From: Naegleria gruberi
Taxonomy: Eukaryota
Strand: one strand, 5' to 3'
DNA length: 64,000 nucleotides
Assembly: GCA_000004985.1 (NCBI GenBank)
Contig: GG738867.1
Positions 1-64,000 of this stretch are shown here, piece by piece; position 1 is the stretch's first letter; the number at the start of each line of letters is the position of its first letter. Both the position numbers and the translations under genes were made by a program. Under the pieces are notes generated by a model. The model was given only the letters and a program-made list of their open reading frames with translations. It was not told where the DNA came from and searched no databases.

Positions 1-1143
1 GTGGCAGAAATTACCTTTCAAGTTTCGTCTGTTTCTGCAAATGATGTGAAAATTCCAGAGAAACCATTTAGTTTTGAACAGATTCTTCCATTCTCTCCTA
101 ATTATTTGTATGCTGATGAGGATGATGATCTAATATTGAAAGGAGAAGGCTCCAATTCACAAATTAAATACGAAACTAAACCTATCCAATCAAGTTTCGA
201 ATCCTCATTCAATAATAATCGATCCATCATTCAACTAGGATCAAATTCATTTGTAATGAGTGGTGTAACATCCTATTCGAATCATCACAATTTAATAATC
301 AAGCCAGATGATGTATGGCTTGCAATTTCTACTCAATTTTCGAATTACGTAAATGGAAAGTCAGAAGAATTACGAGAGAAATTTGTAGATTTCAAAGGTA
401 AAAAACAATTAACTGTTTATGGAGGTGGAACATTGTATTCTGCTGATTATGTCACTCTTTCGAATAAGATGACTGAACAAATTGAGATGAATATCAAAGA
501 TCCAAGTATCCGAAATTGGATTATTCCAAATTTTTCAACAACCACCAAAACTGATAGAATGGTTGGTTCGATAGTATTGATGGCATCGATGAAAAATTAT
601 TTTGATTATCAGATTAGTTTATCTTGTAATTTACCTAATGTTACCTTATTAGGAAATGTTGAAGATTGGATTGAAATTAGAGAAAGAGCCGAAAGATTAT
701 TAGAATTTGATACCAAGGAAGGATATATGAGAAAATGGGTAAAAATACTTTTACCAATTTTGGATAAATTTGTTGACTCTGCAAAAGGAAATCCTGATAT
801 TGAATGGTGGAATAGAATAGCTCATTGGGAAGGTGGAGGATCTGGACCATCGTATATAAGTGGTTGGATTACTGCTTTCTGTGTATTTTCAGAAAAGGGT
901 CATTGGAAAGGAGACGAAACTTCAGTTAAACTGTTCAACAAGTCAAAGGAAATCACAAGTGAATGGCTAATTATTGACAGCGATGAAATACCAAGAGGTT
1001 ATGTCAATGTACCAATTCAAATAGACGATAATGGGATATTGTATAATACTGAAATGTTTGCTGGACATATGGTTTCTGATATTTTGAAAGATGGAAAGAC
1101 GATTCAACCAAGAGTTGATTGGGCTCTCTTCCTTATTCTATAA
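1..1143 (+). CDS. Hypothetical conserved protein, 5'-partial (ORF is open at window start)
   Basis: 380-codon ORF open from nt 1; the GTG at position 1 is only the ORF-finder start and the real start may lie upstream of the window. Globular composition with a Trp/Gly-rich C-terminal half ([22 protein letters not shown]). No catalytic motif recognised. Confidence 0.45.
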
Positions 1144-1906
1144 TATTAAATTCCATAATTTTCAGAATAATCTGTGTAGAATAGTTTACTTTCGTTTATT
1201 TACTCTATTACTAATTAAACAACAGTTTTCATAACATAATATTCATAATCACCATGAGCTTCAACAAAAGGCAAAATTTGGTTATGTAAATAATTGAGGA
1301 GAATGTCATGAACTTGAGTCATTTCTCAACAAATTGTCAACACCATCCTTACAGAATGAATTCCAACACTTTTCGAATGGATTTGTCAATAACTTTTCAG
1401 ATAATTTGAATGCTGTACTTTCAGTACTTCTCTTCTTGGCAGTTTCCCATCCATTTCTTGTTTTGGACATGCCTTCGTCCCACAATTCTCTGTGTGGTTT
1501 CCATGAGAGAACAGTTTGTCTACCTTGTTCAAGGAAGTGACACTAGTTTCGGAGCTTGTTTATGAAACGGTAAGTCTTCTCATCACACCATTGAAGCCTC
1601 TGTTTTCACCCAGCATCACCTGGTCTTGGAGCCAAGTGATCCATGGATGCATGAGAAGCTGCTACTCCTTTGATATCAACAGATTAACAATGTGACATTT
1701 TGTATGTTTTGTTTGTTTGTTTGTGTGTGTTTTTTTGATTTTGTTTTAATATTAGATGCCTTAATCTCTCAGCATTTAAGGAGAATATTGTTGCGAGACT
1801 TTTCTAATTATTAAGGTAAGTCGAACAATTATCAGGGCAGTAAATGAGTTCCGTGTATTTATAAACAAATCAACAAAAATTTTACCAATAATTTATAATA
1901 AATAGT

Positions 1907-4620
1907 TTATTTTAACATGTTTTCAGATTCCTCAGTAAGATACTTGCCAATAATGGATTGAACAATAGTATTCTCGAGTGGGGTTGCTGAAAAACATCTC
2001 TCTGCACAACTGGCCATCACTTCTTGAACCAATGATGGAAGATAGGTCTTATCTTCAATCAGAGTGGCAAGTTTTTGTTGCATAAAAGCAATTTCAACTT
2101 GCAATTGTTGGAAACCATTCTTACCAAAAGTGAGACCTCTAACACATTCTTCCATGGTCTTTAAAACAATCTTGAGAACTTCAGTAACAATTTCATTACC
2201 ACTGAAACTGGAATCACCTGCTCGTTGGAAATATCTTGGTGTCTTGATGGAGAAACTTGAAAGTTTCTTGTTGAAAATTCTCATTACATCCTTCACAGCA
2301 TCAGAATTTTGACTATATTTGAGTGAAGAAGATGAATCCAAACCACCATATGAAAGACTTGACTCACCACCACTTCTTCCACTTCTGCCACTTCTACCAG
2401 AGTCACTCTTTTCTGTTTCAGTGTCATGAATTTGACTAGGTGGGAATAATTCAATCAAGTGAGACCTTATATTGAAAAGATCTGTAACTGTAACTCTGAT
2501 AAAGCTTCTCACGTCACGAGGAACATCGGTATCGAGCCAATTATGTGATTCCATGCTAGTTCTGATTAATTTGGAAACCGATCTGGCTTGAATTTCAATA
2601 TAATATACAATTAAGTGGGAAGTACATTCCTTGATACGAATTTCCATATTTTCAATATTGAAGAAGGTATCTTCATCTTCAAGTTCTGTCATACGACTTC
2701 TTGAGGATGTCTTTCTCACTGATTCGGATGATGAAAACTTTTCACGAAGCATGTGCTTGAAATCTCTCAATGGAAGTTTTGTACAAAGTTTGGTCAATAA
2801 GAGAGCTCCGACACATGTCACCTTACGGAATTTGTATTCTTCTGGTGTTAAAATAGAAACCTTGCTATGAGGAGTACCATAATCCTTACAGAATAACAAG
2901 AGAGAATCAATAAACTCGACACACATGGATCTAATCCAATTCTTGTAAAAGCTTTCTCTTGATGCCATAATGGATCCTAGTGGAGTTTGAGTATCCTCTT
3001 CATTGATAAAAACTCTATAATTATCCAATCCTGATTCCAAATCATTTTTCAAATTTTGAATAGCTCCATCAACTATGGAATATAATTGATTAGCTTTGGT
3101 ATTATCAGGTGTTTCGGCTAGCTTTTGAATATTGGTCTCAGTGTTAATCTTGACCAATTCCATTTGATTCATTAAGAATGTTCTCACAGTGTCACCAACT
3201 AAATTGTAAACCTTTTCTTGAAGCTTGTTGTTTGGAATTTCTACAATATGTGAAACGGATTCATTACAGAATAATCTGAGAGCTAACTTCAAGTCCTCGT
3301 TGGAACTCTTTGAATTGTGAAGTAAACTTCTAATGTGTTCAAAATATCCAATGAATAATTGTTTGGTCCATTCACTGAAATCTTTGGTAAGTTGTTCGTT
3401 GGTGATTTGTTTTCTAATTTTTGGATCATTGGTAAGGAAGGTCATTTGGTAGGTATAATAACATGATTGTACTCTTTTCAAAAATGATGCATTCAGTGAT
3501 TTCACTCTTTCACTGGTGTTTGCTGATTCTGTTTGTTTAATTACCCTTTCCATATCTGCCTTTAAAAATTCTGATCTGACCTTCAGATAGGAATCTCTCA
3601 CTTGTTCAACTGGAACCTCCAAATCTATCAAAATGCCGACATAATCTTGAACCTTTGGATCATCATCATCGGCAATATTTAACAAATCCTTTTCAATATT
3701 GGTCTTCATCTTGTTGATAACATCAGTAGATTCCTTTTCAATGTTTTTAAATCCAGATAAATTAGCATTCTTTTTAAATATTCTACTAGCAATATTGTAA
3801 TACTTGACAGCAATATTATACTTTTTCATTTCTATACAGTCATTCAATCTTGTTGGTAATTCCAACAAGAATTGCATTTTCTTTAAAGTTCTGTTGACAC
3901 TGGAAAGTCTCTCAATCTTGTCTCTCTTGTTTTGAAGATTGGAGTTAATAGTTTCCGAACAAGTAGTAATTTTATCCATATTTTGTAAAAGTGATTTCAT
4001 TTCATCTTCCATTCCTTCCACGTGATGTTTCATCTTCTTGATAGTATCTGTTGCTGTGATAAACTTGTTGTAATTTTGATAGACAAGCATTTGAAGTGAT
4101 GTATCCAAATTCTTAGTTTCTTTTCTCAGTGCCGATTCTTGTTGCAATAAATCCTCCACTGATTTGTTCATCAGAGTCTTTTTTAAAAAGTCATCTGCAT
4201 TAAAGTGACTTCCATCTATTATTAATTTCATGATGATAATGATGATGATGAAGTATTGTTATTATAATAATATATTATAATTCATATTATTGTTGTGAAA
4301 AAGTACATTATATAAATTTCATATTAATCCAAATCAACAATAAAATTATAATTTAACACGAATTCACAAAATCAAAACCTACCAATATCTGTCGTATCAA
4401 AAACTTGACTATTATTTACAACAGGTCTTGAAGGTGTTCCTTCATCTCCTTGGTCTTCCTCATCAGCCATGGCACCATAAAATTGTGCCAACAACAATCG
4501 TGATCTCTCTCTTTCCTTGTCCTCGGTCAAGTCAGCCAATGGAGTAGAGGTAACAACCTCCTCCTCATTATTGTTGTTTTTCATCACAGATCGGGAGGGT
4601 GTTCTTGTTGGTGTACTCAT
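1907..4620 (-). CDS. VPS51: VPS51 (GARP/EARP complex subunit, Vps51/Vps67 family); 2 exons: 4620..4383 and 4215..1907
   Basis: Strong similarity to the Vps51 family: MLVYQNYNKFITATDTIKKMK vs human [36 protein letters not shown] vs KLQFLFELPSRLTKC, and C-terminal TFGKNGFQQLQVE vs TFGRFGLQQVQVD. Exon 1 is a separate upstream ORF (RERSRLLLAQFYG resembles the Vps51 N-terminal RRR..L.LYYG). GTAGGT donor at 4382 and TAG acceptor at 4216 (167-nt intron). The spliced junction reads TTDI-D-GSHFNADDF, matching human PTDLNGAHFDPEVY. Confidence 0.85.
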
Positions 4621-4904
4621 TTTTTTACTGTGTATGATAGGAAAGATTTTTGTCCATCAAATTCTGATGAATATCAACACGGAAGGCAATGACATTCTTT
4701 AGGTAAACAATTCTATCTTGATATTTATTGTTATCCCTTCGATACTAAATAGCTGATGCTGATGATCCATACGACCTAAAATCAAGCATGCACATTTGGA
4801 TAATACAAAAAAATTGTTTTTTATTTTTTTTTAAATTTTTCAGTCATCAACAGATCATCACCATCAATAAGGAACGGCTACCTTTATTAAATAATATTAA
4901 AAAA
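4621..4904. promoter_or_regulatory. Putative bidirectional promoter region between divergently transcribed VPS51 (minus) and BIG-type ARF-GEF (plus)
   Basis: 284-bp AT-rich interval between the two inferred start codons (4620 minus, 4905 plus). It contains A/T tracts (aaaaaaattgttttttattttttttt). Inference from gene arrangement only. Confidence 0.3.
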
Positions 4905-7900
4905 ATGAATGTCTTCAATGCCATGTTCCAGACGAGAAAGGCTCCATCGTCGGCCACTGGAACCACTCAAGCCATGCATGTATTTTACATGTTGTCAATG
5001 GAAAAGATTTTGAAGAATTTAGTGAAGAAACAAACCGATTTGAAGAATGCTTGCCAAGAAGTTATGGGTATGTTTTGTTAGGGAGACTTTTTAGTTAATC
5101 AATAATCATTATTGTCATTAATTAAATTAACCTTCATTCACAAATAACAATGGAATAATATATAGATGTTATTAAAAAGTTGGAAAAGAACGAAGCCGAC
5201 GTTCTTAGGGATATTTCTGAAAATCCAAATAGATACTTTAAACCTTTGGAATTAGCTTGTGCAACCAAAAAACCAACAATAGTAGAACCGGCATTGGATT
5301 GTCTTCATAAATTGATGGCTTATGGATATATTGATAGTAAAATACCATATGAAGGGAAAACTGATCTTTTAATTGATGTTGTTGTTGCTACAATTTCTAA
5401 TTGTTTTGATCCAACACAAGACGACAATGTTCAATTACAGATCATCAAGGCCCTTCTTACAGCAGTTACATCATGTGATATCCATGGAAGGAGCTTGAGA
5501 TTAACCGTAAAGACTTGTTTCAATATTCATCTAGTTTCAAAGAATGAAATTAATAGAAAGACAGCACAAGCAACTCTCAACCAAATGTTGAATATTATTT
5601 TCCAAAGAATGGAATCAAAACCACCAAAAGCTAAACAACAAGAAGCTAATCAAGAAAATGTTCAAGATGAGAGTGCTCTTGCACAACTTCAGGAGGAAAA
5701 ACCAACAGAGGATTATATTAATGAATTTGTTGATGGAATAATAGATGACGTTGCCCAACAAATTTTGGAACAACAACAATATGATCTTGAGAATGAGGAG
5801 GATGACGAACCTATGGATGTTATTGAAAGTGAAAATAATGGAGAGTCATCGGATAAAACAAATACACGTAAGAGATCGGTTTCAGATGCTGATCACGAAC
5901 CAAACGCTCCAATTTTTGACAACCAATACCAAAAAGATGCTTTCTTTATATTTAGAGCATTATGTAGATTAGCCATGAAGCAACTCCCTAAGAAGTATGT
6001 TTTTGTTATTACAATTTATTAATTTAAATTAACAATTTAAAAACCTAGTCCAACCCCAGACTCCTTGGAACTTAAAAGTCGTTTACTTTCTCTTGAATTA
6101 ATTCACAACGTTTTGGAAAACAGTGGACCAGTGTTTAGAACATCTGAGACTTTCATTTCGGATATCAAGCAATTTTTGTGTTTATCACTTTTGAGAAATT
6201 GTACAAGTCCAGTTCCACCAATCTTTTCTCTTTCATTGTCCATTTTTAAATCCCTTGTTAAATATTTCAAAGTTAATCTGAAAGGAGAAATTCGTTTGTT
6301 CCTGACAAACTTTTTGCGTATCTTACACAGTGAAAATAGTACATATCACCACAAGATGTTGGTAATTCAGGTTTTGAGTTTTATTGCTCAAGATTCACAA
6401 ACATTATTGGATATTTTCGTTAACTATGATTGTGCTTTGGACTCTTTGAATATTTACGAACAAATTGCTAGTGAATTGTCAAACGTTGTACAAAACTTAC
6501 AAGCTGAAGGAGAATGGATGACACCTACACAAGAACTTAAATTAAAGACAGCATCTTTGAATGCTTTGGTGTCTGTTTTGGAATCACTTGTAAAGTGGAT
6601 GAATGAAAAGCAAGGTGAATCATCAGAGGAACTTAATAATCAATCCGAAGAAATGACTGAAGGTGAATACTTTGAAAAGCAAAGAAACATGAAGATTGGT
6701 CTGAAAGAAGGTATCAAACTTTTCAATAGAAACCCAAAGAAAGGTATCAAGTACCTTGTTGAAATTGGAAAACTTCCAGATCCTGAAAAAGTCGACAAGA
6801 CTGAATATGCTACCTCTGTTGCTAAGCTTTTATATAATACTGAAGATTTTTCAAAGAAGTTGATGGGTGAATTTATGGGTGAACAAGTTAATAGTGATAT
6901 TCTCCATGCCTTTACTGAATTACAATCATTTGCTGGTCTTCCATTCGATAAGGCATTCAGAAATTATTTGAATACATTCAGACTTCCAGGTGAAGGCCAA
7001 CAAATTGACAGAGTTGTCCAAAAGTTTGCTGAAAAGTACTTTAAGGATAACGGAAAGTCACATGTTTTTGCCAATGCTGATGCTTGTTACGTTTTTGCTT
7101 ACTCTGTAATTATGTTGAATACCGAATTGCACAACCCTGCTTTCAACTTCCGTGAAAGAATGTCTCTTGAAGCTTTCATTGCTAACAATAAGGGTATCAA
7201 TGATGGTGGTGATATTGACCACAAGTACCAAGAGTCTATCTATGGAAGTATTAAGAATAATGAAATTAAATTGAAGGGAGATGAAATGGAACAAATTGTG
7301 CAACAATCCCAAGATAAAACTCAACTTACAGCTCAACAAAATCCAAGAAAGAAGCGTATGTTGTTCACTTTGGAAAGCGAAAAGCTCGAAAAGGAAACAA
7401 GAAACTTGTTGAAATCAAGTCAATCACAGAGTGATTCTGATGATCAATTCTTCAGTGCTAATCACATTACTCACGTAAGAAGTATGATGGAAACAACCTG
7501 GGAATTTTTCAAGGAAGGTCTCAAGGCTACTTTGGAAAAGGACAAGTTTGCTGATACTAAGGTCCATGACAATTGTCTCAGAGGTTTGGAATATGCTATT
7601 CACATTACTAGCCGTTTTGATATGCCAACTGAAAGATTGGCTTTTGTTCAAACATTGTGTCACTTTACCAAATTGACCATTTCTGAAAAGGAATATGAAG
7701 CTCAAAATGATCCAAATCATATCCACCAAAATCCAGATACTCTCAAGAACAGATATATTATGCAAGATAGACACATCAAGGCTATCAAGATACTTCTCAA
7801 GATTGCCGAATTAGAAGGTAATTATCTTAAGGACAGTTGGGCCAATATTTTGGAATGTCTTTCTCAATTAGAAAGATTGCAATCTGATGTCCCACAAAAT

Positions 7901-9955
7901 CGTAACAAATCCAAGAGTGCTGCTAGATTAACTATTGAATTGACCCCAGAACAAATCAATTCTAATACCATCTTGAATAATAATATTGACCATCTTGTTA
8001 TTGATAAGATCTTTGTCAAGTCTGGTGAATTGAGTGATGATGCTATTGAAAGCTTTGTTAAGGGCTTGTGTGGCGTTTCTAATGATGAAATTAATCCAAA
8101 AGCTAATAGAATGACATGTACTGGTAACATTAATATTAATCCAGTACCAAGAACTTTCAGTTTGCAAAAGCTTATTGAAGTTGCTCACTATAATATTAAC
8201 AGAATCAAAATTGTTTGGTCCAAGTTGTGGGTTCACATGGGTAAACATTTCATCACTGTTGGTACACATGATGATTTGACTATTGCAATGAATGCTATTG
8301 ACTCTTTGAGACAACTTTCAATGAAATTCTTGGAACAAGACGAATTGGCTAACTATCACTTCCAACGTGACTTCCTCAAGCCATTCTTCCAAATTATTCA
8401 ACAAAGCAACAAGACTGAAATTAGATTACTCACTGTTGAATGTGTTGGTCAAATGATTTTGGGTAGATATAACAATATCAAGTCTGGTTGGAAGACAATT
8501 CTCCAAATCTTTGCTCAAGCAGCTTTGTGTGGATCACCAGTCACTGACGAGGGTTTTAGATATGTCACTGCAATGATGAAGGATGGTGGTGATGTTGATT
8601 ATTTCCATCAAATTCAACAAAACGAATCCTTTGTTGATTGTATCTTGTGTTTGACTGCTTTTGCTCGTAACTTGGCTAATACCAATATTTCCAAAAGTTC
8701 TATTGCACTTTTAAAGCTCTGTGCTCTTCATATTGTTAATAATAGAGTTGATGCTATCAAGAATGTTGACATTTACACTGATGAAGAAGTTCACTTCAAG
8801 TTGTGGTTCCCTATCTTGACTGGTCTCTCGCGATTGGTTAGTGACGATAGAAGAGAAGAAGTTAGAGCTAATGCTTTGAAGACTCTCTTTGAAGAAGTTC
8901 TCATTAACAGAAAGATTGGTGACAGATTCTCTCCAAAGCTTTGGAATTTCGTTTTCACTGGAGTTCTTTTCCCAATATTTGACGAAATCAAGCAAGCCAA
9001 TATCACTGATGAAAGCTGGATCAATACTACTTGTAGAAAATCCTTGAGCTTGATGGTCACATTATTTGCTCAATACTTTACATCCATTCCACAATTATTC
9101 GACAATATTCTCACCTTGATTAGTTCTCATTGTTTCTTTAGAGTTGAAGAGGATCAAGTCAATCAAAATACTGACTCTCCTTTGGTTGTTGAAAAGAAGA
9201 TTAAGAATGAAAAGCTTGCTGAAATTGGTAACGAGTCATTCAAGATTTTTGTTCAATTATGTGGTAAATTATTCAATGACCAACAATGGGATGCTGTTTG
9301 CAGAAGTTTGGAAAGTATTCTCACCATCAACCTTAAACTTAAGTCACCAATCGATAGCAGAATCCGTTTGAAGATTATTGAAACAACTAACGATATTCTC
9401 ACTACTCAATTCGATAACATGAAACTTGTTCACATTGAAAGTATGCTTGATTCATTGTTGAATTGTCATAACACCTCATTGGAATTCAACTCCAAGCAAA
9501 AGGGTAATGCTGAAAATGATTACGAGATTGAAATTGAAATGTTCTCCTGTACTGTTTATGTTAATATCTGTTCCAAGTTGTGCTCATCACCAAAAACAAC
9601 CGAAGAACTCTCTAAACGTCAAGAAGTTGGAGAAAATAGAATTATTGAGATTACCGAAAGAACTTTCATCAGATATTTACAACATATTGGTATTTTACAA
9701 TATTCTGGTAGTAATGCTGATTTAGATATTCAACAAGATACTGTCTTGTGTGGTAATAGATTAATGTCATCATTGGTTCCAACAGTTGTTTCTCTCCTCG
9801 AAGTTTACCTTTCATTCCCTGAAGAACAATTCCTCAAATACTTACCTAAATTCTACCCTCTTTTCACTAAATTATTGCTGACGCAACACAGAGAAATCAG
9901 ATTAGTTCTCCTTGACTTGTTCACTAGATTTGGTAAACAAGTTCTTTTGAAATAA
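4905..9955 (+). CDS. Brefeldin-A-inhibited (BIG/Sec7-family) ARF guanine-nucleotide exchange factor; 3 exons: 4905..5067, 5166..5994, 6049..9955
   Basis: Canonical Sec7 domain in the long ORF (FNRNPKKGIKYLVE...FRLPGEGQQIDRVVQKFAEKY...NTELHNP). DCB/HUS-like N-terminal regions align with BIG1 (DAFFIFRALCRLAMK.. / PDSLELKSRLLSLELIHNVLENSGPVFRTSE vs human DAFLVFRSLCKLSMK.. / PDPKSHELRSKILSLQLL..AGPIFRTNE). GTATGT donors at 5068 and 5995 with TAG acceptors give in-frame joins. About 1630 aa in total. Confidence 0.85.
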
Positions 9956-9994
9956 ATTAATATTATTTATATTGTATTCGTGAAGCTTGCTTAT

Positions 9995-10870
9995 TTAGAA
10001 GAGCTCTCGTTCAATGTTGGAGAAGCTAGCTTTTGAGAAGGTGATTCGAGGAACCTGATTGAAATATCTGTAATTTGTCAATCTCTTGAAGAAATCAAAT
10101 CGAGACGAGTTGGAATAATCCAAAGTAACATCAATTTCCAAATCTCTGTAAACATTCATGACTTCATTCTCAATTAAATTGGTCAGATTTTTCCTACATT
10201 CCTCATGGATAGAATAACTTTCCTCCATTCTCCTTCTCAAATAATAAAACAAGATTACAACACTAATAATTAAAAACCCAACTGTAAATCCAGAAATGAC
10301 TCCAATTCCAGTAAAAACTATGTCCATGTCAAACATCTTATCCACCTTCTTTAAAACTTCATAAAAGGAAAAGAGCAGCACTCCCATCAATCCTATTGCA
10401 CTCAACACTGAAATCAAAACATAAATAGATAAAAACAATAGTGGAATATGAACCTTCCTCAAGTGGCTCTGTACCGTATGTGAGGCTTCTCTCAAAGTTT
10501 GTAAAAAGTGTTGCTCGTACTCTGCCATCAAAACACCATCAACACATTTGAATTCCAAATTCTTACTATCCATCTTGTAAACCACAAAATTAACAACCTC
10601 CCTCTTCATTCTAGTTGACAACAGTAACAATTCAGTAATACCTCCTCCACTCATCGATGAATAGGACGATGATCCTCTATTGAACATCTCGTGATTATAA
10701 AAGGCCTTCAATATCGACTTTCTCTTATCCAATTTACCAACAGAACCTTCCTGATCATGATTACTATAATATAGTGCATTCATACTCTTCCTATTAATAT
10801 CATTCATATTATTATTATACTTCGGGTGATGGTGATGATTTAATTCTTCAATTCCTTGCTCTTCCATCAT
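9995..10870 (-). CDS. Hypothetical membrane protein (two predicted TM helices)
   Basis: 291-codon ATG-initiated ORF. Two hydrophobic segments (LLFLSIYVLISVLSAIGLMGVLLF and IGVISGFTVGFLIISVVILFYYL). His-run near the N-terminus. No conserved domain recognised. Confidence 0.45.
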   Translation of the reverse strand: MMEEQGIEELNHHHHPKYNNNMNDINRKSMNALYYSNHDQEGSVGKLDKRKSILKAFYNHEMFNRGSSSYSSMSGGGITELLLLSTRMKREVVNFVVYKMDSKNLEFKCVDGVLMAEYEQHFLQTLREASHTVQSHLRKVHIPLLFLSIYVLISVLSAIGLMGVLLFSFYEVLKKVDKMFDMDIVFTGIGVISGFTVGFLIISVVILFYYLRRRMEESYSIHEECRKNLTNLIENEVMNVYRDLEIDVTLDYSNSSRFDFFKRLTNYRYFNQVPRITFSKASFSNIERELF

Positions 10871-11290
10871 CTTATTTTTCCTTAATATAAAAATTCTCCT
10901 TTTGTTCGCTTAACGGCCAAGATTTGCGCCTAATTTTTTTTTCAATAAATTCATGAAACAGTAATCTTTGCAGTAGTAATACTGTTCTAATTTTGAAGAC
11001 GTTACTTTAAAGGAAATGGTTAAAAGCTAGTTAATTGTAATGGATGCGGACCTATATTTTCAGTAAGGTCTGCTTAAAAGAAAAGGACACTTGTAATAAT
11101 TTGTGACATTTGACTCTCATAAATTCATCAACAGTTCAAATTGCTCTCATCTGCCTCCTTGTGGTTGACTTGCTTTGTTTGCCACTCGTTCACCTTTTTA
11201 ATTCTAATATTCTCATATGAACCTTTCATCTCACGACTTGACTGTCATCATCGAGTCTAGACAACTTTAAAAAAAAATAACTAATTAAGA

Positions 11291-12265
11291 ATGCAATTCT
11301 GGATTCAAGACACAAAGCCATCTTGGCTGCCAGAAGGTTTTCAAGTGGTAAGTTTCAAGTAGTCAACTGAAGTATGAAATCCTCTTTTTCACATAGCCAA
11401 ATGAAATGTTAAATAAAGTGCAAGAATTGACCAAGGAAGCAGAGAATGTATATTATCAAGTTGACACTGAACGTAATGGATTTTTGAGAAGAAAGGAATT
11501 CAAGAAGGCAATGAAGAAGTTGGGTATCAACAAGTATGAAGCAAAGTAAGTTGTCTTGTTACAATTGACTGATAAATTTGAAGACACATGTTAATATTTG
11601 TTGATCAAGAACGTCTCAAAGTGGTTAGCATTAAGAATTATGTCAACTCCTACTTGTTCATCCAAAGTGGTGGATTGAATCACATCAATACTGATTATCA
11701 AGGTCCAATCACATCTGTAGTTGACCAAAGAACTCACATGAACAATACTGAGCCAGAAAGAATACCATTCGACATGTCTCAACTCTCCAAACAGCTATCA
11801 AACATCTCATTCCTTACTCAAAATGTCTTCCAATCCATTCCACGTCCAAAAAACATTGTTGGCTACTATCAAACAATGCAAGCAGCCAATGGCATGTACT
11901 TGTGCTCTGAAAATGGAAGACTGATTGCCAATCGTCCAGTTATTGGACCGTGGGAGAAATTCTTCCTACATCACGATTCAAGTTGGGGAGTTGATGGCAG
12001 AGCACTCAAAACTGTTTGGAATAAGTATATATGCTGTGAAATTGATAATACAGCTGTGGATAATAGAACTGCAGTTGGTCCTTGGGAGATTTTCAAACAA
12101 AGTATTCCAGATGATGGTGGACAGAGTATGGAAAGGAATGTTTACAAGTCGTGGACTGGGCGGTATCTCACATCTGATACTACTGGAAATGTTTCATTTG
12201 GTGCAACTTCAATTGGAACAAATGAGATTTGGATATGTAAGGTTGTTAGTGCAGTGTATATTTAA
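11291..12265 (+). CDS. EF-hand-like N-terminus plus fascin-like beta-trefoil repeat protein; about 3 exons (11291..11347, 11397..11545, about 11584 or 11629..12265)
   Basis: ATG at 11291, then GTAAGT donor at 11348. Exon 2 carries a 12-residue loop that resembles an EF-hand (DTERNGFLRRKE). A second GTAAGT donor at 11546. The C-terminal ORF contains repeated [RA]xxVGPWExF beta-trefoil-like units (NRPVIGPWEKF, NRTAVGPWEIF). The choice of second acceptor is ambiguous. Confidence 0.5.
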
Positions 12266-12441
12266 GATGTTTTGTAAATTAATAGTATTTAAAAATTGTA
12301 TGGTCGATAGTTAAATACTTATAATTTGTAAAGAAGTGTTGAAAATATGTGGAACAAAGGAAATTGAATCAATCATCTCTCTAATAAACTTAATTTCCAA
12401 CTTGTTTCCAATAATCTTTAGGAGTTACTTTCGAATAAAAA

Positions 12442-12918
12442 ATGTCATCAACATACCAAAACGCTGCCTACGATGAAGTTGCTCATCAACCACAACCATC
12501 ACAACCACCACAATATGGTCAATATCCAGTAATTCTCGACGATCATGGTCAACCAATCCACCATCCATCCGCTCAAAATTATCCACAATTATATGTAGAC
12601 GAAACCATGCCACCAAATCCACCTCTCAAAACTGTTCTCCGAGAAGTTTTTTCACCTTTTCCTAAACGTTTCGTCGCTTCTTCTCTTGCTGGTTTAGTTT
12701 TAACTTTGACTAATGTTTTACTTTTCGTATATTTACTTTTCTGGATTATTAATTCATCAGTTAATGCTTTCGAATACAAGACTGGATATGGTGTTTTCGT
12801 CTTGTTATTCACAGGATTAATGTCTGGATTAACATTGGTTTTAGGAAGTTCTTTCATGAGAATGTTGGTTGAATGTTTCTTGTCTGTTTATGCTTTGAGA
12901 GAAAAGAAATCACTTTAA
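12442..12918 (+). CDS. Small Pro/Gln-rich membrane protein (two TM helices)
   Basis: 158-aa ATG ORF. The N-terminus is Pro/Gln/Tyr-rich (PQPSQPPQYGQYP) and is followed by two hydrophobic helices. Function unknown. Confidence 0.45.
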   Translation: MSSTYQNAAYDEVAHQPQPSQPPQYGQYPVILDDHGQPIHHPSAQNYPQLYVDETMPPNPPLKTVLREVFSPFPKRFVASSLAGLVLTLTNVLLFVYLLFWIINSSVNAFEYKTGYGVFVLLFTGLMSGLTLVLGSSFMRMLVECFLSVYALREKKSL

Positions 12919-13096
12919 ATTAATATTCGAATCCGATTCATCATCATCATCACCAGTATATTAATGTATTATTATTATTGATCAAAAAAGCTAAAATCAA
13001 TAAATGTAAAATTATTGTTTTGTGATCACACAATTTTACAAAGTTGAACTATTTTACAATATAAGATTAATATTCTAAAAGGAATGGTGAAATATT

Positions 13097-14455
13097 TTAC
13101 AACTTGCTTGATCTGGCAGGGAAGGGATTGTTTGGAGAAAGGAGTGGATTGCTGGTTGAGTCAACTTTTGGAGATTCCAATAATTCCAAACAGAGTTTCA
13201 AGAGGTGTGGCCAACATTCGTCCTTTCCTTCCTGTTCTCTGAAGAAATTAAAGTGTCCAATCTTTTTGGCCACCTTTCCATGGATATAGTACATTCTCTT
13301 TTGATTTCCTCCAAATGATTTGATATCTGGTTCGTCATTTTGGAAAGTAATTCGTTTCTTGGTGATGTTTGTTGATTTTCCATTCAAATGTTGGAGTTTC
13401 AGATTTGAGATAAATGTTGGATCAGAGATGGATCTTAATAGCCACAAACTAGCTTGAAATGGAGCATAGAAATCATTCTCAATCACATAGGCAATCATTG
13501 CCTTATTTTGTAGAGCCCAAGAGGGATGTTTAGGATTGATTTTTGCTTCCTCAATTCCAAAATATTCGAAAATATAATTTGTGTTACATCTTCCGGCTGA
13601 GTACCAATCGGTGACCAATTGATTGGCTACATTAATAGGTGGAGTTTCCATTCGATAGAGTGTAGTCATGGTTGGTAGCATGATGTACCAATAAACATAG
13701 AGCAAGAGTCGTGGAATGATCCATGGCCAATGCTGAGCCACACCACTCTGTGAAGCAATCATGATAGTTCCCTTAAATTTACACAAATATTCATTTGGAC
13801 AATAGGCCAATACCTGCCCACCAATTGAATGAGCAATATATACAAATTCATTAATTGGTTTCACTCCATTAACACACTCTCCTCTCAATTTAACATCCAA
13901 ATTATTGCTTTCACATTTCAATAATTTATCCAATGATGAATTTTCCAAATAATCCATCACAGCAGGTAAATCAAATCTTCCCCAATTTACAATCGTTACA
14001 AATTTCTTTTGAATTTCCAAGAATATTTCCCTCTCACTCTTTCCTTCATCAAACTTGACACCATCAATTGAATCTTTTGTAATTCTCGATTTGAAACATC
14101 CTCTAAAATCAAAACTCATTACAATACATTTAGTATTCAAACATAAAAACCTGGCAAATTCTCTATAAAATCGAGATGGTACTCCCATCGCTGATCCTAT
14201 CACAATAGCACACTCTCTCAAATTATCATCTAGTATTATAACTTCTCTCAATGATGATGATGCAGATTTTGTATTTTCCTTTTCGTTATTAGCATTGATT
14301 GAAGTATTTTCCGATGATGAAATTTTCCTAAGGATCGGAAAAAAAATTGTTCCTGAGAGTTTGTATGAATCTCTGGTAATGATTTGGTGATGGCATTCGA
14401 GACAATCCACAGTGGTAGTTGGGAGTGAGGTGGAATCTGTGTCGTGTTGTGACAT
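13097..14455 (-). CDS. Alpha/beta-hydrolase-fold protein (putative serine hydrolase / lipase-like)
   Basis: 452-aa ORF with a GxSxG nucleophile-elbow motif (IAHSIGGQ). An upstream HG-like oxyanion region is present. No introns detected. Confidence 0.55.
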   Translation of the reverse strand: MSQHDTDSTSLPTTTVDCLECHHQIITRDSYKLSGTIFFPILRKISSSENTSINANNEKENTKSASSSLREVIILDDNLRECAIVIGSAMGVPSRFYREFARFLCLNTKCIVMSFDFRGCFKSRITKDSIDGVKFDEGKSEREIFLEIQKKFVTIVNWGRFDLPAVMDYLENSSLDKLLKCESNNLDVKLRGECVNGVKPINEFVYIAHSIGGQVLAYCPNEYLCKFKGTIMIASQSGVAQHWPWIIPRLLLYVYWYIMLPTMTTLYRMETPPINVANQLVTDWYSAGRCNTNYIFEYFGIEEAKINPKHPSWALQNKAMIAYVIENDFYAPFQASLWLLRSISDPTFISNLKLQHLNGKSTNITKKRITFQNDEPDIKSFGGNQKRMYYIHGKVAKKIGHFNFFREQEGKDECWPHLLKLCLELLESPKVDSTSNPLLSPNNPFPARSSKL

Positions 14456-14596
14456 TTTTTTTAAATTTGTTATATTTAAATATTTATTAAATACTTTACA
14501 AAAGAAGTTTTTGATTAAAGATTTGTTGATTCAGTTTACTGTATCAGGTCTAAAAAGTCAGAGAACCCAAATGTAAAATAAAGTGTGTAAAAAATT

Positions 14597-14677
14597 CGCG
14601 GTCTACAGGATTCGAACCTGTGCGGGTCGCCCCAATTGATTTCTAGTCAATCACCTTAACCACTCGGTCAAGACCGC
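14597..14677 (-). tRNA. tRNA-Ser (anticodon AGA)
   Basis: Reverse complement GCGGTCTTGACCGAGTGGTTAAGGTGATTGACTAGAAATCAATTGGGGCGACCCGCACAGGTTCGAATCCTGTAGACCGCG folds as a type-II tRNA. Acceptor GCGGTCT/AGACCGC, D-arm GCCGAGTGGTTAAGGC, anticodon stem ATTGA/TCAAT with loop CTAGAAA (AGA), long variable arm, T-loop GGTTCGAATCC. Near-identical to eukaryotic tRNA-Ser-AGA. Confidence 0.85.
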
Positions 14678-15881
14678 TTGTTGTTCAATACATTTATTAT
14701 ACCCAATTATTTCTTTATTACAATACAGCTTAATTAACCTTAACTCAATCAAGATCAGTCAAAACAATTCAAGTTCGACAATAGACCTCGCATAAGCGCC
14801 ACCACGACTGCATGAAACTCATGTTCTTGACCACTACCTTTCAATAGTAGTCATTCGCATACCATATATACTTAAATTTTGATCTAAAACCATTGATGAC
14901 TTCATGCATTTTATTCCTTTAGTTAATTACGGAATGTGACCCGATCGAATTGGCAATTAGAACAACCAAATGCTTAACTAGAATCAATGCATCAACACCT
15001 TTCTCATTGAGTGTGTTGTACTTTCAACACCAATTGCATCATCATTCATGTGTTGGTTTTCTAGGTGGAAATCAGTTCACAATCAACAAGATTAAATTTA
15101 CTCAGTGTTCCTGCAAAGTAATAATATCTTTTGTGAGATATTATTCCTCTCAACACAATAAACCAAACTAATTCATTTCACTCCAAACAAAGTATCTCAA
15201 TACCAACACAATATTCTGAAACTGCACTTTATTTTACGCTCCTTCACAATTGGTAAACAAACACAAAGAATAGAAAAAGGGTATTTGTCAAATTTCAACT
15301 CTATACAGTTAATAAATTACACATGTGGGAAAAAATTTAGTTAAAATATCCACCGAATGTTTCGGACTTACATGTTGAATCCAAAAACACAATCTTATCG
15401 ATCTGTCAATGATTGTTTACAAAATGTTATAACTTGTTTGGATTGAAATTCATATAACGCAACTTTGAATGTTAAACTTTATCTCAATGTGTTGAGGAGT
15501 GTGGAATAAACCTGTCGAATGTTATGAGAGGAGTGGCGGCTCTACATACCAAACTAAATGTTATTGACCAATTTTTAGTCGATTCTTTTTTAAAACAAAT
15601 AAAACCACATCAGCTAGCATAGAATAGTTTCGTCTAGAGAATAGTCCAAATTCATAGCTAGAGTACTCTGAAGAGTAATACCAAATTGGATGGATAAACC
15701 TCATCGTCATCATCATCAGTTTCCAGTATCAGTACAACATTAATAGTAGGAATTAGAATATTTACTGTCAGCATCCAACTGTTTCAATGAAGATTAATCT
15801 TTGCAAAAATTACAAAATTTAATATCCATCTACATATTTCAATAATCGCACTGTAAAACAAGACATCTTTTGCTATCATAG

Positions 15882-17501
15882 ATGGATGGAGGTAACCATT
15901 CTCGTAACAATAATGAGAGTATTATTCGAAACTCTCATTCGAATAACATGCTTGATGTTCAGTCCTCTTTACAAGATTCAAAAACAATACATGAATTATC
16001 ATCAGCAACAACACCACAACAACAATTATTTGGAAAAGGTTCCTCTTCTTCTACCAGTTTAGTCTTACCATTGACTGGACTAAACCTTTCCAATAACAAT
16101 ACTACTAGTAATTCTATTAATATTAATAATAATAATACCAATGGTCTGTCTTCTAATAGTAGCAGACAATATGTATCAGATACAACAAGTGTACAAACTA
16201 ATAATCGATCAGATTCGTCCAATAGGAATCGAATAGGATTAGTGGATTACACAATGTCAGATTCTAAAGATGACGATACTCATCTATTGATGCTACAACA
16301 TTCCACTAATAATAATACTAATCCTCAACAAGTTTCGTCTATCCTTTCGAATACAACATCAACAGCTTATCAGCAACAAGTCTTTCACTCTACTGCACCA
16401 ACACAACTGCATGGCAACAACACAGGACACAACAAGATTTTATCATCGAATAACGATTCTTCCATAATATTACCCAACGTTTCGTCCCAACTTTCGAATA
16501 GCAACATGTTTGTTTCTTGCATAAACAAATCAGCAAATTCTGTCCATTTTAATAACAACCAGTCAATGTCTAACATGCAATCTGATACAATGGAGGCATC
16601 AGAAGGAATTTTCATGCCAAACTCGCAAAACTCTAGGAATAGTACAACAACAGGATTGGTTTCGAATAACTCCACGATGATGCATGTAGCATTCTCAACT
16701 CAAAAAAACATGCAAAATGGTCAACCAACATGCTCCTCATCATCGTCATTGGAAAATCAACATCAACCACAACATGCATTACAACAAACGAATGTTGGTA
16801 TAAACTCGACTAATCCAAACTATCAATTCCTAATTAATCAAATGCAACAAACACCATCATCATCATCATCATCCATGAGAATGCTTCCAAATGCAACATT
16901 GAACATGCAATTGAATGCGAACATTTCATCATCTCTACAAATGGTAAACAATCAGACGACGACGACAACAAACTTTTCAAATTCTTCTTCCAACATTCAA
17001 AACATTCCAACGACATTTAATTCAATGATTGTGGAATATCAGACAATGCCACTTTCTGTCAGTAATCAAACAAATCAATTGACATCCATTGGAATGCATG
17101 ATGAAACCATGTTGAAATTGGATTTGGAAGATTTTGTGAATACGTTACATAGTGAGGAATATAGAGTCTATATGGATATGAATAATCTCGTTTCGAATAG
17201 TTACCATTCGAATAGTATTGTAGTGAATCATCCTTCACAACAACATCCTTTAACGTCATCTTCTAATTTACCTCAACAACAAATATCATCACTACATGTA
17301 AATCCACCTCCTAATTTTGTCCCTTCTTCCAATTTATTGAATAATCCCAACCTTTCGAATATTGCAAACAACAATTTGCATATTATCTCTTCTCAACAAC
17401 AGCAATTGCAACCAATCAACATTAACAACATGCAAAGAGTTGTTTCTCTAAATCTAGGTTCCTCCTCTTTAAATCCTACTTCCCATTTCCCATTCGAATA
17501 A
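15882..17501 (+). CDS. Asn/Ser/Thr/Gln-rich low-complexity protein (possible nuclear/transcription-associated; prion-like composition)
   Basis: 539-aa ATG ORF dominated by N, S, T and Q runs (NNTTSNSININNNNTNG; QQQQ). No globular domain recognised. The downstream ORF at 17575..18012 may belong to the same gene. Confidence 0.4.
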   Translation: MDGGNHSRNNNESIIRNSHSNNMLDVQSSLQDSKTIHELSSATTPQQQLFGKGSSSSTSLVLPLTGLNLSNNNTTSNSININNNNTNGLSSNSSRQYVSDTTSVQTNNRSDSSNRNRIGLVDYTMSDSKDDDTHLLMLQHSTNNNTNPQQVSSILSNTTSTAYQQQVFHSTAPTQLHGNNTGHNKILSSNNDSSIILPNVSSQLSNSNMFVSCINKSANSVHFNNNQSMSNMQSDTMEASEGIFMPNSQNSRNSTTTGLVSNNSTMMHVAFSTQKNMQNGQPTCSSSSSLENQHQPQHALQQTNVGINSTNPNYQFLINQMQQTPSSSSSSMRMLPNATLNMQLNANISSSLQMVNNQTTTTTNFSNSSSNIQNIPTTFNSMIVEYQTMPLSVSNQTNQLTSIGMHDETMLKLDLEDFVNTLHSEEYRVYMDMNNLVSNSYHSNSIVVNHPSQQHPLTSSSNLPQQQISSLHVNPPPNFVPSSNLLNNPNLSNIANNNLHIISSQQQQLQPININNMQRVVSLNLGSSSLNPTSHFPFE

Positions 17502-17574
17502 TAATCAACCTAATATTATTCATCAACCAATTACACCAGCAACCATTGTAAAAATCATCCCAATATCTTCAACA

Positions 17575-18012
17575 ATGAGTAGTAGTAATCAACCAACTCT
17601 CACACCACAACTTGTTTCCAATATTTCCACCACAACTCAAAAGATTATTCCACCACCACCACCAACAAGTGTAAATATTGGAAACAATGCAAATGTTGAT
17701 ACACCCAGAGAATATGTCATTCACGAAAATGAATATGACAGAAAAAAGACTCCAAAATCCAAAAAGAGGCAATCAATTGACTATTGCAATCAAAAGAAGA
17801 TGGAATTTAAGATGGAAATTTCAACAAAGCATCCTCAACCGAATCCTGTGCAAGTAGTTGTTACCTCGTCATCTTCAGTAAGCACACCACAAAGTAATAC
17901 AACACCAACAACAAATTCTTCAAGTATAATGATGGGTCAATATGTCAACAACAACAATAATTCATTTTACAATGAACCACAAATGGATGAGAATCCTGAA
18001 GAAAATAAATGA
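17575..18012 (+). CDS. Low-complexity Pro/Thr/Asn-rich ORF with a basic patch (KKTPKSKKRQ); may be a 3' exon of the preceding gene or an independent small gene
   Basis: 145-aa ATG ORF 74 nt after the stop of the 15882..17501 ORF, in a different frame. No splice signals could be assigned confidently. Confidence 0.3.
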   Translation: MSSSNQPTLTPQLVSNISTTTQKIIPPPPPTSVNIGNNANVDTPREYVIHENEYDRKKTPKSKKRQSIDYCNQKKMEFKMEISTKHPQPNPVQVVVTSSSSVSTPQSNTTPTTNSSSIMMGQYVNNNNNSFYNEPQMDENPEENK

Positions 18013-18269
18013 TTTTAAAAGGTGGTGTGTGAAATTCATTATTTGGACCATTGAATTATTGAACCAATTTGTAAAGTGGAGAAATAATGGAAAGTCAATT
18101 GCATTTATGTCAGTAAATAGAGGCAATGGTGCAACATTGCAAATCTGACTAATGATCCTTCCGGATGAAAATTTAAAGTATCTTCCAAATAATAATTCAA
18201 CAATTGTAATCAAGTAAAAAACACTGGACGAATTTGTGAATTTATATTAAGCCAATAGATAAAATGAAG

Positions 18270-18340
18270 TGCATTAGCCGGGAGTCGAACCCGGGTCACC
18301 AGCTTGGAAGGCTGGTATGATACCGTTACACTACTAATGC
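18270..18340 (-). tRNA. tRNA-Gly (anticodon TCC)
   Basis: Reverse complement GCATTAGTAGTGTAACGGTATCATACCAGCCTTCCAAGCTGGTGACCCGGGTTCGACTCCCGGCTAATGCA. Acceptor GCATTAG/CTAATGC, anticodon stem CCAGC/GCTGG with loop CTTCCAA (TCC), T-arm CCCGGGTTCGACTCCCGG. Closely matches eukaryotic tRNA-Gly-TCC. Confidence 0.85.
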
Positions 18341-18581
18341 TTCTTGCTAACAATTTTCAAAATATGGATTTTAAAAACTGCACTTCTTACGAATTTGGAA
18401 TGTTTGTTGAGCATTCTAATTTCTGTCAAAAGTTCGGTTGTAGGCTTACTCTTTGTGATTATGTTTGTTTCATTGTATACGAAATAACTTGGATACTACA
18501 AATAGGCTAAATATGACACAACCTTATCCTACCATTTGTGGAACAGAAATCATCGATTTAACGAACAGATTGGCCTAGCAA

Positions 18582-19568
18582 ATGTCATCTCCATTCAAAA
18601 AAATGAAACAATTAACATTTAAACTATTGATCTGTGCACTCTTTATTCTCTATTGTAGTTGCTCCATGGCTATGGCTGGTCGTGGTAGTGGAGGAAGCTC
18701 AGGTAGAAGTTCTGGAAGTAGTGGTGGTTCTAGAAGTGCTGCCTCAAGAACTACCAGATCAGCTAGTTCTGCTCCAGGGAGAAAGTCAACTACCAAGTCA
18801 AGATCTGGAACTGCAGCTAAAAAGTCCACCAAGCCATCTAAAAAAACAAGAACAACAAAACTGGTCAAAGGAGATGCACTCACTACAGGAAAATCAACAG
18901 TGGTTGTGAAGAAGGGTGACACTGTGAGTGAAATTGCATATAAACTTGCCAAGGAGCGTAATATTCCTTTCAAGGAAATGTATAAGGCAGTATATGAAGC
19001 CAACAGTAAATTACTTGGAGATAGAACTCAATTGTTTAACAAGTATGGTGCCAAGATGAGATTGCATGGTAAATTGGGTGATTTCAAGTTTAGAGATGCT
19101 ATCAAACCAGGTGATGTTTTGAATTTACCAACTTTGGGATTGAAACCAGAAAATCCAAATGGTGACAAACCTGGCAAGGGAGATCAACCAAATAATGGTG
19201 ATAAGCCTAGCAATGATAAGCCAAGCAACAACGTTGATCAGCCAAGTAATGCTGATAAACCAGACAATGGAAACAAACCAGATATTGCTCAGCCTGACAA
19301 TGGCAAGCCAGAAATCATTCCTGAAAAACCAAACAATGGTAACACTCCAGATAGTGGAAATATTCCACCTCACAGAGGTATTCCACCAATCATTGATGTT
19401 ACTCCAAAGATACCAATCTCATATCCAAAGAATCCAACTCCAATCAAACCACTTCCTATCAATAACAATGGTAAGAAACTGGTTCTCAGACATGCTAGAC
19501 TCAGAGGAAGAGGGGTTTTCATTAAGGTCAATGTTAACATTAATGGTCAACCAAATAAACTAGATTAG
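18582..19568 (+). CDS. Secreted LysM-domain protein with Gly/Ser-rich and Pro/Asn-rich (KP/QP) repeat regions; the start is probably the ATG at 18603
   Basis: N-terminal hydrophobic signal-peptide-like segment (MKQLTFKLLICALFILYCSCSMAMA). GS-rich linker, then a LysM-like core (VVVKKGDTVSEIAYKLA ... IKPGDVLNLP) with an insert. Then DKP/QPxN repeats. No TM helix. Confidence 0.6.
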   Translation: MSSPFKKMKQLTFKLLICALFILYCSCSMAMAGRGSGGSSGRSSGSSGGSRSAASRTTRSASSAPGRKSTTKSRSGTAAKKSTKPSKKTRTTKLVKGDALTTGKSTVVVKKGDTVSEIAYKLAKERNIPFKEMYKAVYEANSKLLGDRTQLFNKYGAKMRLHGKLGDFKFRDAIKPGDVLNLPTLGLKPENPNGDKPGKGDQPNNGDKPSNDKPSNNVDQPSNADKPDNGNKPDIAQPDNGKPEIIPEKPNNGNTPDSGNIPPHRGIPPIIDVTPKIPISYPKNPTPIKPLPINNNGKKLVLRHARLRGRGVFIKVNVNINGQPNKLD

Positions 19569-19752
19569 TTTTATTGAAATCTAACACTTATATGTCGTAT
19601 TGTAAATATTTTGAAGTAGGAGCAGAGTTGAAAACATAATATTGTTCCTGCTGCCATACTTGAGCTGAAATTCAATAGAGTTAGATGTTGTTGACTAAGC
19701 ACCGATTCTAGGAAGAATATCAGCATTACTGTATCTGTGACAATTTGAAAGG

Positions 19753-21330
19753 TCAATAAAATCTTCTGAACTTGGAAGGAGGAGCAATCATCCCTCCTCC
19801 ACCGAAGAAATGTGAATGTTGGAGGAATGTGACAGGAATATTCCCATCTTCTCTAATTCTTTTGAATTGTATCGTTTGTTCAGTGTTATGTAGCCCTCTA
19901 ACAGAAACGGTTTGATTTGTAACACTTTGAATATATTGAGCTTTCTTTTCTTCCAATTTTTTCTTATATGCATCCTTTTCATTTGTTGGCAGCTCTTTCC
20001 ACATTTTGCTAACCATTGACACAATCTCTTTTCTGGATTTATCTGGATTTTCTATAAGCATTTTTGGCTTGACAATATTGGTATAATAACTGTAAGCTGT
20101 TTTTTCTGGTTGCTCTATATTTCTGATTTTCTGCCCTTGACTAATTTCGAACATTCGATTCATTATTATGAACATGTCTTCTAGCATTAATGAAATGTCT
20201 TGAGTAATTTCTTTTTCATTGAAACAAGTATTAATATAATGAGTTGTTGAGTCAGTACTGACTGTGGCAGTTGTCAAACCATTTAACAGAGTTTCATTAG
20301 GAGTGGCATTATTATAAAATAATACATTTCCATCATCTTTGAAAATGATGACATTTTCGTAGATTTCTCCAAATATATAATTCTGTGAATCTCTAAACAT
20401 GTTGTATAATTTTGCCTTTCTCAAATTACAACTAACTTCATTATGTTGATAATAGGGAATATAATTTAAACATCTATGAATATTTGAAATAAGTGTTTCC
20501 TTACAACCACTGGTTTGAATTGCCCTTAAACCTGATTCACATAATTCTGATTCCAATTGTTGTAAATCACCTCCAGGGAAGTATTCCTTGTAAGAATTCA
20601 TTAAATCTTCCATTTTAGTCTTGACTTTAAAATTATATCCTTCATAGACAACTAATGCACCACGTAAAATACTCAATAATTGGAAAAAGTTATCAGTAAA
20701 GTTTAGATTAGGATATATCGACAAGTAAGCTCTCCTAATGGCTCTCATGGCAATTTGATTCAAAGTTGCTTGATCCTTAGCATTACTTTTCAAATGCTTC
20801 ATGAAACTTGTACAAGGACTGTCCTCTCCCGTCATTATATAATATTCATCATCAGAAATATCATCATCATCATCTCGGATTCTAAATACAACATGGTTAT
20901 CAGAAAATGTCTTCAAATGAGCTTCTTCATCTTCTTCATCTGAATCGAAATCATCATAATCATTCGTGAATGTATTCAAGCCTTCATCCATAGCAAAATC
21001 CATGTATGGATTAAAGTTGTATCTATTCCTTTTCTTCCTCTTCTCGGGCCGAGTTACTGCAGCTACAATACCTGCATCAGGTGCAAAAGGTAATACAGTA
21101 TCACTACCACCACACAAACAATTTACATAATACAATTTACAAAAACGTTCGGAGAAGAGTAATTCCTTCCACAACTTGTTGACCATCCACAATGGAGCAA
21201 ATTTATAATTCTTTTTTTCTCCTTTACATTCTACAGTATTAAAAAAGACATATTTTGGATGTATAAAGGAAAGTACATTGAGTATGAGTGGTTCTTGTTC
21301 AAACCATTCATAGGAGAGTGAAGAAGACAT
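19753..21330 (-). CDS. HMG-box DNA-binding protein (HMG box at C-terminus)
   Basis: 525-aa ATG ORF. The C-terminal region QPEKTAYSYYTNIVKPKMLIENPDKSRKEIVSMVSKMWKELPTNEKDAYKKKLEEKKAQY has the spacing and conserved W/K/Y positions of an HMG box. An acidic D/E stretch lies mid-protein. Confidence 0.6.
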   Translation of the reverse strand: MSSSLSYEWFEQEPLILNVLSFIHPKYVFFNTVECKGEKKNYKFAPLWMVNKLWKELLFSERFCKLYYVNCLCGGSDTVLPFAPDAGIVAAVTRPEKRKKRNRYNFNPYMDFAMDEGLNTFTNDYDDFDSDEEDEEAHLKTFSDNHVVFRIRDDDDDISDDEYYIMTGEDSPCTSFMKHLKSNAKDQATLNQIAMRAIRRAYLSIYPNLNFTDNFFQLLSILRGALVVYEGYNFKVKTKMEDLMNSYKEYFPGGDLQQLESELCESGLRAIQTSGCKETLISNIHRCLNYIPYYQHNEVSCNLRKAKLYNMFRDSQNYIFGEIYENVIIFKDDGNVLFYNNATPNETLLNGLTTATVSTDSTTHYINTCFNEKEITQDISLMLEDMFIIMNRMFEISQGQKIRNIEQPEKTAYSYYTNIVKPKMLIENPDKSRKEIVSMVSKMWKELPTNEKDAYKKKLEEKKAQYIQSVTNQTVSVRGLHNTEQTIQFKRIREDGNIPVTFLQHSHFFGGGGMIAPPSKFRRFY

Positions 21331-21472
21331 TTTTTTTCAATATTTATTTTTAATAAGAAAAATTTCAATTCATTTGCTTATATTCTTAAATCAATTTGCT
21401 TAATCGATTGTAAATAAGCATATTCGATGCACTTTTCCTCATGTTTGCTTTTGATAAAATTAAAATTTCAGA

Positions 21473-21553
21473 CGCAGACTGCAGGATTCGAACCTACGAA
21501 GGTTTCCCCAACAGATTTCAAGTCTGTCGCCTTAACCACTCGGCCAAGAATGA
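21473..21553 (-). tRNA. tRNA-Ser (TGA)-like sequence with defective acceptor stem (possible tRNA pseudogene)
   Basis: Reverse complement ..TCATTCTTGGCCGAGTGGTTAAGGCGACAGACTTGAAATCTGTTGGGGAAACCTTCGTAGGTTCGAATCCTGCAGTCTGCG has intact D-arm, anticodon arm (loop CTTGAAA = TGA), variable hairpin and T-arm typical of tRNA-Ser. The 5' acceptor strand TCATTCT pairs at only 4 of 7 positions with the 3' strand AGTCTGC. Confidence 0.45.
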
Positions 21554-21647
21554 TAAAGAATAAGTAGAATTTATGAAAGAAAACCAATAGTGTGCATTTT
21601 GTAAAGTGTTCAGCCTTACTGTTCAGCACTATCTTTTCCAAAAAAAA

Positions 21648-22193
21648 ATGTCCAACGATCAATTTTTTGATGAGGATGAAATTTTGCAAAGTCTCTTTAC
21701 CAAATATCATGAAATAACATCATCATATGGAAATGGAACACTCTATCTCGGAAATCAGAGTAGTGTTGGTGCCTTTCCCGATAAATGGAATTATTCCGAG
21801 AAGGATTACCAACAAGTATTGTTAGAATTACAATCACTGAATATAAAATCAATTGTTTGTTGTGCTGATGGCTTGGCAATATTTCCTAATGAATTTGAAT
21901 ATTATCAAGTTGATGCAAGGGATTCTCCATCTTTTGATTATTTACCTATAATTGATGGAGCAGTTGAATTCATTAAAAGAAAACTCAATGAGGGATCTTC
22001 TGTGATCGTTCATTGCAATGCTGGAGTTTCCAGGAGTGCTACAATTGTGGTTGCATTCCTGATGAAAGTAGCCAAAATACCACTAGAGCAGGCTATTAGA
22101 ATGGTTAGGGAGAAGAGGAAATGTATTGATATCTCAAATTTCAAATCTCAATTAGTTCAATATGAAAATCAATTAAAGTTACTTGGAATGTAA
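21648..22193 (+). CDS. Dual-specificity protein phosphatase (DUSP family)
   Basis: Active-site signature VHCNAGVSRSAT (HCxxGxxRS), a typical DUSP fold length, and an upstream Asp-containing general-acid region (DARDSPS). ATG at 21648 within the 21606..22193 ORF. Confidence 0.85.
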   Translation: MSNDQFFDEDEILQSLFTKYHEITSSYGNGTLYLGNQSSVGAFPDKWNYSEKDYQQVLLELQSLNIKSIVCCADGLAIFPNEFEYYQVDARDSPSFDYLPIIDGAVEFIKRKLNEGSSVIVHCNAGVSRSATIVVAFLMKVAKIPLEQAIRMVREKRKCIDISNFKSQLVQYENQLKLLGM

Positions 22194-22361
22194 TGATCTA
22201 TTATCTCAAAGCAAGATGATTATCTTCCATTGCTAAAATTTTGAACAACTTATCGAGATGTTGAATTTCATGGTTCATGTGTATTTACAACAAGATGAAA
22301 GGGTGACACGGATTTTTGATTGTTTTATGGTGTTGGAAGAATTATCCAACAAGACAAAAAA

Positions 22362-24833
22362 ATGGAACTTAAAGATGGTTACTTTCCTTCTTCCAATGGT
22401 TCCGATTTTACATCATTAGCAAAGTTGCAACGTTTTTCACCCATTTCTGTCTCATTCAATGTATTAATTTGCTTTGATTCAAAATATGAGACCGAAGTGA
22501 GTGTAAAGAAACATCAACTATCCGATGAAACAAATTTACTGGTAAGTATTAATCCACACCAAAATAATTTATTATTGATTGACTAATTTATTATTATATT
22601 ATTGAAAATAGGTAGAAACTCTTTCATCCAATCACCATTTAAAAAATTGTGAATATTTACTGCCAATCTATGAGTGCATTCCAGATGATGTTGATTCATA
22701 TTTTACTATTTCTCCCTATTGTAAAGAAGGTGATCTAGAAGAATGGATTCGTAGGAATGAATTTTCTCTGCAAAAACCCATTCCTCCCGAAACTATTCTT
22801 CTCATCCTCTATCAGGTTGGCATTGGTATTGATACGCTCCACCACTCAAATATTATTCACAGAGATTTGAAATTGAAAAACATTTTCGTTAGGGAGTATG
22901 ATCCAAACACAGGATATATCAAAATAATGATTGGAGACTTTGGTGATGCCAAACAAATGGAAAAGAGTTACTATGAATCGTCTGGTACCAAAACTTTTAA
23001 TGATTCACCTCCAGAAATAATAGACCAATGGAAGCAAAACAAGAAGGATGTTAAGTGGACAAAGAAAGCCGACTTATGGGGCATTGGTTGTGTGTTGTTT
23101 AGGTTATTGACATTTGATTTGGTATGTTGAGAATAGTTGTTTCATTAACACAGAAAAGACTTCTCCACTTCATGATATTATTTTCGATGATGCTAATGAC
23201 AATTGGATTGTAAATCTTTGTAACAGATTTGTATGTAGTTTTAATAATCAATTATTTCAAAATAATCATTGACAAGTAGCAACTCGATGACTTGTTTGTG
23301 AAATTACTATACTACACCTTACAACCAATCTACTCACAGAGAGGAGGATCTGCTAGTTTTTTGGAAAGGGTATTATTGGTTTTAACCCAAAAAGGTTGTC
23401 ATATACGTGATGAAAAAAGTGGGCTGATTAATGGTATTAGCAAAGCATTTAACGAAAATACAACTGAATTGATAAAGCAACAAACTCTCGATATTAGCAC
23501 TTTCATGGGAATGAGAGAGGACTATTTGAGAAAATTGGCAATATCAATCATAGACAATGATTTGGAAATATTAGAAGAAGTTCCTCATGCATTGGAAAAA
23601 GGAGATTCTTTTTACCAACAGAAACTAATTATTATGCTTACTACTAATGATTTGAAAGATGAGAAAGGGATGGAAGATATTTTTGAAAAATCAATTCAAT
23701 TATTTCCAAAATGTATTTATCTATCCAAATTATCATGTTCCCTTTTCTTCATGCTTGAAAAATATGAAAAATCATTATTATATATTGAGAAAGTAACATG
23801 TAATTCTGTTTTTAAACTAAATTATGAAGACTGGATTACCTGCTATGACATGAAATCAAATATTTATGCTATTCAGGAAAAATGGGATGAAGCATTATCG
23901 ATTGCAGAATTTATTCTTTTGGAATTGGCAGTTAGGAAAAGTAATTGTATTCCAAAGCACGTTATTGCTTTAAATAGAGCTGAATTGTATTTTAATAAGA
24001 AAGATTATGACCAATGTATTGAATCATGTACATTTGTAATTGACACATTTGAGAACCTTCATTCTGTAGAGGATGAGAAAAATGCCCACCTTGTAGCATA
24101 TACTTTGGCTGCTAAAGCATATGGAGAAAAAGGAGATCAGTATAATTGCTTTAGATTCATCCAGGTAGCTCATTCTACTAATGAAAGAGACTGCACAATT
24201 CTAATTATCAGAGCACAGTTATATATCAAGTTCAATCAGATTGAGTCTGCACTCGATAGTATTTTGAAAGCAATATCTATACAACCTCAAACAAGGGAAT
24301 ACTACGAGCTTGCTTTAACTGTGTTTAAAATGTGCAAAAATGTAAACATGACCACTTTATGTTCTGAACTGATTACCAAATTGGATAATAGAAAAGAGAT
24401 TACCAACTCAGACCTGAGTTTATTACTTAAATTAGAAACAAAATCTACTATTGAAACCATCAAACAAGATTCCTCTCATAATACTGTTTCACCTCTAAAT
24501 GCTATTGTAAAAACCAAAATCACTTTGAGCACTCTACGTGGAACCACTGTTAAGGTGGAATGCACTGACATTGAAGGTATCATCAAAGAATGCAGACATA
24601 AATTATTGAACGATAAGTTGGAAATAATTGTAAACATGAAAGAAAAGACTAGAATTGACTATATCGAAGATTTGGACCCCTCAATTAATTACACAATTTT
24701 AACAGTTGAAGAATTCAAGGATTTAGACGCGAAACAACCTCCTTCCAACACAAATTCAATCCTATTATCCTCCATGGCAGCTCTTTCTTTCCTTGCTGCC
24801 GCAACCTCCTATTTATTCATTGTAAGGAAATAA
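22362..24833 (+). CDS. Protein kinase with C-terminal TPR/Sel1-like repeat domain and C-terminal TM anchor (cluster copy A); exons 22362..22541, 22612..23121, 23340..24833
   Basis: GTAAGT donor at 22542 and GTATGT donor at 23122, with TAG/CAG acceptors in frame. The middle exon carries kinase subdomains IV-IX (YLLPIYEC...YCKEGDLEEWI...IIHRDLKLKNIF...IGDFGDAK...DLWGIGCVLFRLL). Exon 1 lacks a canonical GxGxxG loop. The C-terminal 500 aa is helical-repeat rich and ends with a hydrophobic helix (MAALSFLAAATSYLFIV). Confidence 0.6.
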
Positions 24834-24839
24834 AAAAAA

Positions 24840-27075
24840 ATGTCATTGCTCCTCTCGTCATATTCTCGCTTCCAAAATGTTGAGATGATTGGTGCTGGGT
24901 CTGGTGGGACTGTTTTCCGTGCTTTTGATCAAGAAATTGGAAAACAAGTGGCCATCAAAGTGACTAAAAGTATTCAAGAAATGAAAATTGTAAGTAAATT
25001 CTTGTTACATTGTAATCAATGGACAATAATTTAATATATTATATTAATAGTATAATTATATTAAAACAAACAATATTCAAAATAATTACCTGGTTGAAAT
25101 TTATGATCATTTACAGAGTGGTGACGATGACTCTATTATTGTGATGGAGTATTTTCGAGAGGGAAATTTAGAAAATTGGTTGAAACAAAGAAAGAAACCT
25201 CTCAGTTGGCTCTTAATTTATAGTATCCTATTGCAATTAACATTCGGAATACACTACTTGCATTCCAATAAGATTTTTCATAGAGATTTAAAGTTGAGTA
25301 ATATTTTGGTGGTGGAGGAGGTTTGTGAACACATGGTGAGAGTAAAGATTGCAGATTTGGGATTATCGAAAATAGTGGATCATGATACAATCAAGCACTC
25401 CAAGGTTGGAACTCACTATTATCTTCCACCAGAAGTCAGACAACAAACCACTGAAGAAATTATACCAGAGAAAATTGATATTTGGAGTTTTGGAATTCTG
25501 GTTTTCAGATTATTGTCCAGAGATTTTACGTATGATGTGGCCAGCAAGTTGGTCAATAGTAAGGAGAAGGATTTTTGTGAGGATGTACTGATGAAGATGA
25601 TTCAGAATAATGAAAATGTTGATTGTGGGGTTGTGACTAATTTTGTAACATTTCTCACACCAACACTCAAATTGAAACCAAGCGAAAGGTATAATTCACT
25701 GGATTTATTCGATTTATGTTTCAATATTCCAAATAATGAGTCGTATGTCGATCAAGATACTATTGACCTACTTGTTGATTGTAGAGTTGATCCTTTGATA
25801 ATTGGAATTTGTTACTTTTCTCTCAAACAGACAGAAAAATCAATTCACTATCTCGAAAAAGTATTAGAGAACAAAACAGAAAATAACAATAGTGCAGAGA
25901 AGGGCTTTGCATGTGCAATCATGGCCTTTATAACACTGTTCAATGGTAAAAACAGAACCATTGTTAATTCAGAGAAAGAATACAAAGTCAATCCTGACTT
26001 TTTGAGATATATTGAATATGTGGAGAAATATTCAATTACTTTCAAGCTGTATCATTTGTTAAAATCAAAGCAATATTTTATGAGCCAGCATTATGAAAAA
26101 TCTATAGAACATGCAGACCAATGTATAGAACATATTGGCTCTGCCTCTAGTTTGAAAGCTTGTTGCTTGCATGGTTTAGGTTATTATGATAAAGCACTTG
26201 AGGTTATGAAGAAAATCAACCCAAAAACTGAAATGGATTACAGAAACATGTCATATATTTATTTGGTTGAATATCAAAATTATGAGGAGGCTTTAAAGTG
26301 TGCAAATAGTGCACTAGAACTCAATCCAGGAGTTCCTGATTTTTATTTACTGAAAGTATGCTGCCTCGCAAGTGCTGCTCCAAGTGAGGCTCTTACTTGT
26401 TTGAAGAATGCTCGAAAATTAATTGGAAAAGTAGGTGTATATTACTATCACAAGGGGAGAATCTATTTGAATATGGGGAGATTGGAAATGGCTCTTTCTA
26501 AATTAAATAAGGCCCAAGAATTAGGTGAGGAGAGTATGAATTTGATTGCAGTTTTGGAAATGGCATTGGGTAGATTACCTGAAGCTCTTATTTCAATCAA
26601 TAGATATTTAGAAAAGTATCCAAATAATATTACAGCCCATAACAACAAGTTCAAGATATTAATCATGCAAAATTTGACAGAGGAGGCGAAAATTGAGCTA
26701 GAATTAATTGAACATCTCAAACGTCTCAACATCAAAACTGAAAAAACCATCAAACAACAATTGTATTTTGAAAATGACAAACCTCCCATCTCAAACATCT
26801 CAAACACGAATATTAAGGAGTGTTATTTTGTTTCCAAAAACCATACCTTCAAAAGAAAGATTAAATTTAACTCTGTGGAAGATCTTTTGAAGCAATGCAG
26901 AAAAGAATTTCAAGACGAAACAATCACCACTTTTATTGACGAAAATTCACAAGTATGTGATTTAAAATTTGGAACTTTTATACATGGAAAAACCTATACT
27001 GTTACTGGTGATTTGTATATGGAACAAACTTCATATATGAGCTCGCTAATGAATTATCTTTTCCAAAAACGGTAA
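24840..27075 (+). CDS. Protein kinase with C-terminal TPR/Sel1-like repeats (cluster copy B, apparently intact); exons 24840..24989 and 25117..27075
   Basis: Exon 1 has a Gly-loop and VAIK (IGAGSGGTVFRA..KQVAIKV). GTAAGT donor at 24990 and CAG acceptor at 25116. Exon 2 has HRDLKLSNIL, DLG (IADLGLSK), a YYLPPEV activation segment and DIWSFGILVFRLL. About 400 aa of TPR-like helical repeats follow. Confidence 0.8.
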
Positions 27076-28973
27076 ACAACAAAGGCCAAAATTGAAATAG
27101 TGCCTACTATTACATATGGGCTTATTGAACTCGATTCAGCTACTACACTGTATGTTTCATCTTCAATAATTTCATCAAATGCTTGGCATTTGGTTGCTCC
27201 TAAATGAATGGAAATAATTTTACGTTTGAATAACTTGCTGGCTTTCTCCATTAAATTTTCCATAGAATCTGAACGAATACAATGAATATAAGGGTGTCCC
27301 TCTAATCTCAGCTTTACATCCTTTTCAATAAACTTTCCTACAACGGTTTCTCTGTTGGCATTCTTATCCATTTGTTGAATATTATTGGAAGCCTCCACTA
27401 TATTACCCATTTCAAGTAGAATATTACTTCTTATTTCATTACTAAATTTGCAAGTGGGAATTTTCTGAAGATGATTATTGATTGATGAAAGAGCTTGGTC
27501 ATATCTTTTCAATTTTTGATAACATTGAGCTAGTAGTAAATCAATTTTGTTTTGAGGTATCTTAACCATCAAGAATTCCTCCAAAGCTTGCTCATAACTA
27601 CCAATAGCTCTATAAGTTTTTCCTTTCAAATAGTGGCATCTTGATTTGTCAAATTCTCTTTCAGATTCCTTCAGTACAGTATCGTAAATATCCAAAGCTT
27701 CTCCAAATCTTTTCAAGTGAGCGAGTGTCTTCCCCTTCCCCAATAAAATATTAAAATAATTTTTGTGAATTCTTAAATTGTAATTATCCAATGCAAAATT
27801 AAAATCTTCAAGTGCATTTGCAAATTCTCGAGTCTTATACCTACACTGTCCTCTATTGATATATACAGTATCTTCATCCAATCCATCACGAATAATAGAA
27901 TTGATATCTAATATTGCTTCAGAATATTGCTTACTCATTGCCTTGTAGGAACTCAATAGTATTCTTGGTCTCCTTTCACAAGGCTTTAATTGTGTAACTC
28001 TCTTGAGATATGCTAATACCTTTGCTGTGAATCCAGAATTGACAACTTGAATTTGACCACTAAGGAAATATACCAAATACCCTCCATTTTTCAAGTGTAT
28101 GTCTATTAATCGAATAATATCAGGTTCAAAACTTGATGCCAATTGTTCTGCGTCTATTTCTGGATTTTCAGCTGCATTGAAAACTTTGAAAAGCATTGAA
28201 TATAAAATCATTAAATCAAATATATCACCCTCTCCCAAAAACATTCTCAATTCTCTATTATTGATTACATTGTAAAATATCAAATCTTCTCTACCAACAG
28301 GAATTGAAACGTTCTCTCCACTCTCTGGGTGCAAGAATGCAATAACATTTAATTGTCTACAAATATCCTCAAAAAGTATAGAACTATTCACTCTCAAAGA
28401 TGGTTCAGGTTGAAGAGTTCCTTGTAAAATAATAATGAAAAAATTATCTTGTAGAGGTGTCAGCTTTTCTCTAATGATTTTCAACCATAATCTTTCATCC
28501 TCATCAATAGGAATAAAATTGGTTGACTGTATAATGAAAAGGTTATACACAAATTGATCCAACTATTGAAAACCTACCAATTTCAATAATTTCATGAGTA
28601 TTAAACCGACACACCACACGTCAACCTTCATCAATTGCATCTCTCTAGTCTCCTCATCATTCGTCATATGTAAGAGACCCTCCACTTCCTTTGGCTTGAT
28701 TTGTGAAAATTCTTCAATGGCCAACAAATGACTTTTAATATTTTCTCTCTCGTCCAAAGTGTCAAATTCTAACGAATCAATCAAAGGAATTCCTTCCTCC
28801 TTTTTAATAATTAATTTTAACAAATTCAAGTGTGCCTTTCCAACATTATGATGGTATTTATGTAAAAATAGAATTAATTTATAAATTAAATGGATGATGG
28901 TGATAGGATCATGATTGTTCTCTTTGGCAGTGTTGATAAATTCCTCCAATGTAAATCTTTTCATTTTTTTCAA
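27054..28973 (-). pseudogene. Decayed paralogue of the kinase-TPR family (cluster copy C): only C-lobe kinase remnant, in-frame TAG, TPR-like repeats retained
   Basis: Two adjacent same-frame ORFs (28973..28563 and 28562..27054) are separated by a single TAG codon. The upstream part contains only kinase subdomains V-IX with a degenerate catalytic loop (HNVGKAHLNLLKLII instead of HRDLKxxN). There is no N-lobe and no room for one, because the next gene ends at 29030. The downstream ORF is a TPR-like repeat region paralogous to copy B and has its own C-terminal hydrophobic helix. The 3' end overlaps copy B by about 22 nt (convergent). Confidence 0.5.
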
Positions 28974-29029
28974 TAAAACAATTTCGCATAGAAATATTAG
29001 ATTGCAAGGTTTTCTTCATATTGTAAAGT

Positions 29030-31204
29030 TTATTTCTCTGATTCAAGGAAGGAATTGATGATATCAGTAAACTGAGAAGGAAATTCTCGTCTCTTTGCAA
29101 GTAATTCCAATGTTTCAGGTATTATTTTCTCATGCAATAAATCTAGACTTGGTCCATTAGAAGATTTCACTGTAAAGCACAATTTGGCATTGTATCCTTT
29201 TTCATTAATACATTGTCCAAACAATTGTCGTAATTGGTAGAAATACGTATAATCACAATCCATAAAAGTCATTGAAACTCTGTCAATAATAAATATGGTT
29301 TGCAATCTCTTTTCAGTTATTTCAATAATTTTGCTTTCTTTTCTAGTACCATCGATAGTGATTGAAACTTTGATTTTCTTTCCTGGTCTTTGTAACAATT
29401 CAATAAGTGACTTATTAGACATTTCTTCATAATCTTTGATAAATATTGAGCAAGCACCGAACCAATTCTTAATGGCCTCTTGTTGTATTTCAGGATGTGA
29501 TGTAAGGATATCCATATTAATCCATCTTATAGCCTTTGGTGCATATTTTACAATCTCTAAAGCATAATCCTTATTGCTAGATATAAACTTTGACACTTTT
29601 TGGAGACTTGTAAAAGGATCTTTTTTAAGAATTGCGATAATAATGTCCATTGAGTGTATGTACTCTTTAGGAATTGTGCTAATATTGTCTCCTCCTTTGA
29701 TGGAAGCAAGAACCATTTCTTTATCAATCTCAATACTACTATCAATTTCTGAAATGCTGAAACCTCTCCTCAAACAGTCTAAAATCAGCTCTCTATCGAT
29801 TCCAATGATATCCTTATATTCCTTTTTAAAAAGATACTTGAGAATGGATGGATTGACTCTTAGAGCCTCTTTAAGGAATTCCTTATCATGTCTCAATGAC
29901 TCATCCAATATCTTGAATAATTTTCTTTCCTGACGGCAATATTTCAACAGCCCTCTATTCTTCAAGAATTCACTGTCAACTTTGAGAGAAATATTCTTGG
30001 ATATGAATTCAGTGTCTATGGTAGTACTAACTTCTATTAACTTGCAGAATAAGTCGAAACTATTGAAAAAGCGATCATCCAAACATGCACAAATATCATC
30101 ACTTTCTACATCATGGCACAGGTACGATATGTCATAATCACGGGTTGTGCACGCCTTTACAATTTCCCAAGGCACAAATCCTATTTTTCCCTCAGCTTCT
30201 CCTTGATCCCAAGGGTAATCTGTATACTTTGAATTGGAAACCTTCGCTTTTTTTAATCCAATAATGTCAATGAGATTGCATGCTACTAAATATTCATCAT
30301 CAAATCCCAAATATCCCACCATTTGTTGTAATTGCAACACTAAAATTCCCTTATCACCTGGAACAAGGGAAACCCAATAATCACTTCTATAATTACAATT
30401 TTCAAAACTTGGATATGATAAACCTCCATAAAAAGAGCATAACAATTCCTTCTCCTTCCTTTGGAAACGGATAATATTTCCATTATTAGAAACTAGGAGA
30501 AATCTATTTGAGGATGTTGTGATTTTACACAGCTTCATATTGTCCATCTCAATAAACTCTACACAATTTGATATCTTTTCTCTGGTAATTTGAATTTCCT
30601 TTACCTCCTCATCTTGTTCATCTTTATCATCTTGGTCATTTTCTTCATCCTCTCCTTCATCTTCTTGATCATCTTCTTCATCTTCCTCTTCCTCTTCATC
30701 TTCTTCTTCTTCATCGTCATGTTCCTCTTCGTTTTGCTCTGTTTCATCATCTCCATCATTTTCATCTTTCCCTTGCTCATCTGTGACCATCATTGCATTC
30801 ACTTCCTCATCCATTTTCAATACCTTCAACAATCTTAACCAATATGCCAATGAATGATATTCATTCTCTGGATTACACTCTACAGACCAAGTCCATGTCA
30901 ATTTTCCTGAACAAATCTTGTTATTCCATAGAGTATCAACCCACTCCTTCAGCAAAAGTATGATCTTCTCACGGGAAAAGTACAAATCGTGCCAATCTTT
31001 ACACACCACAGCAAGTGATGGCAAATCCTTTGGTGAACAAAACTTGAATATATGACCCAATACAAATGGATCATATCGACAAACGAGAATATTTAGAGGT
31101 TTCTCCAATAATTGATTGGATTTTTGCTTTTTTGATGATGACAACGAGAGAGAGTTATCTTCCGAAGAGGTTCGCTTCATTTGGTGTTGGGAATTAGTAG
31201 ACAA
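29030..31204 (-). CDS. F-box-like / poly-acidic / SH3-like / DUF4116-repeat protein
   Basis: 724-aa ATG ORF. N-terminal F-box-like motif (LNILVCRYDPFVLGHIFKFCSPKDLPSLAVVCKDWHDLY). About 70-residue D/E run. SH3-like segment (...GDKGILVLQLQQ...GKIGFVPWEIVKA). C-terminal tandem approx 30-aa repeats of DUF4116 type (DKEFLKEALRVNPSILKYL / DKEMVLASIKGGDNISTIP / DYALEIVKYAPKAIRWI). Confidence 0.6.
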   Translation of the reverse strand: MSTNSQHQMKRTSSEDNSLSLSSSKKQKSNQLLEKPLNILVCRYDPFVLGHIFKFCSPKDLPSLAVVCKDWHDLYFSREKIILLLKEWVDTLWNNKICSGKLTWTWSVECNPENEYHSLAYWLRLLKVLKMDEEVNAMMVTDEQGKDENDGDDETEQNEEEHDDEEEEDEEEEEDEEDDQEDEGEDEENDQDDKDEQDEEVKEIQITREKISNCVEFIEMDNMKLCKITTSSNRFLLVSNNGNIIRFQRKEKELLCSFYGGLSYPSFENCNYRSDYWVSLVPGDKGILVLQLQQMVGYLGFDDEYLVACNLIDIIGLKKAKVSNSKYTDYPWDQGEAEGKIGFVPWEIVKACTTRDYDISYLCHDVESDDICACLDDRFFNSFDLFCKLIEVSTTIDTEFISKNISLKVDSEFLKNRGLLKYCRQERKLFKILDESLRHDKEFLKEALRVNPSILKYLFKKEYKDIIGIDRELILDCLRRGFSISEIDSSIEIDKEMVLASIKGGDNISTIPKEYIHSMDIIIAILKKDPFTSLQKVSKFISSNKDYALEIVKYAPKAIRWINMDILTSHPEIQQEAIKNWFGACSIFIKDYEEMSNKSLIELLQRPGKKIKVSITIDGTRKESKIIEITEKRLQTIFIIDRVSMTFMDCDYTYFYQLRQLFGQCINEKGYNAKLCFTVKSSNGPSLDLLHEKIIPETLELLAKRREFPSQFTDIINSFLESEK

Positions 31205-31469
31205 AATCTATGCTTTTTTTTATCAAAACTTTCAAAGTGAACAAACAGCTCTCAATGTTGGTGGTTGTGACTAGAAAGAACATTTTAAAAATCCAAAGAA
31301 AATTGGAAAATGTGGAAAGGTTGTTTGTTACCTTACTCCATGACGGCAAAGCCAAATGACAAAGGCCAATTGGTCAAGTTTACAAATTTCAATTTTTTTT
31401 TGAAAAATTATTAAAAAAAATATTTTGATATTTTTAACGGTTTTTACAGTAATCGACTTTTTTCAAAAG

Positions 31470-32459
31470 ATGGAAAGAAGAGTGAATGCACTACACAATG
31501 ATGACTATGAAGAGGTCAACCAAAAAGGATACGGAAGTGATCAGAGTTTTGATCCTGATGAAGATAAAACAACTTCCAACAAGCAAGAAGAAGAAGAACA
31601 ATTAATTACCAACAATCCATCATCATCCACCACAGATAATAAGAACACAACTGTTGTTGTTGCTGAAGAATCTGCAACGAACGGAAAGCCAAAGAGACAA
31701 AGAAAAAAGAAGAATCCTGCTAAGAAGACTTCTAATAATCAACAACAATCAACAAACAATGAAGATGAAGATGACATTCAATATGTAGAAGTGGAGGAGA
31801 ATGCAGTTGAAGTTATCAGTACAACGGAAGGAACACAAGTCAAAAAGAAGAAGAAAAAGAAGAAGCCAACTCCTCCAACAACTAGTAGCGACAATAACAC
31901 ATCAGCAGATAATTCTTCATCCAATACTAATCCTAAACCAGTAACAACAACAGGTAACCAACAAAGTACTGCTGATAAGAAGAAGAATAATGGAAAGAAT
32001 CAACAACAACGTGTCTTGTTTGTGAAAGTTAACAACAACAATAATCAACAAGCTACTCCAAGTGAACAACAATCAAGTAGTGCCAATGTTAATGATGCAA
32101 CCAGTACTTCCAAAGAGGAATCTAGAAAGCCAAAGACCACTTCTCAATCAGCAGCCACTACAGGCAAAAAGGTAAAGAAAGATGCTCCTAAACAACCACC
32201 ACAACAAAAGGCACCAGTTTCCACTGGACCTAAGAGATACTCTCAACAAGATTATTCTACTGGAAGCCAATCACCAACTCTTTACAATAATTACAATCCT
32301 TATCGTAATAATAGTGGAAAGAAATCTTTCAATACACCATCAGGAAATACTGAAAGAATTAACAGCTTTAAATTAGATGCTAATGCTAAGTCCTTTGTTC
32401 CTCCACCTTCCTTTACTCCAATTATTATTGAATCTCCAAAACAAGAGAATCAAACCTAA
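31470..32459 (+). CDS. Basic Lys/Ser/Thr/Asn-rich low-complexity protein with C-terminal PAM2-like (PABP-interacting) motif
   Basis: ATG at 31470 inside the 31425..32459 ORF. Lys runs (KKKKKKKK, KRQRKKKNPAKK) suggest nuclear/RNA association. C-terminal SFKLDANAKSFVPPP fits the PAM2 consensus (xxLNxNAxEFxP). Confidence 0.5.
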   Translation: MERRVNALHNDDYEEVNQKGYGSDQSFDPDEDKTTSNKQEEEEQLITNNPSSSTTDNKNTTVVVAEESATNGKPKRQRKKKNPAKKTSNNQQQSTNNEDEDDIQYVEVEENAVEVISTTEGTQVKKKKKKKKPTPPTTSSDNNTSADNSSSNTNPKPVTTTGNQQSTADKKKNNGKNQQQRVLFVKVNNNNNQQATPSEQQSSSANVNDATSTSKEESRKPKTTSQSAATTGKKVKKDAPKQPPQQKAPVSTGPKRYSQQDYSTGSQSPTLYNNYNPYRNNSGKKSFNTPSGNTERINSFKLDANAKSFVPPPSFTPIIIESPKQENQT

Positions 32460-32643
32460 ATGGTTTCTGTATTACTAACATTAGTAATTCTGGAAAATAC
32501 CTAATATTTTCCTTACAGAAATTTTGGATAGTTGAAGGAAATATTCAATTGACCTATCATCCTGTTGGATATTTTATTGAGCGATGACTATGAACCAAAA
32601 AATACGGAGAACTAATGCATTTCTTTCAATTTTAGCAGTCAAG

Positions 32644-33988
32644 TCAACTTAACAAACTTTCAGCCATCTCTACACCATTTAAAATACGTTTAAATGGTTC
32701 CACACAAAGTCCTGGTCTCTCATCTTTATCAGTAAACAAGTTATGATTGAGATGGTCAATTCTTTTTGTCAATGCATAATTACACATTATATCGACCAAC
32801 ATGCAAGGAGTTAGTTTTCTATTTAGTCCTAATACTTTCTGTACTCTACTCAAGTATTTCTCTTTGATGCTTTCTGACCATTCATTCACCTCATGATTCT
32901 GTGGATCACAATTTGAAATATCAAAATGGTAAAGTGTGATAATATTCTCTGGTTGGTTTTCAAAATATAGTACCAGCTCTGTATACTTTAAATCGTTGAA
33001 AAAATCATGTTCACAACAATACCTCAAACAGAAAGTATCTTGTCCATCCTCAATCCTGCCCTTAAATTTTACAGTAAGAAAAGCTTTCACAGTAGTCTTG
33101 GTTTTGTAATATTGTAAAGGTGATGATTCGATAATAGTGTTGTAGAGTGGAAGAGTTAAAGTGATGGGAATAGAGCATGTTGTCATAGTTTGGCAATAAG
33201 CTAGATTCTTAATTGTATACAAAGTTTGGAGATTGATTTTGCCCTCTTGATTGGATAGTAGTTGTATTGTTTTTGATCCAGCAGCTATACCTTTTTGATT
33301 GATTTCACTTGTTGCCCAACAGTAGAGACTTGAATTTGAGGGAGGCTCTACATTGGTGTATAGCTCAATGACTTGTTTGGCAATTTCTTGGTTGTCCCAC
33401 GATAAATATGGGATAACACAATTTAAAAAGTCTGTCTTATCCACTAATTTATCTAATTCCTCCCTATTGATCATCCTTTCAGATAGTGTGTCAAATATAA
33501 TCACATGTAAAAGTTTCCTGTTTTCATGTGCTACAGCAAATTCACGACAATTAGATCTAAAACTTGCTTCCACAATATTAAACTTGACAAATGACTCATT
33601 CACTGGAATCAATTGATCTATAAAAACTCCTATCACATTGATAGAAGCATTCATAATTTTTGTGGTCATTCTCAATATTTTGAATTTCTCCTCCCAATCG
33701 ATAAACCAAGCCAAGATAAAAATTCCTCCTTTCCCATTCAGATTCGAATTCTATTTCTTGTTCTTTCAAAAACTTGGCAATCCTCAATGCATGATAACTT
33801 GGAAAATCACGAGAATTTACAATTTTTACAATTGATGAACAAGTTACATAGAAATTACACTGACAAGTAATATCCAAAAATCCAAATAAATTCTCCACAA
33901 TCAATGGTTCCATCGGAAGTGTCTTTTGCTGTTTCGTACGTTTCTTATCAAATTTTGATTGAGAATTTTCATTCTTTCGTTTTTTCAT
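32644..33988 (-). CDS. Hypothetical protein with F-box-like N-terminus; two overlapping ORFs in different frames (33988..33596 and 33714..32644) imply an intron or a frameshift
   Basis: The N-terminal ORF starts MKKRKNENSQ.. and has an F-box-like LPMEPLIVENLFGFLDI. Candidate phase-0 donors (GTAACT, GTAAAA, GTAAAT) at 33880..33850. A candidate acceptor (GAGGAG|AAATTC, near 33680) would join to the 356-aa downstream ORF. The junction is unresolved. Confidence 0.35.
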
Positions 33989-34027
33989 TTTTTTTTAAAT
34001 TTTAAAAAATTATTTTAGGCGGGAAAC

Positions 34028-35016
34028 ATGGATCTAAATAAGGTCAAAAAAATGCTTACACATTCTCTTCATAGATCTGCTTGTTTTCGCGGAGTGATGA
34101 AATCATCAGGTTATTCTTCTTCTTGTTTATTGATGAATGGATTCCGATCATCATCACCATCAGCAACAACAACATGTTTTAAAAACAATTTATTGAATAG
34201 TAGTACAACATTTGCCTCTCCGAAAGTTTCATCATTTAGTAGAGCCAATTTATTATATAAACCAATACAAAAGTCAGCAAGTAAATCATCATCAGCTGAG
34301 GAGGATGAAGAACCAAAGTTTTTACTTCATTTTGGTGGATTGACAATTCCTTTCGGAGAAAAGCCTGACAATATAGAGGTAGGTTTGGGTACCGAGTGTT
34401 AAATATTAATGTATTAATGGAATATTGTGTGGAATAATATTAGGATTTGAGAGATTTTGTTGCACAAGGTTTATCAATTAAAAAGAATAGAGATTGTATC
34501 AGATTTTTTGAAATTAATGAAGGAAAATTCAAGGAACAATTATCTGGACTTGTTAAAGTTAAAAAGGAAGTTACTGATATGAAGAATTTTAATGGAGTTT
34601 CATTACAAGCAGTGTTAAAAATTAGAGTTCATCCTTACTCATTCCTCCAACTTCAGGAACCATTTACTCTCTATCTTCATGATATGAAATCATCAGATGA
34701 TCTTGCTACAGCTCTTCATACCTACACTAGAAAGTACAAGTACAGCTATGTGGATAAGATTTCAGCTCCAGCAGATCCTACAACTCCAACACCGGCAGCC
34801 CCAACCACAACAGAAGGTCAACAACCAGCAAGTGCTCAACCTAAACCTCCAACTAAGCAAGTTGATGTAAAGAAACAAACCATTCTCCAACTCATTGATG
34901 AGGGTAAGGATTTACAATTTGTTGTGAGGACCACTAGAAAAGCTCACATTTATAGAGCTACTCAATTTGGTACATGCTTAATGGTTTGTCTTTGCTTCTA
35001 CTTGTTCGTTCTTTAA
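34028..35016 (+). CDS. Hypothetical protein with N-terminal mitochondrial-presequence-like region and C-terminal TM helix; exons 34028..34378 and 34444..35016
   Basis: GTAGGT donor at 34379 and TAG acceptor at 34443 (65-nt intron, phase 0). The N-terminus MLTHSLHRSACFRGVMKSSG is Arg/Ser-rich and amphipathic. The middle has a Pro/Thr/Ala-rich linker. The C-terminal hydrophobic tail is TCLMVCLCFYLFVL. Confidence 0.5.
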
Positions 35017-35069
35017 ATGAAATTTTTAGTTGTTTATTTGATTTTTTTAGTGATTTTTTGATTTTTTAA

Positions 35070-38000
35070 CTAAACCCAGTTGGTCTGTCTTCCTAAAGTA
35101 TAAATGTCTTGAAGAGTGGATGTAAAGGTATTTTTTTGTTTGAGTTCTAGGTACTTCTTGTAGAGTCTTAATGCAGTTCTGGCATCCTCTATACTGTCGT
35201 GCGTATCTTGTTGAATATCTTGATTCAATAAATATTTACAAAGGAATCTCAAAGAAATCTTTCTTTGATTTGGTAATCTATATAATTCTACAGTGTCAAT
35301 TATTTGTTCCTTAGGTACGAAAATGTTAATAATCTTAAAATCGTTTGGCAAGCCATGACCGATAAATTTAACCTTCTTCACATCAAGTAAATATCTCAAC
35401 TTGAGGTAGGTATTCTTAATATCAGTAACATGGTGGGTATTAGACTTGTTATTAATATCCAAGTCTCCAGCCTTCAATCCAGAGAATCGTGTCATGTAAT
35501 CTCCAATACGTTTCTCAGCAGTTGAAATGTAATCGTCAATGAGTATCTCCTCATTGAATGTAATAATACTGACTCTACCCAAACCAAAACGTTGTCCATC
35601 ATCAATTTGATCTTCCTTTCTTGTTCTAACAAATTCAGCATCAATAGATACAATATCACCACTAAAGTTTACAATAGTTTTGAATTCGTCATTGTTGAAT
35701 AGGGAGGTATTTTCAGAGATTGGATTTACAGGGTTTACAGTTGGTAGGACGTTCTGAATATCTTGTCTCACGTAGAAAAGTAATGCTGGTGTCTTCCAAG
35801 TTTGACTGTAGATAGTAACATCCTTTTCTTTCTGTGGACTGATGGAAAAATCGTTGAAGAGAACCCAATCATTTGCAATCTTGATGAGAGCTACACAGTG
35901 ACCATCAAAATTCTTTGAGAGAGAAATATTTTCATTTTCTTCCTCACATTCATCTTCTTCATTTTCATTCTCATTTTCAATATTTTCGTAATCTTCCTTG
36001 TTGGCACTTTCAATAATTTTGGTTGTTTGAGTTTTTGGAGCAGTTGACTTTTCTTGGAATGGATGTTTAACTTGGATAATAACAGCAGCCAAATTATAGG
36101 TGATGGACATTGGAGGTTTTCTCTTCTGCTTGGTATAGACCTCGGCAGGTTGAATGTTGTGAATTGACTCTTGTAATTGCTTTTGCTTTTCGTCATTATA
36201 GATAAATGGCTCCCATTGATTCTTATCAGTACCGTGAATAATTGTAAAGTGGAGAGGTATGGTGGTATTTGTCAATTCATTTACAGTATGTTGTGTTCTT
36301 ATCCATCTAATGTCTTCTTCTCTTGCTGGTACAGTGAAGTTGAAAATATTAGGCAATGTCAACAAGCTTCCAGAGCTATTGTTGAGATAATCTTTCAACA
36401 TGACTTCAAAGTTGTCGTATGGATATTGTGGATTGACGCTCTTGAGCTTGTTATCAAAGTTAGTATCAACAGTTTTTTGAGTTTGAACTTCAGAACCAAA
36501 GAGAATGTCTACCATTGTTCTTTGTCTTCTCTTGTTTTGCTTCTTCAAGAGTTGAATGTTACTATTGTTGGTTGCTATAACTTGTTTCTTATTGTTTGGT
36601 GTGCTTCTCAAAAAATTGTAATTTGGTGAAGCAAAGATATATGGATAGGTCATGGAATAACTAAAGGTGGATGCTGATAAAAATTCCTTGTGAAGTTGTT
36701 TGATAATGTATGAGTGGAACTTTTGGATTGTTTCTATACAGGAAATTTTGCTACTCTTTTCATTCAAAAAGGTAAGTTCGAGATTTTGAATAGTTCTATA
36801 CAAGTTGGTAGCTTCTACTGCCTTCTTTTCAGTCTTTTCTGCTTGTTCAATCATGGTGAACAGGAAGCCAAGTTCTGAGGCAATACAGTTAGTCTTCTCA
36901 GATAGATGGTTCATGAGGCACACTCTCAATTGGGGAACAATGTGGTAGAGCACTTGGACGTAGGCATTAAAGATGGATGCTATTTCTAGGCCATTTTCTA
37001 ATCCAACAAATTTAGTGTCGTTATATTTTGAATAGTCAAATTCTTGGAAACGAAGTCTATTGTTGTGTTTAGCAACGTTCAAAGAGAACTCCTTTGGAAT
37101 GACACGCAAAACTCTTGAAAGTTTCTTCTTTGATTTGACATTGTCTTGTGCAAAATCTTTAAATGTTCTTCTTTCTAAATAGCCATCAATGACACGTTTT
37201 AGACCTGGGTTAATACTGGTTCCATAACTAATTTTAGAGTTGGGAGGGTTCTTATATTGAAGATTTTCTAAAATTTGGGGATGTATCTCAAGTGGATGTT
37301 GTCCAACCATGTAGGAATAATTTGGCCAATCAGACAACAGGGATGATCCATCATTTGTAACTTCTTCATCGTCAACGAGTTTGTGTAAATTCAATGGCTT
37401 GAAATCGTCATCGAAAGAAGATTGGTTTTGTGTTGAATAAAAGTGAAGAGTATTGGATGTATCTGCAAATGTCAATACATTTCCTGTTGTGCTAATATCA
37501 AATGATTGAATACCATTAGAATTATCTTGGTCAAATATTTGATAGAGGTTACCATCAGAATTTTGGTATCTATGATCAAATGAAGCTTGTAAATCTTTGA
37601 ATTGGAAATAACCTGTTTGAGATACCATCATTAAGAGTGAGTTGACTCTTGGATGGAATCCCAAAAATGTTGGATCAAGTTGGAAGTGAACTTGACCAAG
37701 CATTCTCAAAGTTCTAAGATCGTATGCTTTTACCATATTGTCAACACTTAGCTCACCATATCTATTGTTAAAACCACAAGTGACCAAGACATTATCTTTG
37801 ATGGCAATATCATTAATGGTACCTGTGTGGACTTCAAAAGAGTGTTCACTCTTGAGTGTTCTTGGATCTCTCAAGGACAATTCTCCCAAAGTACCACCAC
37901 AGCATACATATCTTCCTCCAGTTTTCATTACACAAATACCTTGATTGGTTTCTACTTGGAGACCCATCTTTTGAGCATTTAAATCAAAACTAAAGAGCTT

Positions 38001-38633
38001 GGTGAAATTACCTCCCATGATGAGAGAGTATTGTGATCTACTGCCAGATGATGAATTTCCTGGTGTGTGATCTGAATTGAATGCACATGACAATAATTGT
38101 TCACCAAATAGTTTAGAATCTTCATAGCTGTATCTGTATAGACCACCTCTTGTATGAACAGCAAAACCATTTGAACACAATGAATAAATTCTCTCCTTTT
38201 GAACGATCAATTGTTTGACATCGTAATTGGGTTCAAATGCTCTGAAGGAACAATACTTTTCCATGTTTGGATAATAGTAACCTGTGATTCTACCGTTTGA
38301 TGATCCTGTCCAAATGCACTCATCATAATTGTCTGTTACAACAACACGATTATCGTCTGGAGTGTCTACAGATGGCAGTTGACACCAATCTCCACTATTT
38401 GATTGTCTAGTATTTGAATAAAAATCATCGTTTGAATATCCATAACCATAGTTTACCATTTGACGTTGATAATTCTGTTGTTGTTGATAATAATATGGAG
38501 ATGATTGTTGCTTTCCTAGAGATGGTGATCGTTGTGGAGATCCACCACCTTGGTAATTATTCTTTCTTCCATTGTTTCCATATGAAGAACCTCTATAATT
38601 TGATTGTTGTGGTGAATATTGATTATAATACAT
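35070..38633 (-). CDS. PAN2: PAN2 (poly(A)-specific ribonuclease subunit of the PAN2-PAN3 deadenylase)
   Basis: 1187-aa uninterrupted ORF with the PAN2 architecture: N-terminal WD40-like region; central inactive UCH-like region; C-terminal DEDD exonuclease (IVSIDAEFV...; ...HDSIEDARTALRLYKKYLELK). Gln/Tyr-rich low-complexity N-terminal extension. Confidence 0.85.
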   Translation of the reverse strand: MYYNQYSPQQSNYRGSSYGNNGRKNNYQGGGSPQRSPSLGKQQSSPYYYQQQQNYQRQMVNYGYGYSNDDFYSNTRQSNSGDWCQLPSVDTPDDNRVVVTDNYDECIWTGSSNGRITGYYYPNMEKYCSFRAFEPNYDVKQLIVQKERIYSLCSNGFAVHTRGGLYRYSYEDSKLFGEQLLSCAFNSDHTPGNSSSGSRSQYSLIMGGNFTKLFSFDLNAQKMGLQVETNQGICVMKTGGRYVCCGGTLGELSLRDPRTLKSEHSFEVHTGTINDIAIKDNVLVTCGFNNRYGELSVDNMVKAYDLRTLRMLGQVHFQLDPTFLGFHPRVNSLLMMVSQTGYFQFKDLQASFDHRYQNSDGNLYQIFDQDNSNGIQSFDISTTGNVLTFADTSNTLHFYSTQNQSSFDDDFKPLNLHKLVDDEEVTNDGSSLLSDWPNYSYMVGQHPLEIHPQILENLQYKNPPNSKISYGTSINPGLKRVIDGYLERRTFKDFAQDNVKSKKKLSRVLRVIPKEFSLNVAKHNNRLRFQEFDYSKYNDTKFVGLENGLEIASIFNAYVQVLYHIVPQLRVCLMNHLSEKTNCIASELGFLFTMIEQAEKTEKKAVEATNLYRTIQNLELTFLNEKSSKISCIETIQKFHSYIIKQLHKEFLSASTFSYSMTYPYIFASPNYNFLRSTPNNKKQVIATNNSNIQLLKKQNKRRQRTMVDILFGSEVQTQKTVDTNFDNKLKSVNPQYPYDNFEVMLKDYLNNSSGSLLTLPNIFNFTVPAREEDIRWIRTQHTVNELTNTTIPLHFTIIHGTDKNQWEPFIYNDEKQKQLQESIHNIQPAEVYTKQKRKPPMSITYNLAAVIIQVKHPFQEKSTAPKTQTTKIIESANKEDYENIENENENEEDECEEENENISLSKNFDGHCVALIKIANDWVLFNDFSISPQKEKDVTIYSQTWKTPALLFYVRQDIQNVLPTVNPVNPISENTSLFNNDEFKTIVNFSGDIVSIDAEFVRTRKEDQIDDGQRFGLGRVSIITFNEEILIDDYISTAEKRIGDYMTRFSGLKAGDLDINNKSNTHHVTDIKNTYLKLRYLLDVKKVKFIGHGLPNDFKIINIFVPKEQIIDTVELYRLPNQRKISLRFLCKYLLNQDIQQDTHDSIEDARTALRLYKKYLELKQKNTFTSTLQDIYTLGRQTNWV

Positions 38634-39408
38634 AGTGTTATGTTGTTAATGATGAAATTCTATACAATAATATTCACAAATTAATAATGTATTCTAATGA
38701 TGCAAAATATCTCTGATCCGACTGTTATTTCACTTTTTAGAGTTATTATTATTGTTGTTGTTGCTAGATGATGAATATTGATTATTAAATAATAATTAAT
38801 TGATGATGATCGTGTGATGATCACCCGATGAAAAATTGCAACGAATCAATTGCACAATAAATAAGTTCTTTAGATCTCAAAGTTCATACTATCACCACAT
38901 AGGTGTGTTAATATTTGAACAAGGAAACCTAGTAGTGGAAGAGAACACAACAAGAACGCGATCACTACTTGTGTTGTTGTTGCTTGTTGATCAACGTTGT
39001 GATGAATTTTTTATTGATTGAAAAGCTTGGAAATTTGATTTGGCGCCAAAAATCAAATCGTTAAAAAAAAAGACTTGAACAATTTCTTGTGTTCGATAAT
39101 TATTGGAAAAGAAGGAGGAGCATATGCTATAATTTGTTATTATTGGAAAATAGCCTGTCAATTTGCCATTTAATTAAAGGTTTCCGATGTAGATTAATTC
39201 AAATGACATTATTTCAAATAAGGAGGATGTGTCTTTTCATCTCCATCATTGCTTATCATCATTAGGAAACAACAATCTCAGAAGAAAAAGAAAAAACTGA
39301 GCGAATTAGTGGTTTTAGTTAACAAGCTGAATATTTCTTCTACATTCCATCATCAATAATATTATTATTATTACATATAATAATCTATCATTGAAACATT
39401 AAACAACG

Positions 39409-42103
39409 ATGAGCAAAAAGATAGTGCCCATTTTGAGTCTGTATGAGCCTACTATATCAGATTCCGATCAGGTGTTAGCTTCAGGTCGATCAGCTCGTTA
39501 CCAAGGAAAACTCCAATTACATTCATCTACTGCATCCATCTACAAAACACCTTCATTAGCTCATATGACAACCACGGCTAGTATTAGATCTTCCGTAACT
39601 GATTTAGTCAAGTTCAATAGGCTCTCTCCTCATTTAAAACCTGAAGAGGAAGGGAAAGAGGAAAGAGTTTCCAAGTTTTTCTTATCAATCAAGTTTTTCC
39701 TGATTTTAATTATTTGTGGAATTGTAATTATGAGCTCTGTAGTTTTATCATCGACATGGATTGGAGCTTTATTGCCCTCAATCTGGGGGTTGAGTAATAG
39801 TGTAAAGGACAAACAAGTATTTGAGATAGTGAATAATATCAAAGAAACCATACAGGAGGTGCTGATCGTTTCTTCAGCAACAAAAAGTCAATTAGTTCAT
39901 TCACTGAATTATACAGACAGAGCTTGGATAGAAAAGCACATGTATACCATCTACAAATCTGAGTTGGATTTTCACAAGGATTTAATGATTACAACATACA
40001 TTGGAGATAATTTGGGAACTTGTTATGGAATAATAACATGGGATTCAAAAGTAGCCTTAGTGCACACCAACCTGAATGATCAGCAGTTATATTTTTGTGA
40101 GGATGTTGTAACATATGATTATTGTAAACGCAATTCAAAACCTGATATTACTTTAGGCAAATTTGAAATGTCAGAAATAGTTGAAACTGCAAACCTTTAT
40201 GCAGGATTTCCAGCATTTACACTGAGCTATGCAGATCGTACAATGCCTCAGTATGTGTTTATTAGTTTGATTAATAGTTGGAAAAGAGCTGCTCCTGTGA
40301 ATGGAACCAATTTTGACTATTATTTTGGATATGATATCAGTGTTGCAACCTTAACAACTCATGTTGAAAAGATTTTGGATCGTTCATATGGGGATAGATT
40401 TGCAATTGTAGAAACTGCTACTAATTACGTTATAGCAATGGATCACACAACACAATTTCTTTCTTGGGATTCGGATCGTTATACTCGAATGAGTATAAAT
40501 TCAGTCCAAGACACACAAATGAAATACATCTTCTCACAGATTAGTGGTGACTACTCATCAATGAAGACTGTCAAATGTAATAATCAAGAGTATCTGTCTA
40601 AGGGTGGATATTTCATAGCTCTTCATCGTTACTGTACTGGAAATAACATTGATTGGATGATTGTCTATACAGGTTTGTTTTAATAGATTGAATTGAAAAT
40701 AACACAAATTCTTCAGTTCCTGAATGGAATTTTACTGGAAGTTTTATTGTTGGCATGTTATCAGCTTTAACTGGAACAGTATTGATAATGATTGTAAGCG
40801 CAATTGTTGGAATTATTGTTTCATATAGAATTGTGAGACCATTCAATAACCTTATTGAACTATTTGAGAGTGTTTCTCATATGGATTTAGACAGATTGAC
40901 CGTTTCGAAAACCTACTTTTCAGAAGTTGTTAAACTCCAGAAAAACTTTTTATTTATGGTGAATAGAATTAGAAGTTACAAAAGCTTCATTCCTCCTCAC
41001 TTGATCAGCCAAATAGAGAATGGAGGAATGGAAATTCCCGAAGTTGAAGATCCAAGCACTTCACGGCAGCAAAGTGAGGGATATAATTCGAACAATTCTC
41101 TATCAAGTACTGGAAGTTTACGGAAAACTACTCTTGCGAAGAGTGGAAAGAAGAAGTATATTGCTTCAAAAACAATGTTCTCTCTACACTTGGAAATAAG
41201 GCAGGTTACAATCGTTACCATATTAATGGAAGGACTCAATGAAATGTTGAATGAAGCAAATGCTAAAGAGGTTGTGAATTTGTTGAGTGATGTATTTCTG
41301 GAGATTAGTACTGCCGTAAAACCAAAAGGAGGTCAACTAATTGGAACTGATAATGACATGTTTACCATTTCATTTAATGCTTCGACTGATCTTTCAAGGC
41401 ATGAAGAAAAAGCTCTTTCAGCATCTCAATTATTGAGAGACAAGTTATCGAAGCTAAAATCAATCAAATGGAAAAATTTGGAATATTGGAAGAAACATAG
41501 TTTCTTTTTGGATAAAGTCGTTTTCAGAACAGCTATCCTTTGCCAACAATCTCAAACTGGAAATATTGGTACCTCTGACTCAAAAACTTTTACAATTATT
41601 GGAAGTTTCAAATATAATGCTGATGCTTTGCTTGAGGTTGCCCAACGTTTAGATTTGGATGTGGTTGTCACTGAAAGATTATACTCTCAATTTTCCCATT
41701 TGTACTATATGAGATTTGTAGACAGTGTCGACTTGGCAAACGACTCCATGTACACCTCACCAAAGTTTAAAGAGGATAATATCTATGTTGGGAATGTGTT
41801 TGAAGTTGGTGACTTGTGTGAAACAAAAGCAGATGGTAAGTTTTCTAATTTCATTTTAATTAATTGTTATTTCTGATTTTAGAATGGATGTACGAATTGG
41901 AGGAACAAGGAAAGAAAGAAAAATGGAAAATCTACAATAAGGCTTGTGATTTATTCTTTGAAATGGTACATACAGAAGCTATAGAGCTATTTGAAGAATT
42001 CCTTCATCAACACAACCAAACAGCTTCTACCATTGATAAACCAGCTCATCATCTTATCAACGTATGTAGATCACAAATGGAAGAAGAAGAAAAAAGAGAG
42101 TAA
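39409..42103 (+). CDS. Receptor-type class III nucleotidyl cyclase-like protein (TM - extracellular sensor region - TM - HAMP-like - cyclase-homology domain); exons 39409..40672, 40717..41835, 41883..42103
   Basis: GTTTGT donor at 40673 with CAG acceptor at 40716, and GTAAGT donor at 41836 with TAG acceptor at 41882; both are phase 1 and restore the frame. TM1 is FFLILIICGIVIMSSVVLSS. About 300 aa lie between the TMs. TM2 is GSFIVGMLSALTGTVLIMIVSAIVGIIV, followed by a HAMP-like VRPFNNLIELFESVSHMDLDRL. The cyclase-homology region is VTIVTILMEGLNEMLNEANAKEVVNLLSDVFLEISTAVKPKGGQLIGTDNDMF..., in which the first metal-binding Asp of the FADIVGFT motif appears to be replaced. Confidence 0.55.
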
Positions 42104-42554
42104 TAGACTGGCTCAATTAATAACCAACACTGCCAATGGCTCGTTAAATTATAAAATACCTTACAGTGTATGTAGAGTTTTGGAAATTTAATAGATTCAA
42201 ATTCAGATATTTGATAAGATGACCCTAAAGATGTCCCACACCACAATTAAAATTTGAAGTTTACTCAAACAATAGAAGAGCGATGGATTCAGTTTGAATC
42301 ATCATACCGATGCCTGTGTGGTTAGTTGGGACTCTCAACTACAGCGCTGTTACGGAGATATCCTTGTTATGTATTTCACCACACACAAGATGAACCTTAT
42401 CAGAGGTACCTTATCGACCCATGTAACACACCCAAAAAACACACTTTCAACTCACGTTCCAAAATGATTGCAATGCAACTTGCCATAGTCACTATTTAAA
42501 TCACCGGAGCAGAGAGCACCATTCTTTCACAACAGCAACAATATCTCTAAAAAA

Positions 42555-44018
42555 ATGTTTCAAGAAGAACACCACCAACACCAGTTCGGTAAATTGCTTA
42601 TTGGTAGCATGCTGCTATTGATGTGTTGCTGCTGTGTGATGATGGGTGAGGTTAGTGCAACACTTGAGGTTACGAGGGCTGAGAAACAAGCAGTTACATC
42701 TAAGGGAATTTTGCAAATTCAAGCAATTTCTAGACACTGTGATAGATTGCCAGTTTCAGAGTTGAATATTCCTAATGATCCGATTGATTTTGAAAAGATT
42801 TCCAAGTTGAAATTGGGTGAGTTAACTGGTTTGGGACAATATCAATGCAATCAAATGGGTAATAACCTGTACAATAGATACATCAGTGAACAATCATTGA
42901 ATAGAGTTAGAGGTATTTCAACACAATATGTATCAAGTGATTATTCATTTAGATCAACAGATTTAGATAGAACATTGATGAGCATGTGGTCTGTTTCAAT
43001 GGGTTTATTCAAGCAAGGAACTGGAAATACACCAATTGTTAATTTTATGAATGTAAATGATTTGGAAGGTAATTCAATGTTTTCACTTCCAAATGGTACT
43101 CAAGCAGTTCCTGTTCACACAGTTCCACAAGAGTCGGATTCAGTCTTGATTGGATATCAATTTTGTAACAGCGTAATGAAAAGAATGCATGCGGTGAATA
43201 CTCAATCAGCTATTGAATATTTCAATAAGAATCGTCAATTAATTAATGAATTGTTCAAGGTTACTGGATGGGATGCCTCTAAGGGTGATTTATCTTTGGC
43301 AACACTTGTTGATGTTTTAACAGTTCAAAAATCTCACAATTTACTTTCTCTCCAATGGGTTCATGAACATTGGGATGAGATTTGTGCATTGAGAGATGGA
43401 TATTTGAAATTAATTTATACCTATCCAGTATTTGGAAGAGAAGGAAGTAGTGATCTTGTTACATTGATGAATTACAATGTTGCTCAGACCAAAGTCAAGT
43501 ATTATCACTACTCGGCTCATGACACTACTCTGCAAGCACTTGCTGCCAGTTTGAAATTAACTGCTGATTATCCTTATTTGGCCAATCAACCAGGTTATGG
43601 ATCATTCATGGTTATGGAATTACATGAAATGAGTGATGGATCTAAGGCTGTCAGATTTGTTCATGCCAAGCAATTTAATGATACTTCATTCACTCCTCTC
43701 ACAATGACCTCATTGGGTTGCAAGAGTGAATATTGTCCATTAGAACAATTTTCTGAGCTAGTTAGTGAATATTCAATGGTCCCTTCTGATTCAACATGGT
43801 GTATGGAATGTAAAAATTCAAATAGAGATTTGTGTGCTAGCGAATTTATTCAAACCTACCAAGAATCCAATAAGGCATTGATGATTACCACTCCAATTCT
43901 TGCCTTTACTAATCTTTGCACCATTTTTATCATGATTGCAGTAATTGCTTGTTGCATTAGAAAGAATAGAAAACTAGCAAACCAACAACAAGATGCCATG
44001 TATCATGGAATGAAATAA
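42555..44018 (+). CDS. Histidine acid phosphatase (branch-2, lysosomal/prostatic acid phosphatase-like) with signal peptide and C-terminal TM anchor
   Basis: N-terminal hydrophobic leader; RHCDRLP (a variant of the RHGxRxP catalytic motif) and a downstream HD motif (YSAHDTTLQAL); C-terminal TM helix ILAFTNLCTIFIMIAVIACCI followed by a basic tail. Confidence 0.7.
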   Translation: MFQEEHHQHQFGKLLIGSMLLLMCCCCVMMGEVSATLEVTRAEKQAVTSKGILQIQAISRHCDRLPVSELNIPNDPIDFEKISKLKLGELTGLGQYQCNQMGNNLYNRYISEQSLNRVRGISTQYVSSDYSFRSTDLDRTLMSMWSVSMGLFKQGTGNTPIVNFMNVNDLEGNSMFSLPNGTQAVPVHTVPQESDSVLIGYQFCNSVMKRMHAVNTQSAIEYFNKNRQLINELFKVTGWDASKGDLSLATLVDVLTVQKSHNLLSLQWVHEHWDEICALRDGYLKLIYTYPVFGREGSSDLVTLMNYNVAQTKVKYYHYSAHDTTLQALAASLKLTADYPYLANQPGYGSFMVMELHEMSDGSKAVRFVHAKQFNDTSFTPLTMTSLGCKSEYCPLEQFSELVSEYSMVPSDSTWCMECKNSNRDLCASEFIQTYQESNKALMITTPILAFTNLCTIFIMIAVIACCIRKNRKLANQQQDAMYHGMK

Positions 44019-44067
44019 ATCAATATTAAAAAACAAGATTGATGTAGATTTATCTATACAAAGAGAT

Positions 44068-46455
44068 TTATTCACAAATCCTTGAGATGAGTCCATAAAA
44101 TTCAACACCTGCAAGGGAAAAATAATTATTGTTCGAAGAATTGTTAGCAGTTTGAGTAATTTTGAAATATTGATAGTATGAGGTACAATTCAAATCCCAG
44201 GAACCGGTAGAGCCTTTGAGATTCAAAGCTTGGTCATTGGTATGTGTGAAAATATCTGAATAATTGATACCGTCTGAACTTCCACTCAAAGTCCAATGAC
44301 GAAGAGCTTCTCCATCTCTAGACATGGTGTGTCTGAGAGAATATTTGGTTGGCATCACTCTAATGGTTTCAAATTTGATAATTATGAAAGCATTGGCCTT
44401 TCCAATAAGATTACATTTAGTTGGTTCATGACTCACCAAGTCCTTTGCTGAGCCAACCTCAAAGTTGGATGAGGCAGTAACAGAAAGGTACGATCTATCC
44501 ATTGGGCTAGTGTATGCTTCTTGACTGTAATTGGTACCCAACCAATACAAGATTCCATTAGTATCAAAGTCCTTTTCATAGATAAAGACACGAATTTTTC
44601 TTGGTCTCGTGCTGTAAACAGATTCATCATTCTTCTTACCTTCCAATCTGCTAACTCTACTCCACAAAGCTTCCAAAATGTCTTCCTTAGATACAAAGAG
44701 TGGATCATTCTTGAGTTTAGTCAAGAGTGGAATGCTCAAGTAGGTATATCTTACACATTTGAATATTTGGACTTTTTGTTCTTGAGTCAACTTGTCCTTA
44801 TTACTTTCAATATAGTTGCAAGCAATTTCATAAACTTGATCCTCATCTTTAGTATAAAGTTCATCACATCTCAATAATTCTACAAATGTATTTGGCAATA
44901 CATCATAAATAATTGTACTTCTACCAGAGTTGAGTAAAGTGTAAAAGTTTGCAGCCAAAATTTGTGAACATTTACCAGATTGCTCTTCCAATTCTGGTAC
45001 ATGAGAATCACAGTATTGTAAATACTTGATAGCAAGTTCTACATCCAATGATCTAGAATCTACAGATGCATTGATAATGTTTTTAAATAATTCAATATTA
45101 TCAAATGCTTTGAACTCGTCAATAAATCTCTGTACAATTTCTGAAACAATTTTAACTCTCTCTTCGGTTGGATTACTCTTCATATTCTTATTTCCAATAA
45201 TGGAGAAGAAAATATCAAGAGGGAATTTACGATCATTATCAAAGACCTTTTCCACCAACTTTTGATTAAGAATATCAAAGTTATAAGCAATAGAATCAAC
45301 ACAAATACTCTTGATAGAATTATCATTTGAAATAATAGCAGAATCCAAAACATCAAACACATTCTCTGCATTGATAAATGAAAGCAAAAAGTTTTCAACT
45401 TCACACTTCAAAGGATCTACATCTAAAAAGTTGGCCAACAACTTCAAAGAAACCACATTGTATCTGTCAATGGTAATCATACCCGAATATAAATATTCTA
45501 TTAAAATTCATATATAATTACAATTATTAATAATTAATAATAATTATTACTATTACATACCAATGACTGTTGGAAAAACTTGATCAACATTACACAATGA
45601 TAAATTAGAACTCTTCTCATCAATAACACAATCCGAAGTAGTTTGGAATATCTCTCTGAAATAGGATGATCTATAACCCAGAACCATCTTGTGTACCTTG
45701 AATTGAACACCACCACATGTAACTGTAGCATCAGTAAACAAACCAGACTTGTAGAATGGTAAAAATCCTTCAATAAACAATCCAGGAATAACTTTAGCTT
45801 GCTCAATCACTTCCAATGGAACAACATCAACTTTTTCTGTTGTTGCTGTGGCTGGTGTTACTGGAGTCGGTACAGCAGTGGTGGTTGTTGTTGGAGTTGG
45901 CAATGTAGTAGTGGCAGCAGCAACAGGTGTTGGAGTTGTTGTTGTTGCAAGAGTCGGATCAACAGGTGGAGGAACACTCTTGTACTTTGTGATGAGACTA
46001 CTCGTTGGATCGACTTGAACCAGTGATTTGTATTCCTTTGTGGCGTTGTTATAGTTTGGAATGACAGCTAGAGTGAAGAGTTTAGAGCCTTCTAAAGGTT
46101 TCTTATTTATCTTTATGCCTTTTGGTGAAGAAGCAATAACATCAGTAGCACTATCTAATGTTGTTGAATCATCTGAAGCACTAGCAGTTGTAGTAGCAAG
46201 AGTTGTTGTTGTATCATCAGCAGCTGTTGTAAATAAACTACTTGTTGTTTGAGTATCAGCGGATGAAGCTTCTTGTCCTTGATCTGTTATTGTTGTTGTT
46301 GTTACTGTTGTACCTTGAATATCTCCTCCCTCTCCATTATTTGCTATCGATGAAGATGTTGCTCCCAATGTTGCAGGCGTGGTGGTTATTGTTGTTGTTG
46401 AATCCTCACTAGTGTTTGATCCAATTTCCATTTTTTTGCTTGTTGTAAAAATCAT
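44068..46455 (-). CDS. BTB/POZ-domain protein with Thr-rich mucin-like N-terminal extension and BACK-like plus beta-rich C-terminal region; exons 46455..45561 and 45497..44068
   Basis: The BTB core spans the intron (DATVTCGGVQFKVHKMVLGYRSSYFREIF...VFPTVIG | EYLYSGMITIDRYNVVSLKLLANFLDV). GTATGT donor at 45560 and TAG acceptor at 45498 (63-nt intron, phase 1). About 200 aa of T/A/P-rich sequence lie upstream of the BTB. The C-terminal approx 150 aa (HWTLSGSSDGINY...YFSLAGVEFYG) resembles a galactose-binding-like/discoidin-like module. Confidence 0.65.
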
Positions 46456-46601
46456 GAGTTCATCAACTTGCTTGTCTTTTCAAAGTTGAACTCAAAACCA
46501 CTTGAAAATAACAAATTATAAACTTGGAATTATTGAGAATGATAATTGAGAAAGGAATGTGAGTTTTTAATAGAGAAATAATGATTGGAAGAAGTGTGAA
46601 A

Positions 46602-49600
46602 TTATAAAATTTCCTTTCTTTGAGCATTGGGTGGTTCTCTAATTCTGGCAATTTTGATGAATTGCTCGACAGTCATGGTGCTTCCATAGAGTGCAGAGGC
46701 TTCTCGTTGTTGCTTTTGGATCATCATTTGGATTTGGAAAACTGGTTGGATGGCAAAGTCAACTCGACACTTTTCCAATCTGTTCATGGCTGTGGCAAGT
46801 TCTTCAAATTTGGCCCATCGAATCATGTTATTGTGATGTTTCACATAGGTTTCAGTTGAGTAAAAGTAGCTCAATTCTTCCTGTTGTAAAAAATCCATAA
46901 AATGATTCTGAATATACATGAGCTCTCTCAAGTGAGCTTCAACAATTGGAAGACAAGGAGTTCTGCATCCATCAAATAGGTCATTATAATTCTGATATCG
47001 AGAATCTTCAACAACTACTACATCGATATGATAATTGGATGGATCAAATCCGAAAAAGATGTCATATTTGGATTTGAAATGAATGAGGGATGGAGTTGGC
47101 ATGTGAGAGAAGGAAGAATCTTTTGATTTGGCAGTATGGTGATCCTCATAAAAGACTACGAGTGGATTAGTTTCCACTTCTTCAGCTTCATTGTCATCCT
47201 CTGAGGCAATTTGTTGCTGTTTGATTGAGTTGTTGACACTTGTTGGAATTACTCTGACAGTGCTTATTGATTCCTTTCTTCTGACAATATTTGGAGATGG
47301 AAGGGAACTTTCTACATTGACAGAAGTGGAACTATTGATAGAGAATGAGTCGAATGAGCCTGATTTTCTCATTTCTTGAACAATGGTATGGCTGTGTTTT
47401 GGGTGACCGAGATTTCTCACAATACTCTTGAAACTAAAGTTGGCATTTCCTTTGAATTTCTTTTTGGATTCATCGACAGTATGGTAGAGATTTTCCTTAA
47501 TGGCTGGATGTGAAAAGATGGTAGCAAGTGCATGGGCAGCACCATAGTTTTGCATATTGTACAATTCAATAATGATTTGCTTAATCTTGATGATCAATTC
47601 AACACGATCCTTGATGTGTGGTTTATCCAAGACATCACACATAAGCCAATTAGCTCTATCGTGGATCAACTCGAGATATTGACACAATTTAGGACAATTC
47701 ATCTTGAAATATTGAGATCTAAAATTGGAAATGGCCATATTGAAATCCAAGTAGCCATACGTCTTTTTACAATTCTTTACAGAGAGAATGGAATAATTCA
47801 AAAATTCAACACTCGAAATTTCACTATAAAAGTAATAATCCATAATAGTGAATTGTCTAGATAATTCTACAGGTGACACATCTGACCATTTGAGAGAGGA
47901 TGAAAAGACATTTGGAGGAATGTTTGGTCTTGGACATTTTGACGAGTCCATGTAAATGGTTTTGTAAAAGTGATAATATTCGTCAGTGTTGGTATTATCA
48001 TCATCAAGATTTTCATCGGTATCAATTGAAGTTTCCAAGGCATTCCTCTTTCCTCTTCTATTGTTGCCATTAGTGAAGATTACATCAGAATCTGATTCAG
48101 ATAAATGGGACGAGAAGAAATTAGACAACTTATCAGAGAATGACTCTGTGTCGGTCTTTTCAATTTCCAGCGAAGTGAATTGGGTATATTCCTTAATGCT
48201 GACCTTCTTTCTCAGATTCTTCTTACCTAAAATTGTTGCCATTTTCTTTTTCAATGTTGTATTGATAGTTTCACATAATTCGAGTGCATTTCCAACTTTT
48301 GATAGAGTCACAACCGAGTCTGGAATCTTGCTTGACTCAACCTTTTTCAATAAGTGTAGGGATTTTATCTGTTCGATAATCTTTGAGAGAAATTCGAACA
48401 TGTTTTGATTCCATTGATAGTAATATTCCGATAGCCAATAGCTCAACACATCGAGACAACAAATAATAATTTCAATACACTCTACAGTTTCCAAAAGTTT
48501 TGACATTGTGTTGGTAATTCTATCAACGTGTTCACCGACTGATTCTTCAAGAATATTATCATTAGTGACATCAGTAGAGGAAAAGACTCCCTTACTATCT
48601 AATCCGAAATTTTTCATGATCAAGATGAGTGGAAGACTCAACCTTTCGAATATTTTCAATAGGAGACCATCTGGAGACAGAATGTGAACATATCCCCTGA
48701 AGAATGCCTTTCTAAAAGTGTCCTTTGTTTCGATTCTTGTCTCAGGACGTACACAATTCTCTCCAAATACTTCGAAATAATCATTAGCAACAGTATCGTA
48801 TTCTCTGAAACGAATCTTACTCATAGTATCGAATAGTCTGTGCTCAGTGACTGTAACCATTTCAATGAGTTTGTTCAAAGTCAATCCAAATAAGACGTTG
48901 TGATTCTTATCGTCGTCTTTGAATGTATAAAAATTGGAGAATGAGTCAAATAATTCATGATGTTCTCCAGTGCTTTGATTCTTCCTCTCTATGAATAGTT
49001 TTCGTTGTTTGATATCATTTGAGGTCAGAGTTTCGAATGCAATCTTGGGAATGTTTGAGAACTCCTCCCAATAGGAAGGTTTCAGAGAGAGCTTGTTAGA
49101 TTGAGAACGAAGGAGGAATTTTTGGAAGAAATTTTGAGTTACTGTTTTCGAAGGAATGAAAGTGTTTCTTCTGATGGTACTTTCTCTCACTCTCGATTTG
49201 GCAGGCGAGAGAGGAGAATTTTTGCTCGATAAAGTGCTAGCTCTTCCATGAATGGAACGAAGCTTTTCCAATGTTTCGGCAGCTGTTGGTCTTCCAATAG
49301 GATTAGGATCCAATAATTTACAAATCAATTCGGCCAATTCAGTTCCATTAGTTACACATTCCATAACTTGTTGTCTGAGTTGGGCATGGAAATTCACATT
49401 CTGATACACCTCAATGTAAAATTGTCTATTCAAGACTTGGAACAAGAGTTCATAAAATACACAACCAAGAGACCACATATCTGTCGAATATCCATATGGT
49501 TCCTGGGACATCATTTCTGGTGAGCAATATTTAACAGTACCCAGAAGAGTTTGTTCAGAGCTAAAGCTTTGTGGAACAAGAAGCTGGTCAGTGTGAATAC

Positions 49601-50426
49601 TGCCATTATTCCTATTGAAAAAATTACCTCTTTCCTTTTCCAATTCTACTGCTTCTTCACTGGTGGAGAATTTCATCTTTTTCATAGTTTCAAAATCTCC
49701 AATCTTGATCGACTTTTCATCATTGGTAACAAAAATGTTACTCGGCTTTAAATCCAAATGTACAAATCCCTCGGAATGCAAATACTTGACACCCTCTGCA
49801 ATTTGAATCATGTAACTCAATAATTGATCTCTCGAAATGACTTCAAATATTGAATTGACATGACAATTATTCGTACTTTCGTATTGTTTAGTTTTCTTCT
49901 TCAAATAGGTATCCAAATCACCATGTTTAAAGTATTCCATTTGAAAGCAAATCCAATAACTTTGTTTCTTATCAACAAGCTGACTCAAATTCTCAACTTG
50001 CATCTTGATAGATGATGATGAATCGGAAGAAATTGAACCTGCTTCAGCAATTTCATTCTCATCCTCATCGTCATCTTCACTTCCAACAAGTAATTTGGAT
50101 TTTTCACTAGCTTCATTCTTTGTATTGGCAACAAACTGATTACCATTCACATTCCCAGTACCAGTACCAACACTATTTCCTCCTCCACCTCCTCCCAAAT
50201 TAGAATTACTATTCGAATTATTTGTATTCATAATATTTGCAAACTTTTCAAAAAAGATATCTTCAATTTCTACAAGATTTGGCGACTTTAAATGTCTCAA
50301 TTTCCATCCCTCAGATATAAATCTGTTCAACTCATCCTCCGAGTAGCATTGTGTCTTTTTGAGAACTTTTGTAATGTGCTCTCGGGTGACAATGACGAGA
50401 ACCATTTGTTGATTATTCTTCATCAT
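46602..50426 (-). CDS. Protein kinase - RasGEF (CDC25-homology) fusion protein; the 5' end possibly extends upstream
   Basis: 1274-aa ORF. Kinase C-lobe motifs YLHSEGFVHLDLKPSNIF, IGDFETMK, GTVKYCSPE and DMWSLGCVFYELL. Gly/Asn-rich insert. RasGEF N-terminal-like region and a CDC25 catalytic domain (..NMQNYGAAHALATIFSHPAIKENLYHTVDE.. / ..PCLPIVEAHLRELMYIQNHFMDF). The reading frame stays open for about 70 codons upstream of the first Met without another ATG. Confidence 0.65.
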   Translation of the reverse strand: MMKNNQQMVLVIVTREHITKVLKKTQCYSEDELNRFISEGWKLRHLKSPNLVEIEDIFFEKFANIMNTNNSNSNSNLGGGGGGNSVGTGTGNVNGNQFVANTKNEASEKSKLLVGSEDDDEDENEIAEAGSISSDSSSSIKMQVENLSQLVDKKQSYWICFQMEYFKHGDLDTYLKKKTKQYESTNNCHVNSIFEVISRDQLLSYMIQIAEGVKYLHSEGFVHLDLKPSNIFVTNDEKSIKIGDFETMKKMKFSTSEEAVELEKERGNFFNRNNGSIHTDQLLVPQSFSSEQTLLGTVKYCSPEMMSQEPYGYSTDMWSLGCVFYELLFQVLNRQFYIEVYQNVNFHAQLRQQVMECVTNGTELAELICKLLDPNPIGRPTAAETLEKLRSIHGRASTLSSKNSPLSPAKSRVRESTIRRNTFIPSKTVTQNFFQKFLLRSQSNKLSLKPSYWEEFSNIPKIAFETLTSNDIKQRKLFIERKNQSTGEHHELFDSFSNFYTFKDDDKNHNVLFGLTLNKLIEMVTVTEHRLFDTMSKIRFREYDTVANDYFEVFGENCVRPETRIETKDTFRKAFFRGYVHILSPDGLLLKIFERLSLPLILIMKNFGLDSKGVFSSTDVTNDNILEESVGEHVDRITNTMSKLLETVECIEIIICCLDVLSYWLSEYYYQWNQNMFEFLSKIIEQIKSLHLLKKVESSKIPDSVVTLSKVGNALELCETINTTLKKKMATILGKKNLRKKVSIKEYTQFTSLEIEKTDTESFSDKLSNFFSSHLSESDSDVIFTNGNNRRGKRNALETSIDTDENLDDDNTNTDEYYHFYKTIYMDSSKCPRPNIPPNVFSSSLKWSDVSPVELSRQFTIMDYYFYSEISSVEFLNYSILSVKNCKKTYGYLDFNMAISNFRSQYFKMNCPKLCQYLELIHDRANWLMCDVLDKPHIKDRVELIIKIKQIIIELYNMQNYGAAHALATIFSHPAIKENLYHTVDESKKKFKGNANFSFKSIVRNLGHPKHSHTIVQEMRKSGSFDSFSINSSTSVNVESSLPSPNIVRRKESISTVRVIPTSVNNSIKQQQIASEDDNEAEEVETNPLVVFYEDHHTAKSKDSSFSHMPTPSLIHFKSKYDIFFGFDPSNYHIDVVVVEDSRYQNYNDLFDGCRTPCLPIVEAHLRELMYIQNHFMDFLQQEELSYFYSTETYVKHHNNMIRWAKFEELATAMNRLEKCRVDFAIQPVFQIQMMIQKQQREASALYGSTMTVEQFIKIARIREPPNAQRKEIL

Positions 50427-50922
50427 GGATGAATCTGCTATGGAGAGTAAATCAGCAGCAGGAATGTTATTTGTGGAGGCATCAGAAAGAGCGAGAGAAT
50501 TATGTGGTGAAGATGATGAGATGATGATTATTGATGGGATTCGAATATTGATGACTTCCGAAACTAGAGGAAGAAATTCGTTGTGAATTGGAAACGGATA
50601 GACATTTAACCACTTGATATTGTTGTTGCGAAGATGATGACTTCATCCTCGATGCTCTGGTGAACTAGTTTAAAATGTGTTGAGATGAAGAGGCTAAATA
50701 TTATTCGAAACGAAGCAGATTTTTTTGGACTGTAATATGACAAGTTAATGAGGTGTCAGATAGGTGCATCCAATTTTGCCTTTTACAATTTCTTCCTGTA
50801 CTGTAATCAAACTCCTATTCAAAGGTTACACAATCAAATTGGCGCCATTTTAAAATCTTTTTGAAAAATAAGAAAAATAGAAAAAAGGCACAAAACTTTG
50901 GAAAAACAAATTACAAAAAAAA

Positions 50923-52216
50923 ATGTCCTTATTTTCCAACTCATTATTCACGCCTCCTACAGTTGCTAATAGTGATGATTGTAAAGATTGCACAGAGGAG
51001 GGATTTACCAGTCCTATGAGTTATGTGTGTTCCGATTGTTCCTCCAATTTGTGTTGTTATCACGGACAAAAACATATGAAGGAAAATTCTGATCATTCTG
51101 TTGTAGCTAAATCAGCTTACAGTAGTAATAGTAGTAGTAATAGTGGAAATGTAACAACAAGTGGTAGCAATTTGTTTGGATTTATGAGTTCTTCTTCTTC
51201 TTCTGGTATTTTCGGATCAACAAGTAATAGTGCTAATAGTATTTTCGGATCAACAAGTGGAACAACAAGTGGTGGTGGTTTGTTTGGTAATAGTAGCAGT
51301 ACTAATAATTCTGGATCGATATTTAGTGGTGCTTTTTCAACTTCATCCCCGATTGTTGAGCTTACTCCAGAGGAAATTATGAAGAAAAATCTTGAAGCTG
51401 TTGAAATGTTTGAGAATAGTAGGGATTCTGCATTATCACTCTTTATTGCAATGCATAACCATGTTCCTGTTAACAATAGTTGTAAATTGATTTTGGTTGT
51501 AAGTGAAATATTTTCTAATTTTTTCATCTATTTGAAATATTGTTAGGGAGATAGCTGTGGAAAATCATCCTTTGTTAAAAGATTAATCTCAAATGAATTC
51601 CATGGGCCATACATTCCAACCCTTGGTGTCTCTGTTCATGCAAAGGTAAGCTCTCTTGATTAATATTAATTCAAATTGACTTTATTGAAGAAATTTGAAA
51701 CAACCCATGGTGATATCACTTTCAACATTTGGGATTGTGCAGGTCAAGAAAAGTTTGGAGGCAAGTTGACTTTATTAAGCAATTCTAATATTATTTTATA
51801 ACATTTTAGGATTGAGAGAAGGTTATTATATCAATGGTAATTGTGCCATCATTATGTTTGATTGTGTAAATTCTTTGAAAAGTGTTAATAATTGGCTTAG
51901 AGATGTTGTAAGAATTTGTGAAGGCATTCCAATTGTATTGTGTCTCAATAAGGCTGATCTCTTATCAGAGGAAGCAAGACAAAGACTCAAATTTGAAATA
52001 GCAGGTTTTCGTGGTCGTATTCTCAACTATTTCGAGTTGTCAAATAAGGATTCATTGAATTTGGAAGATCCACTCGAATATTTGGCCAAAGCACTGCTCA
52101 AAAACAAACATGTTTCATTCTTTTCCAAGGTAAGAAAGCAACAAGAAAATGTATTCCATCAAAAGCTTCAAAACACTTCCATGACAGCAGATGCCAACAT
52201 CAAGACAATTGAGTAA
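50923..52216 (+). CDS. Divergent Ran-like small GTPase with N-terminal Cys-rich zinc-ribbon-like motif and FG repeats; exons 50923..51498, 51547..51645, 51691..51760, 51810..52216
   Basis: Ran homology runs across 3 introns: KLILVGDSCGKSSFVKRLISNEF (Ran [24 protein letters not shown]), [31 protein letters not shown] (Ran [31 protein letters not shown]), and VLCLNKADL (NKxD). Intron 1 is GTAAGT...TAG and intron 2 is GTAAGC...AAG. Intron 3 can only be drawn as GCAAGT...TAG (51761..51809), which exactly restores GG-L-REGYYI. The N-terminal 190 aa have CKDC...CSDC...CCYHGQKH followed by GIFGSTSN / SIFGSTSG / GLFGNSS / LFGFMSS FG-type repeats. Confidence 0.7.
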
Positions 52217-52394
52217 ATTAATCTACAGAATTGTTGTAAAATGAATATTGCGGTTTACTCCAACTCTTGATGAACAGTTCTGTTGATCCATGATGGGGTA
52301 ATAGACAACGATCCGTGTCCAGTACAGAAAAGACTGTTGATGAACGATACATTCCATTACATTCCACCATTACCAAATTTTCCACAAAAACGAA

Positions 52395-55300
52395 ATGTCA
52401 TCATCACACTCATTCACTCTAATCTTTCTAACTATTGCTGTTATATTGCTAACTTTAAATGGGCACTATTCGATATTTGCCTTTGATCTTACTTTTCCAA
52501 CATTTCCTGATGCCAAGTTTCGATCGGATACTTCCAATGCCACTGAAGTGTTTATTAAAGACTCAATTGACCAAATTGCTAAACAACTCGAGCCACCATC
52601 TTTAGCTCTTCCATATTATATTGATGGACCAATAGCACTATTCGCAGAAGTGGTTGGAGTTCTCTCAAATAGTGACACGTACAGTAAACCTTACGTAAAA
52701 CCACCAGATGTTATTTCGAATAGTACACACGAAATGTTGAACATAATGATGACCAAAGTATTGAACCGAGTAGAAACTGCCCTGTTAGAAACCAAATATG
52801 ATAAGCTTGTTATTGCTCTCGTTATTGAACTCGATAAGGATCTTGAAGTTGCTGATTGTAACATTTCGCCAATCATTCCAATAGAAATATCAAAAAAACT
52901 TGCTGACATTACTGTCTATTTGACAATTAATGGTCATTCCTTGAATATGAAATGTGGTGGAGATTATTTATTCTCTAGTGGTCCAGATTCCAATTGGAAC
53001 ATTGTTATTAACAGAGCAGTACTTTCGAATATATATTTTACTGGAAATTATGTTTTCAAAAAGGTTGAATTTTTGGCTCAATGTGAAATATCAGCTTCTA
53101 GTTTTTTAGTATTCATCAAATCCAAGACTCTTCACACACTATATATTCCCTACATTAGTGCTATTAAGGAATTGATATTTATTGATAGTGTTATGGATAA
53201 ATTAAGAGTGGATTTCATTCAAGAGTTTCATCTATTTTTGGCAAGTAATAGTTTGATTGGTTTAGGAATGTTCGATTGTGAAATTAAGAATGTTTGGCTG
53301 TATAATTCAAAGGTTTATCTAGAAGACAGGTTTATTATTGAAAGTTCTGATCAATTCATATTATTTAACTCAACTATTCAATCAAAGAACTCTCCAATAC
53401 AGATGAGAATAGAATATTCGAAACTTATTTTCATAGATGGCTTTAAAAATTCTCATACTCCAATCATGCTCTCACTTTCACATTCCATTTCTGTTGTAAT
53501 GAAAAACATATTACTCAATTCTGCCACTTTACAACAAGAATCACTTCTTAATTTTCGAGGAATCAAATCATTATCCATCTATTCCTCCATATTTAAAGAA
53601 AACAATGCAAATAGAATTATAGACATTAGTGATTCAAGTGAGGTTGACATTAAAGAGATTTTATTTGAGGAGAATTCTGCTACTGATAGTCCAATTTGCA
53701 TTTCTCCTGGTGGAGCTAAGAGCTCACATACCCGTATTGTGGACAGTGTTTTTAATAGGAATAAGGCGGGAAATAAGGCAGTGATTGCATTGTCTCATCC
53801 AATTATATTGGCCCGATCTGTTTTTAATGAAAATGAGGGAGTTAGTGGAGGTTTGTATATTTTGATTTAAATTGGTGGTTGACCATGTTTAGGAGCTATT
53901 TATGTTGAAGCTGGATTTACTATTTCTGGGTCCACTTTCAAGAAGAACAAGGCCAAGAATGGAGGAGCTCTGTATATTCACTCAGAAATTGGTGCTTCAG
54001 GTACCATGCAAAATGTTGATTTTGTGGAAAATCAAGTAACAGATCTAGATGATGTTAAAGTGTGTGGTCAAGATAGTTGTGATGGAAGTGGAGGTGCTAT
54101 TTATTATAACCAAAACGACCTTTTCTCAATAATGTCATGCAATTTTGTCAAGAATTTGGCTGTCAGAGGAGGTGCCATCTTTGCAAATTTTGAAAATGAT
54201 ACCATTTTTATTACTTATTCGAAATTCAAAGAAAATTATGCAAGTTATGGAGGAGGTGCAATCTATTCTAATTCTGCCTCATATCTTCCATTAATTTATG
54301 AAGAATTGGGAAGTGGAAATAAGGCTAAAGTATTTGGAGATTATGTTGCTTCTTCCATTGCTAGTGTGAATTGGAGAGTTCAAATTGAGGATCAAAAAGA
54401 TAGATTATATGAAGGAAATCAAACTATTTCAGTATATCCAGGTCAATTATTTACCATTATTCCCTATTTTACTGACCTTTACAATAATTCTTTTGTAATG
54501 AATAAGGAAGTTTCAAAAATCAAAGTTTCAGGATCAAATTTCACAATTAGTCAATCATCAGAAAAGGAATTTACTAATCTATTCATTGCATCAACCGGTC
54601 CACTTCCAAATTCTGAACATTTACACATGACAACACTTACCATTTCATTTTACAAAACCGAAACCAATCTAAAAGTCCAACTTCTCCCCTGTCCAAAGAA
54701 TTTCTATTTGAAAGATAATCAATTTAGTAAGAATCTTGTCTGTGTCTATGAAGAATCCAGAGAATATCTGATTGCTGTAGCTGTTTCAGTAACCATTGTG
54801 GTCATTACCCTTCTCCTATGCTCAATAGGTGTCATTTCCATGCTCTGCTACAAGATATCCCACAAGGTAAAGTATTGGATGCGTAGAGATAAGGCAGAAA
54901 AGGAAATTGAAAAGCGATTACTCGAATCTGATCTATGTCCAGAAGAGGAATTGCTCAGTGTTCGAAATTTGAATTTTGTGATTAGTATTGATCAGATTAC
55001 ATTGGAAAGAAAGATTGGAGAAGGTGGTTCTGGAATTGTTTATTTGGGAAAATGGCATCACCATCCAGTTGCTGTCAAATGTCTTAAACTTCAAGATGCT
55101 TATCAAAATTCAGATGAAATTGAAAAGGAAGCAGCTCTATTATGCAAACTTAGACATCCCAATATTGTATTATTCTTTGGTGTTTCATTAACTCCACAGA
55201 AACAATATCTCATTGTGGAATATTTGGAGAAGGGAAGTTTGGAGAAACATATTTCATTAATGAAACGAAACCATCAATTCGAATTTGTTGACAAGTTGAA

Positions 55301-56086
55301 GCTTTTGATTGATATCACATGTGGAATGGCATATCTTCATTCCCTTAAAGTTATTCATAGGTATGTGAAATATTTAAACTATTTATTCCTAATATTCGAA
55401 ACAGAGATTTGAAACCTGGAAATATTCTATTAGATTCTGTTGGAGTAGCCAAAGTTTGTGATTTTGGCATTTCTAGAATTGCTGGAAACACTGCAGCAAA
55501 CTCCACAACCATCTGTGCTGGAACTTTAACCTACATGGCTCCTGAACTATTGCAATCAGATGCCGAAAAGAATCGAATTACAACCTCAGTCGATGTTTAC
55601 AGTTTCTCAATTATCATGTATGAAATATTCTTTGAGGAAGCTCCCTATGCAAAATCTTTGAAAATCAAACAATTTAAACAGGAAAGAAATGGAAAAATTC
55701 ATAATTCTCATTCAGAAGATGGTTTTTATAATAATCATCATCTTGTAACTCCATTTTCAGTTATTTCCAAAGTGATTAAGGGAGTGAGACCTGAAATTCC
55801 ATTCGAAAATCCACAAGATATTGCTGAATGGCTTCAATTATACATGTTTGAATATGGATTACTTTCCGATATTTGTAAATCAAAGGCAATTTCTATTGTA
55901 AATGATTATGTGGAATTGATGAAAGCTTGTTGGAGTGCAGAGCCAGATCAGAGACCAAACTTTGAAACTGTTCTCAATTGTCTTTCATTGTTGAGACAGC
56001 AATTTATGGACTTGACAGATTATCATAAACAGATATCTGGTTCTCTATCCTCTACATCAACAACTACTACAACTGCCTATGACTAA
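52395..56086 (+). CDS. Receptor-like TKL-family protein kinase with large GGAIY-repeat (Pmp-like / parallel beta-helix) ectodomain; exons 52395..53850, 53893..55360, 55405..56086
   Basis: Signal peptide (LIFLTIAVILLTLNG). Approx 800-aa ectodomain containing recurrent GGA[IL]Y/GGGAIY units (GGAIYYNQND, GGAIFANFEN, GGGAIYSNSA, GGALYIHSE). Single TM (LIAVAVSVTIVVITLLLCSIGVISMLCY). The cytoplasmic kinase has IGEGGSGIVYLG, AVK, HRDLKPGNILL and DFG. GTTTGT donor at 53851 with TAG acceptor at 53892, and GTATGT donor at 55361 with CAG acceptor at 55404. Confidence 0.7.
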
Positions 56087-56186
56087 AATTCTACTTGTTT
56101 CGAATAGCCAATCATTAACTAAATATTAAAATACAATCTCTTCTGTTGTTGGGAAGATAATTAGTAAATAAATGTCCATTTTGTGA

Positions 56187-57520
56187 TTATATTGAATTAC
56201 CGTGTAGAGATTCTTCTGCCATTGCATTAAAATTAGAAACAGTTTCGTCCTGTGAAACTGAAATACTACTACAAGGTGTACCATTAATATCATGTGGTGG
56301 AGTTGCAACTGGAGTGCCTGAATCAGAAGGCGACAAGATCAACTCTGAAATCTTTGCCTTCTCTCCAATTGGCACAAATACAGAGCTACGATTTCTTGGA
56401 CTTGTTGGAATTGTTTTCGTTTCGGAACAATTAGATTTCGTATCATCCATATGCAACTCTTTGAAAACTGTCTCAGTCTGAATGAATAACGGATAGAATA
56501 GAGCAAGAGTCAAGCTGGCAAAAAATAAAATTCCAGCACAGTTTACAAAATGCCAAATAAACTTGAATTCGTCCTTGTCAGCAACGAGTGCAGCTCCAAT
56601 GATTACTGCTAAAAGTTGAAGCAAGATACAGGCAATTAAGCCAATCAGGAGAGAGAATGTCACAATAAATGGGTTTTCCATCTTTTTTTGATGACTAGTG
56701 ACGTTCTTAATCTTTTGGATGGACTTTCGAATAGTTTTAATCACTAATATTCCAGAAGTTAAAATAGCAATGGTATCTTTTGCATATAAAACTAGAATAA
56801 TTCCAAATAGTACAAAGTTAAGGGTGGTAGTTTCTGTTTTGTTAAAGATATTAAACTTGGTCAGAGGAACAAATAAACTTGCCAAGGTTAATACAATGAA
56901 AGTGGCAATTACGAAAAGAACTATTGTGATCTGAGTAAAGATTCTAACTCTCTTGAATGCCTTCTTTGAAATGGCTCTCATGGTTACAGCAGTTCTCCAA
57001 CTATTTTTTCTATTAGAATCAAAACTAAATTATTCGAAACTTACAAAACCATCTGAACGAAAAACAAAATCACAAACAACATGATAAAGTTCAGAAACAT
57101 GAAGAATGATGAAAATCCAGCAGTTACCCAAATAGCCATATAGTGTGAGTAAGAAACCCTTTCACCTCTCTCAACAATTATTCTAGCTCTAATGAATAGG
57201 ATATCATTTACTATACGAATCAGTAAATTGATACATTGGATAGCTACCATGGACCCTGCCAATAAGAACATGATGATATGATTCCTTTTCATGATTCCTT
57301 CACCAACTTTCTTCTCAGACGAAACGTGTTGATGTTTAATTCTATTTCGAATAAGACTCAATAACAATCCAAAGCAAATAAAGTAAATAATAAACAAGCA
57401 CAAATAGAAACCAGAATTAGCCATCGAAGCAGCTGGACCCCATATTGGTGGAAAGGCATTCACAGACGAAACATTGACGAAACCATCACCAGGGAACGAA
57501 ACAGTAACATTTGAAGACAT
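56187..57520 (-). CDS. 7-transmembrane receptor-like protein (GPCR-like), tandem paralogue 1; exons 57520..57045 and 57000..56187
   Basis: Exon 1 has about 3-4 hydrophobic helices and ends FFVQMV with a GTAAGT donor (phase 2). A 44-nt intron with TAG acceptor. Exon 2 begins ..WRTAVTMRAISKKAFKRVRIF, has 4 more helices and then a Ser/Thr-rich cytoplasmic tail. Seven to eight TM segments in total. A VERGERVSY motif sits at the end of a helix. Start taken as the ATG at 57520 (MSSNVTV...); an alternative ATG is at 57559. Confidence 0.6.
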
Positions 57521-57975
57521 TTTTTTATAGTAGAAGCTCGTTATTCTCTCACTCAACACCTGTATTAACGTTTGATGGAATGGTTATCATATAGTACAGA
57601 GATAAAACATGTCAAATTGACAGTTGGCTCTTTCCAAATATGGAATAATCTCACTTTTCATGTTGGTATGATATTTAGTAATAGACACCAAAGAAATACA
57701 ACTACTATATAGGAATGATGGAAGTGAGATATTGAAAAAAGCAAAGAACCACTTGTACTGTAAAATACTGAATTGTAAACTTGGTGAGACTTGATGTCAT
57801 CAAATGCGTACTACACAAGATTAATGCTTACAGTAAGTTTCTAGTTCATGAAAAGATTCTGATGAAATTGTTGGTCCACAGTGATGGAAGGTTTCTTCAA
57901 AGTTTAGAATAGTTTGGTTTCTGACCACAAAATATTCGAAATTCTCGAAAGTTTCAACTTGATTGCAATAGTTTC

Positions 57976-59296
57976 TCATTCAATCATTGCAATGACAGAT
58001 TCACTACTTGGTAAGGGCATGAAATTCGAAAGTGTTTCACCAGGAGTTTCATTCGAAAGTGCACTACTGCTCGATGTTCCAGAATTTCCCTGCAATATTT
58101 GCAATGTTGCATCACCAGGTGATAAAACCATTGCACTCTTCTTATTATCAATTGAAAGAAGCATTGAATTTCTATTATTCGATTCGTTTCTTCTACTTTC
58201 AGATAGATTAGAAATGTTTGACTTTGTATCATCAATATGCAATTCCTTAATCACCGTCTCTGTCTGAATAAACAATGGATAGAATAATCCAAGTGTCAAA
58301 ATGGCAAACATTAAAATTCCAGCACAATTAATGAAATGCCAAACAAATTTCAATTCTTCCCTATCAGAAACCAAAACTGCTCCGACAATTACTGCAAGGA
58401 ATTGAAGTAAAATGCAAGAAATTAAAGCTATCAGTAAGGAAAATGTGACAAGGAATGGATTTTCCATTTTCTTGTGTTGAGTGGAAATGTTCTTAATTTT
58501 CAGAATGGACTTTCGAATGGTTTTAATGACCAGTATTCCAGAAATGAGAATGGCAATGGTATCTTTGGAGTATAATAGAACGATTAATCCTAGTAAAATA
58601 AAGTTGACTGTGTTGCTTGTTGATTTTGAAAGGTAATCGAATTTCAATAGGGGAACTGAGATACTAATGAGGATTAGTAAGACGAAAGCAGCAAATACAA
58701 AGAGAGAAATGGTGATTTGAGTAAAGATTCTAACTCTCTTGAATGTCTTCTTTGAAATGGCTCTCATTGTTGCGGCAGTTCTCCAACTAGTTTTTCTGTT
58801 AGAAACAAAATATTAAATTATTCGAAACTTACAAAACCATCTGAACGAAAAATAGAATCACAAACAACATGATATAGTTAAGAAACATGAAGAATGATGA
58901 AATACTAGTCAATGACCACATGGCTGCATAGTGAGCGAAGGTTATCCTTTCACCTCTCTCAACAATTAATCTTGCCTCCATGAATAGGATATCAGAAACT
59001 AATCTGATCAGTAAATTAATACATTGAACGGCAACCATGGACCCTGCCAATATGAACATGATCACATGATTACGTTTCATCACTTGTTTAGTTCTGTTTT
59101 GATCCACTCTCTTTCGAATAGTTCTAAACAACAAGCCGAAACATATGAAATAAATGGCAAAGAGAACCAGATAGAAACCAGAATTAGCCATCGAAGCAGC
59201 AGTTCCCCACACAGGAGGAAATACATTCACAGACGAAACATTGACGAAACCATCCTCTGAAAATTTAATGGTTTCATTGCAACAACCTTTTGACAT
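57976..59296 (-). CDS. 7-transmembrane receptor-like protein (GPCR-like), tandem paralogue 2; exons 59296..58833 and 58786..57976
   Basis: Same two-exon structure as the neighbouring gene, with the same phase-2 GTAAGT donor after FFVQMV and a 46-nt intron. High similarity along the whole length (e.g. MRAISKKTFKRVRIFTQITISLFVF... vs MRAISKKAFKRVRIFTQITIVLFVI...). The C-terminal tails have diverged. Confidence 0.6.
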
Positions 59297-59708
59297 TTTT
59301 TCCACTTATCCTAAAACCATTCGCTTAAATTGCTACCATTCAAAGTTCTGAAAATTTCACTTTTCACATGCCAATTAGGATTGTCATCTTCGTTAATAGA
59401 AACTCCACAATGGCGTTTGAAAAGAATGAAGTTTAGGTGGAACAATGAATTATGTCTCAAAAATGCAATCCAGCCAATTTTTAATACCATATCTTTTTTC
59501 CAACTGTTTCTTCTCAACAATTTCAATGAGAAAGAATGAGAACAAATCATGAGAATAGCTTCTCTATACTCTTATCTTCCATTTAATATCTTCAATTTTC
59601 CAATATTTGACCTCAATCTCCAACCATATGGCAAATAATCATTCCATAATCAAAATTCTCAGAAAATCATCTTTTGGCTGATTTTTGGTAATTTTTTATT
59701 AAAAAAAA

Positions 59709-61379
59709 ATGTTATCAAAAGCAGATGCCGATCAAAGAATTTTAGATTTTCCGAGCAGTATTTTTAGTCAGGGTACAATTTGTAGGTTTTTACATGATCG
59801 GAATGTGTTGATCATTGATTATGATGCCAATCCTACTTGGATTTTCTATTTTTCCAATTAATTATTATTATTAATTACTATTAATTATTATTATTTAAAT
59901 ATTTGATGATCAAAAATCAATTCAGGGGTTTGTGGAAGAAATGTTGATGGACAATTACTTACACCATGTAAAGATACAACTTTCCACTCAGTATCAGATA
60001 TTCTTCCTGTCGAAGTTTCTGAAATATTTCCATATGGTGATAGTTTAAAGTGGATTGGAGCTGGAGATCATTTTACAATTCTCGTGACCAAATCAAATGT
60101 TGTCTATGCTGCTGGACAAAATACGAGTGGTCAGCTTGGATTAGATCACAACAAGGTTTTGACTGAAAAGGTTGTTCGAGTTCACTTTTTTGATCACAAG
60201 AATATTGCAAGTATTAGTTGTGGAGCTTATTATACGTTTTTTATGGAGGAAATTGGAGATTCACAAATTGTTTATGTGTGTGGAAAGAATAATAGTGGAG
60301 TGAGTATTTATTGTTATTCAAAATGTTGCTGAACGGAGTTTTCATGAAATTGTTGTGAATATTGTGAATTTATTAAATATTATTAACGGAATAATATAGC
60401 AATTGGGAATTACATACAATGAAGATGAGGATAATTTGATCTTTCCACCTCATAACTTGAATTTATCATTTATTGAAAATGATAGAATTGAAAAGATTGT
60501 TTGTGGATATGAAACTACCTTGATATTATGCAGTAAGTAGAGGTATCAATTTCGCATTGCGAAATACTATAACCATTTAGAGAGTGGAAAGCTTTATGGT
60601 GCAGGAGCAAATACCACCAATCAATTGGCTAGACCATCATCAGATCCATTACTACACAAATCAGGAAGTTTTGAATTATGTAATTTTGAATCCTTAATTT
60701 CCGATCACGAAAAGATCATCGACGTTTCCTTGGGAACAAGTTATGTTCTAATTTTAACAGATATTGGCAATGTGTACAGCAATGTGAATACATCGTATCC
60801 ATTTTTCAAGAGAATTGGCTTGAATAGCTCACCATTTTCCAAAATTCATTTTGGAGCATCAAATGGTATGTTTCAAAAATTCAAGAATTTTACAATTTCT
60901 TGAAAATAGCTTATTTGAAAATTTCAGATAATCACCCAAACGAAGATATTGCAGGAAAGATTACACAATTACTCATTGATAATCAATCGGGTTCATTTGA
61001 CAATAATTTGAATATACTAGACCCAGTAATTAACAATTCAGATACAAATATTGCAATTATGAGTGGATTGACAGGATTCTTTTTCATTTCAGCTGACTAT
61101 TCCCAAGTATTCTCCCTTGGAAGTTCTGGATCTGGTGAATTGGGTTATATAGTACATTCTGTACCTGTTCCAGAAAGGAATTTTATTGTAGAAACAATTA
61201 TTTCAAGAACTCGATCCTCATCCAATAGAGAACTAGAACCAAAAATTGTTTGTGGTTACAGTCACACATTATTGTACTTTTCAGATGTTAGATCCAGAAA
61301 TTATCTTCTCTTTGTTGCTAATATGGAAAAGCACAGTCACACTACCACTTATCTGTGTGATATTTCTTTTGTATTTTAA
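59709..61379 (+). CDS. RCC1-like repeat (beta-propeller) protein; about 5 exons (59709..59781, 59926..60299, 60400..60532, 60581..60865, 60928..61379)
   Basis: Repeated RCC1-type units (VVYAAGQNTSGQLGLDHNK; KLYGAGANTTNQLARP; VFSLGSSGSGELGYIV; IVCGYSHTLLYF). Introns are bounded by GTAGGT, GTGAGT, GTAAGT and GTATGT donors with CAG/TAG acceptors, and the phases close to an uninterrupted approx 438-aa product. Exon models are inferred by eye. Confidence 0.5.
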
Positions 61380-61639
61380 TCTTGTTTTCCTCTTCCGCCA
61401 CTGCCATTGCTATCATCATCATTATTTAATTTCTCACTAATACTTTTATAAAGATCCGATTCAGCAAATTGCTTCATTAATTTGTAATCCGATTGGGCAG
61501 TACTACTGGCTTGATCTGAGCACATCAGTGAATAGGTAGAATTGGCCTTGCTGCAAATACTATTGGAGTTTGATTGTCGGAGAGATTTGACTAGAAATTT
61601 GGGAGCACAACAGGAAATACGTGACGACATTTTTTTCAA
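61376..61639 (-). CDS. Small hypothetical ORF (87 aa, Ser/Cys-rich)
   Basis: ATG-initiated ORF in the short interval between two genes; no recognisable domain. It may be a genuine small protein or non-coding. Confidence 0.2.
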   Translation of the reverse strand: MKKMSSRISCCAPKFLVKSLRQSNSNSICSKANSTYSLMCSDQASSTAQSDYKLMKQFAESDLYKSISEKLNNDDDSNGSGGRGKQD

Positions 61640-61764
61640 ATTGAAGTTATAAATGATTCTATTTCGTGTGTTTTTAATTCGCCTCCACTTGACTTGTTCG
61701 ATTCCTTATTTTTTGAGTTTCGCCTCAATTCATTTAAATTAATGTTTTAAAAATAAATATTGAT

Positions 61765-63795
61765 TTATTGTTGTGCTGTAGTTGGAGCTTGTTCTGAGTT
61801 TGAACCTTCTCCCTCTTTGGATTTTTGATAAGTGTAAAGTGGAATGTGAAGTTCTTCTTCCTCTTGAATTTCGACTTTCTTTTCAGTTGGTATAAATGAA
61901 CTTTGTCCATTGAAAGCAATCATTTCCAAATACTTTTTGGCATCTCTGACCTTTCTCAATTCATGAGAGACCATTTCCACAATAGCACTATCTACAGTGA
62001 AATGAACATTGGCAATCAACTTGTCAATATAAAGATCTTCATCACCTTCCTCATCCAAATCGTGAATTGATGCATACGAAGCTGTCTTTTTAGTTTCCAC
62101 AACAGTGACATTGTTTTGCATTGGCATTGCACCCTTACTTTCTTCCTTCTCTTCCTCTTCCTTTCTTTCCTCAGAAACTTGGGTTTCAAATGATTTCATA
62201 GCATGGGCAATAGCTGATTGCTTGAATTTGATAATAGTATTACAAATTTCAATACCTGCACACAACATGAACACCTCAGCATTGGTCTCTCGTTTGGTCA
62301 TGGCATCACTCATAAAGAGGTGTAATCTCTTTGAAAATCCTTGTTCCTTATAGAACTTGTCAAATCTACTTGACATTTTTTGTTGAATAAGACTCAGTAG
62401 TGAGTCAACTTCATATAATCCTGTCAATGCGGTAATCATGGACACTAAATTCTTCTTTACCTTTTCTACCTTTGTCAGCGATAAATCCCTATGATTTTCC
62501 AAAATAATATCCTTTGCTTTGAGTTCCTTCCCCAAAGTTGAAGATTGTTGAGCATTTACAAATACACTCTTCACAAGATCTGGGAGAACAAGCATTGTAG
62601 ATCGTGACAATCTATCGATACCCATAGTCTTTTCCAATGTAATATTACCATTACATTCTTTACACATAATGGTACAAGTACCGGCCTTGAGTCTCTTTCT
62701 AATCTTGGTAGATCCGCAAGATGGACATTCCTTTGTATCGAAATTTTTACAAAAGGCAACTGTTGGATAAATACCAATACAATTTGGTAAATTAAAGTTT
62801 GCAATAGTATCGATCATGATATCTCTAATTTGATTCTTTACAGCATCGGCCTTATTTAACACAAAAATGATTGGAATTCCCTTGAGCTCATCTCTACAAA
62901 ATTCTGCTTCAAAAGGTTGGAATCTAGCTTGAGTTAAATCAAGCACATACCAAACAACGTGTACGTGCTTGGCAAGATCTTTTTCACCTCTAATTTTCTT
63001 GAAAAATCTTCTTGTATCAGCAACAAATCCATCTTGAATATATCCGTGTTCAATACCTCTACTGTCATAAATAACAACTGGACTGTGTTCACCAGCATAT
63101 TTGGTATATTGTTGTGTTACTGGTTTACCTTCACCAATTTCGGCCAAAGATTTACCAAAAACCGCATTAACAAGTGATGATTTTCCACTTCCACTACCAC
63201 CTAATAAGAGAATATTTGGTTTGCTAGTTTTTTCTGCAATTGTACTACAGTCACTAGAGAGTTGTTCCTTCATTTGATTGACTTGACTATAAATGATTCT
63301 AGAGTTTTCATCCTTATCGACAATTGTTAAATTTTCCCCGAATTGTGTTTGCAATGAATTAACTTCACTCTTCTCCACATATTTACTTCTTATTCTTGAC
63401 CATTGTTTTCTTCTAGCAAAATCAAAAAGTGAATTATAGGCGTGTGACCAACTTTTAGAATCATCACTCCATGAGTGACAATATTCCCAAGAATCCTCTC
63501 CTTCACTAGTCCACTCCTTTGACAACCAACTCCAACCACCTTCCGTAGCCTTCTTTTCCACTGCACTAAAAGTAATATCCTTAAAATCGGCAGTCTTGTA
63601 CACTCCTGATTTTACAGCAGGTTGAAAATCACCAAACACTCTTCTTGTTTGGTATTCATAAACAATATCAGTTAATAAAACTTTTGTCTTTGAGTTGGAT
63701 GCATCTATTAATTGTGTTCCGGATGATGAAGAAGGAAAACTTGTACTTGATGACGATGATGCAACAACAACTTTATCTTCGCTCATTTTTTTCAA
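61765..63795 (-). CDS. P-loop GTPase (IRG/MMR_HSR1-like G domain) with Trp-rich N-terminal region and internal Cys4 zinc-ribbon
   Basis: 676-aa ATG ORF. G1 is LLLGGSGSGKSSLVNAVFG, G3 is YDSRG, G4 is VLNKADAV. A C-x2-C-x13-C-x2-C zinc-ribbon (CPSCGSTKIRKRLKAGTCTIMCKECNG) follows the G domain. The N-terminal segment is W-rich (GGWSWLSKEWTSEGEDSWEYCHSWSDDSKSW). Acidic, Glu-rich C-terminal tail. Confidence 0.55.
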   Translation of the reverse strand: MKKMSEDKVVVASSSSSTSFPSSSSGTQLIDASNSKTKVLLTDIVYEYQTRRVFGDFQPAVKSGVYKTADFKDITFSAVEKKATEGGWSWLSKEWTSEGEDSWEYCHSWSDDSKSWSHAYNSLFDFARRKQWSRIRSKYVEKSEVNSLQTQFGENLTIVDKDENSRIIYSQVNQMKEQLSSDCSTIAEKTSKPNILLLGGSGSGKSSLVNAVFGKSLAEIGEGKPVTQQYTKYAGEHSPVVIYDSRGIEHGYIQDGFVADTRRFFKKIRGEKDLAKHVHVVWYVLDLTQARFQPFEAEFCRDELKGIPIIFVLNKADAVKNQIRDIMIDTIANFNLPNCIGIYPTVAFCKNFDTKECPSCGSTKIRKRLKAGTCTIMCKECNGNITLEKTMGIDRLSRSTMLVLPDLVKSVFVNAQQSSTLGKELKAKDIILENHRDLSLTKVEKVKKNLVSMITALTGLYEVDSLLSLIQQKMSSRFDKFYKEQGFSKRLHLFMSDAMTKRETNAEVFMLCAGIEICNTIIKFKQSAIAHAMKSFETQVSEERKEEEEKEESKGAMPMQNNVTVVETKKTASYASIHDLDEEGDEDLYIDKLIANVHFTVDSAIVEMVSHELRKVRDAKKYLEMIAFNGQSSFIPTEKKVEIQEEEELHIPLYTYQKSKEGEGSNSEQAPTTAQQ

Positions 63796-64000
63796 TCAAA
63801 TTTGTTTCACGTTTTTTAATTCCAACAGAAAAATCCGAACAACAATTATTAATAGCCGTGTTTATACCTACAATTGAATTGGAAGGCAAATAATAATGAA
63901 TAGGAATGAATTTTGATATAAAGTTCAAGAATTTAATTCCTTTTAAAAAAATATTTTTACCTTAGAGTGTCCTTAGAAATATGGTACAATAGTAGGTTCA

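Follow-up and report, generated by a model that had tools for sequence, protein, structure and literature searches.

A probable U2-type GC-AG intron in a Naegleria gruberi gene for a divergent Ran-like GTPase

A known hallmark of GC-AG introns, reportedly described by Burset et al. 2000 and Thanaraj & Clark 2001, is a donor that is near-perfect apart from its C. GC donors tend toward less efficient use and are often linked to alternative splicing. As the main non-canonical class, GC-AG introns account for about 1% of animal, fungal and plant introns, and the U2 spliceosome processes them (PMC7072748, PMC6310983); lower usage of GC donors has also been reported (PMC6310983). The literature on GC-AG introns yielded no published frequency for Naegleria. 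The third intron (intron 3) of a Ran-like gene of Naegleria gruberi, located in the analysed 64,000-nucleotide stretch of contig GG738867.1 (hereafter the window), is like U2-type GC-AG introns in its GC at positions +1/+2, its 3' AG and the near-perfect remainder of its donor (AG/GCAAGT, with the slash marking the splice junction). In size, composition and acceptor it is typical of the host genome, and no structural difference from the class was found. The stretch 51761–51809 is read as very probably an ordinary U2-type spliceosomal GC-AG intron in a divergent Ran-like GTPase gene. Sequence, reading frame, best homology score and splice-signal scores underlie this reading and suggest that the intron is removed in vivo.

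The window has a G+C content of 31–37% and is densely packed with genes, the introns of which are few and very short. In the product of the Ran-like gene, a Cys/His-rich N-terminus is followed by FG repeats and then by a GTPase domain that is Ran-like but divergent. The gene, as modelled from its open reading frames (ORFs) and splice sites, is organized as follows:

50923–52216, plus strand: Ran-like gene, four exons, 383 aa
50923–51498, plus strand: exon 1, 576 nt, coding from the ATG for the Cys/His-rich N-terminus, the FG repeats, a linker and the first GTPase beta-strand (KLILV)
51499–51546, plus strand: intron 1, 48 nt, phase 0, GTAAGT...TGTTAG, 81% A+T
51547–51645, plus strand: exon 2, 99 nt, coding for GDSCGKSSFVKRLISNEFHGPYIPTLGVSVHAK
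51646–51690, plus strand: intron 2, 45 nt, phase 0, GTAAGC...TTGACTTTATTGAAG
51691–51760, plus strand: exon 3, 70 nt, its last base being the first of the next Gly codon
51761–51809, plus strand: predicted intron 3, 49 nt, phase 1, GC-AG, 80% A+T
51810–52216, plus strand: exon 4, 407 nt including the TAA stop, containing NKAD...SNK and ending with a tail that lacks the acidic DEDDDL

Intron 1, if left unspliced, introduces an in-frame stop, and the junction of intron 2 gives a spacing identical to that of Ran in the alignment to the human protein (1BYU). The sequence AAG/GTAAGA at 52127–52135, within exon 4, resembles a donor; the frame remains open to the TAA at 52216. Joining this site to the AG at 52228 would swap the C-terminal tail only, and it was taken as a chance match.

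The homolog search with the 383-aa product retrieved only Ran proteins, with 48–54% identity, and the closest solved structures are all Ran/Gsp1 (E about 1e-48). The alignment of the spliced product to human Ran (1BYU; E 1e-48) is ungapped at the intron 3 junction. The Pfam Ras domain is found at residues 188–345, covering profile positions 1–161 of 162 and spanning all three junctions (E 9e-32). Like human Ran/Gsp1 (1BYU), the product carries a Ran-type switch II (D/E)GYYI, an NKxD motif and CAIIMFD at the same spacing; switch II and NKxD (here NKAD), two of the features taken to mark a canonical Ran, are both present. The P-loop differs: GDGGTGKT of Ran (GxxxxGK[ST]) is replaced by GDS-CGKS, which is one residue short and leaves a gap against 1BYU, and none of the other intron 1 boundaries restores the missing residue. 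In addition, DTAGQE of Ran is changed to DCAGQE, and the C-terminus ends with ...QNTSMTADANIKTIE in place of the acidic tail DEDDDL present in the Ran proteins retrieved.

Unlike Ran, the product is extended at its N-terminus by 187 residues, which hold a Cys/His cluster and FG repeats. The cluster, CKDC...CSDC...CCYHGQKH, appears B-box-like by eye and has no Pfam match; it is followed by five FG-type repeats. Pfam Nucleoporin_FG was detected in the N-terminal half with 27 bits, under the cut-off of 32.2 bits. The homolog search of the protein collection revealed no protein with the combined Cys/His, FG and Ran-like architecture. The sequence features are consistent with a protein that might be a nucleotide-binding-impaired, pore-associated Ran paralog.

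Exon 3 ends with ...CAA GAA AAG TTT GGA G, the last base being at 51760. GCAAGT occupies 51761–51766 (GC at 51761–62), TTTTAG closes the intron at 51809 (AG at 51808–09), and exon 4 opens with GA TTG AGA GAA GGT TAT TAT ATC at 51810. These coordinates, read from the sequence, are those of the initial annotation, which proposed a 49-nt phase 1 intron at 51761–51809 bounded by G/GCAAGT...TTTTAG/GA. Reading through the intron yields GGKLTLLSNSNIIL and then a stop, after 13 codons; its removal reopens the frame and gives the expected switch II protein sequence. The A+T content of the intron is 80% vs. 61–66% in the flanking exons, and its length lies inside the 35–100 nt range of the 17 probable introns of the window.

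The possible junctions were enumerated by combining donors at 51720–51799 with all intron ends up to 51869, and the in-frame, stop-free junctions (n = 2142) were kept and their products scored against a Ran profile derived from 104 sequences. The top score among them, 209.1 bits, is attained only by the 49-nt deletion. Because G and A residues flank this deletion, it has five equivalent placements (AG-TT, GG-TA, GC-AG, CA-GG and AA-GA), among which only GC-AG is a recognised splice-site pair. A parallel is known from rice, where introns annotated as CA-GG are really GC-AG introns with a G after the 3' AG (PMC6310983). Intron 3 likewise has a G after its AG (TTTTAG/GA) and can be aligned as CA-GG (51762–51810). 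As in rice, the CA-GG label would reflect an alignment ambiguity and not a biological class; it matters as a warning for read mapping, in which aligners may label the junction CA-GG.

According to the initial annotation, no GT donor keeps the frame, and the GC-AG junction is the only solution. The first statement is wrong: GT at 51765 and GT at 51753, joined to the AG at 51815–16, both give in-frame, stop-free junctions. The second is correct in that the 49-nt deletion alone reaches the top Ran-profile score, and too strict in that weak in-frame GT-AG alternatives exist. With the intron running from GT 51765 to AG 51816, the product reads QEKFGGKEGYY and scores 197.8 bits with the Ran profile; with GT 51753 as the donor and the same acceptor, it reads QEKEGYY and scores 182.7 bits.

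The splice signals were compared with those of a local intron set. ORF bridging, together with inspection, yielded 17 probable introns of 35–100 nt in the window. Their donors are GTAAGT (eight introns), GTATGT (four), GTAGGT (two), GTAAGC (one), GTGAGT (one) and, in intron 3, GCAAGT. Since the GC-AG class comprises about 1% of introns (PMC7072748, PMC6310983), one such intron among about 17 in the window is unremarkable. A donor/acceptor weight matrix was trained on the 16 GT introns of the window, with donors scored without positions +1/+2. The splice sites of intron 3 and the scores of the three junctions are as follows:

51758–51768, plus strand: 5' splice site gag/GCAAGTTG, which agrees with the local GTAAGT consensus except at +2
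51796–51811, plus strand: 3' splice site TTATAACATTTTAG/ga, acceptor 8.4 bits, in the local range
51761–51809, GC junction: donor 8.9 bits (without +1/+2), acceptor 8.4 bits
51765–51816, GT junction: donor -10.5 bits, acceptor -2.7 bits
51753–51816, GT junction: donor -6.9 bits, acceptor -2.7 bits
Range of the 16 training GT introns: donor 3.5 to 9.4 bits, acceptor 5.0 to 12.1 bits

Scored without +1/+2, the context of the GC donor exceeds that of 14 of the 16 local GT donors and belongs to the top 0.09% among the 9197 G[TC] sites of the window. GCAAGT occurs 32 times on both strands of the 64-kb window, or about 2.5e-4 per position, and despite that rarity it falls precisely where the frame and homology require a donor. 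The description of GCAAGT as a typical GC-AG donor context is borne out, the remaining positions fitting the local U2-type consensus (8.9 bits). The signals of U12-type introns, a /RTATCCTT donor and a TCCTTRAY branch box, are both absent from the 49-nt intron. The intron was initially considered to be supported by homology only; the homology optimum stands, and the donor and acceptor scores, the length and the A+T content now also point to a GC-AG intron.

Two further lines of comparison were rejected. ORF bridging with NNAAGT control dinucleotides was dropped as evidence, being too permissive to discriminate. A second GC-AG candidate, at 4686–4752, was discarded; its plus-strand reading resembles the antisense of a minus-strand coding sequence upstream of a VPS51-like gene.

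An element shared by introns 2 and 3 was initially regarded as branch-point-like. The 11-mer TTGACTTTATT has exact copies in the window only at 51676 (intron 2) and 51766 (intron 3), and the repeat extends to 14/15 identities over 15 nt, with the copies 90 nt apart. The repeat copies and the candidate branch sites of intron 3 are located as follows:

51672–51686, plus strand: repeat copy 1, CAAATTGACTTTATT, in the 3' part of intron 2
51762–51776, plus strand: repeat copy 2, CAAGTTGACTTTATT, at the 5' end of intron 3, overlapping donor positions +2 to +6
51784–51802, plus strand: candidate branch sites of intron 3, CTAAT with its A at 51788 (21 nt from the 3' end) and TATAAC with its A at 51801 (8 nt from the 3' end)

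Shuffled introns have a common 11-mer in 0.55% of trials. The repeat is nevertheless not treated as significant, because unrelated A+T-rich intron pairs of the window share 10–13-mers several times. As a general motif, TTGACTTTATT was rejected: only its two exact copies occur in the window, and matches with one mismatch are at chance level. Introns contain TTGAC somewhat more often than expected (5 times vs. 1.5 in 958 nt), and its A sits 7–29 nt from the 3' end in four of them. In intron 2, where this A lies 11 nt from the 3' end, TTGAC is a plausible candidate branch site. In intron 3, TTGACTTTATT lies 6–16 nt from the donor and only 9 nt separate the A of TTGAC from the 5' splice site; the element cannot be the branch site here, since it is too near the 5' splice site. 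The initial observation of a copy in both introns therefore holds, while the branch role is retained for intron 2 and abandoned for intron 3. To judge by their placement, CTAAT or TATAAC are better candidates for the branch site of intron 3. The motifs ATAAC, CTAAC and CTAAT recur at a matching relative position in four other introns (60533, 28527, 58796 and 57010), and TTTTAG is the first AG downstream of the candidate branch sites in intron 3.

Under the GC-AG reading, GAG/GCAAGU would pair with the 5' end of U1 snRNA over positions -2 to +6, C-A at +2 being the only mismatch, and the near-perfect match at the remaining positions would make up for the missing U at +2. The branch adenosine in CTAAT or TATAAC would then attack the donor, and the first AG downstream, that of TTTTAG at 51808–09, would serve as the acceptor. 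The resulting mRNA would read GGA G/GA TTG AGA, coding for the switch II sequence.

Exact look-up of the 383-aa product and eight alternative products in the protein collection gave no match, and no protein near-identical to the 383-aa product was retrieved in the homolog search. Orthologs of the neighbouring kinase-RasGEF gene exist in N. fowleri and N. lovaniensis; their flanks contain no Ran-like ortholog, only Ras-like genes with 27% identity. A scan of JGI metagenomes with exon 4 returned 77 loci, all of which are generic Ran genes with no more than 66% identity over short segments. A 5.6-kb contig (L003) from an ENA metagenome (ERZ929261 / ERR1078381) is 97% identical to positions 45594–51192 of the window and holds the kinase-RasGEF gene together with the start of the Ran-like gene, up to codon 90. 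These 90 codons are 97.8% identical, with three substitutions, two of which are non-synonymous. The contig indicates that the sample contained an organism closely related to N. gruberi NEG-M.

The position of intron 3, Gly70 phase 1 in Ran numbering, is not common to the sampled Ran genes, which carry an intron either in Gly74 (phase 1) or in Tyr76 (phase 2), 4–6 codons downstream, or none in the motif. Two recurrent intron positions just downstream are seen in metagenomic Ran genes of unrelated eukaryotes (L025, L042, L051, L057 and L071), namely phase 1 in the Gly of RDG/GYY and phase 2 in the second Tyr (TA/C). Across lineages, introns in the switch II coding region thus fall at several close yet separate positions.

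Among the other genes of the window, two at 1.9–14.5 kb are exact matches to N. gruberi XP_002677441 and XP_002677440, which identifies the DNA as that of N. gruberi. The long ORFs in the region 42000–56000 have no exact counterpart in the protein collection, and no exact encoding match was found for the downstream neighbour of the Ran-like gene. The sole near-identical match of the kinase gene is metagenomic. The missing counterparts of the region 42000–56000 imply either that the annotated models differ in introns or starts or that the entries are absent from the collection; it also seems to lack the annotated N. gruberi products of neighbouring genes. A BTB ORF (45553–46455) and a BACK ORF (44068–45480), in the minus-strand region 44068–46479, probably form one gene via a 63-nt, 90% A+T intron at 45498–45560 (GTATGT...TTTTAATAG). 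The tandem paralogs at 56187–57583 and 57976–59305, both on the minus strand, contain introns of 35 and 37 nt at the same position; these have the form GTAAGTTTCGAATAATTTA...CTAAT/CTAAC-AG, and a 13-mer is common to both. Rfam and tRNA scans of the window returned nothing bearing on intron 3. The tRNA features are the following:

14597–14677: tRNA-Ser(AGA)
18269–18340: tRNA-Gly(UCC)
21473–21553, minus strand: Rfam tRNA match of 44 bits and 81 nt, not called by ARAGORN, which may be an intron-containing or long-variable-arm tRNA

The alternative that survives best, although it is unlikely, is that the gene is a decaying or non-functional Ran paralog, in which intron 3 lost its GT and is spliced poorly or not at all, leaving a truncated protein of 261 aa ending in ...QEKFGGKLTLLSNSNIIL. 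A P-loop (GDSCGKS) one residue under GxxxxGK[ST] and the missing acidic C-terminal tail of Ran would fit such decay, as would the generally less efficient use of GC donors (lower usage, PMC6310983) and the finding of neither an ortholog nor an identical annotated protein. A dead copy, however, should show frameshifts or stops, whereas the four exons are open throughout 383 codons. The motifs G3 (DCAGQE), switch II and G4 (NKAD) are intact in a protein that retains about 50% identity to Ran with three small indels only. The signals of introns 1 and 2 are good, and the context of the GC donor is strong, which would compensate for the GC.

It is extremely unlikely that the intron is a canonical GT-AG intron in which the C at 51762 arose through faulty sequencing or assembly, or is a polymorphism confined to the sequenced clone. 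A single T-to-C change does separate GCAAGT from GTAAGT, the donor of 8 of the 17 window introns; the related-strain contig ends at codon 90, in exon 1, before position 51762, and exact look-ups of the flanking exon 1 and exon 4 ORFs gave no match. The base-call error of a finished Sanger assembly is, however, far below the prior of about 1% for a GC-AG intron. The strong remaining donor context is what true GC donors typically show, and no homopolymer or repeat in the local sequence hints at an error-prone site. In short, the frequency of the class, about 1% (PMC7072748, PMC6310983), far exceeds the finished-assembly error rate and argues against an error.

Scarcely credible is the use of a GT-AG intron, either 51765–51816 (52 nt, product QEKFGGKEGYYI) or 51753–51816 (64 nt, product QEKEGYYI): both junctions are in frame and stop-free with canonical dinucleotides, but their donors GTTGAC (-10.5 bits) and GTTTGG (-6.9 bits) compare with 3.5–9.4 bits for local donors, their acceptor ATTGAG (-2.7 bits) is located 7 nt past the strong TTTTAG, and their products, in which conserved GGLR(D/E)GYY switch II residues are deleted, score 11 and 26 bits lower with the Ran profile.

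For an ordinary GC-AG intron, the preferred reading, the consequence for annotation is that gene predictors limited to GT-AG introns would truncate or split the gene, or pick an in-frame GT-AG intron that deletes switch II residues. A regulated switch, in which the GC donor, weak by design, would act together with a near-copy of the branch-site/acceptor region of intron 2 located just inside intron 3, CAAGTTGACTTTATTAAG, as a potential decoy 3' splice site ending at 51779, is very unlikely. If true, transcripts that retain intron 3, or in which exon 3 is skipped in favour of the decoy, would encode truncated proteins with an incomplete GTPase domain. Such forms would keep the zinc-finger-like and FG-repeat parts, and the output of the FG-repeat Ran-like protein would thereby be tuned.

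Overall, the finding indicates that a heterolobosean (Discoba) genome probably contains GC-AG introns. This is to be expected if such introns date back as far as the U2 spliceosome, and it opens no new question.

What the first reader, a model, noticed from the sequence alone, without database searches (positions are those of the whole stretch)
52395..56086. Receptor-like TKL kinase with a GGAIY-repeat (Pmp-like parallel beta-helix) ectodomain
The protein is approx 1200 aa with a signal peptide, an approx 800-aa extracellular region built from GGA[IL]Y / GGGAIY repeat units, one TM helix and a cytoplasmic tyrosine-kinase-like Ser/Thr kinase. The repeat units recall the GGAI motif of chlamydial polymorphic membrane proteins and pectin-lyase-like beta-helices. 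Coupling such a beta-helical adhesin-like ectodomain to a kinase is unusual. It is a candidate surface receptor for carbohydrate-rich or particulate ligands.
Basis: partly seen in the sequence, partly recalled or inferred. Interest (0 to 1): 0.7.

Follow-up and report, generated by a model that had tools for sequence, protein, structure and literature searches.

The report
Naegleria beta-helix receptor kinase gene
This is a real, intact gene of the amoeba Naegleria gruberi for a single-pass membrane kinase whose outer part is a Pmp-type beta-helix; the design recurs in related amoebae, has not been described in the literature I could search, and its ligand is unknown.

Summary
The gene is real. 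Three exons (52395-53850, 53893-55360, 55405-56086, + strand) give a 1201-aa protein. It has a signal peptide, a roughly 750-aa ectodomain, one TM helix (778-803), a conserved charged juxtamembrane segment, and a TKL-group kinase (854-1166) with every catalytic motif intact.

Residues about 200-392 are probably degenerate coils, but only a low-confidence model supports this. Residues 24-199 are orphan sequence. Residues 636-751 form an Ig-like sandwich followed by a Cys module.

Ectodomain and kinase N-lobe share one stop-free exon, so they are one gene. The window is Naegleria gruberi. No N. gruberi protein from this locus turned up in the protein database. Collinear homologues exist in N. 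fowleri and N. lovaniensis (each split into two gene models by a frameshift), in Willaertia magna and in metagenomes. pN/pS is 0.24.

Most likely it is a ligand-clustered receptor kinase; the ligand is untested. It is a new variant of known kinds and of moderate interest.

The parts
52395..53850 (+). Exon 1 (residues 1-485 plus the first base of codon 486)
   Evidence: ORF from ATG 52395. The splice donor is G|GTTTGT at 53851.
53851..53892 (+). Intron 1, 42 nt, GTTTGT...TAG, 29% GC, with an in-frame TAA if retained
   Evidence: The intronless relative L003 reads 'GLMGGAIYAEIG' straight across the junction. The 98.5%-identical strain L001 carries 1-nt indels only inside this intron.
53893..55360 (+). 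Exon 2: one stop-free frame holding the Pmp coils, Ig-like domain, TM helix, juxtamembrane segment and kinase N-lobe up to HRD
   Evidence: One search found no stop between 53895 and 55359. In L001 a prokaryotic gene caller found a 514-aa ORF here with both Chlam_PMP and Pkinase.
55361..55404 (+). Intron 2, 44 nt, GTATGT...CAG; it splits the Arg codon of HRDLKPGN
   Evidence: P0009 (64% identical) has a continuous 'LKVIHRDLKPGNILLDS'.
55405..56086 (+). Exon 3 (kinase C-lobe, Ser/Thr-rich tail, stop TAA at 56084-56086)
52395..52463 (+). Signal-peptide-like N-terminus (residues 1-23, h-region FTLIFLTIAVILLTL)
   Evidence: Hydrophobicity scan. No dedicated predictor was available, so the cleavage site is approximate.
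52464..52991 (+). N-terminal ectodomain region of unknown fold (residues 24-199)
   Evidence: No Pfam hit, no homologues, AF2 pLDDT below 50, and no alignment to the N. fowleri or W. magna proteins.
52992..53570 (+). Probable degenerate beta-helix coils (residues about 200-392), lacking GGA/FxxN motifs
53571..54284 (+). Eight Pmp-type coils (residues 393-616; spans intron 1). FxxN at residues 400, 424, 453, 477, 501, 529, 570, 597. GGA[IL] at residues 485, 509, 552, 578, 606.
54342..54689 (+). Membrane-proximal beta-sandwich (Ig-like) domain, residues 636-751, with a conserved YPGQ motif (667-670)
   Evidence: The AF2 model is all-beta here, pLDDT 57-82. Foldseek gives only weak hits to Rib, Big and Ig domains, E at best 0.0067. 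The domain is conserved in N. fowleri P0012, W. magna and L003.
54690..54743 (+). Conserved two-cysteine module CPxG[YF]...C just outside the membrane (residues 752-769)
   Evidence: Seen by eye in the family sequences: CPKNFY / CPDGYK / CPEGYF / CPGDYT / CPKGYS / CPQGMI.
54768..54845 (+). Transmembrane helix (residues 778-803), followed by a K/R-rich stretch
   Evidence: Kyte-Doolittle maximum of 2.82, and the only strong internal hydrophobic segment.
54846..54995 (+). Juxtamembrane segment with the conserved charged motif KAEKEIEKRLL (residues 819-829, nt 54891-54923)
   Evidence: The motif is conserved in N. fowleri, N. lovaniensis, W. magna and P0009.
54996..55978 (+). TKL-group protein kinase domain (residues 854-1166; spans intron 2). 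Motifs: GEGGSG 861-866, VAVK 878-881, HRDLKPGN 974-981, DFG 994-996, APE 1020-1022, CWSAEPDQRP 1150-1159.
   Evidence: Pfam. PDB best hits are CTR1 at 4e-42, then B-Raf, RAF1 and MLT. There are 0 nonsynonymous and 7 synonymous differences from strain L001.

Best explanation
The locus encodes one functional type I receptor-like Ser/Thr (TKL-group) kinase of Naegleria gruberi.

Shown: its extracytoplasmic part is an elongated right-handed parallel beta-helix. The C-terminal eight coils of that helix are Pmp-type (FxxN/GGA[IL]). The helix sits on an Ig-like stalk and a small disulfide module. One TM helix follows, then a conserved charged juxtamembrane helix, then a catalytically complete kinase.

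Inferred mechanism: the beta-helix binds a multivalent or polymeric ligand, or stacks with other copies as Pmp helices are predicted to do. The likeliest ligand for a bacterivorous amoeba is a prey or environmental surface glycan or particle. Binding brings two or more receptors together. The kinase domains then trans-phosphorylate the Ser/Thr-rich activation loop and signal to cytoplasmic targets that control uptake, adhesion or a life-cycle decision.

The architecture, fold, gene integrity and selective constraint are shown. Ligand class, clustering, localisation and downstream pathway are inferred.
For: One gene:
- Exon 2 is a stop-free frame from the Pmp coils to the HRD motif.
- The splice sites are confirmed by intronless relatives.

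Pmp repeat and fold:
- Chlam_PMP scores 37.8 bits against GA 20.6, and TIGR01376 scores 38.3 against 15.
- The AF2 model of residues 487-775 has mean pLDDT 75.5, with block means mostly 84-98 in the coils.

Topology:
- An N-terminal hydrophobic leader, a single TM segment, and a K/R-rich stretch after it.

Active TKL kinase:
- All catalytic motifs are present. The best solved relatives are CTR1, B-Raf, RAF1 and MLT.

Functional gene:
- Against a 98.5%-identical strain, pN/pS is 0.24 overall and 0.37 in the ectodomain. The kinase has 0 nonsynonymous and 7 synonymous changes. The only exon indel is an in-frame 6-nt one.

Conserved architecture:
- N. fowleri aligns as a single BLASTP alignment over residues 282-1169 (30% identity, E 2e-95) once a 1-nt frameshift is bridged.
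- N. lovaniensis is collinear.
- W. magna P0205 carries Chlam_PMP, Beta_helix and Pkinase in one annotated protein.

Precedents:
- Receptor-like TKLs in amoebae (PMC1420674).
- Predicted stacking of Pmp helices, with the motifs being structural (PMC11166332).
- Pmp-like proteins mediating adherence in Trichomonas (bioRxiv 10.1101/454884; PMC6701047).
Against: - There is no expression, localisation, ligand or phosphorylation evidence of any kind.
- Signal-peptide cleavage rests on a hydrophobicity heuristic only.
- Residues 24-199 are of unknown fold.
- Residues 200-392 show no detectable sequence similarity to Pmp coils (hhalign probability 0.3%). Their helical fold rests on a model with pLDDT about 43.
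- The ectodomain matches no solved structure by sequence.
- The Ig-like assignment is weak (Foldseek E at best 0.0067).
- The beta-helix fold is shared by enzymes, adhesins and tailspikes alike, so the fold does not specify a ligand.
- The homologues in N. fowleri and N. lovaniensis carry frameshifts, and L003 carries an in-frame stop. If real, these would mean the family is dispensable or decaying in some lineages.
Confidence: 0.6

Rival explanations
1. It is the same protein, but it works on endo-lysosomal or phagosomal membranes rather than at the cell surface. The beta-helix would face the vesicle lumen and sense or bind ingested material. The kinase on the cytosolic face would regulate phagosome maturation, as Dictyostelium VSK3 does.
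For: The topology is identical to that of VSK3, a receptor-like TKL shown to sit on late endosomes and lysosomes with a lumenal N-terminus and to be needed for phagosome maturation (PMC2064856). Tagged Trichomonas Pmp-like proteins were mostly intracellular (ER, Golgi, lysosome) (PMC6701047).
Against: No sorting motif was identified (no NPx[YF]). VSK3 has a TIG ectodomain, not a beta-helix. Nothing in the sequence distinguishes plasma-membrane from endosomal residence.
Confidence: 0.2
2. The ectodomain is a membrane-tethered carbohydrate-active enzyme (lyase, epimerase or glycosidase of the pectin-lyase-like fold). The kinase would report on or regulate that activity, rather than the ectodomain acting as a ligand-binding receptor.
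Against: Sequence identity to these enzymes is only 8-13%, and no enzyme family was hit by Pfam or NCBIfam. The only sequence-level signal is the Pmp repeat, whose conserved residues are structural and face the helix core (PMC11166332). Characterised Pmp-repeat proteins are adhesins, not enzymes (general knowledge of the family).
Confidence: 0.05
3. The gene model is an artefact. The ectodomain and kinase would be separate genes, or the locus would be a decaying pseudogene.
For: No N. gruberi protein from this locus was found in the protein database. The N. fowleri and N. lovaniensis homologues are annotated as two adjacent genes. The metagenomic relative L003 has an in-frame TAA.
Against: Pmp coils, TM helix and kinase N-lobe lie in one uninterrupted exon. 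Both introns have canonical GT..AG ends and are absent, in register, from relatives. pN/pS is 0.24, with no nonsynonymous change in the kinase and only in-frame exon indels between two strains. The splits in the other species are single-base frameshifts at homopolymer runs, with open frames on both sides. W. magna has the domains in one annotated protein.
Confidence: 0.03

Closest known systems
Trichomonad Pmp-like surface proteins (e.g. the T. vaginalis TVAG Pmp family; PMC6701047, bioRxiv 10.1101/454884)
   Same: They are eukaryotic type I membrane proteins. They have N-terminal FxxN/GGA[ILV] repeats and a single C-terminal TM domain, and they lack the chlamydial middle and autotransporter domains. 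They are implicated in adherence.
   Different: They end in a short cytoplasmic tail with endocytic motifs (NPx[YF], acidic cluster) and carry an ATPITK motif. The Naegleria protein has none of these. Instead it carries an approximately 400-aa cytoplasmic region with a TKL kinase, plus an Ig-like stalk.
Chlamydial polymorphic membrane proteins (Pmps; Pfam PF02415, TIGR01376)
   Same: They have the same repeat signature, passing both curated thresholds. They have the same right-handed parallel beta-helix with one repeat per coil (PMC11166332, PMC10715098).
   Different: Pmps are bacterial type V autotransporters with a Pmp middle domain and a C-terminal beta-barrel. Neither is present here. This protein has 8 canonical coils against 22-27 in PmpD and PmpB.
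Dictyostelium receptor-like TKL kinases: the GDT family (Gdt1, Gdt2) and DRK/VSK kinases (PMC1420674, PMC2064856)
   Same: The plan is the same: signal peptide, ectodomain, one TM helix, then a cytoplasmic TKL kinase. They belong to a free-living phagotrophic amoeba and are used for growth/differentiation decisions (GDT) or phagosome maturation (VSK3).
   Different: They come from a different supergroup (Amoebozoa versus Heterolobosea). The DRK ectodomains are a TIG domain or a Dictyostelium-specific domain. The GDT ectodomain is described only as a family-specific 'gdt domain'. Whether it is beta-helical or Pmp-like could not be tested here, because the sequences and papers were not available.
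Heterolobosean homologues annotated as hypothetical proteins: W. magna ABK040_003596 (P0205) and ABK040_016141 (P0188); N. fowleri FDP41_009158 plus its upstream neighbour; N. lovaniensis C9374_013523 plus its upstream neighbour
   Same: The order of parts is collinear: beta-helix with Pmp coils, YPGQ sandwich, CPxG[YF]..C module, TM helix, KAEK-type juxtamembrane motif, then a TKL kinase with the same C-lobe insertions.
   Different: Identity is only 24-30% in the ectodomain and 30-39% in the kinase. The N-terminal 200-280 residues do not align. The loci are not syntenic, so these may be paralogues rather than orthologues. The gene models are split or truncated.
Plant wall-sensing receptor kinases (WAKs, CrRLK1L/malectin-like RLKs; named from general knowledge, not tested)
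   Same: They are single-pass TKL-group (RLK/Pelle) kinases whose ectodomains engage polysaccharides. This makes them a functional analogy for a glycan-sensing receptor kinase.
   Different: The ectodomain folds are unrelated (EGF/GubWAK, malectin). The kinase family is different: the best hits here are Raf/CTR1/MLK-like, not RLK/Pelle. No ligand is known for the Naegleria protein.

Membership tests
Pmp-repeat (Chlam_PMP / POMP_repeat) domain proteins | Repeated FxxN and GGA[ILV] tetrapeptides in a regular register of about 24-28 aa, recognised by PF02415 and TIGR01376 above their curated cut-offs | tested here: met
   PF02415 scores 37.8 bits against 20.6. TIGR01376 scores 38.3 bits against 15. 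There are 8 FxxN and 5 GGA[IL] motifs in register within residues 393-616.
Pmp-repeat (Chlam_PMP / POMP_repeat) domain proteins | The repeats form the coils of a right-handed parallel beta-helix | tested here: met
Chlamydial Pmp autotransporters | Pmp middle domain and a C-terminal autotransporter beta-barrel | tested here: not met
   The Pfam scan of the whole protein at E up to 1 lists neither domain. The C-terminus is a TM helix plus a kinase.
Trichomonad Pmp-like surface proteins | Pmp repeats followed by a single C-terminal TM domain in a eukaryotic protein | tested here: met
   The definition is from PMC6701047.
Trichomonad Pmp-like surface proteins | Conserved ATPITK motif and a short cytoplasmic tail with NPx[YF] or acidic endocytic motifs | tested here: not met
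   A string search found no ATPITK and no NPx[YF]. The cytoplasmic part is about 400 aa and contains a kinase.
Eukaryotic protein kinase, TKL group | Complete ePK catalytic core (Gly loop, VAIK Lys, alpha-C Glu, HRD, DFG, APE, subdomain XI Arg) | tested here: met
   Present: GEGGSG 861-866, VAVK 878-881, HRDLKPGN 974-981, DFG 994-996, APE 1020-1022, CWSAEPDQRP 1150-1159. Pkinase E-value is 5e-53.
Eukaryotic protein kinase, TKL group | Closest similarity to TKL families rather than to the TK, STE or other groups | tested here: met
   The best PDB hits are CTR1 (4e-42), B-Raf, RAF1 and MLT/ZAK. Database hits are named TKL, CTR1 or drkD. The HRDLKPGN motif is of the Ser/Thr type. No formal kinome-HMM classification was run.
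Type I receptor-like kinase | Signal peptide, extracytoplasmic domain, one TM helix and a cytoplasmic kinase in one polypeptide | tested here: met
   Hydrophobic leader and single TM segment. Ectodomain and kinase lie in one exon. Signal-peptide cleavage is assessed by heuristic only.
Type I receptor-like kinase | Ligand-dependent activation at a membrane facing the outside or a lumen | not testable with these tools
   This requires localisation, ligand binding and phosphorylation experiments.
Dictyostelium GDT family | Family-specific conserved 'gdt' extracellular domain joined to a GDT-type TKL kinase | not tested
   GDT sequences and the Gdt1 and Gdt2 papers were not retrievable. No Dictyostelium GDT protein appeared among the listed hits, which is not conclusive.

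The most novel reading that the evidence does not exclude
Heteroloboseans (Naegleria, Willaertia) possess a lineage-specific family of beta-helix receptor kinases, assembled by fusing a Pmp-type adhesin-like module to a Raf/CTR1-like TKL kinase. These would act as direct sensors of bacterial-prey or environmental surface polysaccharides and couple particle contact to phagocytosis or to the amoeba-flagellate-cyst decisions. This would be an independent invention of glycan-sensing receptor kinases outside plants, animals and Amoebozoa, and it includes the pathogen N. fowleri.
Probability: 0.15. Interest if true: 0.65.

Novelty: new variant of a known kind. Interest (0 to 1): 0.42.

Why it matters
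Receptor kinases of free-living protists are poorly known. For Heterolobosea, my literature searches found no characterised receptor kinase and no mention of Pmp-like proteins.

This locus shows that Naegleria and Willaertia join a bacterial-style adhesin fold directly to a Raf-like kinase. That gives a concrete, testable candidate for how these amoebae sense prey or surfaces. A homologue is present in the brain-eating N. fowleri.

There is also a practical point. No N. gruberi protein from this locus was found in the database, and the gene is split into two 'hypothetical proteins' in N. fowleri and N. lovaniensis. Proteome-based surveys of those species will therefore miss this domain combination.

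Tried and rejected
1. Paralogue search inside the window. tblastn found only the gene itself and two unrelated kinase domains at about 25.1 kb and 49.4-49.9 kb. The rest of the genome could not be searched.
2. Exhaustive phmmer of exon 1 (residues 1-485) against 1.84 billion representatives. It returned only the self-like metagenome copy, one short Pmp-like match and one match I judge spurious. The N-terminal half is orphan at sequence level.
Searches and models therefore had to be done exon by exon.
5. A coil HMM built from the eight repeats found no further coils upstream of residue 393. hhalign of 196-392 against 393-615 gave probability 0.3%. Hydrophobic autocorrelation was weak, z about 1.8 at lags 20-22.
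6. A sequence search of the ectodomain against the PDB gave no hit at E up to 10. Foldseek against the PDB gave only weak Ig-like hits. The AFDB library was unavailable.
7. Literature searches for Naegleria plus Pmp, Chlam_PMP plus kinase, and Naegleria plus receptor kinase/TKL found nothing relevant. The metagenome project accession PRJEB11402 is not mentioned in any held paper.
8. The Gdt1 and Gdt2 papers were not held, so the possible relation to the Dictyostelium GDT ectodomain remains untested.
9. My first guesses at the organism from GC content and intron style (Entamoeba, dictyostelids, Trichomonas) were rejected once three window ORFs matched N. gruberi proteins exactly.
10. The separate-genes and pseudogene reading was considered and rejected.
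Full report
**What is in the sequence.** Three ORFs in the same orientation lie at 52395-53870, 54006-55412 and 55409-56086. Reading the DNA shows two short introns with canonical ends. Intron 1 is 53851-53892 (42 nt, GTTTGT...TAG). Intron 2 is 55361-55404 (44 nt, GTATGT...CAG). Removing them gives a 3606-nt CDS and a 1201-aa protein. Retaining either intron introduces an in-frame stop.

No RNA data were available, but comparison serves in their place. A metagenomic relative (L003/P0009) is 50% identical over residues 421-1193. It reads 'GLMGGAIYAEIG' and 'VIHRDLKPGN' without interruption exactly where the introns lie. A second metagenomic contig (L001) is 98.5% identical in DNA. It differs by 1-nt indels only inside intron 1, and its single exon indel is an in-frame 6-nt one.

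**Organism.** The window is eukaryotic. It encodes Vps51-like, Sec7/BIG and PAN2 proteins and several kinases. Three of its ORFs are exact matches to Naegleria gruberi proteins EFC44696.1, EFC44697.1 and EFC44698.1. The 33% GC content fits.

The gene studied here appears not to be annotated in N. gruberi. The spliced protein is not in the 15-billion-sequence collection. Three searches that would have ranked a 100%-identical protein first returned only the metagenomic copies.

**Anatomy.**
- A hydrophobic leader (residues about 7-21) and one strong TM segment (778-803) are the only hydrophobic stretches. K/R-rich sequence follows the TM segment. Eight N-glycosylation sequons lie in the ectodomain.
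- Pfam finds Pkinase (5e-53) and PK_Tyr_Ser-Thr (3e-52) at residues 854-1166. It also finds Chlam_PMP at 37.8 bits against a cut-off of 20.6.
- NCBIfam finds TIGR01376 POMP_repeat at 38.3 bits against a cut-off of 15.
- All catalytic motifs are present: GEGGSG, VAVK, HRDLKPGN, DFG, APE and CW..P..RP.
- The closest solved kinases are CTR1, B-Raf, RAF1 and MLT. This places the kinase in the TKL group with a Ser/Thr-type catalytic loop.

**How much of the ectodomain is Pmp-like.**
- There are five GGA[IL] motifs (residues 485, 509, 552, 578, 606).
- There are eight FxxN motifs in a register of about 24-41 residues (400-597). Together these make eight coils spanning residues 393-616.
- A coil HMM finds nothing upstream of residue 393. 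hhalign sees no relation between 196-392 and 393-615.
- Residues 1-485 have no real homologue among 1.84 billion representatives.

**Structure.** AF2 on residues 487-775, with a 48-row alignment, gave mean pLDDT 75.5. Block means are mostly 84-98 in the coils, which show three strands per turn. The membrane-proximal beta-sandwich (636-751) scored 57-82.

I therefore regard a helix from roughly residue 200 to 616 as likely. Only residues 393-616 are demonstrated. Residues 24-199 remain unexplained.

**One gene, and a working one.** Exon 2 is a single stop-free frame. It contains four of the GGA[IL] coils, the sandwich, the TM helix, the juxtamembrane segment and the kinase N-lobe. This excludes the separate-genes alternative.

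Between the window and strain L001, pN/pS is 0.24 overall and 0.37 in the ectodomain. The kinase has 0 nonsynonymous and 7 synonymous changes.

**Relatives.**
- *N. fowleri.* The best named kinase hit (P0012, 530 aa) lies 44 nt downstream of a 629-aa 'Chlam_PMP (faint)' gene. The two frames overlap and are separated by a single-base shift at a TTTT run. The bridged 1176-aa protein aligns to ours in one BLASTP alignment, residues 282-1169, at 30% identity and E 2e-95.
- *N. lovaniensis.* The arrangement is the same, with an 806-aa Pmp gene followed by a 414-aa kinase gene. A frameshift at an AAAA run falls between the CPxG motif and the TM segment.
- *Willaertia magna.* There are two members. 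One (ABK040_003596) is annotated as a single protein with Chlam_PMP, Beta_helix and Pkinase.
- *Shared family features.* These are a YPGQ motif in the sandwich, a CPxG[YF]...C module just outside the membrane, a KAEKEIEKRLL-type juxtamembrane motif and C-lobe insertions.
- The design is therefore conserved in Naegleria and Willaertia. No paper describing it was found.

**Mechanism.** The shown facts are a receptor-kinase topology, an elongated beta-helical ectodomain on an Ig-like stalk, an intact kinase and purifying selection.

By analogy with receptor-like TKLs of Dictyostelium (PMC1420674), the likeliest mechanism is ligand- or self-association-driven clustering, followed by trans-autophosphorylation. 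Two further observations on Pmp helices bear on this. They are predicted to stack end to end, with the repeat motifs playing a structural role (PMC11166332). They also mediate adherence in Trichomonas (bioRxiv 10.1101/454884).

For a bacterivore, a polymeric or particulate ligand is plausible but untested. A VSK3-like role on phagosomes (PMC2064856) is the main rival. A tethered-enzyme role is unlikely, because only the fold, and no enzyme family signature, is shared.

**Verdict.** The protein is not a member of the chlamydial Pmp autotransporters, because it lacks the middle domain and the barrel. It is not a member of the trichomonad Pmp family either, because it lacks the ATPITK motif and the short tail. 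It is a new variant that joins a Pmp-type beta-helix to a TKL kinase. Interest is moderate.

Noticed in passing
window 52395-56086: This N. gruberi gene seems to be missing from the public protein sets. The spliced protein is not in the collection, and no 100%-identical hit appeared in three searches, although neighbouring window ORFs match EFC/XP entries exactly.
   Followed up: partly
L002 about 7930-8000 (N. fowleri VFQX01000067.1); L005 about 4870-4900 (N. lovaniensis PYSW02000006.1): In both species the homologous receptor kinase is annotated as two adjacent 'hypothetical protein' genes. The cause is a single-base frameshift at a homopolymer (TTTT and AAAA respectively). This is probably a long-read assembly error, but it could be real pseudogenisation.
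   Followed up: partly
L003 about 960-1006: The 50%-identical metagenomic relative carries one in-frame TAA inside the membrane-proximal domain ('NFLFKR*IIRLRVEECPKGY'). The cause is unknown: sequencing error, pseudogene or polymorphism.
   Followed up: no
window 56187-56981 (-), 57041-57559 (-), 57976-58767 (-): Directly downstream lie two tandem paralogues of a multi-pass membrane protein. They are 65% identical in protein, and each has four hydrophobic segments. The ORF between them (57041-57559) has three more hydrophobic segments and may be the upstream exon of the first copy, which would make a 7-TM protein. There is no Pfam assignment.
   Followed up: partly
window 46602-50426 (-): A 1274-aa ORF combines a protein kinase domain with a RasGEF domain.
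   Followed up: no
window 25141-27075 (+): A kinase domain is followed by many TPR repeats. The ORF starts inside the kinase domain, so an upstream exon is likely.
   Followed up: no
window 50923-51546 (+): The ORF has a Cys/His-rich N-terminus followed by Ser/Gly/Asn-rich xFG-type repeats (LFGF, IFGS, LFGN). This is reminiscent of FG-nucleoporin-like proteins.
   Followed up: no
window 51812-52216 (+): There is a Ras-family small GTPase fragment immediately upstream of the receptor kinase (Pfam Ras in the L001 gene call). The ORF lacks the N-terminal P-loop part, so it probably has an upstream exon.
   Followed up: no
window 14597-14677, 18270-18340, 21473-21553 (all -): Three tRNA genes lie within 7 kb on the minus strand. 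Two are 81 nt long, which suggests a long variable arm or an intron.
   Followed up: no
window 16001-18000: This is the strongest GC skew in the window (-0.32). It overlaps a 539-aa ORF (15882-17501) with no Pfam match.
   Followed up: no
window 29030-31204 (-): A 724-aa ORF carries DUF4116 repeats.
   Followed up: no
protein residues 819-829 (window 54891-54923) and 1068-1145: The juxtamembrane motif KAEKEIEKRLL and two C-lobe insertions (including '..IPF....WL..Y..') are conserved from Naegleria to Willaertia. They may form a family-specific regulatory or dimerisation element.
   Followed up: partly

What the first reader, a model, noticed from the sequence alone, without database searches (positions are those of the whole stretch)
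56187..59296. Tandem duplicated pair of two-exon 7TM receptor-like genes with conserved intron position
Two same-strand genes 455 bp apart encode highly similar multi-pass proteins. Both have exon 1 ending ...LFVILFFVQMV plus a GTAAGT donor, and both have exon 2 beginning ...WRTAxTMRAISKK(A/T)FKRVRIFTQITI. Their introns are 44 and 46 nt, in the same phase. The TM cores are conserved while the N-terminal ends and the Ser/Thr-rich C-terminal tails have diverged. This is the classic pattern of recently duplicated chemoreceptor/GPCR genes.
Basis: seen in the sequence. Interest (0 to 1): 0.55.

Follow-up and report, generated by a model that had tools for sequence, protein, structure and literature searches.

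The report
Tandem orphan 7TM receptor-like genes (Naegleria)
Two neighbouring, intact, two-exon genes in a Naegleria-type amoeba genome encode old paralogues from an uncharacterised amoeba-specific family of seven-helix membrane proteins; their predicted fold matches G-protein-coupled receptors and rhodopsins, but they match no known receptor family by sequence.

Summary
Two minus-strand genes, A (56187-57520) and B (57976-59296), lie 455 bp apart. Each has one short phase-2 intron at the same codon. They encode 429- and 424-aa proteins that are 67% identical.

They are not a recent duplicate or an assembly artefact. Core dS is about 1.0 and dN/dS about 0.18.

The window comes from an unannotated Naegleria species. 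Its PAN2 ORF is 74% identical to N. fowleri PAN2.

The proteins belong to a family found only in Heterolobosea (Naegleria gruberi, N. fowleri, N. lovaniensis, Willaertia) and in metagenome ORFs. Every named member is annotated as hypothetical. There is no Pfam or PDB sequence match. The intron position is conserved in the two N. lovaniensis relatives whose junctions I read, one of them only about 34% identical.

The topology is N-out, with a conserved glycosylation sequon and a disordered Ser/Thr-rich cytoplasmic tail. Cytoplasmic helix halves are conserved. A and B differ mostly in their outward halves.

Best reading: orphan receptor-like 7TM proteins, possibly unconventional GPCRs. Function is inferred, not shown.

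The parts
56187..57520 (-). Gene A, 429-aa seven-TM protein (ATG 57520, TAA stop 56187-56189)
   Evidence: Splice model and open frame. 7 hydrophobic segments. 98.9% identical to metagenome ORF P0001.
57045..57520 (-). Gene A exon 1: N-terminal ectodomain with NVT/NVS sequons, TM1-TM3
57001..57044 (-). Gene A intron, 44 nt, phase 2 (GTAAGT...CTAAT...ATAG). An alternative in-frame acceptor at 57010 would give 35 nt.
   Evidence: Family consensus FW across the junction. Same position in N. lovaniensis genes.
56187..57000 (-). Gene A exon 2: TM4-TM7 plus a ~95-aa Ser/Thr-rich tail
57521..57975 (.). 455-bp spacer between the stop of gene B and the ATG of gene A. It does not align with the region upstream of gene B.
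   Evidence: 30-50% identity, i.e. unalignable.
57976..59296 (-). Gene B, 424-aa paralogue (ATG 59296, stop 57976-57978)
58833..59296 (-). Gene B exon 1
58787..58832 (-). Gene B intron, 46 nt, phase 2 (GTAAGT...CTAAC...CTAG). An alternative acceptor at 58796 would give 37 nt.
57976..58786 (-). Gene B exon 2
56900..57110 (-). Block straddling the gene A intron with about 90% nucleotide identity to gene B (B counterpart about 58690-58900). Synonymous divergence is lowered here.
   Evidence: Sliding identity. pS 0.31 versus 0.60 elsewhere, Fisher p = 0.002. First 19 intron nt are identical.

Best explanation
Shown:
- The locus holds two intact, tandemly arranged paralogues in a Naegleria-like (heterolobosean) genome.
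- They arose by a lineage-specific tandem duplication that is old (dS about 1).
- Both copies are under purifying selection.
- They belong to an uncharacterised 7TM family that is restricted to Heterolobosea among named sequences.
- An ancestral phase-2 intron splits the Phe of a conserved FVQxxFW motif at the cytoplasmic end of TM3.
- The predicted fold is the GPCR/rhodopsin-type seven-helix bundle.
- The short N-terminus carries a conserved N-glycosylation sequon. The protein has a variable-length third cytoplasmic loop and a disordered Ser/Thr-rich tail; the charge bias and the N-terminal sequon place the N-terminus outside and the tail inside.

Inferred mechanism:
- They act as membrane receptors.
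- The outward-facing half of the bundle, which varies across the family and holds most A/B differences, binds a ligand.
- The conserved cytoplasmic ends of TM2, TM3, TM5-7 and the RAISKK second loop engage a common transducer. The likely transducer is Naegleria's heterotrimeric G proteins and/or arrestin-like proteins.
- The Ser/Thr tail provides phospho-regulation.
- After duplication the two copies kept the coupling surface and diverged in ligand side and tail, so they would sense different cues or be regulated differently.
For: Gene structure and paralogy. dS about 1.0, dN 0.18, omega about 0.18 in the core.

A and B are each other's closest relatives (67-73%, versus 54% or less to any other sequence). 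The syntenic N. lovaniensis locus has a single copy next to the same Chlam_PMP kinase.

Family: 48 representative clusters at E<1e-3. Every cluster whose members I looked up and found a name for is Naegleria or Willaertia.

Intron position is conserved in the N. lovaniensis orthologue (83 nt) and in a paralogue about 34% identical (104 nt).

Topology: positive-inside loops, N-terminal sequons, Ser/Thr-rich tail.

Cytoplasmic helix halves are more conserved than outward halves across 16 of the 17 aligned full-length sequences, gene B being left out of the score (1.66 versus 1.04, Mann-Whitney p = 0.003). A/B substitutions are three-fold enriched in outward halves (45/130 versus 19/130, p = 3e-4).

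Literature context: N. fowleri has slow-exchanging G-alpha subunits that should need a receptor GEF, but only one recognisable cAR-like GPCR has been identified (PMC9283941). UniProt auto-labels one N. fowleri member as 'GPCR family 1 profile domain-containing'.
Against: - No sequence-level link to any GPCR class. Pfam returned nothing relevant at E<=1 to 10. PDB profile searches were empty.
- Class-A hallmark motifs (E/DRY, NPxxY) are absent.
- The structure models are of homologues (about 34% identical to A and B; P0009, P0016), not of the window proteins themselves.
- There are no expression, localisation or ligand data.
- The conserved-inside/variable-outside pattern is suggestive only.
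Confidence: 0.55

Rival explanations
1. The proteins share the 7TM bundle but are not signalling receptors. They could be a lineage-specific channel, transporter, lipid-handling or trafficking protein, like GOST/TMEM87-type Golgi 7TM proteins.
Against: There is no GOLD or other luminal domain and no Lung_7-TM_R hit. The long variable ICL3 and the disordered Ser/Thr tail are typical of regulated receptors. The conserved-inside/variable-outside pattern fits receptors better than pores. There is no internal 3+1+3 repeat as in SWEET/PQ-loop carriers (hhalign probability 1%).
Confidence: 0.3
2. They are retinal-binding microbial-type rhodopsins (light sensors or pumps).
Against: There is no conserved mid-TM7 lysine for a Schiff base. 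The TM7 consensus is WxFxNxxGxLxFAxxxLxLFxPxF, and its only common Lys lies at the extracellular start. No Bac_rhodopsin Pfam hit. The ~95-aa Ser/Thr tail and long ICL3 are atypical for rhodopsins.
Confidence: 0.03
3. The pair is an artefact, or one copy is a decaying pseudogene.
For: None beyond the tandem arrangement. No annotated protein from this genome is in the databases.
Against: Copies are about 70% identical at nucleotide level, not identical. Both frames are open with canonical GTAAGT...AG introns. Omega is about 0.18. An independent metagenome contig reproduces gene A and its neighbours at 98.5% identity.
Confidence: 0.02

Closest known systems
Uncharacterised Naegleria/Willaertia 'hypothetical proteins', e.g. 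N. lovaniensis C9374_004659 (KAG2383322.1, syntenic orthologue), C9374_007817/8, N. gruberi NAEGRDRAFT_61815, N. fowleri FDP41_003295, Willaertia magna ABK040_011546
   Same: Same family. Profile E-values run from 1e-55 to 1e-4 on exon 2. They share the motifs DGxxN(V/I)(T/S), KRNxKI, FVQxxFWxTA..RAISK, SGxLVxxTI, NPFxxTFGL and LFYPxF. Intron position and phase are the same in the two N. lovaniensis genes checked. Synteny with the Chlam_PMP kinase is partly kept. A second tandem pair exists in N. lovaniensis.
   Different: A and B are at most 50-54% identical to any of these. The N. lovaniensis syntenic locus is single-copy. Introns here are 44/46 nt, versus 83 and 104 nt there. None of these proteins has a described function, a Pfam family or a mention in the searched literature.
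G-protein-coupled receptor transmembrane domains (class D Ste2, class A such as V2R/P2Y, class C GABA-B/GPR156)
   Different: 4-15% identity in the structural alignments. No Pfam or PDB sequence match. No E/DRY or NPxxY motif. No class is preferred: the top hit changed from Ste2 to V2R between the two models. G-protein coupling is untested.
Microbial (type I) rhodopsins
   Different: No Schiff-base lysine in TM7. Long cytoplasmic loop and tail. No Bac_rhodopsin profile match.
Naegleria/plant 7TM-RGS proteins (Nf 7TM RGS1-4, AtRGS1) and the single cAR-like GPCR candidate of N. fowleri (PMC9283941)
   Same: 7TM proteins proposed as the surface input to G-protein signalling in the same genus.
   Different: No RGS domain or any other Pfam domain in the tail. 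No similarity to the Dicty_CAR profile or to cAR1.

Membership tests
Heterolobosean orphan 7TM family (unnamed; Naegleria/Willaertia hypothetical proteins) | Significant profile similarity and shared motifs across TM2-TM7 | tested here: met
   hmmsearch with the A/B exon-2 profile gave 48 clusters at E<1e-3 and 25 at E<1e-10. Exon 1 also aligns to full-length members.
Heterolobosean orphan 7TM family (unnamed; Naegleria/Willaertia hypothetical proteins) | Phase-2 intron splitting the Phe codon of FVQxxF|W at the cytoplasmic end of TM3 | tested here: met
   Present in A and B, the N. lovaniensis orthologue and paralogue P0009. Metagenome ORF fragments start at the same AG|TTGG acceptor.
Class A rhodopsin-like GPCR (Pfam 7tm_1) | Match to the 7tm_1 profile; E/DRY at the end of TM3; NPxxY in TM7 | tested here: not met
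   No hit at E<=1 to 10 for 16 members. TM3 ends FVQMVFW and TM7 ends LFYPLF. One N. fowleri member carries an automatic UniProt PROSITE-profile label.
GPCR superfamily in the structural sense | Seven-helix bundle with GPCR connectivity, N-terminus out, C-terminus in | tested here: met
GPCR superfamily in the functional sense | Ligand-dependent nucleotide exchange on a heterotrimeric G-alpha, or arrestin recruitment | not testable with these tools
   Needs biochemistry. Only context is available: Naegleria has slow-exchange G-alpha subunits and arrestin-like genes.
Class D fungal pheromone receptor (STE2) | Sequence membership in the STE2 family | tested here: not met
cAMP receptor / Crl family (Dicty_CAR, class E) | Sequence membership | tested here: not met
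   No Pfam hit.
Microbial rhodopsin | Conserved Schiff-base lysine in mid-TM7; Bac_rhodopsin profile | tested here: not met
   No conserved mid-TM7 Lys in the alignments. No Pfam hit.
7TM-RGS proteins | C-terminal RGS domain | tested here: not met
   The tail is low-complexity and Ser/Thr-rich, with no Pfam domain, and is disordered in the models.
GOST / Lung_7-TM_R (TMEM87, GPR107/108) | Large luminal GOLD-like N-terminal domain plus the Lung_7-TM_R profile | tested here: not met
SWEET / PQ-loop 3+1+3 carriers | Internal repeat of TM1-3 and TM5-7 | tested here: not met

The most novel reading that the evidence does not exclude
The family may be an undescribed, Heterolobosea-specific class of true G-protein-coupled receptors. 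Such receptors would be the missing exchange factors for the slow-exchanging G-alpha subunits of Naegleria. The A/B pair would then be an example of ligand-side diversification after tandem duplication. If so, the family would give candidate chemosensory receptors, and possibly drug targets, in the genus that includes N. fowleri.
Probability: 0.3. Interest if true: 0.65.

Novelty: new variant of a known kind. Interest (0 to 1): 0.4.

Why it matters
Naegleria has a large G-protein toolkit. According to PMC9283941, only one recognisable GPCR candidate has been found in it.

A roughly 45-cluster family with a confident GPCR-type fold, glycosylated N-terminus, variable ICL3 and phosphorylatable tail is an obvious candidate for the missing receptors. 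It can be tested directly against the already purified N. fowleri G-alpha subunits.

The family is also a clean case of a lineage-restricted 7TM family that profile methods (Pfam, PDB) miss and structure prediction reveals.

The tandem pair itself is ordinary gene-family evolution. The practical by-products are:
- corrected gene models, since several database entries are exon-2-only fragments;
- a defined family signature.

Tried and rejected
- The word-indexed protein search with spliced protein A found only a metagenome ORF of the same locus. Repeating it with a 12-sequence family profile recovered only 3 known members, because hydrophobic words swamped the candidate list.
I therefore used exon-wise window translations and homologues instead.
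- The afdb50 Foldseek library was unavailable.
- A parabasalid origin, suggested by the CTAAYAG intron end, was dropped once homologues and the PAN2 ORF pointed to Naegleria.
- An internal TM1-3/TM5-7 duplication was rejected.
- Exact-sequence look-ups of two neighbouring ORFs found no annotated genome of origin.
- Literature searches for the metagenome project and for family locus tags found nothing.
- The bacterial promoter/terminator scan was at chance level and is irrelevant for a eukaryote.
- hhalign against Ste2 and cAR1 was negative.

Full report
**1. Observation**

The region contains two genes on the minus strand.

- Gene A runs from the ATG at 57520 to the TAA stop at 56187-56189.
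- Gene B runs from the ATG at 59296 to the stop at 57976-57978.
- The spacer between them (57521-57975) is 455 bp.

In both genes exon 1 ends ...LFVILFFVQMV followed by GTAAGT. Exon 2 reads WRTA(V/A)TMRAISKK(A/T)FKRVRIFTQITI.

Introns of 44 nt (A, 57001-57044) and 46 nt (B, 58787-58832) are in phase 2, splitting a Phe codon TT|T. They give uninterrupted frames of 429 and 424 aa.

A second in-frame acceptor 9 nt upstream (CTAATAG / CTAACAG, giving 35/37-nt introns) cannot be excluded from DNA alone. The 44/46-nt model restores the family-wide motif VQxxFW(K/R)TA. The same TT|T split with an ...AG|TTGG acceptor is seen in two N. lovaniensis relatives. A neighbouring kinase intron (44 nt, GTATGT...CTAAT-12 nt-AG) has the same branch-to-acceptor spacing.

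The proteins are 67% identical over 384 aa. The nucleotide sequences are about 55-90% identical across the coding region and unalignable in the flanks. This is a real paralogous pair, not chance similarity and not an assembly duplicate. An independent metagenome contig (L001) reproduces gene A and its downstream neighbours at 98.5% identity.

**2. Age and selection**

Nei-Gojobori estimates for the conserved core (330 codons) are pS 0.55 (dS about 1.0) and dN 0.18, so omega is about 0.18. For the tail, dN is 0.77. The duplication is therefore old and both copies are under purifying selection. 'Recent' is wrong.

A and B are nevertheless each other's closest relatives. The syntenic N. lovaniensis locus carries one copy beside the same Chlam_PMP-repeat receptor kinase. 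The duplication therefore happened in the window's lineage after that split.

A roughly 200-nt block straddling the intron is about 90% identical between A and B. Its pS is 0.31 versus 0.60 elsewhere (p = 0.002). The first 19 intron nucleotides are identical. The cause could be a gene-conversion tract or nucleotide-level constraint; I did not resolve this.

**3. Organism and surroundings**

- Window GC is 33.8%.
- The PAN2 ORF (35070-38633) is 74% identical to N. fowleri PAN2 and 59% to Willaertia magna PAN2.
- Exact look-ups of two neighbouring ORFs found no annotated source.

The window is therefore from an unannotated Naegleria species distinct from N. fowleri and N. lovaniensis.

Neighbours:
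- A convergent receptor-type kinase of about 1190 aa with a Chlam_PMP repeat lies at 52395-56086 on the plus strand.
- A multi-exon RCC1-repeat gene lies upstream of gene B, starting at about 59709-60084 on the plus strand.
- Further away are a kinase-RasGEF, a BIG/Sec7 gene, PAN2 and a Sec5-like gene.

Nothing suggests an operon-like functional link.

**4. What the proteins are**

Pfam gives no match at E<=1, and PDB sequences give none either.

An exhaustive HMMER search with the exon-2 profile found 48 representative clusters (25 at E<1e-10). Two of the weakest, P0028 and P0042, look like repeat-driven false positives: P0028 is 2473 aa with 10 matched stretches and P0042 has 5, and P0042's sequence is a simple tandem repeat. 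Every hit with a name is from Naegleria gruberi, N. fowleri, N. lovaniensis or Willaertia magna, and is labelled hypothetical or predicted protein. The rest are metagenome ORFs.

Sixteen members give no Pfam family. A 12-sequence full-length profile finds nothing in PDB sequences. No searched paper mentions the locus tags.

Many database entries are exon-2-only fragments that start at the conserved acceptor. These include the N. lovaniensis orthologue KAG2383322.1, whose exon 1 lies upstream of an 83-nt intron.

**5. Structure and topology**

Hydropathy gives seven segments. The basic loops are 1-2, 3-4 and 5-6. The N-terminus is uncharged and carries NxS/T sequons, and N16 is nearly invariant in the family. 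The tail is about 95 aa and Ser/Thr-rich. Together these indicate an N-out, C-in topology.

The tools refuse spliced sequences, so I modelled two full-length homologues using family alignments that included the window's exons.

| Homologue | Mean pLDDT | pTM |
|---|---|---|
| N. lovaniensis P0009 | 77 | 0.71 |
| N. gruberi P0016 | 81 | 0.76 |

Both models have TM cores with pLDDT above 90, seven long helices and a disordered ICL3 and tail. The P0009 model also has a small N-terminal hairpin, and in the P0016 model TM5 and TM6 are markedly extended.

There is no conserved mid-TM7 lysine, so this is not a retinal protein. There is no RGS, GOLD or other domain. There is no internal 3+1+3 repeat.

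**6. Functional inference**

Across 16 of the 17 aligned full-length sequences (gene B, a close paralogue of A, was left out of the conservation score), the cytoplasmic halves of TM2-TM7 are more conserved than the outward halves (mean pair score 1.66 versus 1.04, p = 0.003).

The strongest motifs sit at the cytoplasmic ends:
- KRNxKI at the start of TM2
- FVQxxFWxTA..RAISKK at the end of TM3 and in ICL2
- SGxLVxxTI in TM5
- NPFxxTFGL at the start of TM6
- LFYPxF at the end of TM7

Between A and B, substitutions are three times more frequent in the outward halves (45/130 versus 19/130, p = 3e-4) and in the tail.

This is the pattern expected of a receptor family with a shared intracellular partner and diversifying ligand pockets. 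It does not prove that reading.

Literature context comes from PMC9283941. N. fowleri has both self-activating and slow-exchanging G-alpha subunits, arrestin-like genes and 28 7TM-RGS proteins, but only one recognisable (cAR-like) GPCR. [quoted passage not shown] The present family is a plausible part of that unnamed set. UniProt's automatic PROSITE label on one N. fowleri member points the same way.

**7. Verdict**

- Right: 7TM, receptor-like, tandem duplicates, conserved intron.
- Wrong: the duplication is not recent.
- Not demonstrable: membership of any named GPCR family.

The pair is best described as two old paralogues of an orphan, Heterolobosea-restricted 7TM family with a GPCR/rhodopsin-type fold. 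The receptor function is inferred at about 55% confidence, and true G-protein coupling at about 30%. The tandem pair is ordinary. The family is moderately interesting as a candidate for Naegleria's missing GPCRs.

Noticed in passing
window 52395-56086 (+): Three consecutive ORFs (491, 468 and 225 aa) appear to be one transmembrane receptor-type kinase of about 1190 aa with a Chlamydia-PMP repeat ectodomain. A 44-nt intron (55361-55404, GTATGT...CTAAT...ACAG) splits HR|DLKPGN. The syntenic N. lovaniensis gene is 1197 aa.
   Followed up: partly
window 56900-57110 and 58690-58900 (-): Around the shared intron, the two paralogues are about 90% identical at nucleotide level. Synonymous divergence is half that of the rest of the genes (pS 0.31 versus 0.60, p = 0.002), and the first 19 intron nt are identical. 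This could be a gene-conversion tract or a splicing-related constraint.
   Followed up: partly
L002 9405-10951 (N. lovaniensis PYSW02000021.1): The annotated orthologue KAG2383322.1 (316 aa) is a truncated model. Its exon 1 lies at 9405-9932, upstream of an 83-nt GTAGGT...CTAG intron. Many metagenome 'proteins' of this family are likewise exon-2-only ORFs starting at the conserved acceptor (SWKTA...).
   Followed up: yes
L003 5001-7753 (N. lovaniensis PYSW02000031.1): A second same-strand tandem pair of the same family (C9374_007817 and C9374_007818) exists in N. lovaniensis. Tandem duplication therefore recurs in this family.
   Followed up: partly
window 14597-14677 and 18269-18340 (-): tRNA-Ser(AGA) and tRNA-Gly(TCC) genes are interspersed among protein-coding genes.
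   Followed up: no
window 46602-50426 (-): A 1274-aa ORF combines a protein kinase domain with a RasGEF domain.
   Followed up: no
window 1-1143 (+): An ORF running off the window's start has a very strong DUF4419 match (E = 2e-108).
   Followed up: no
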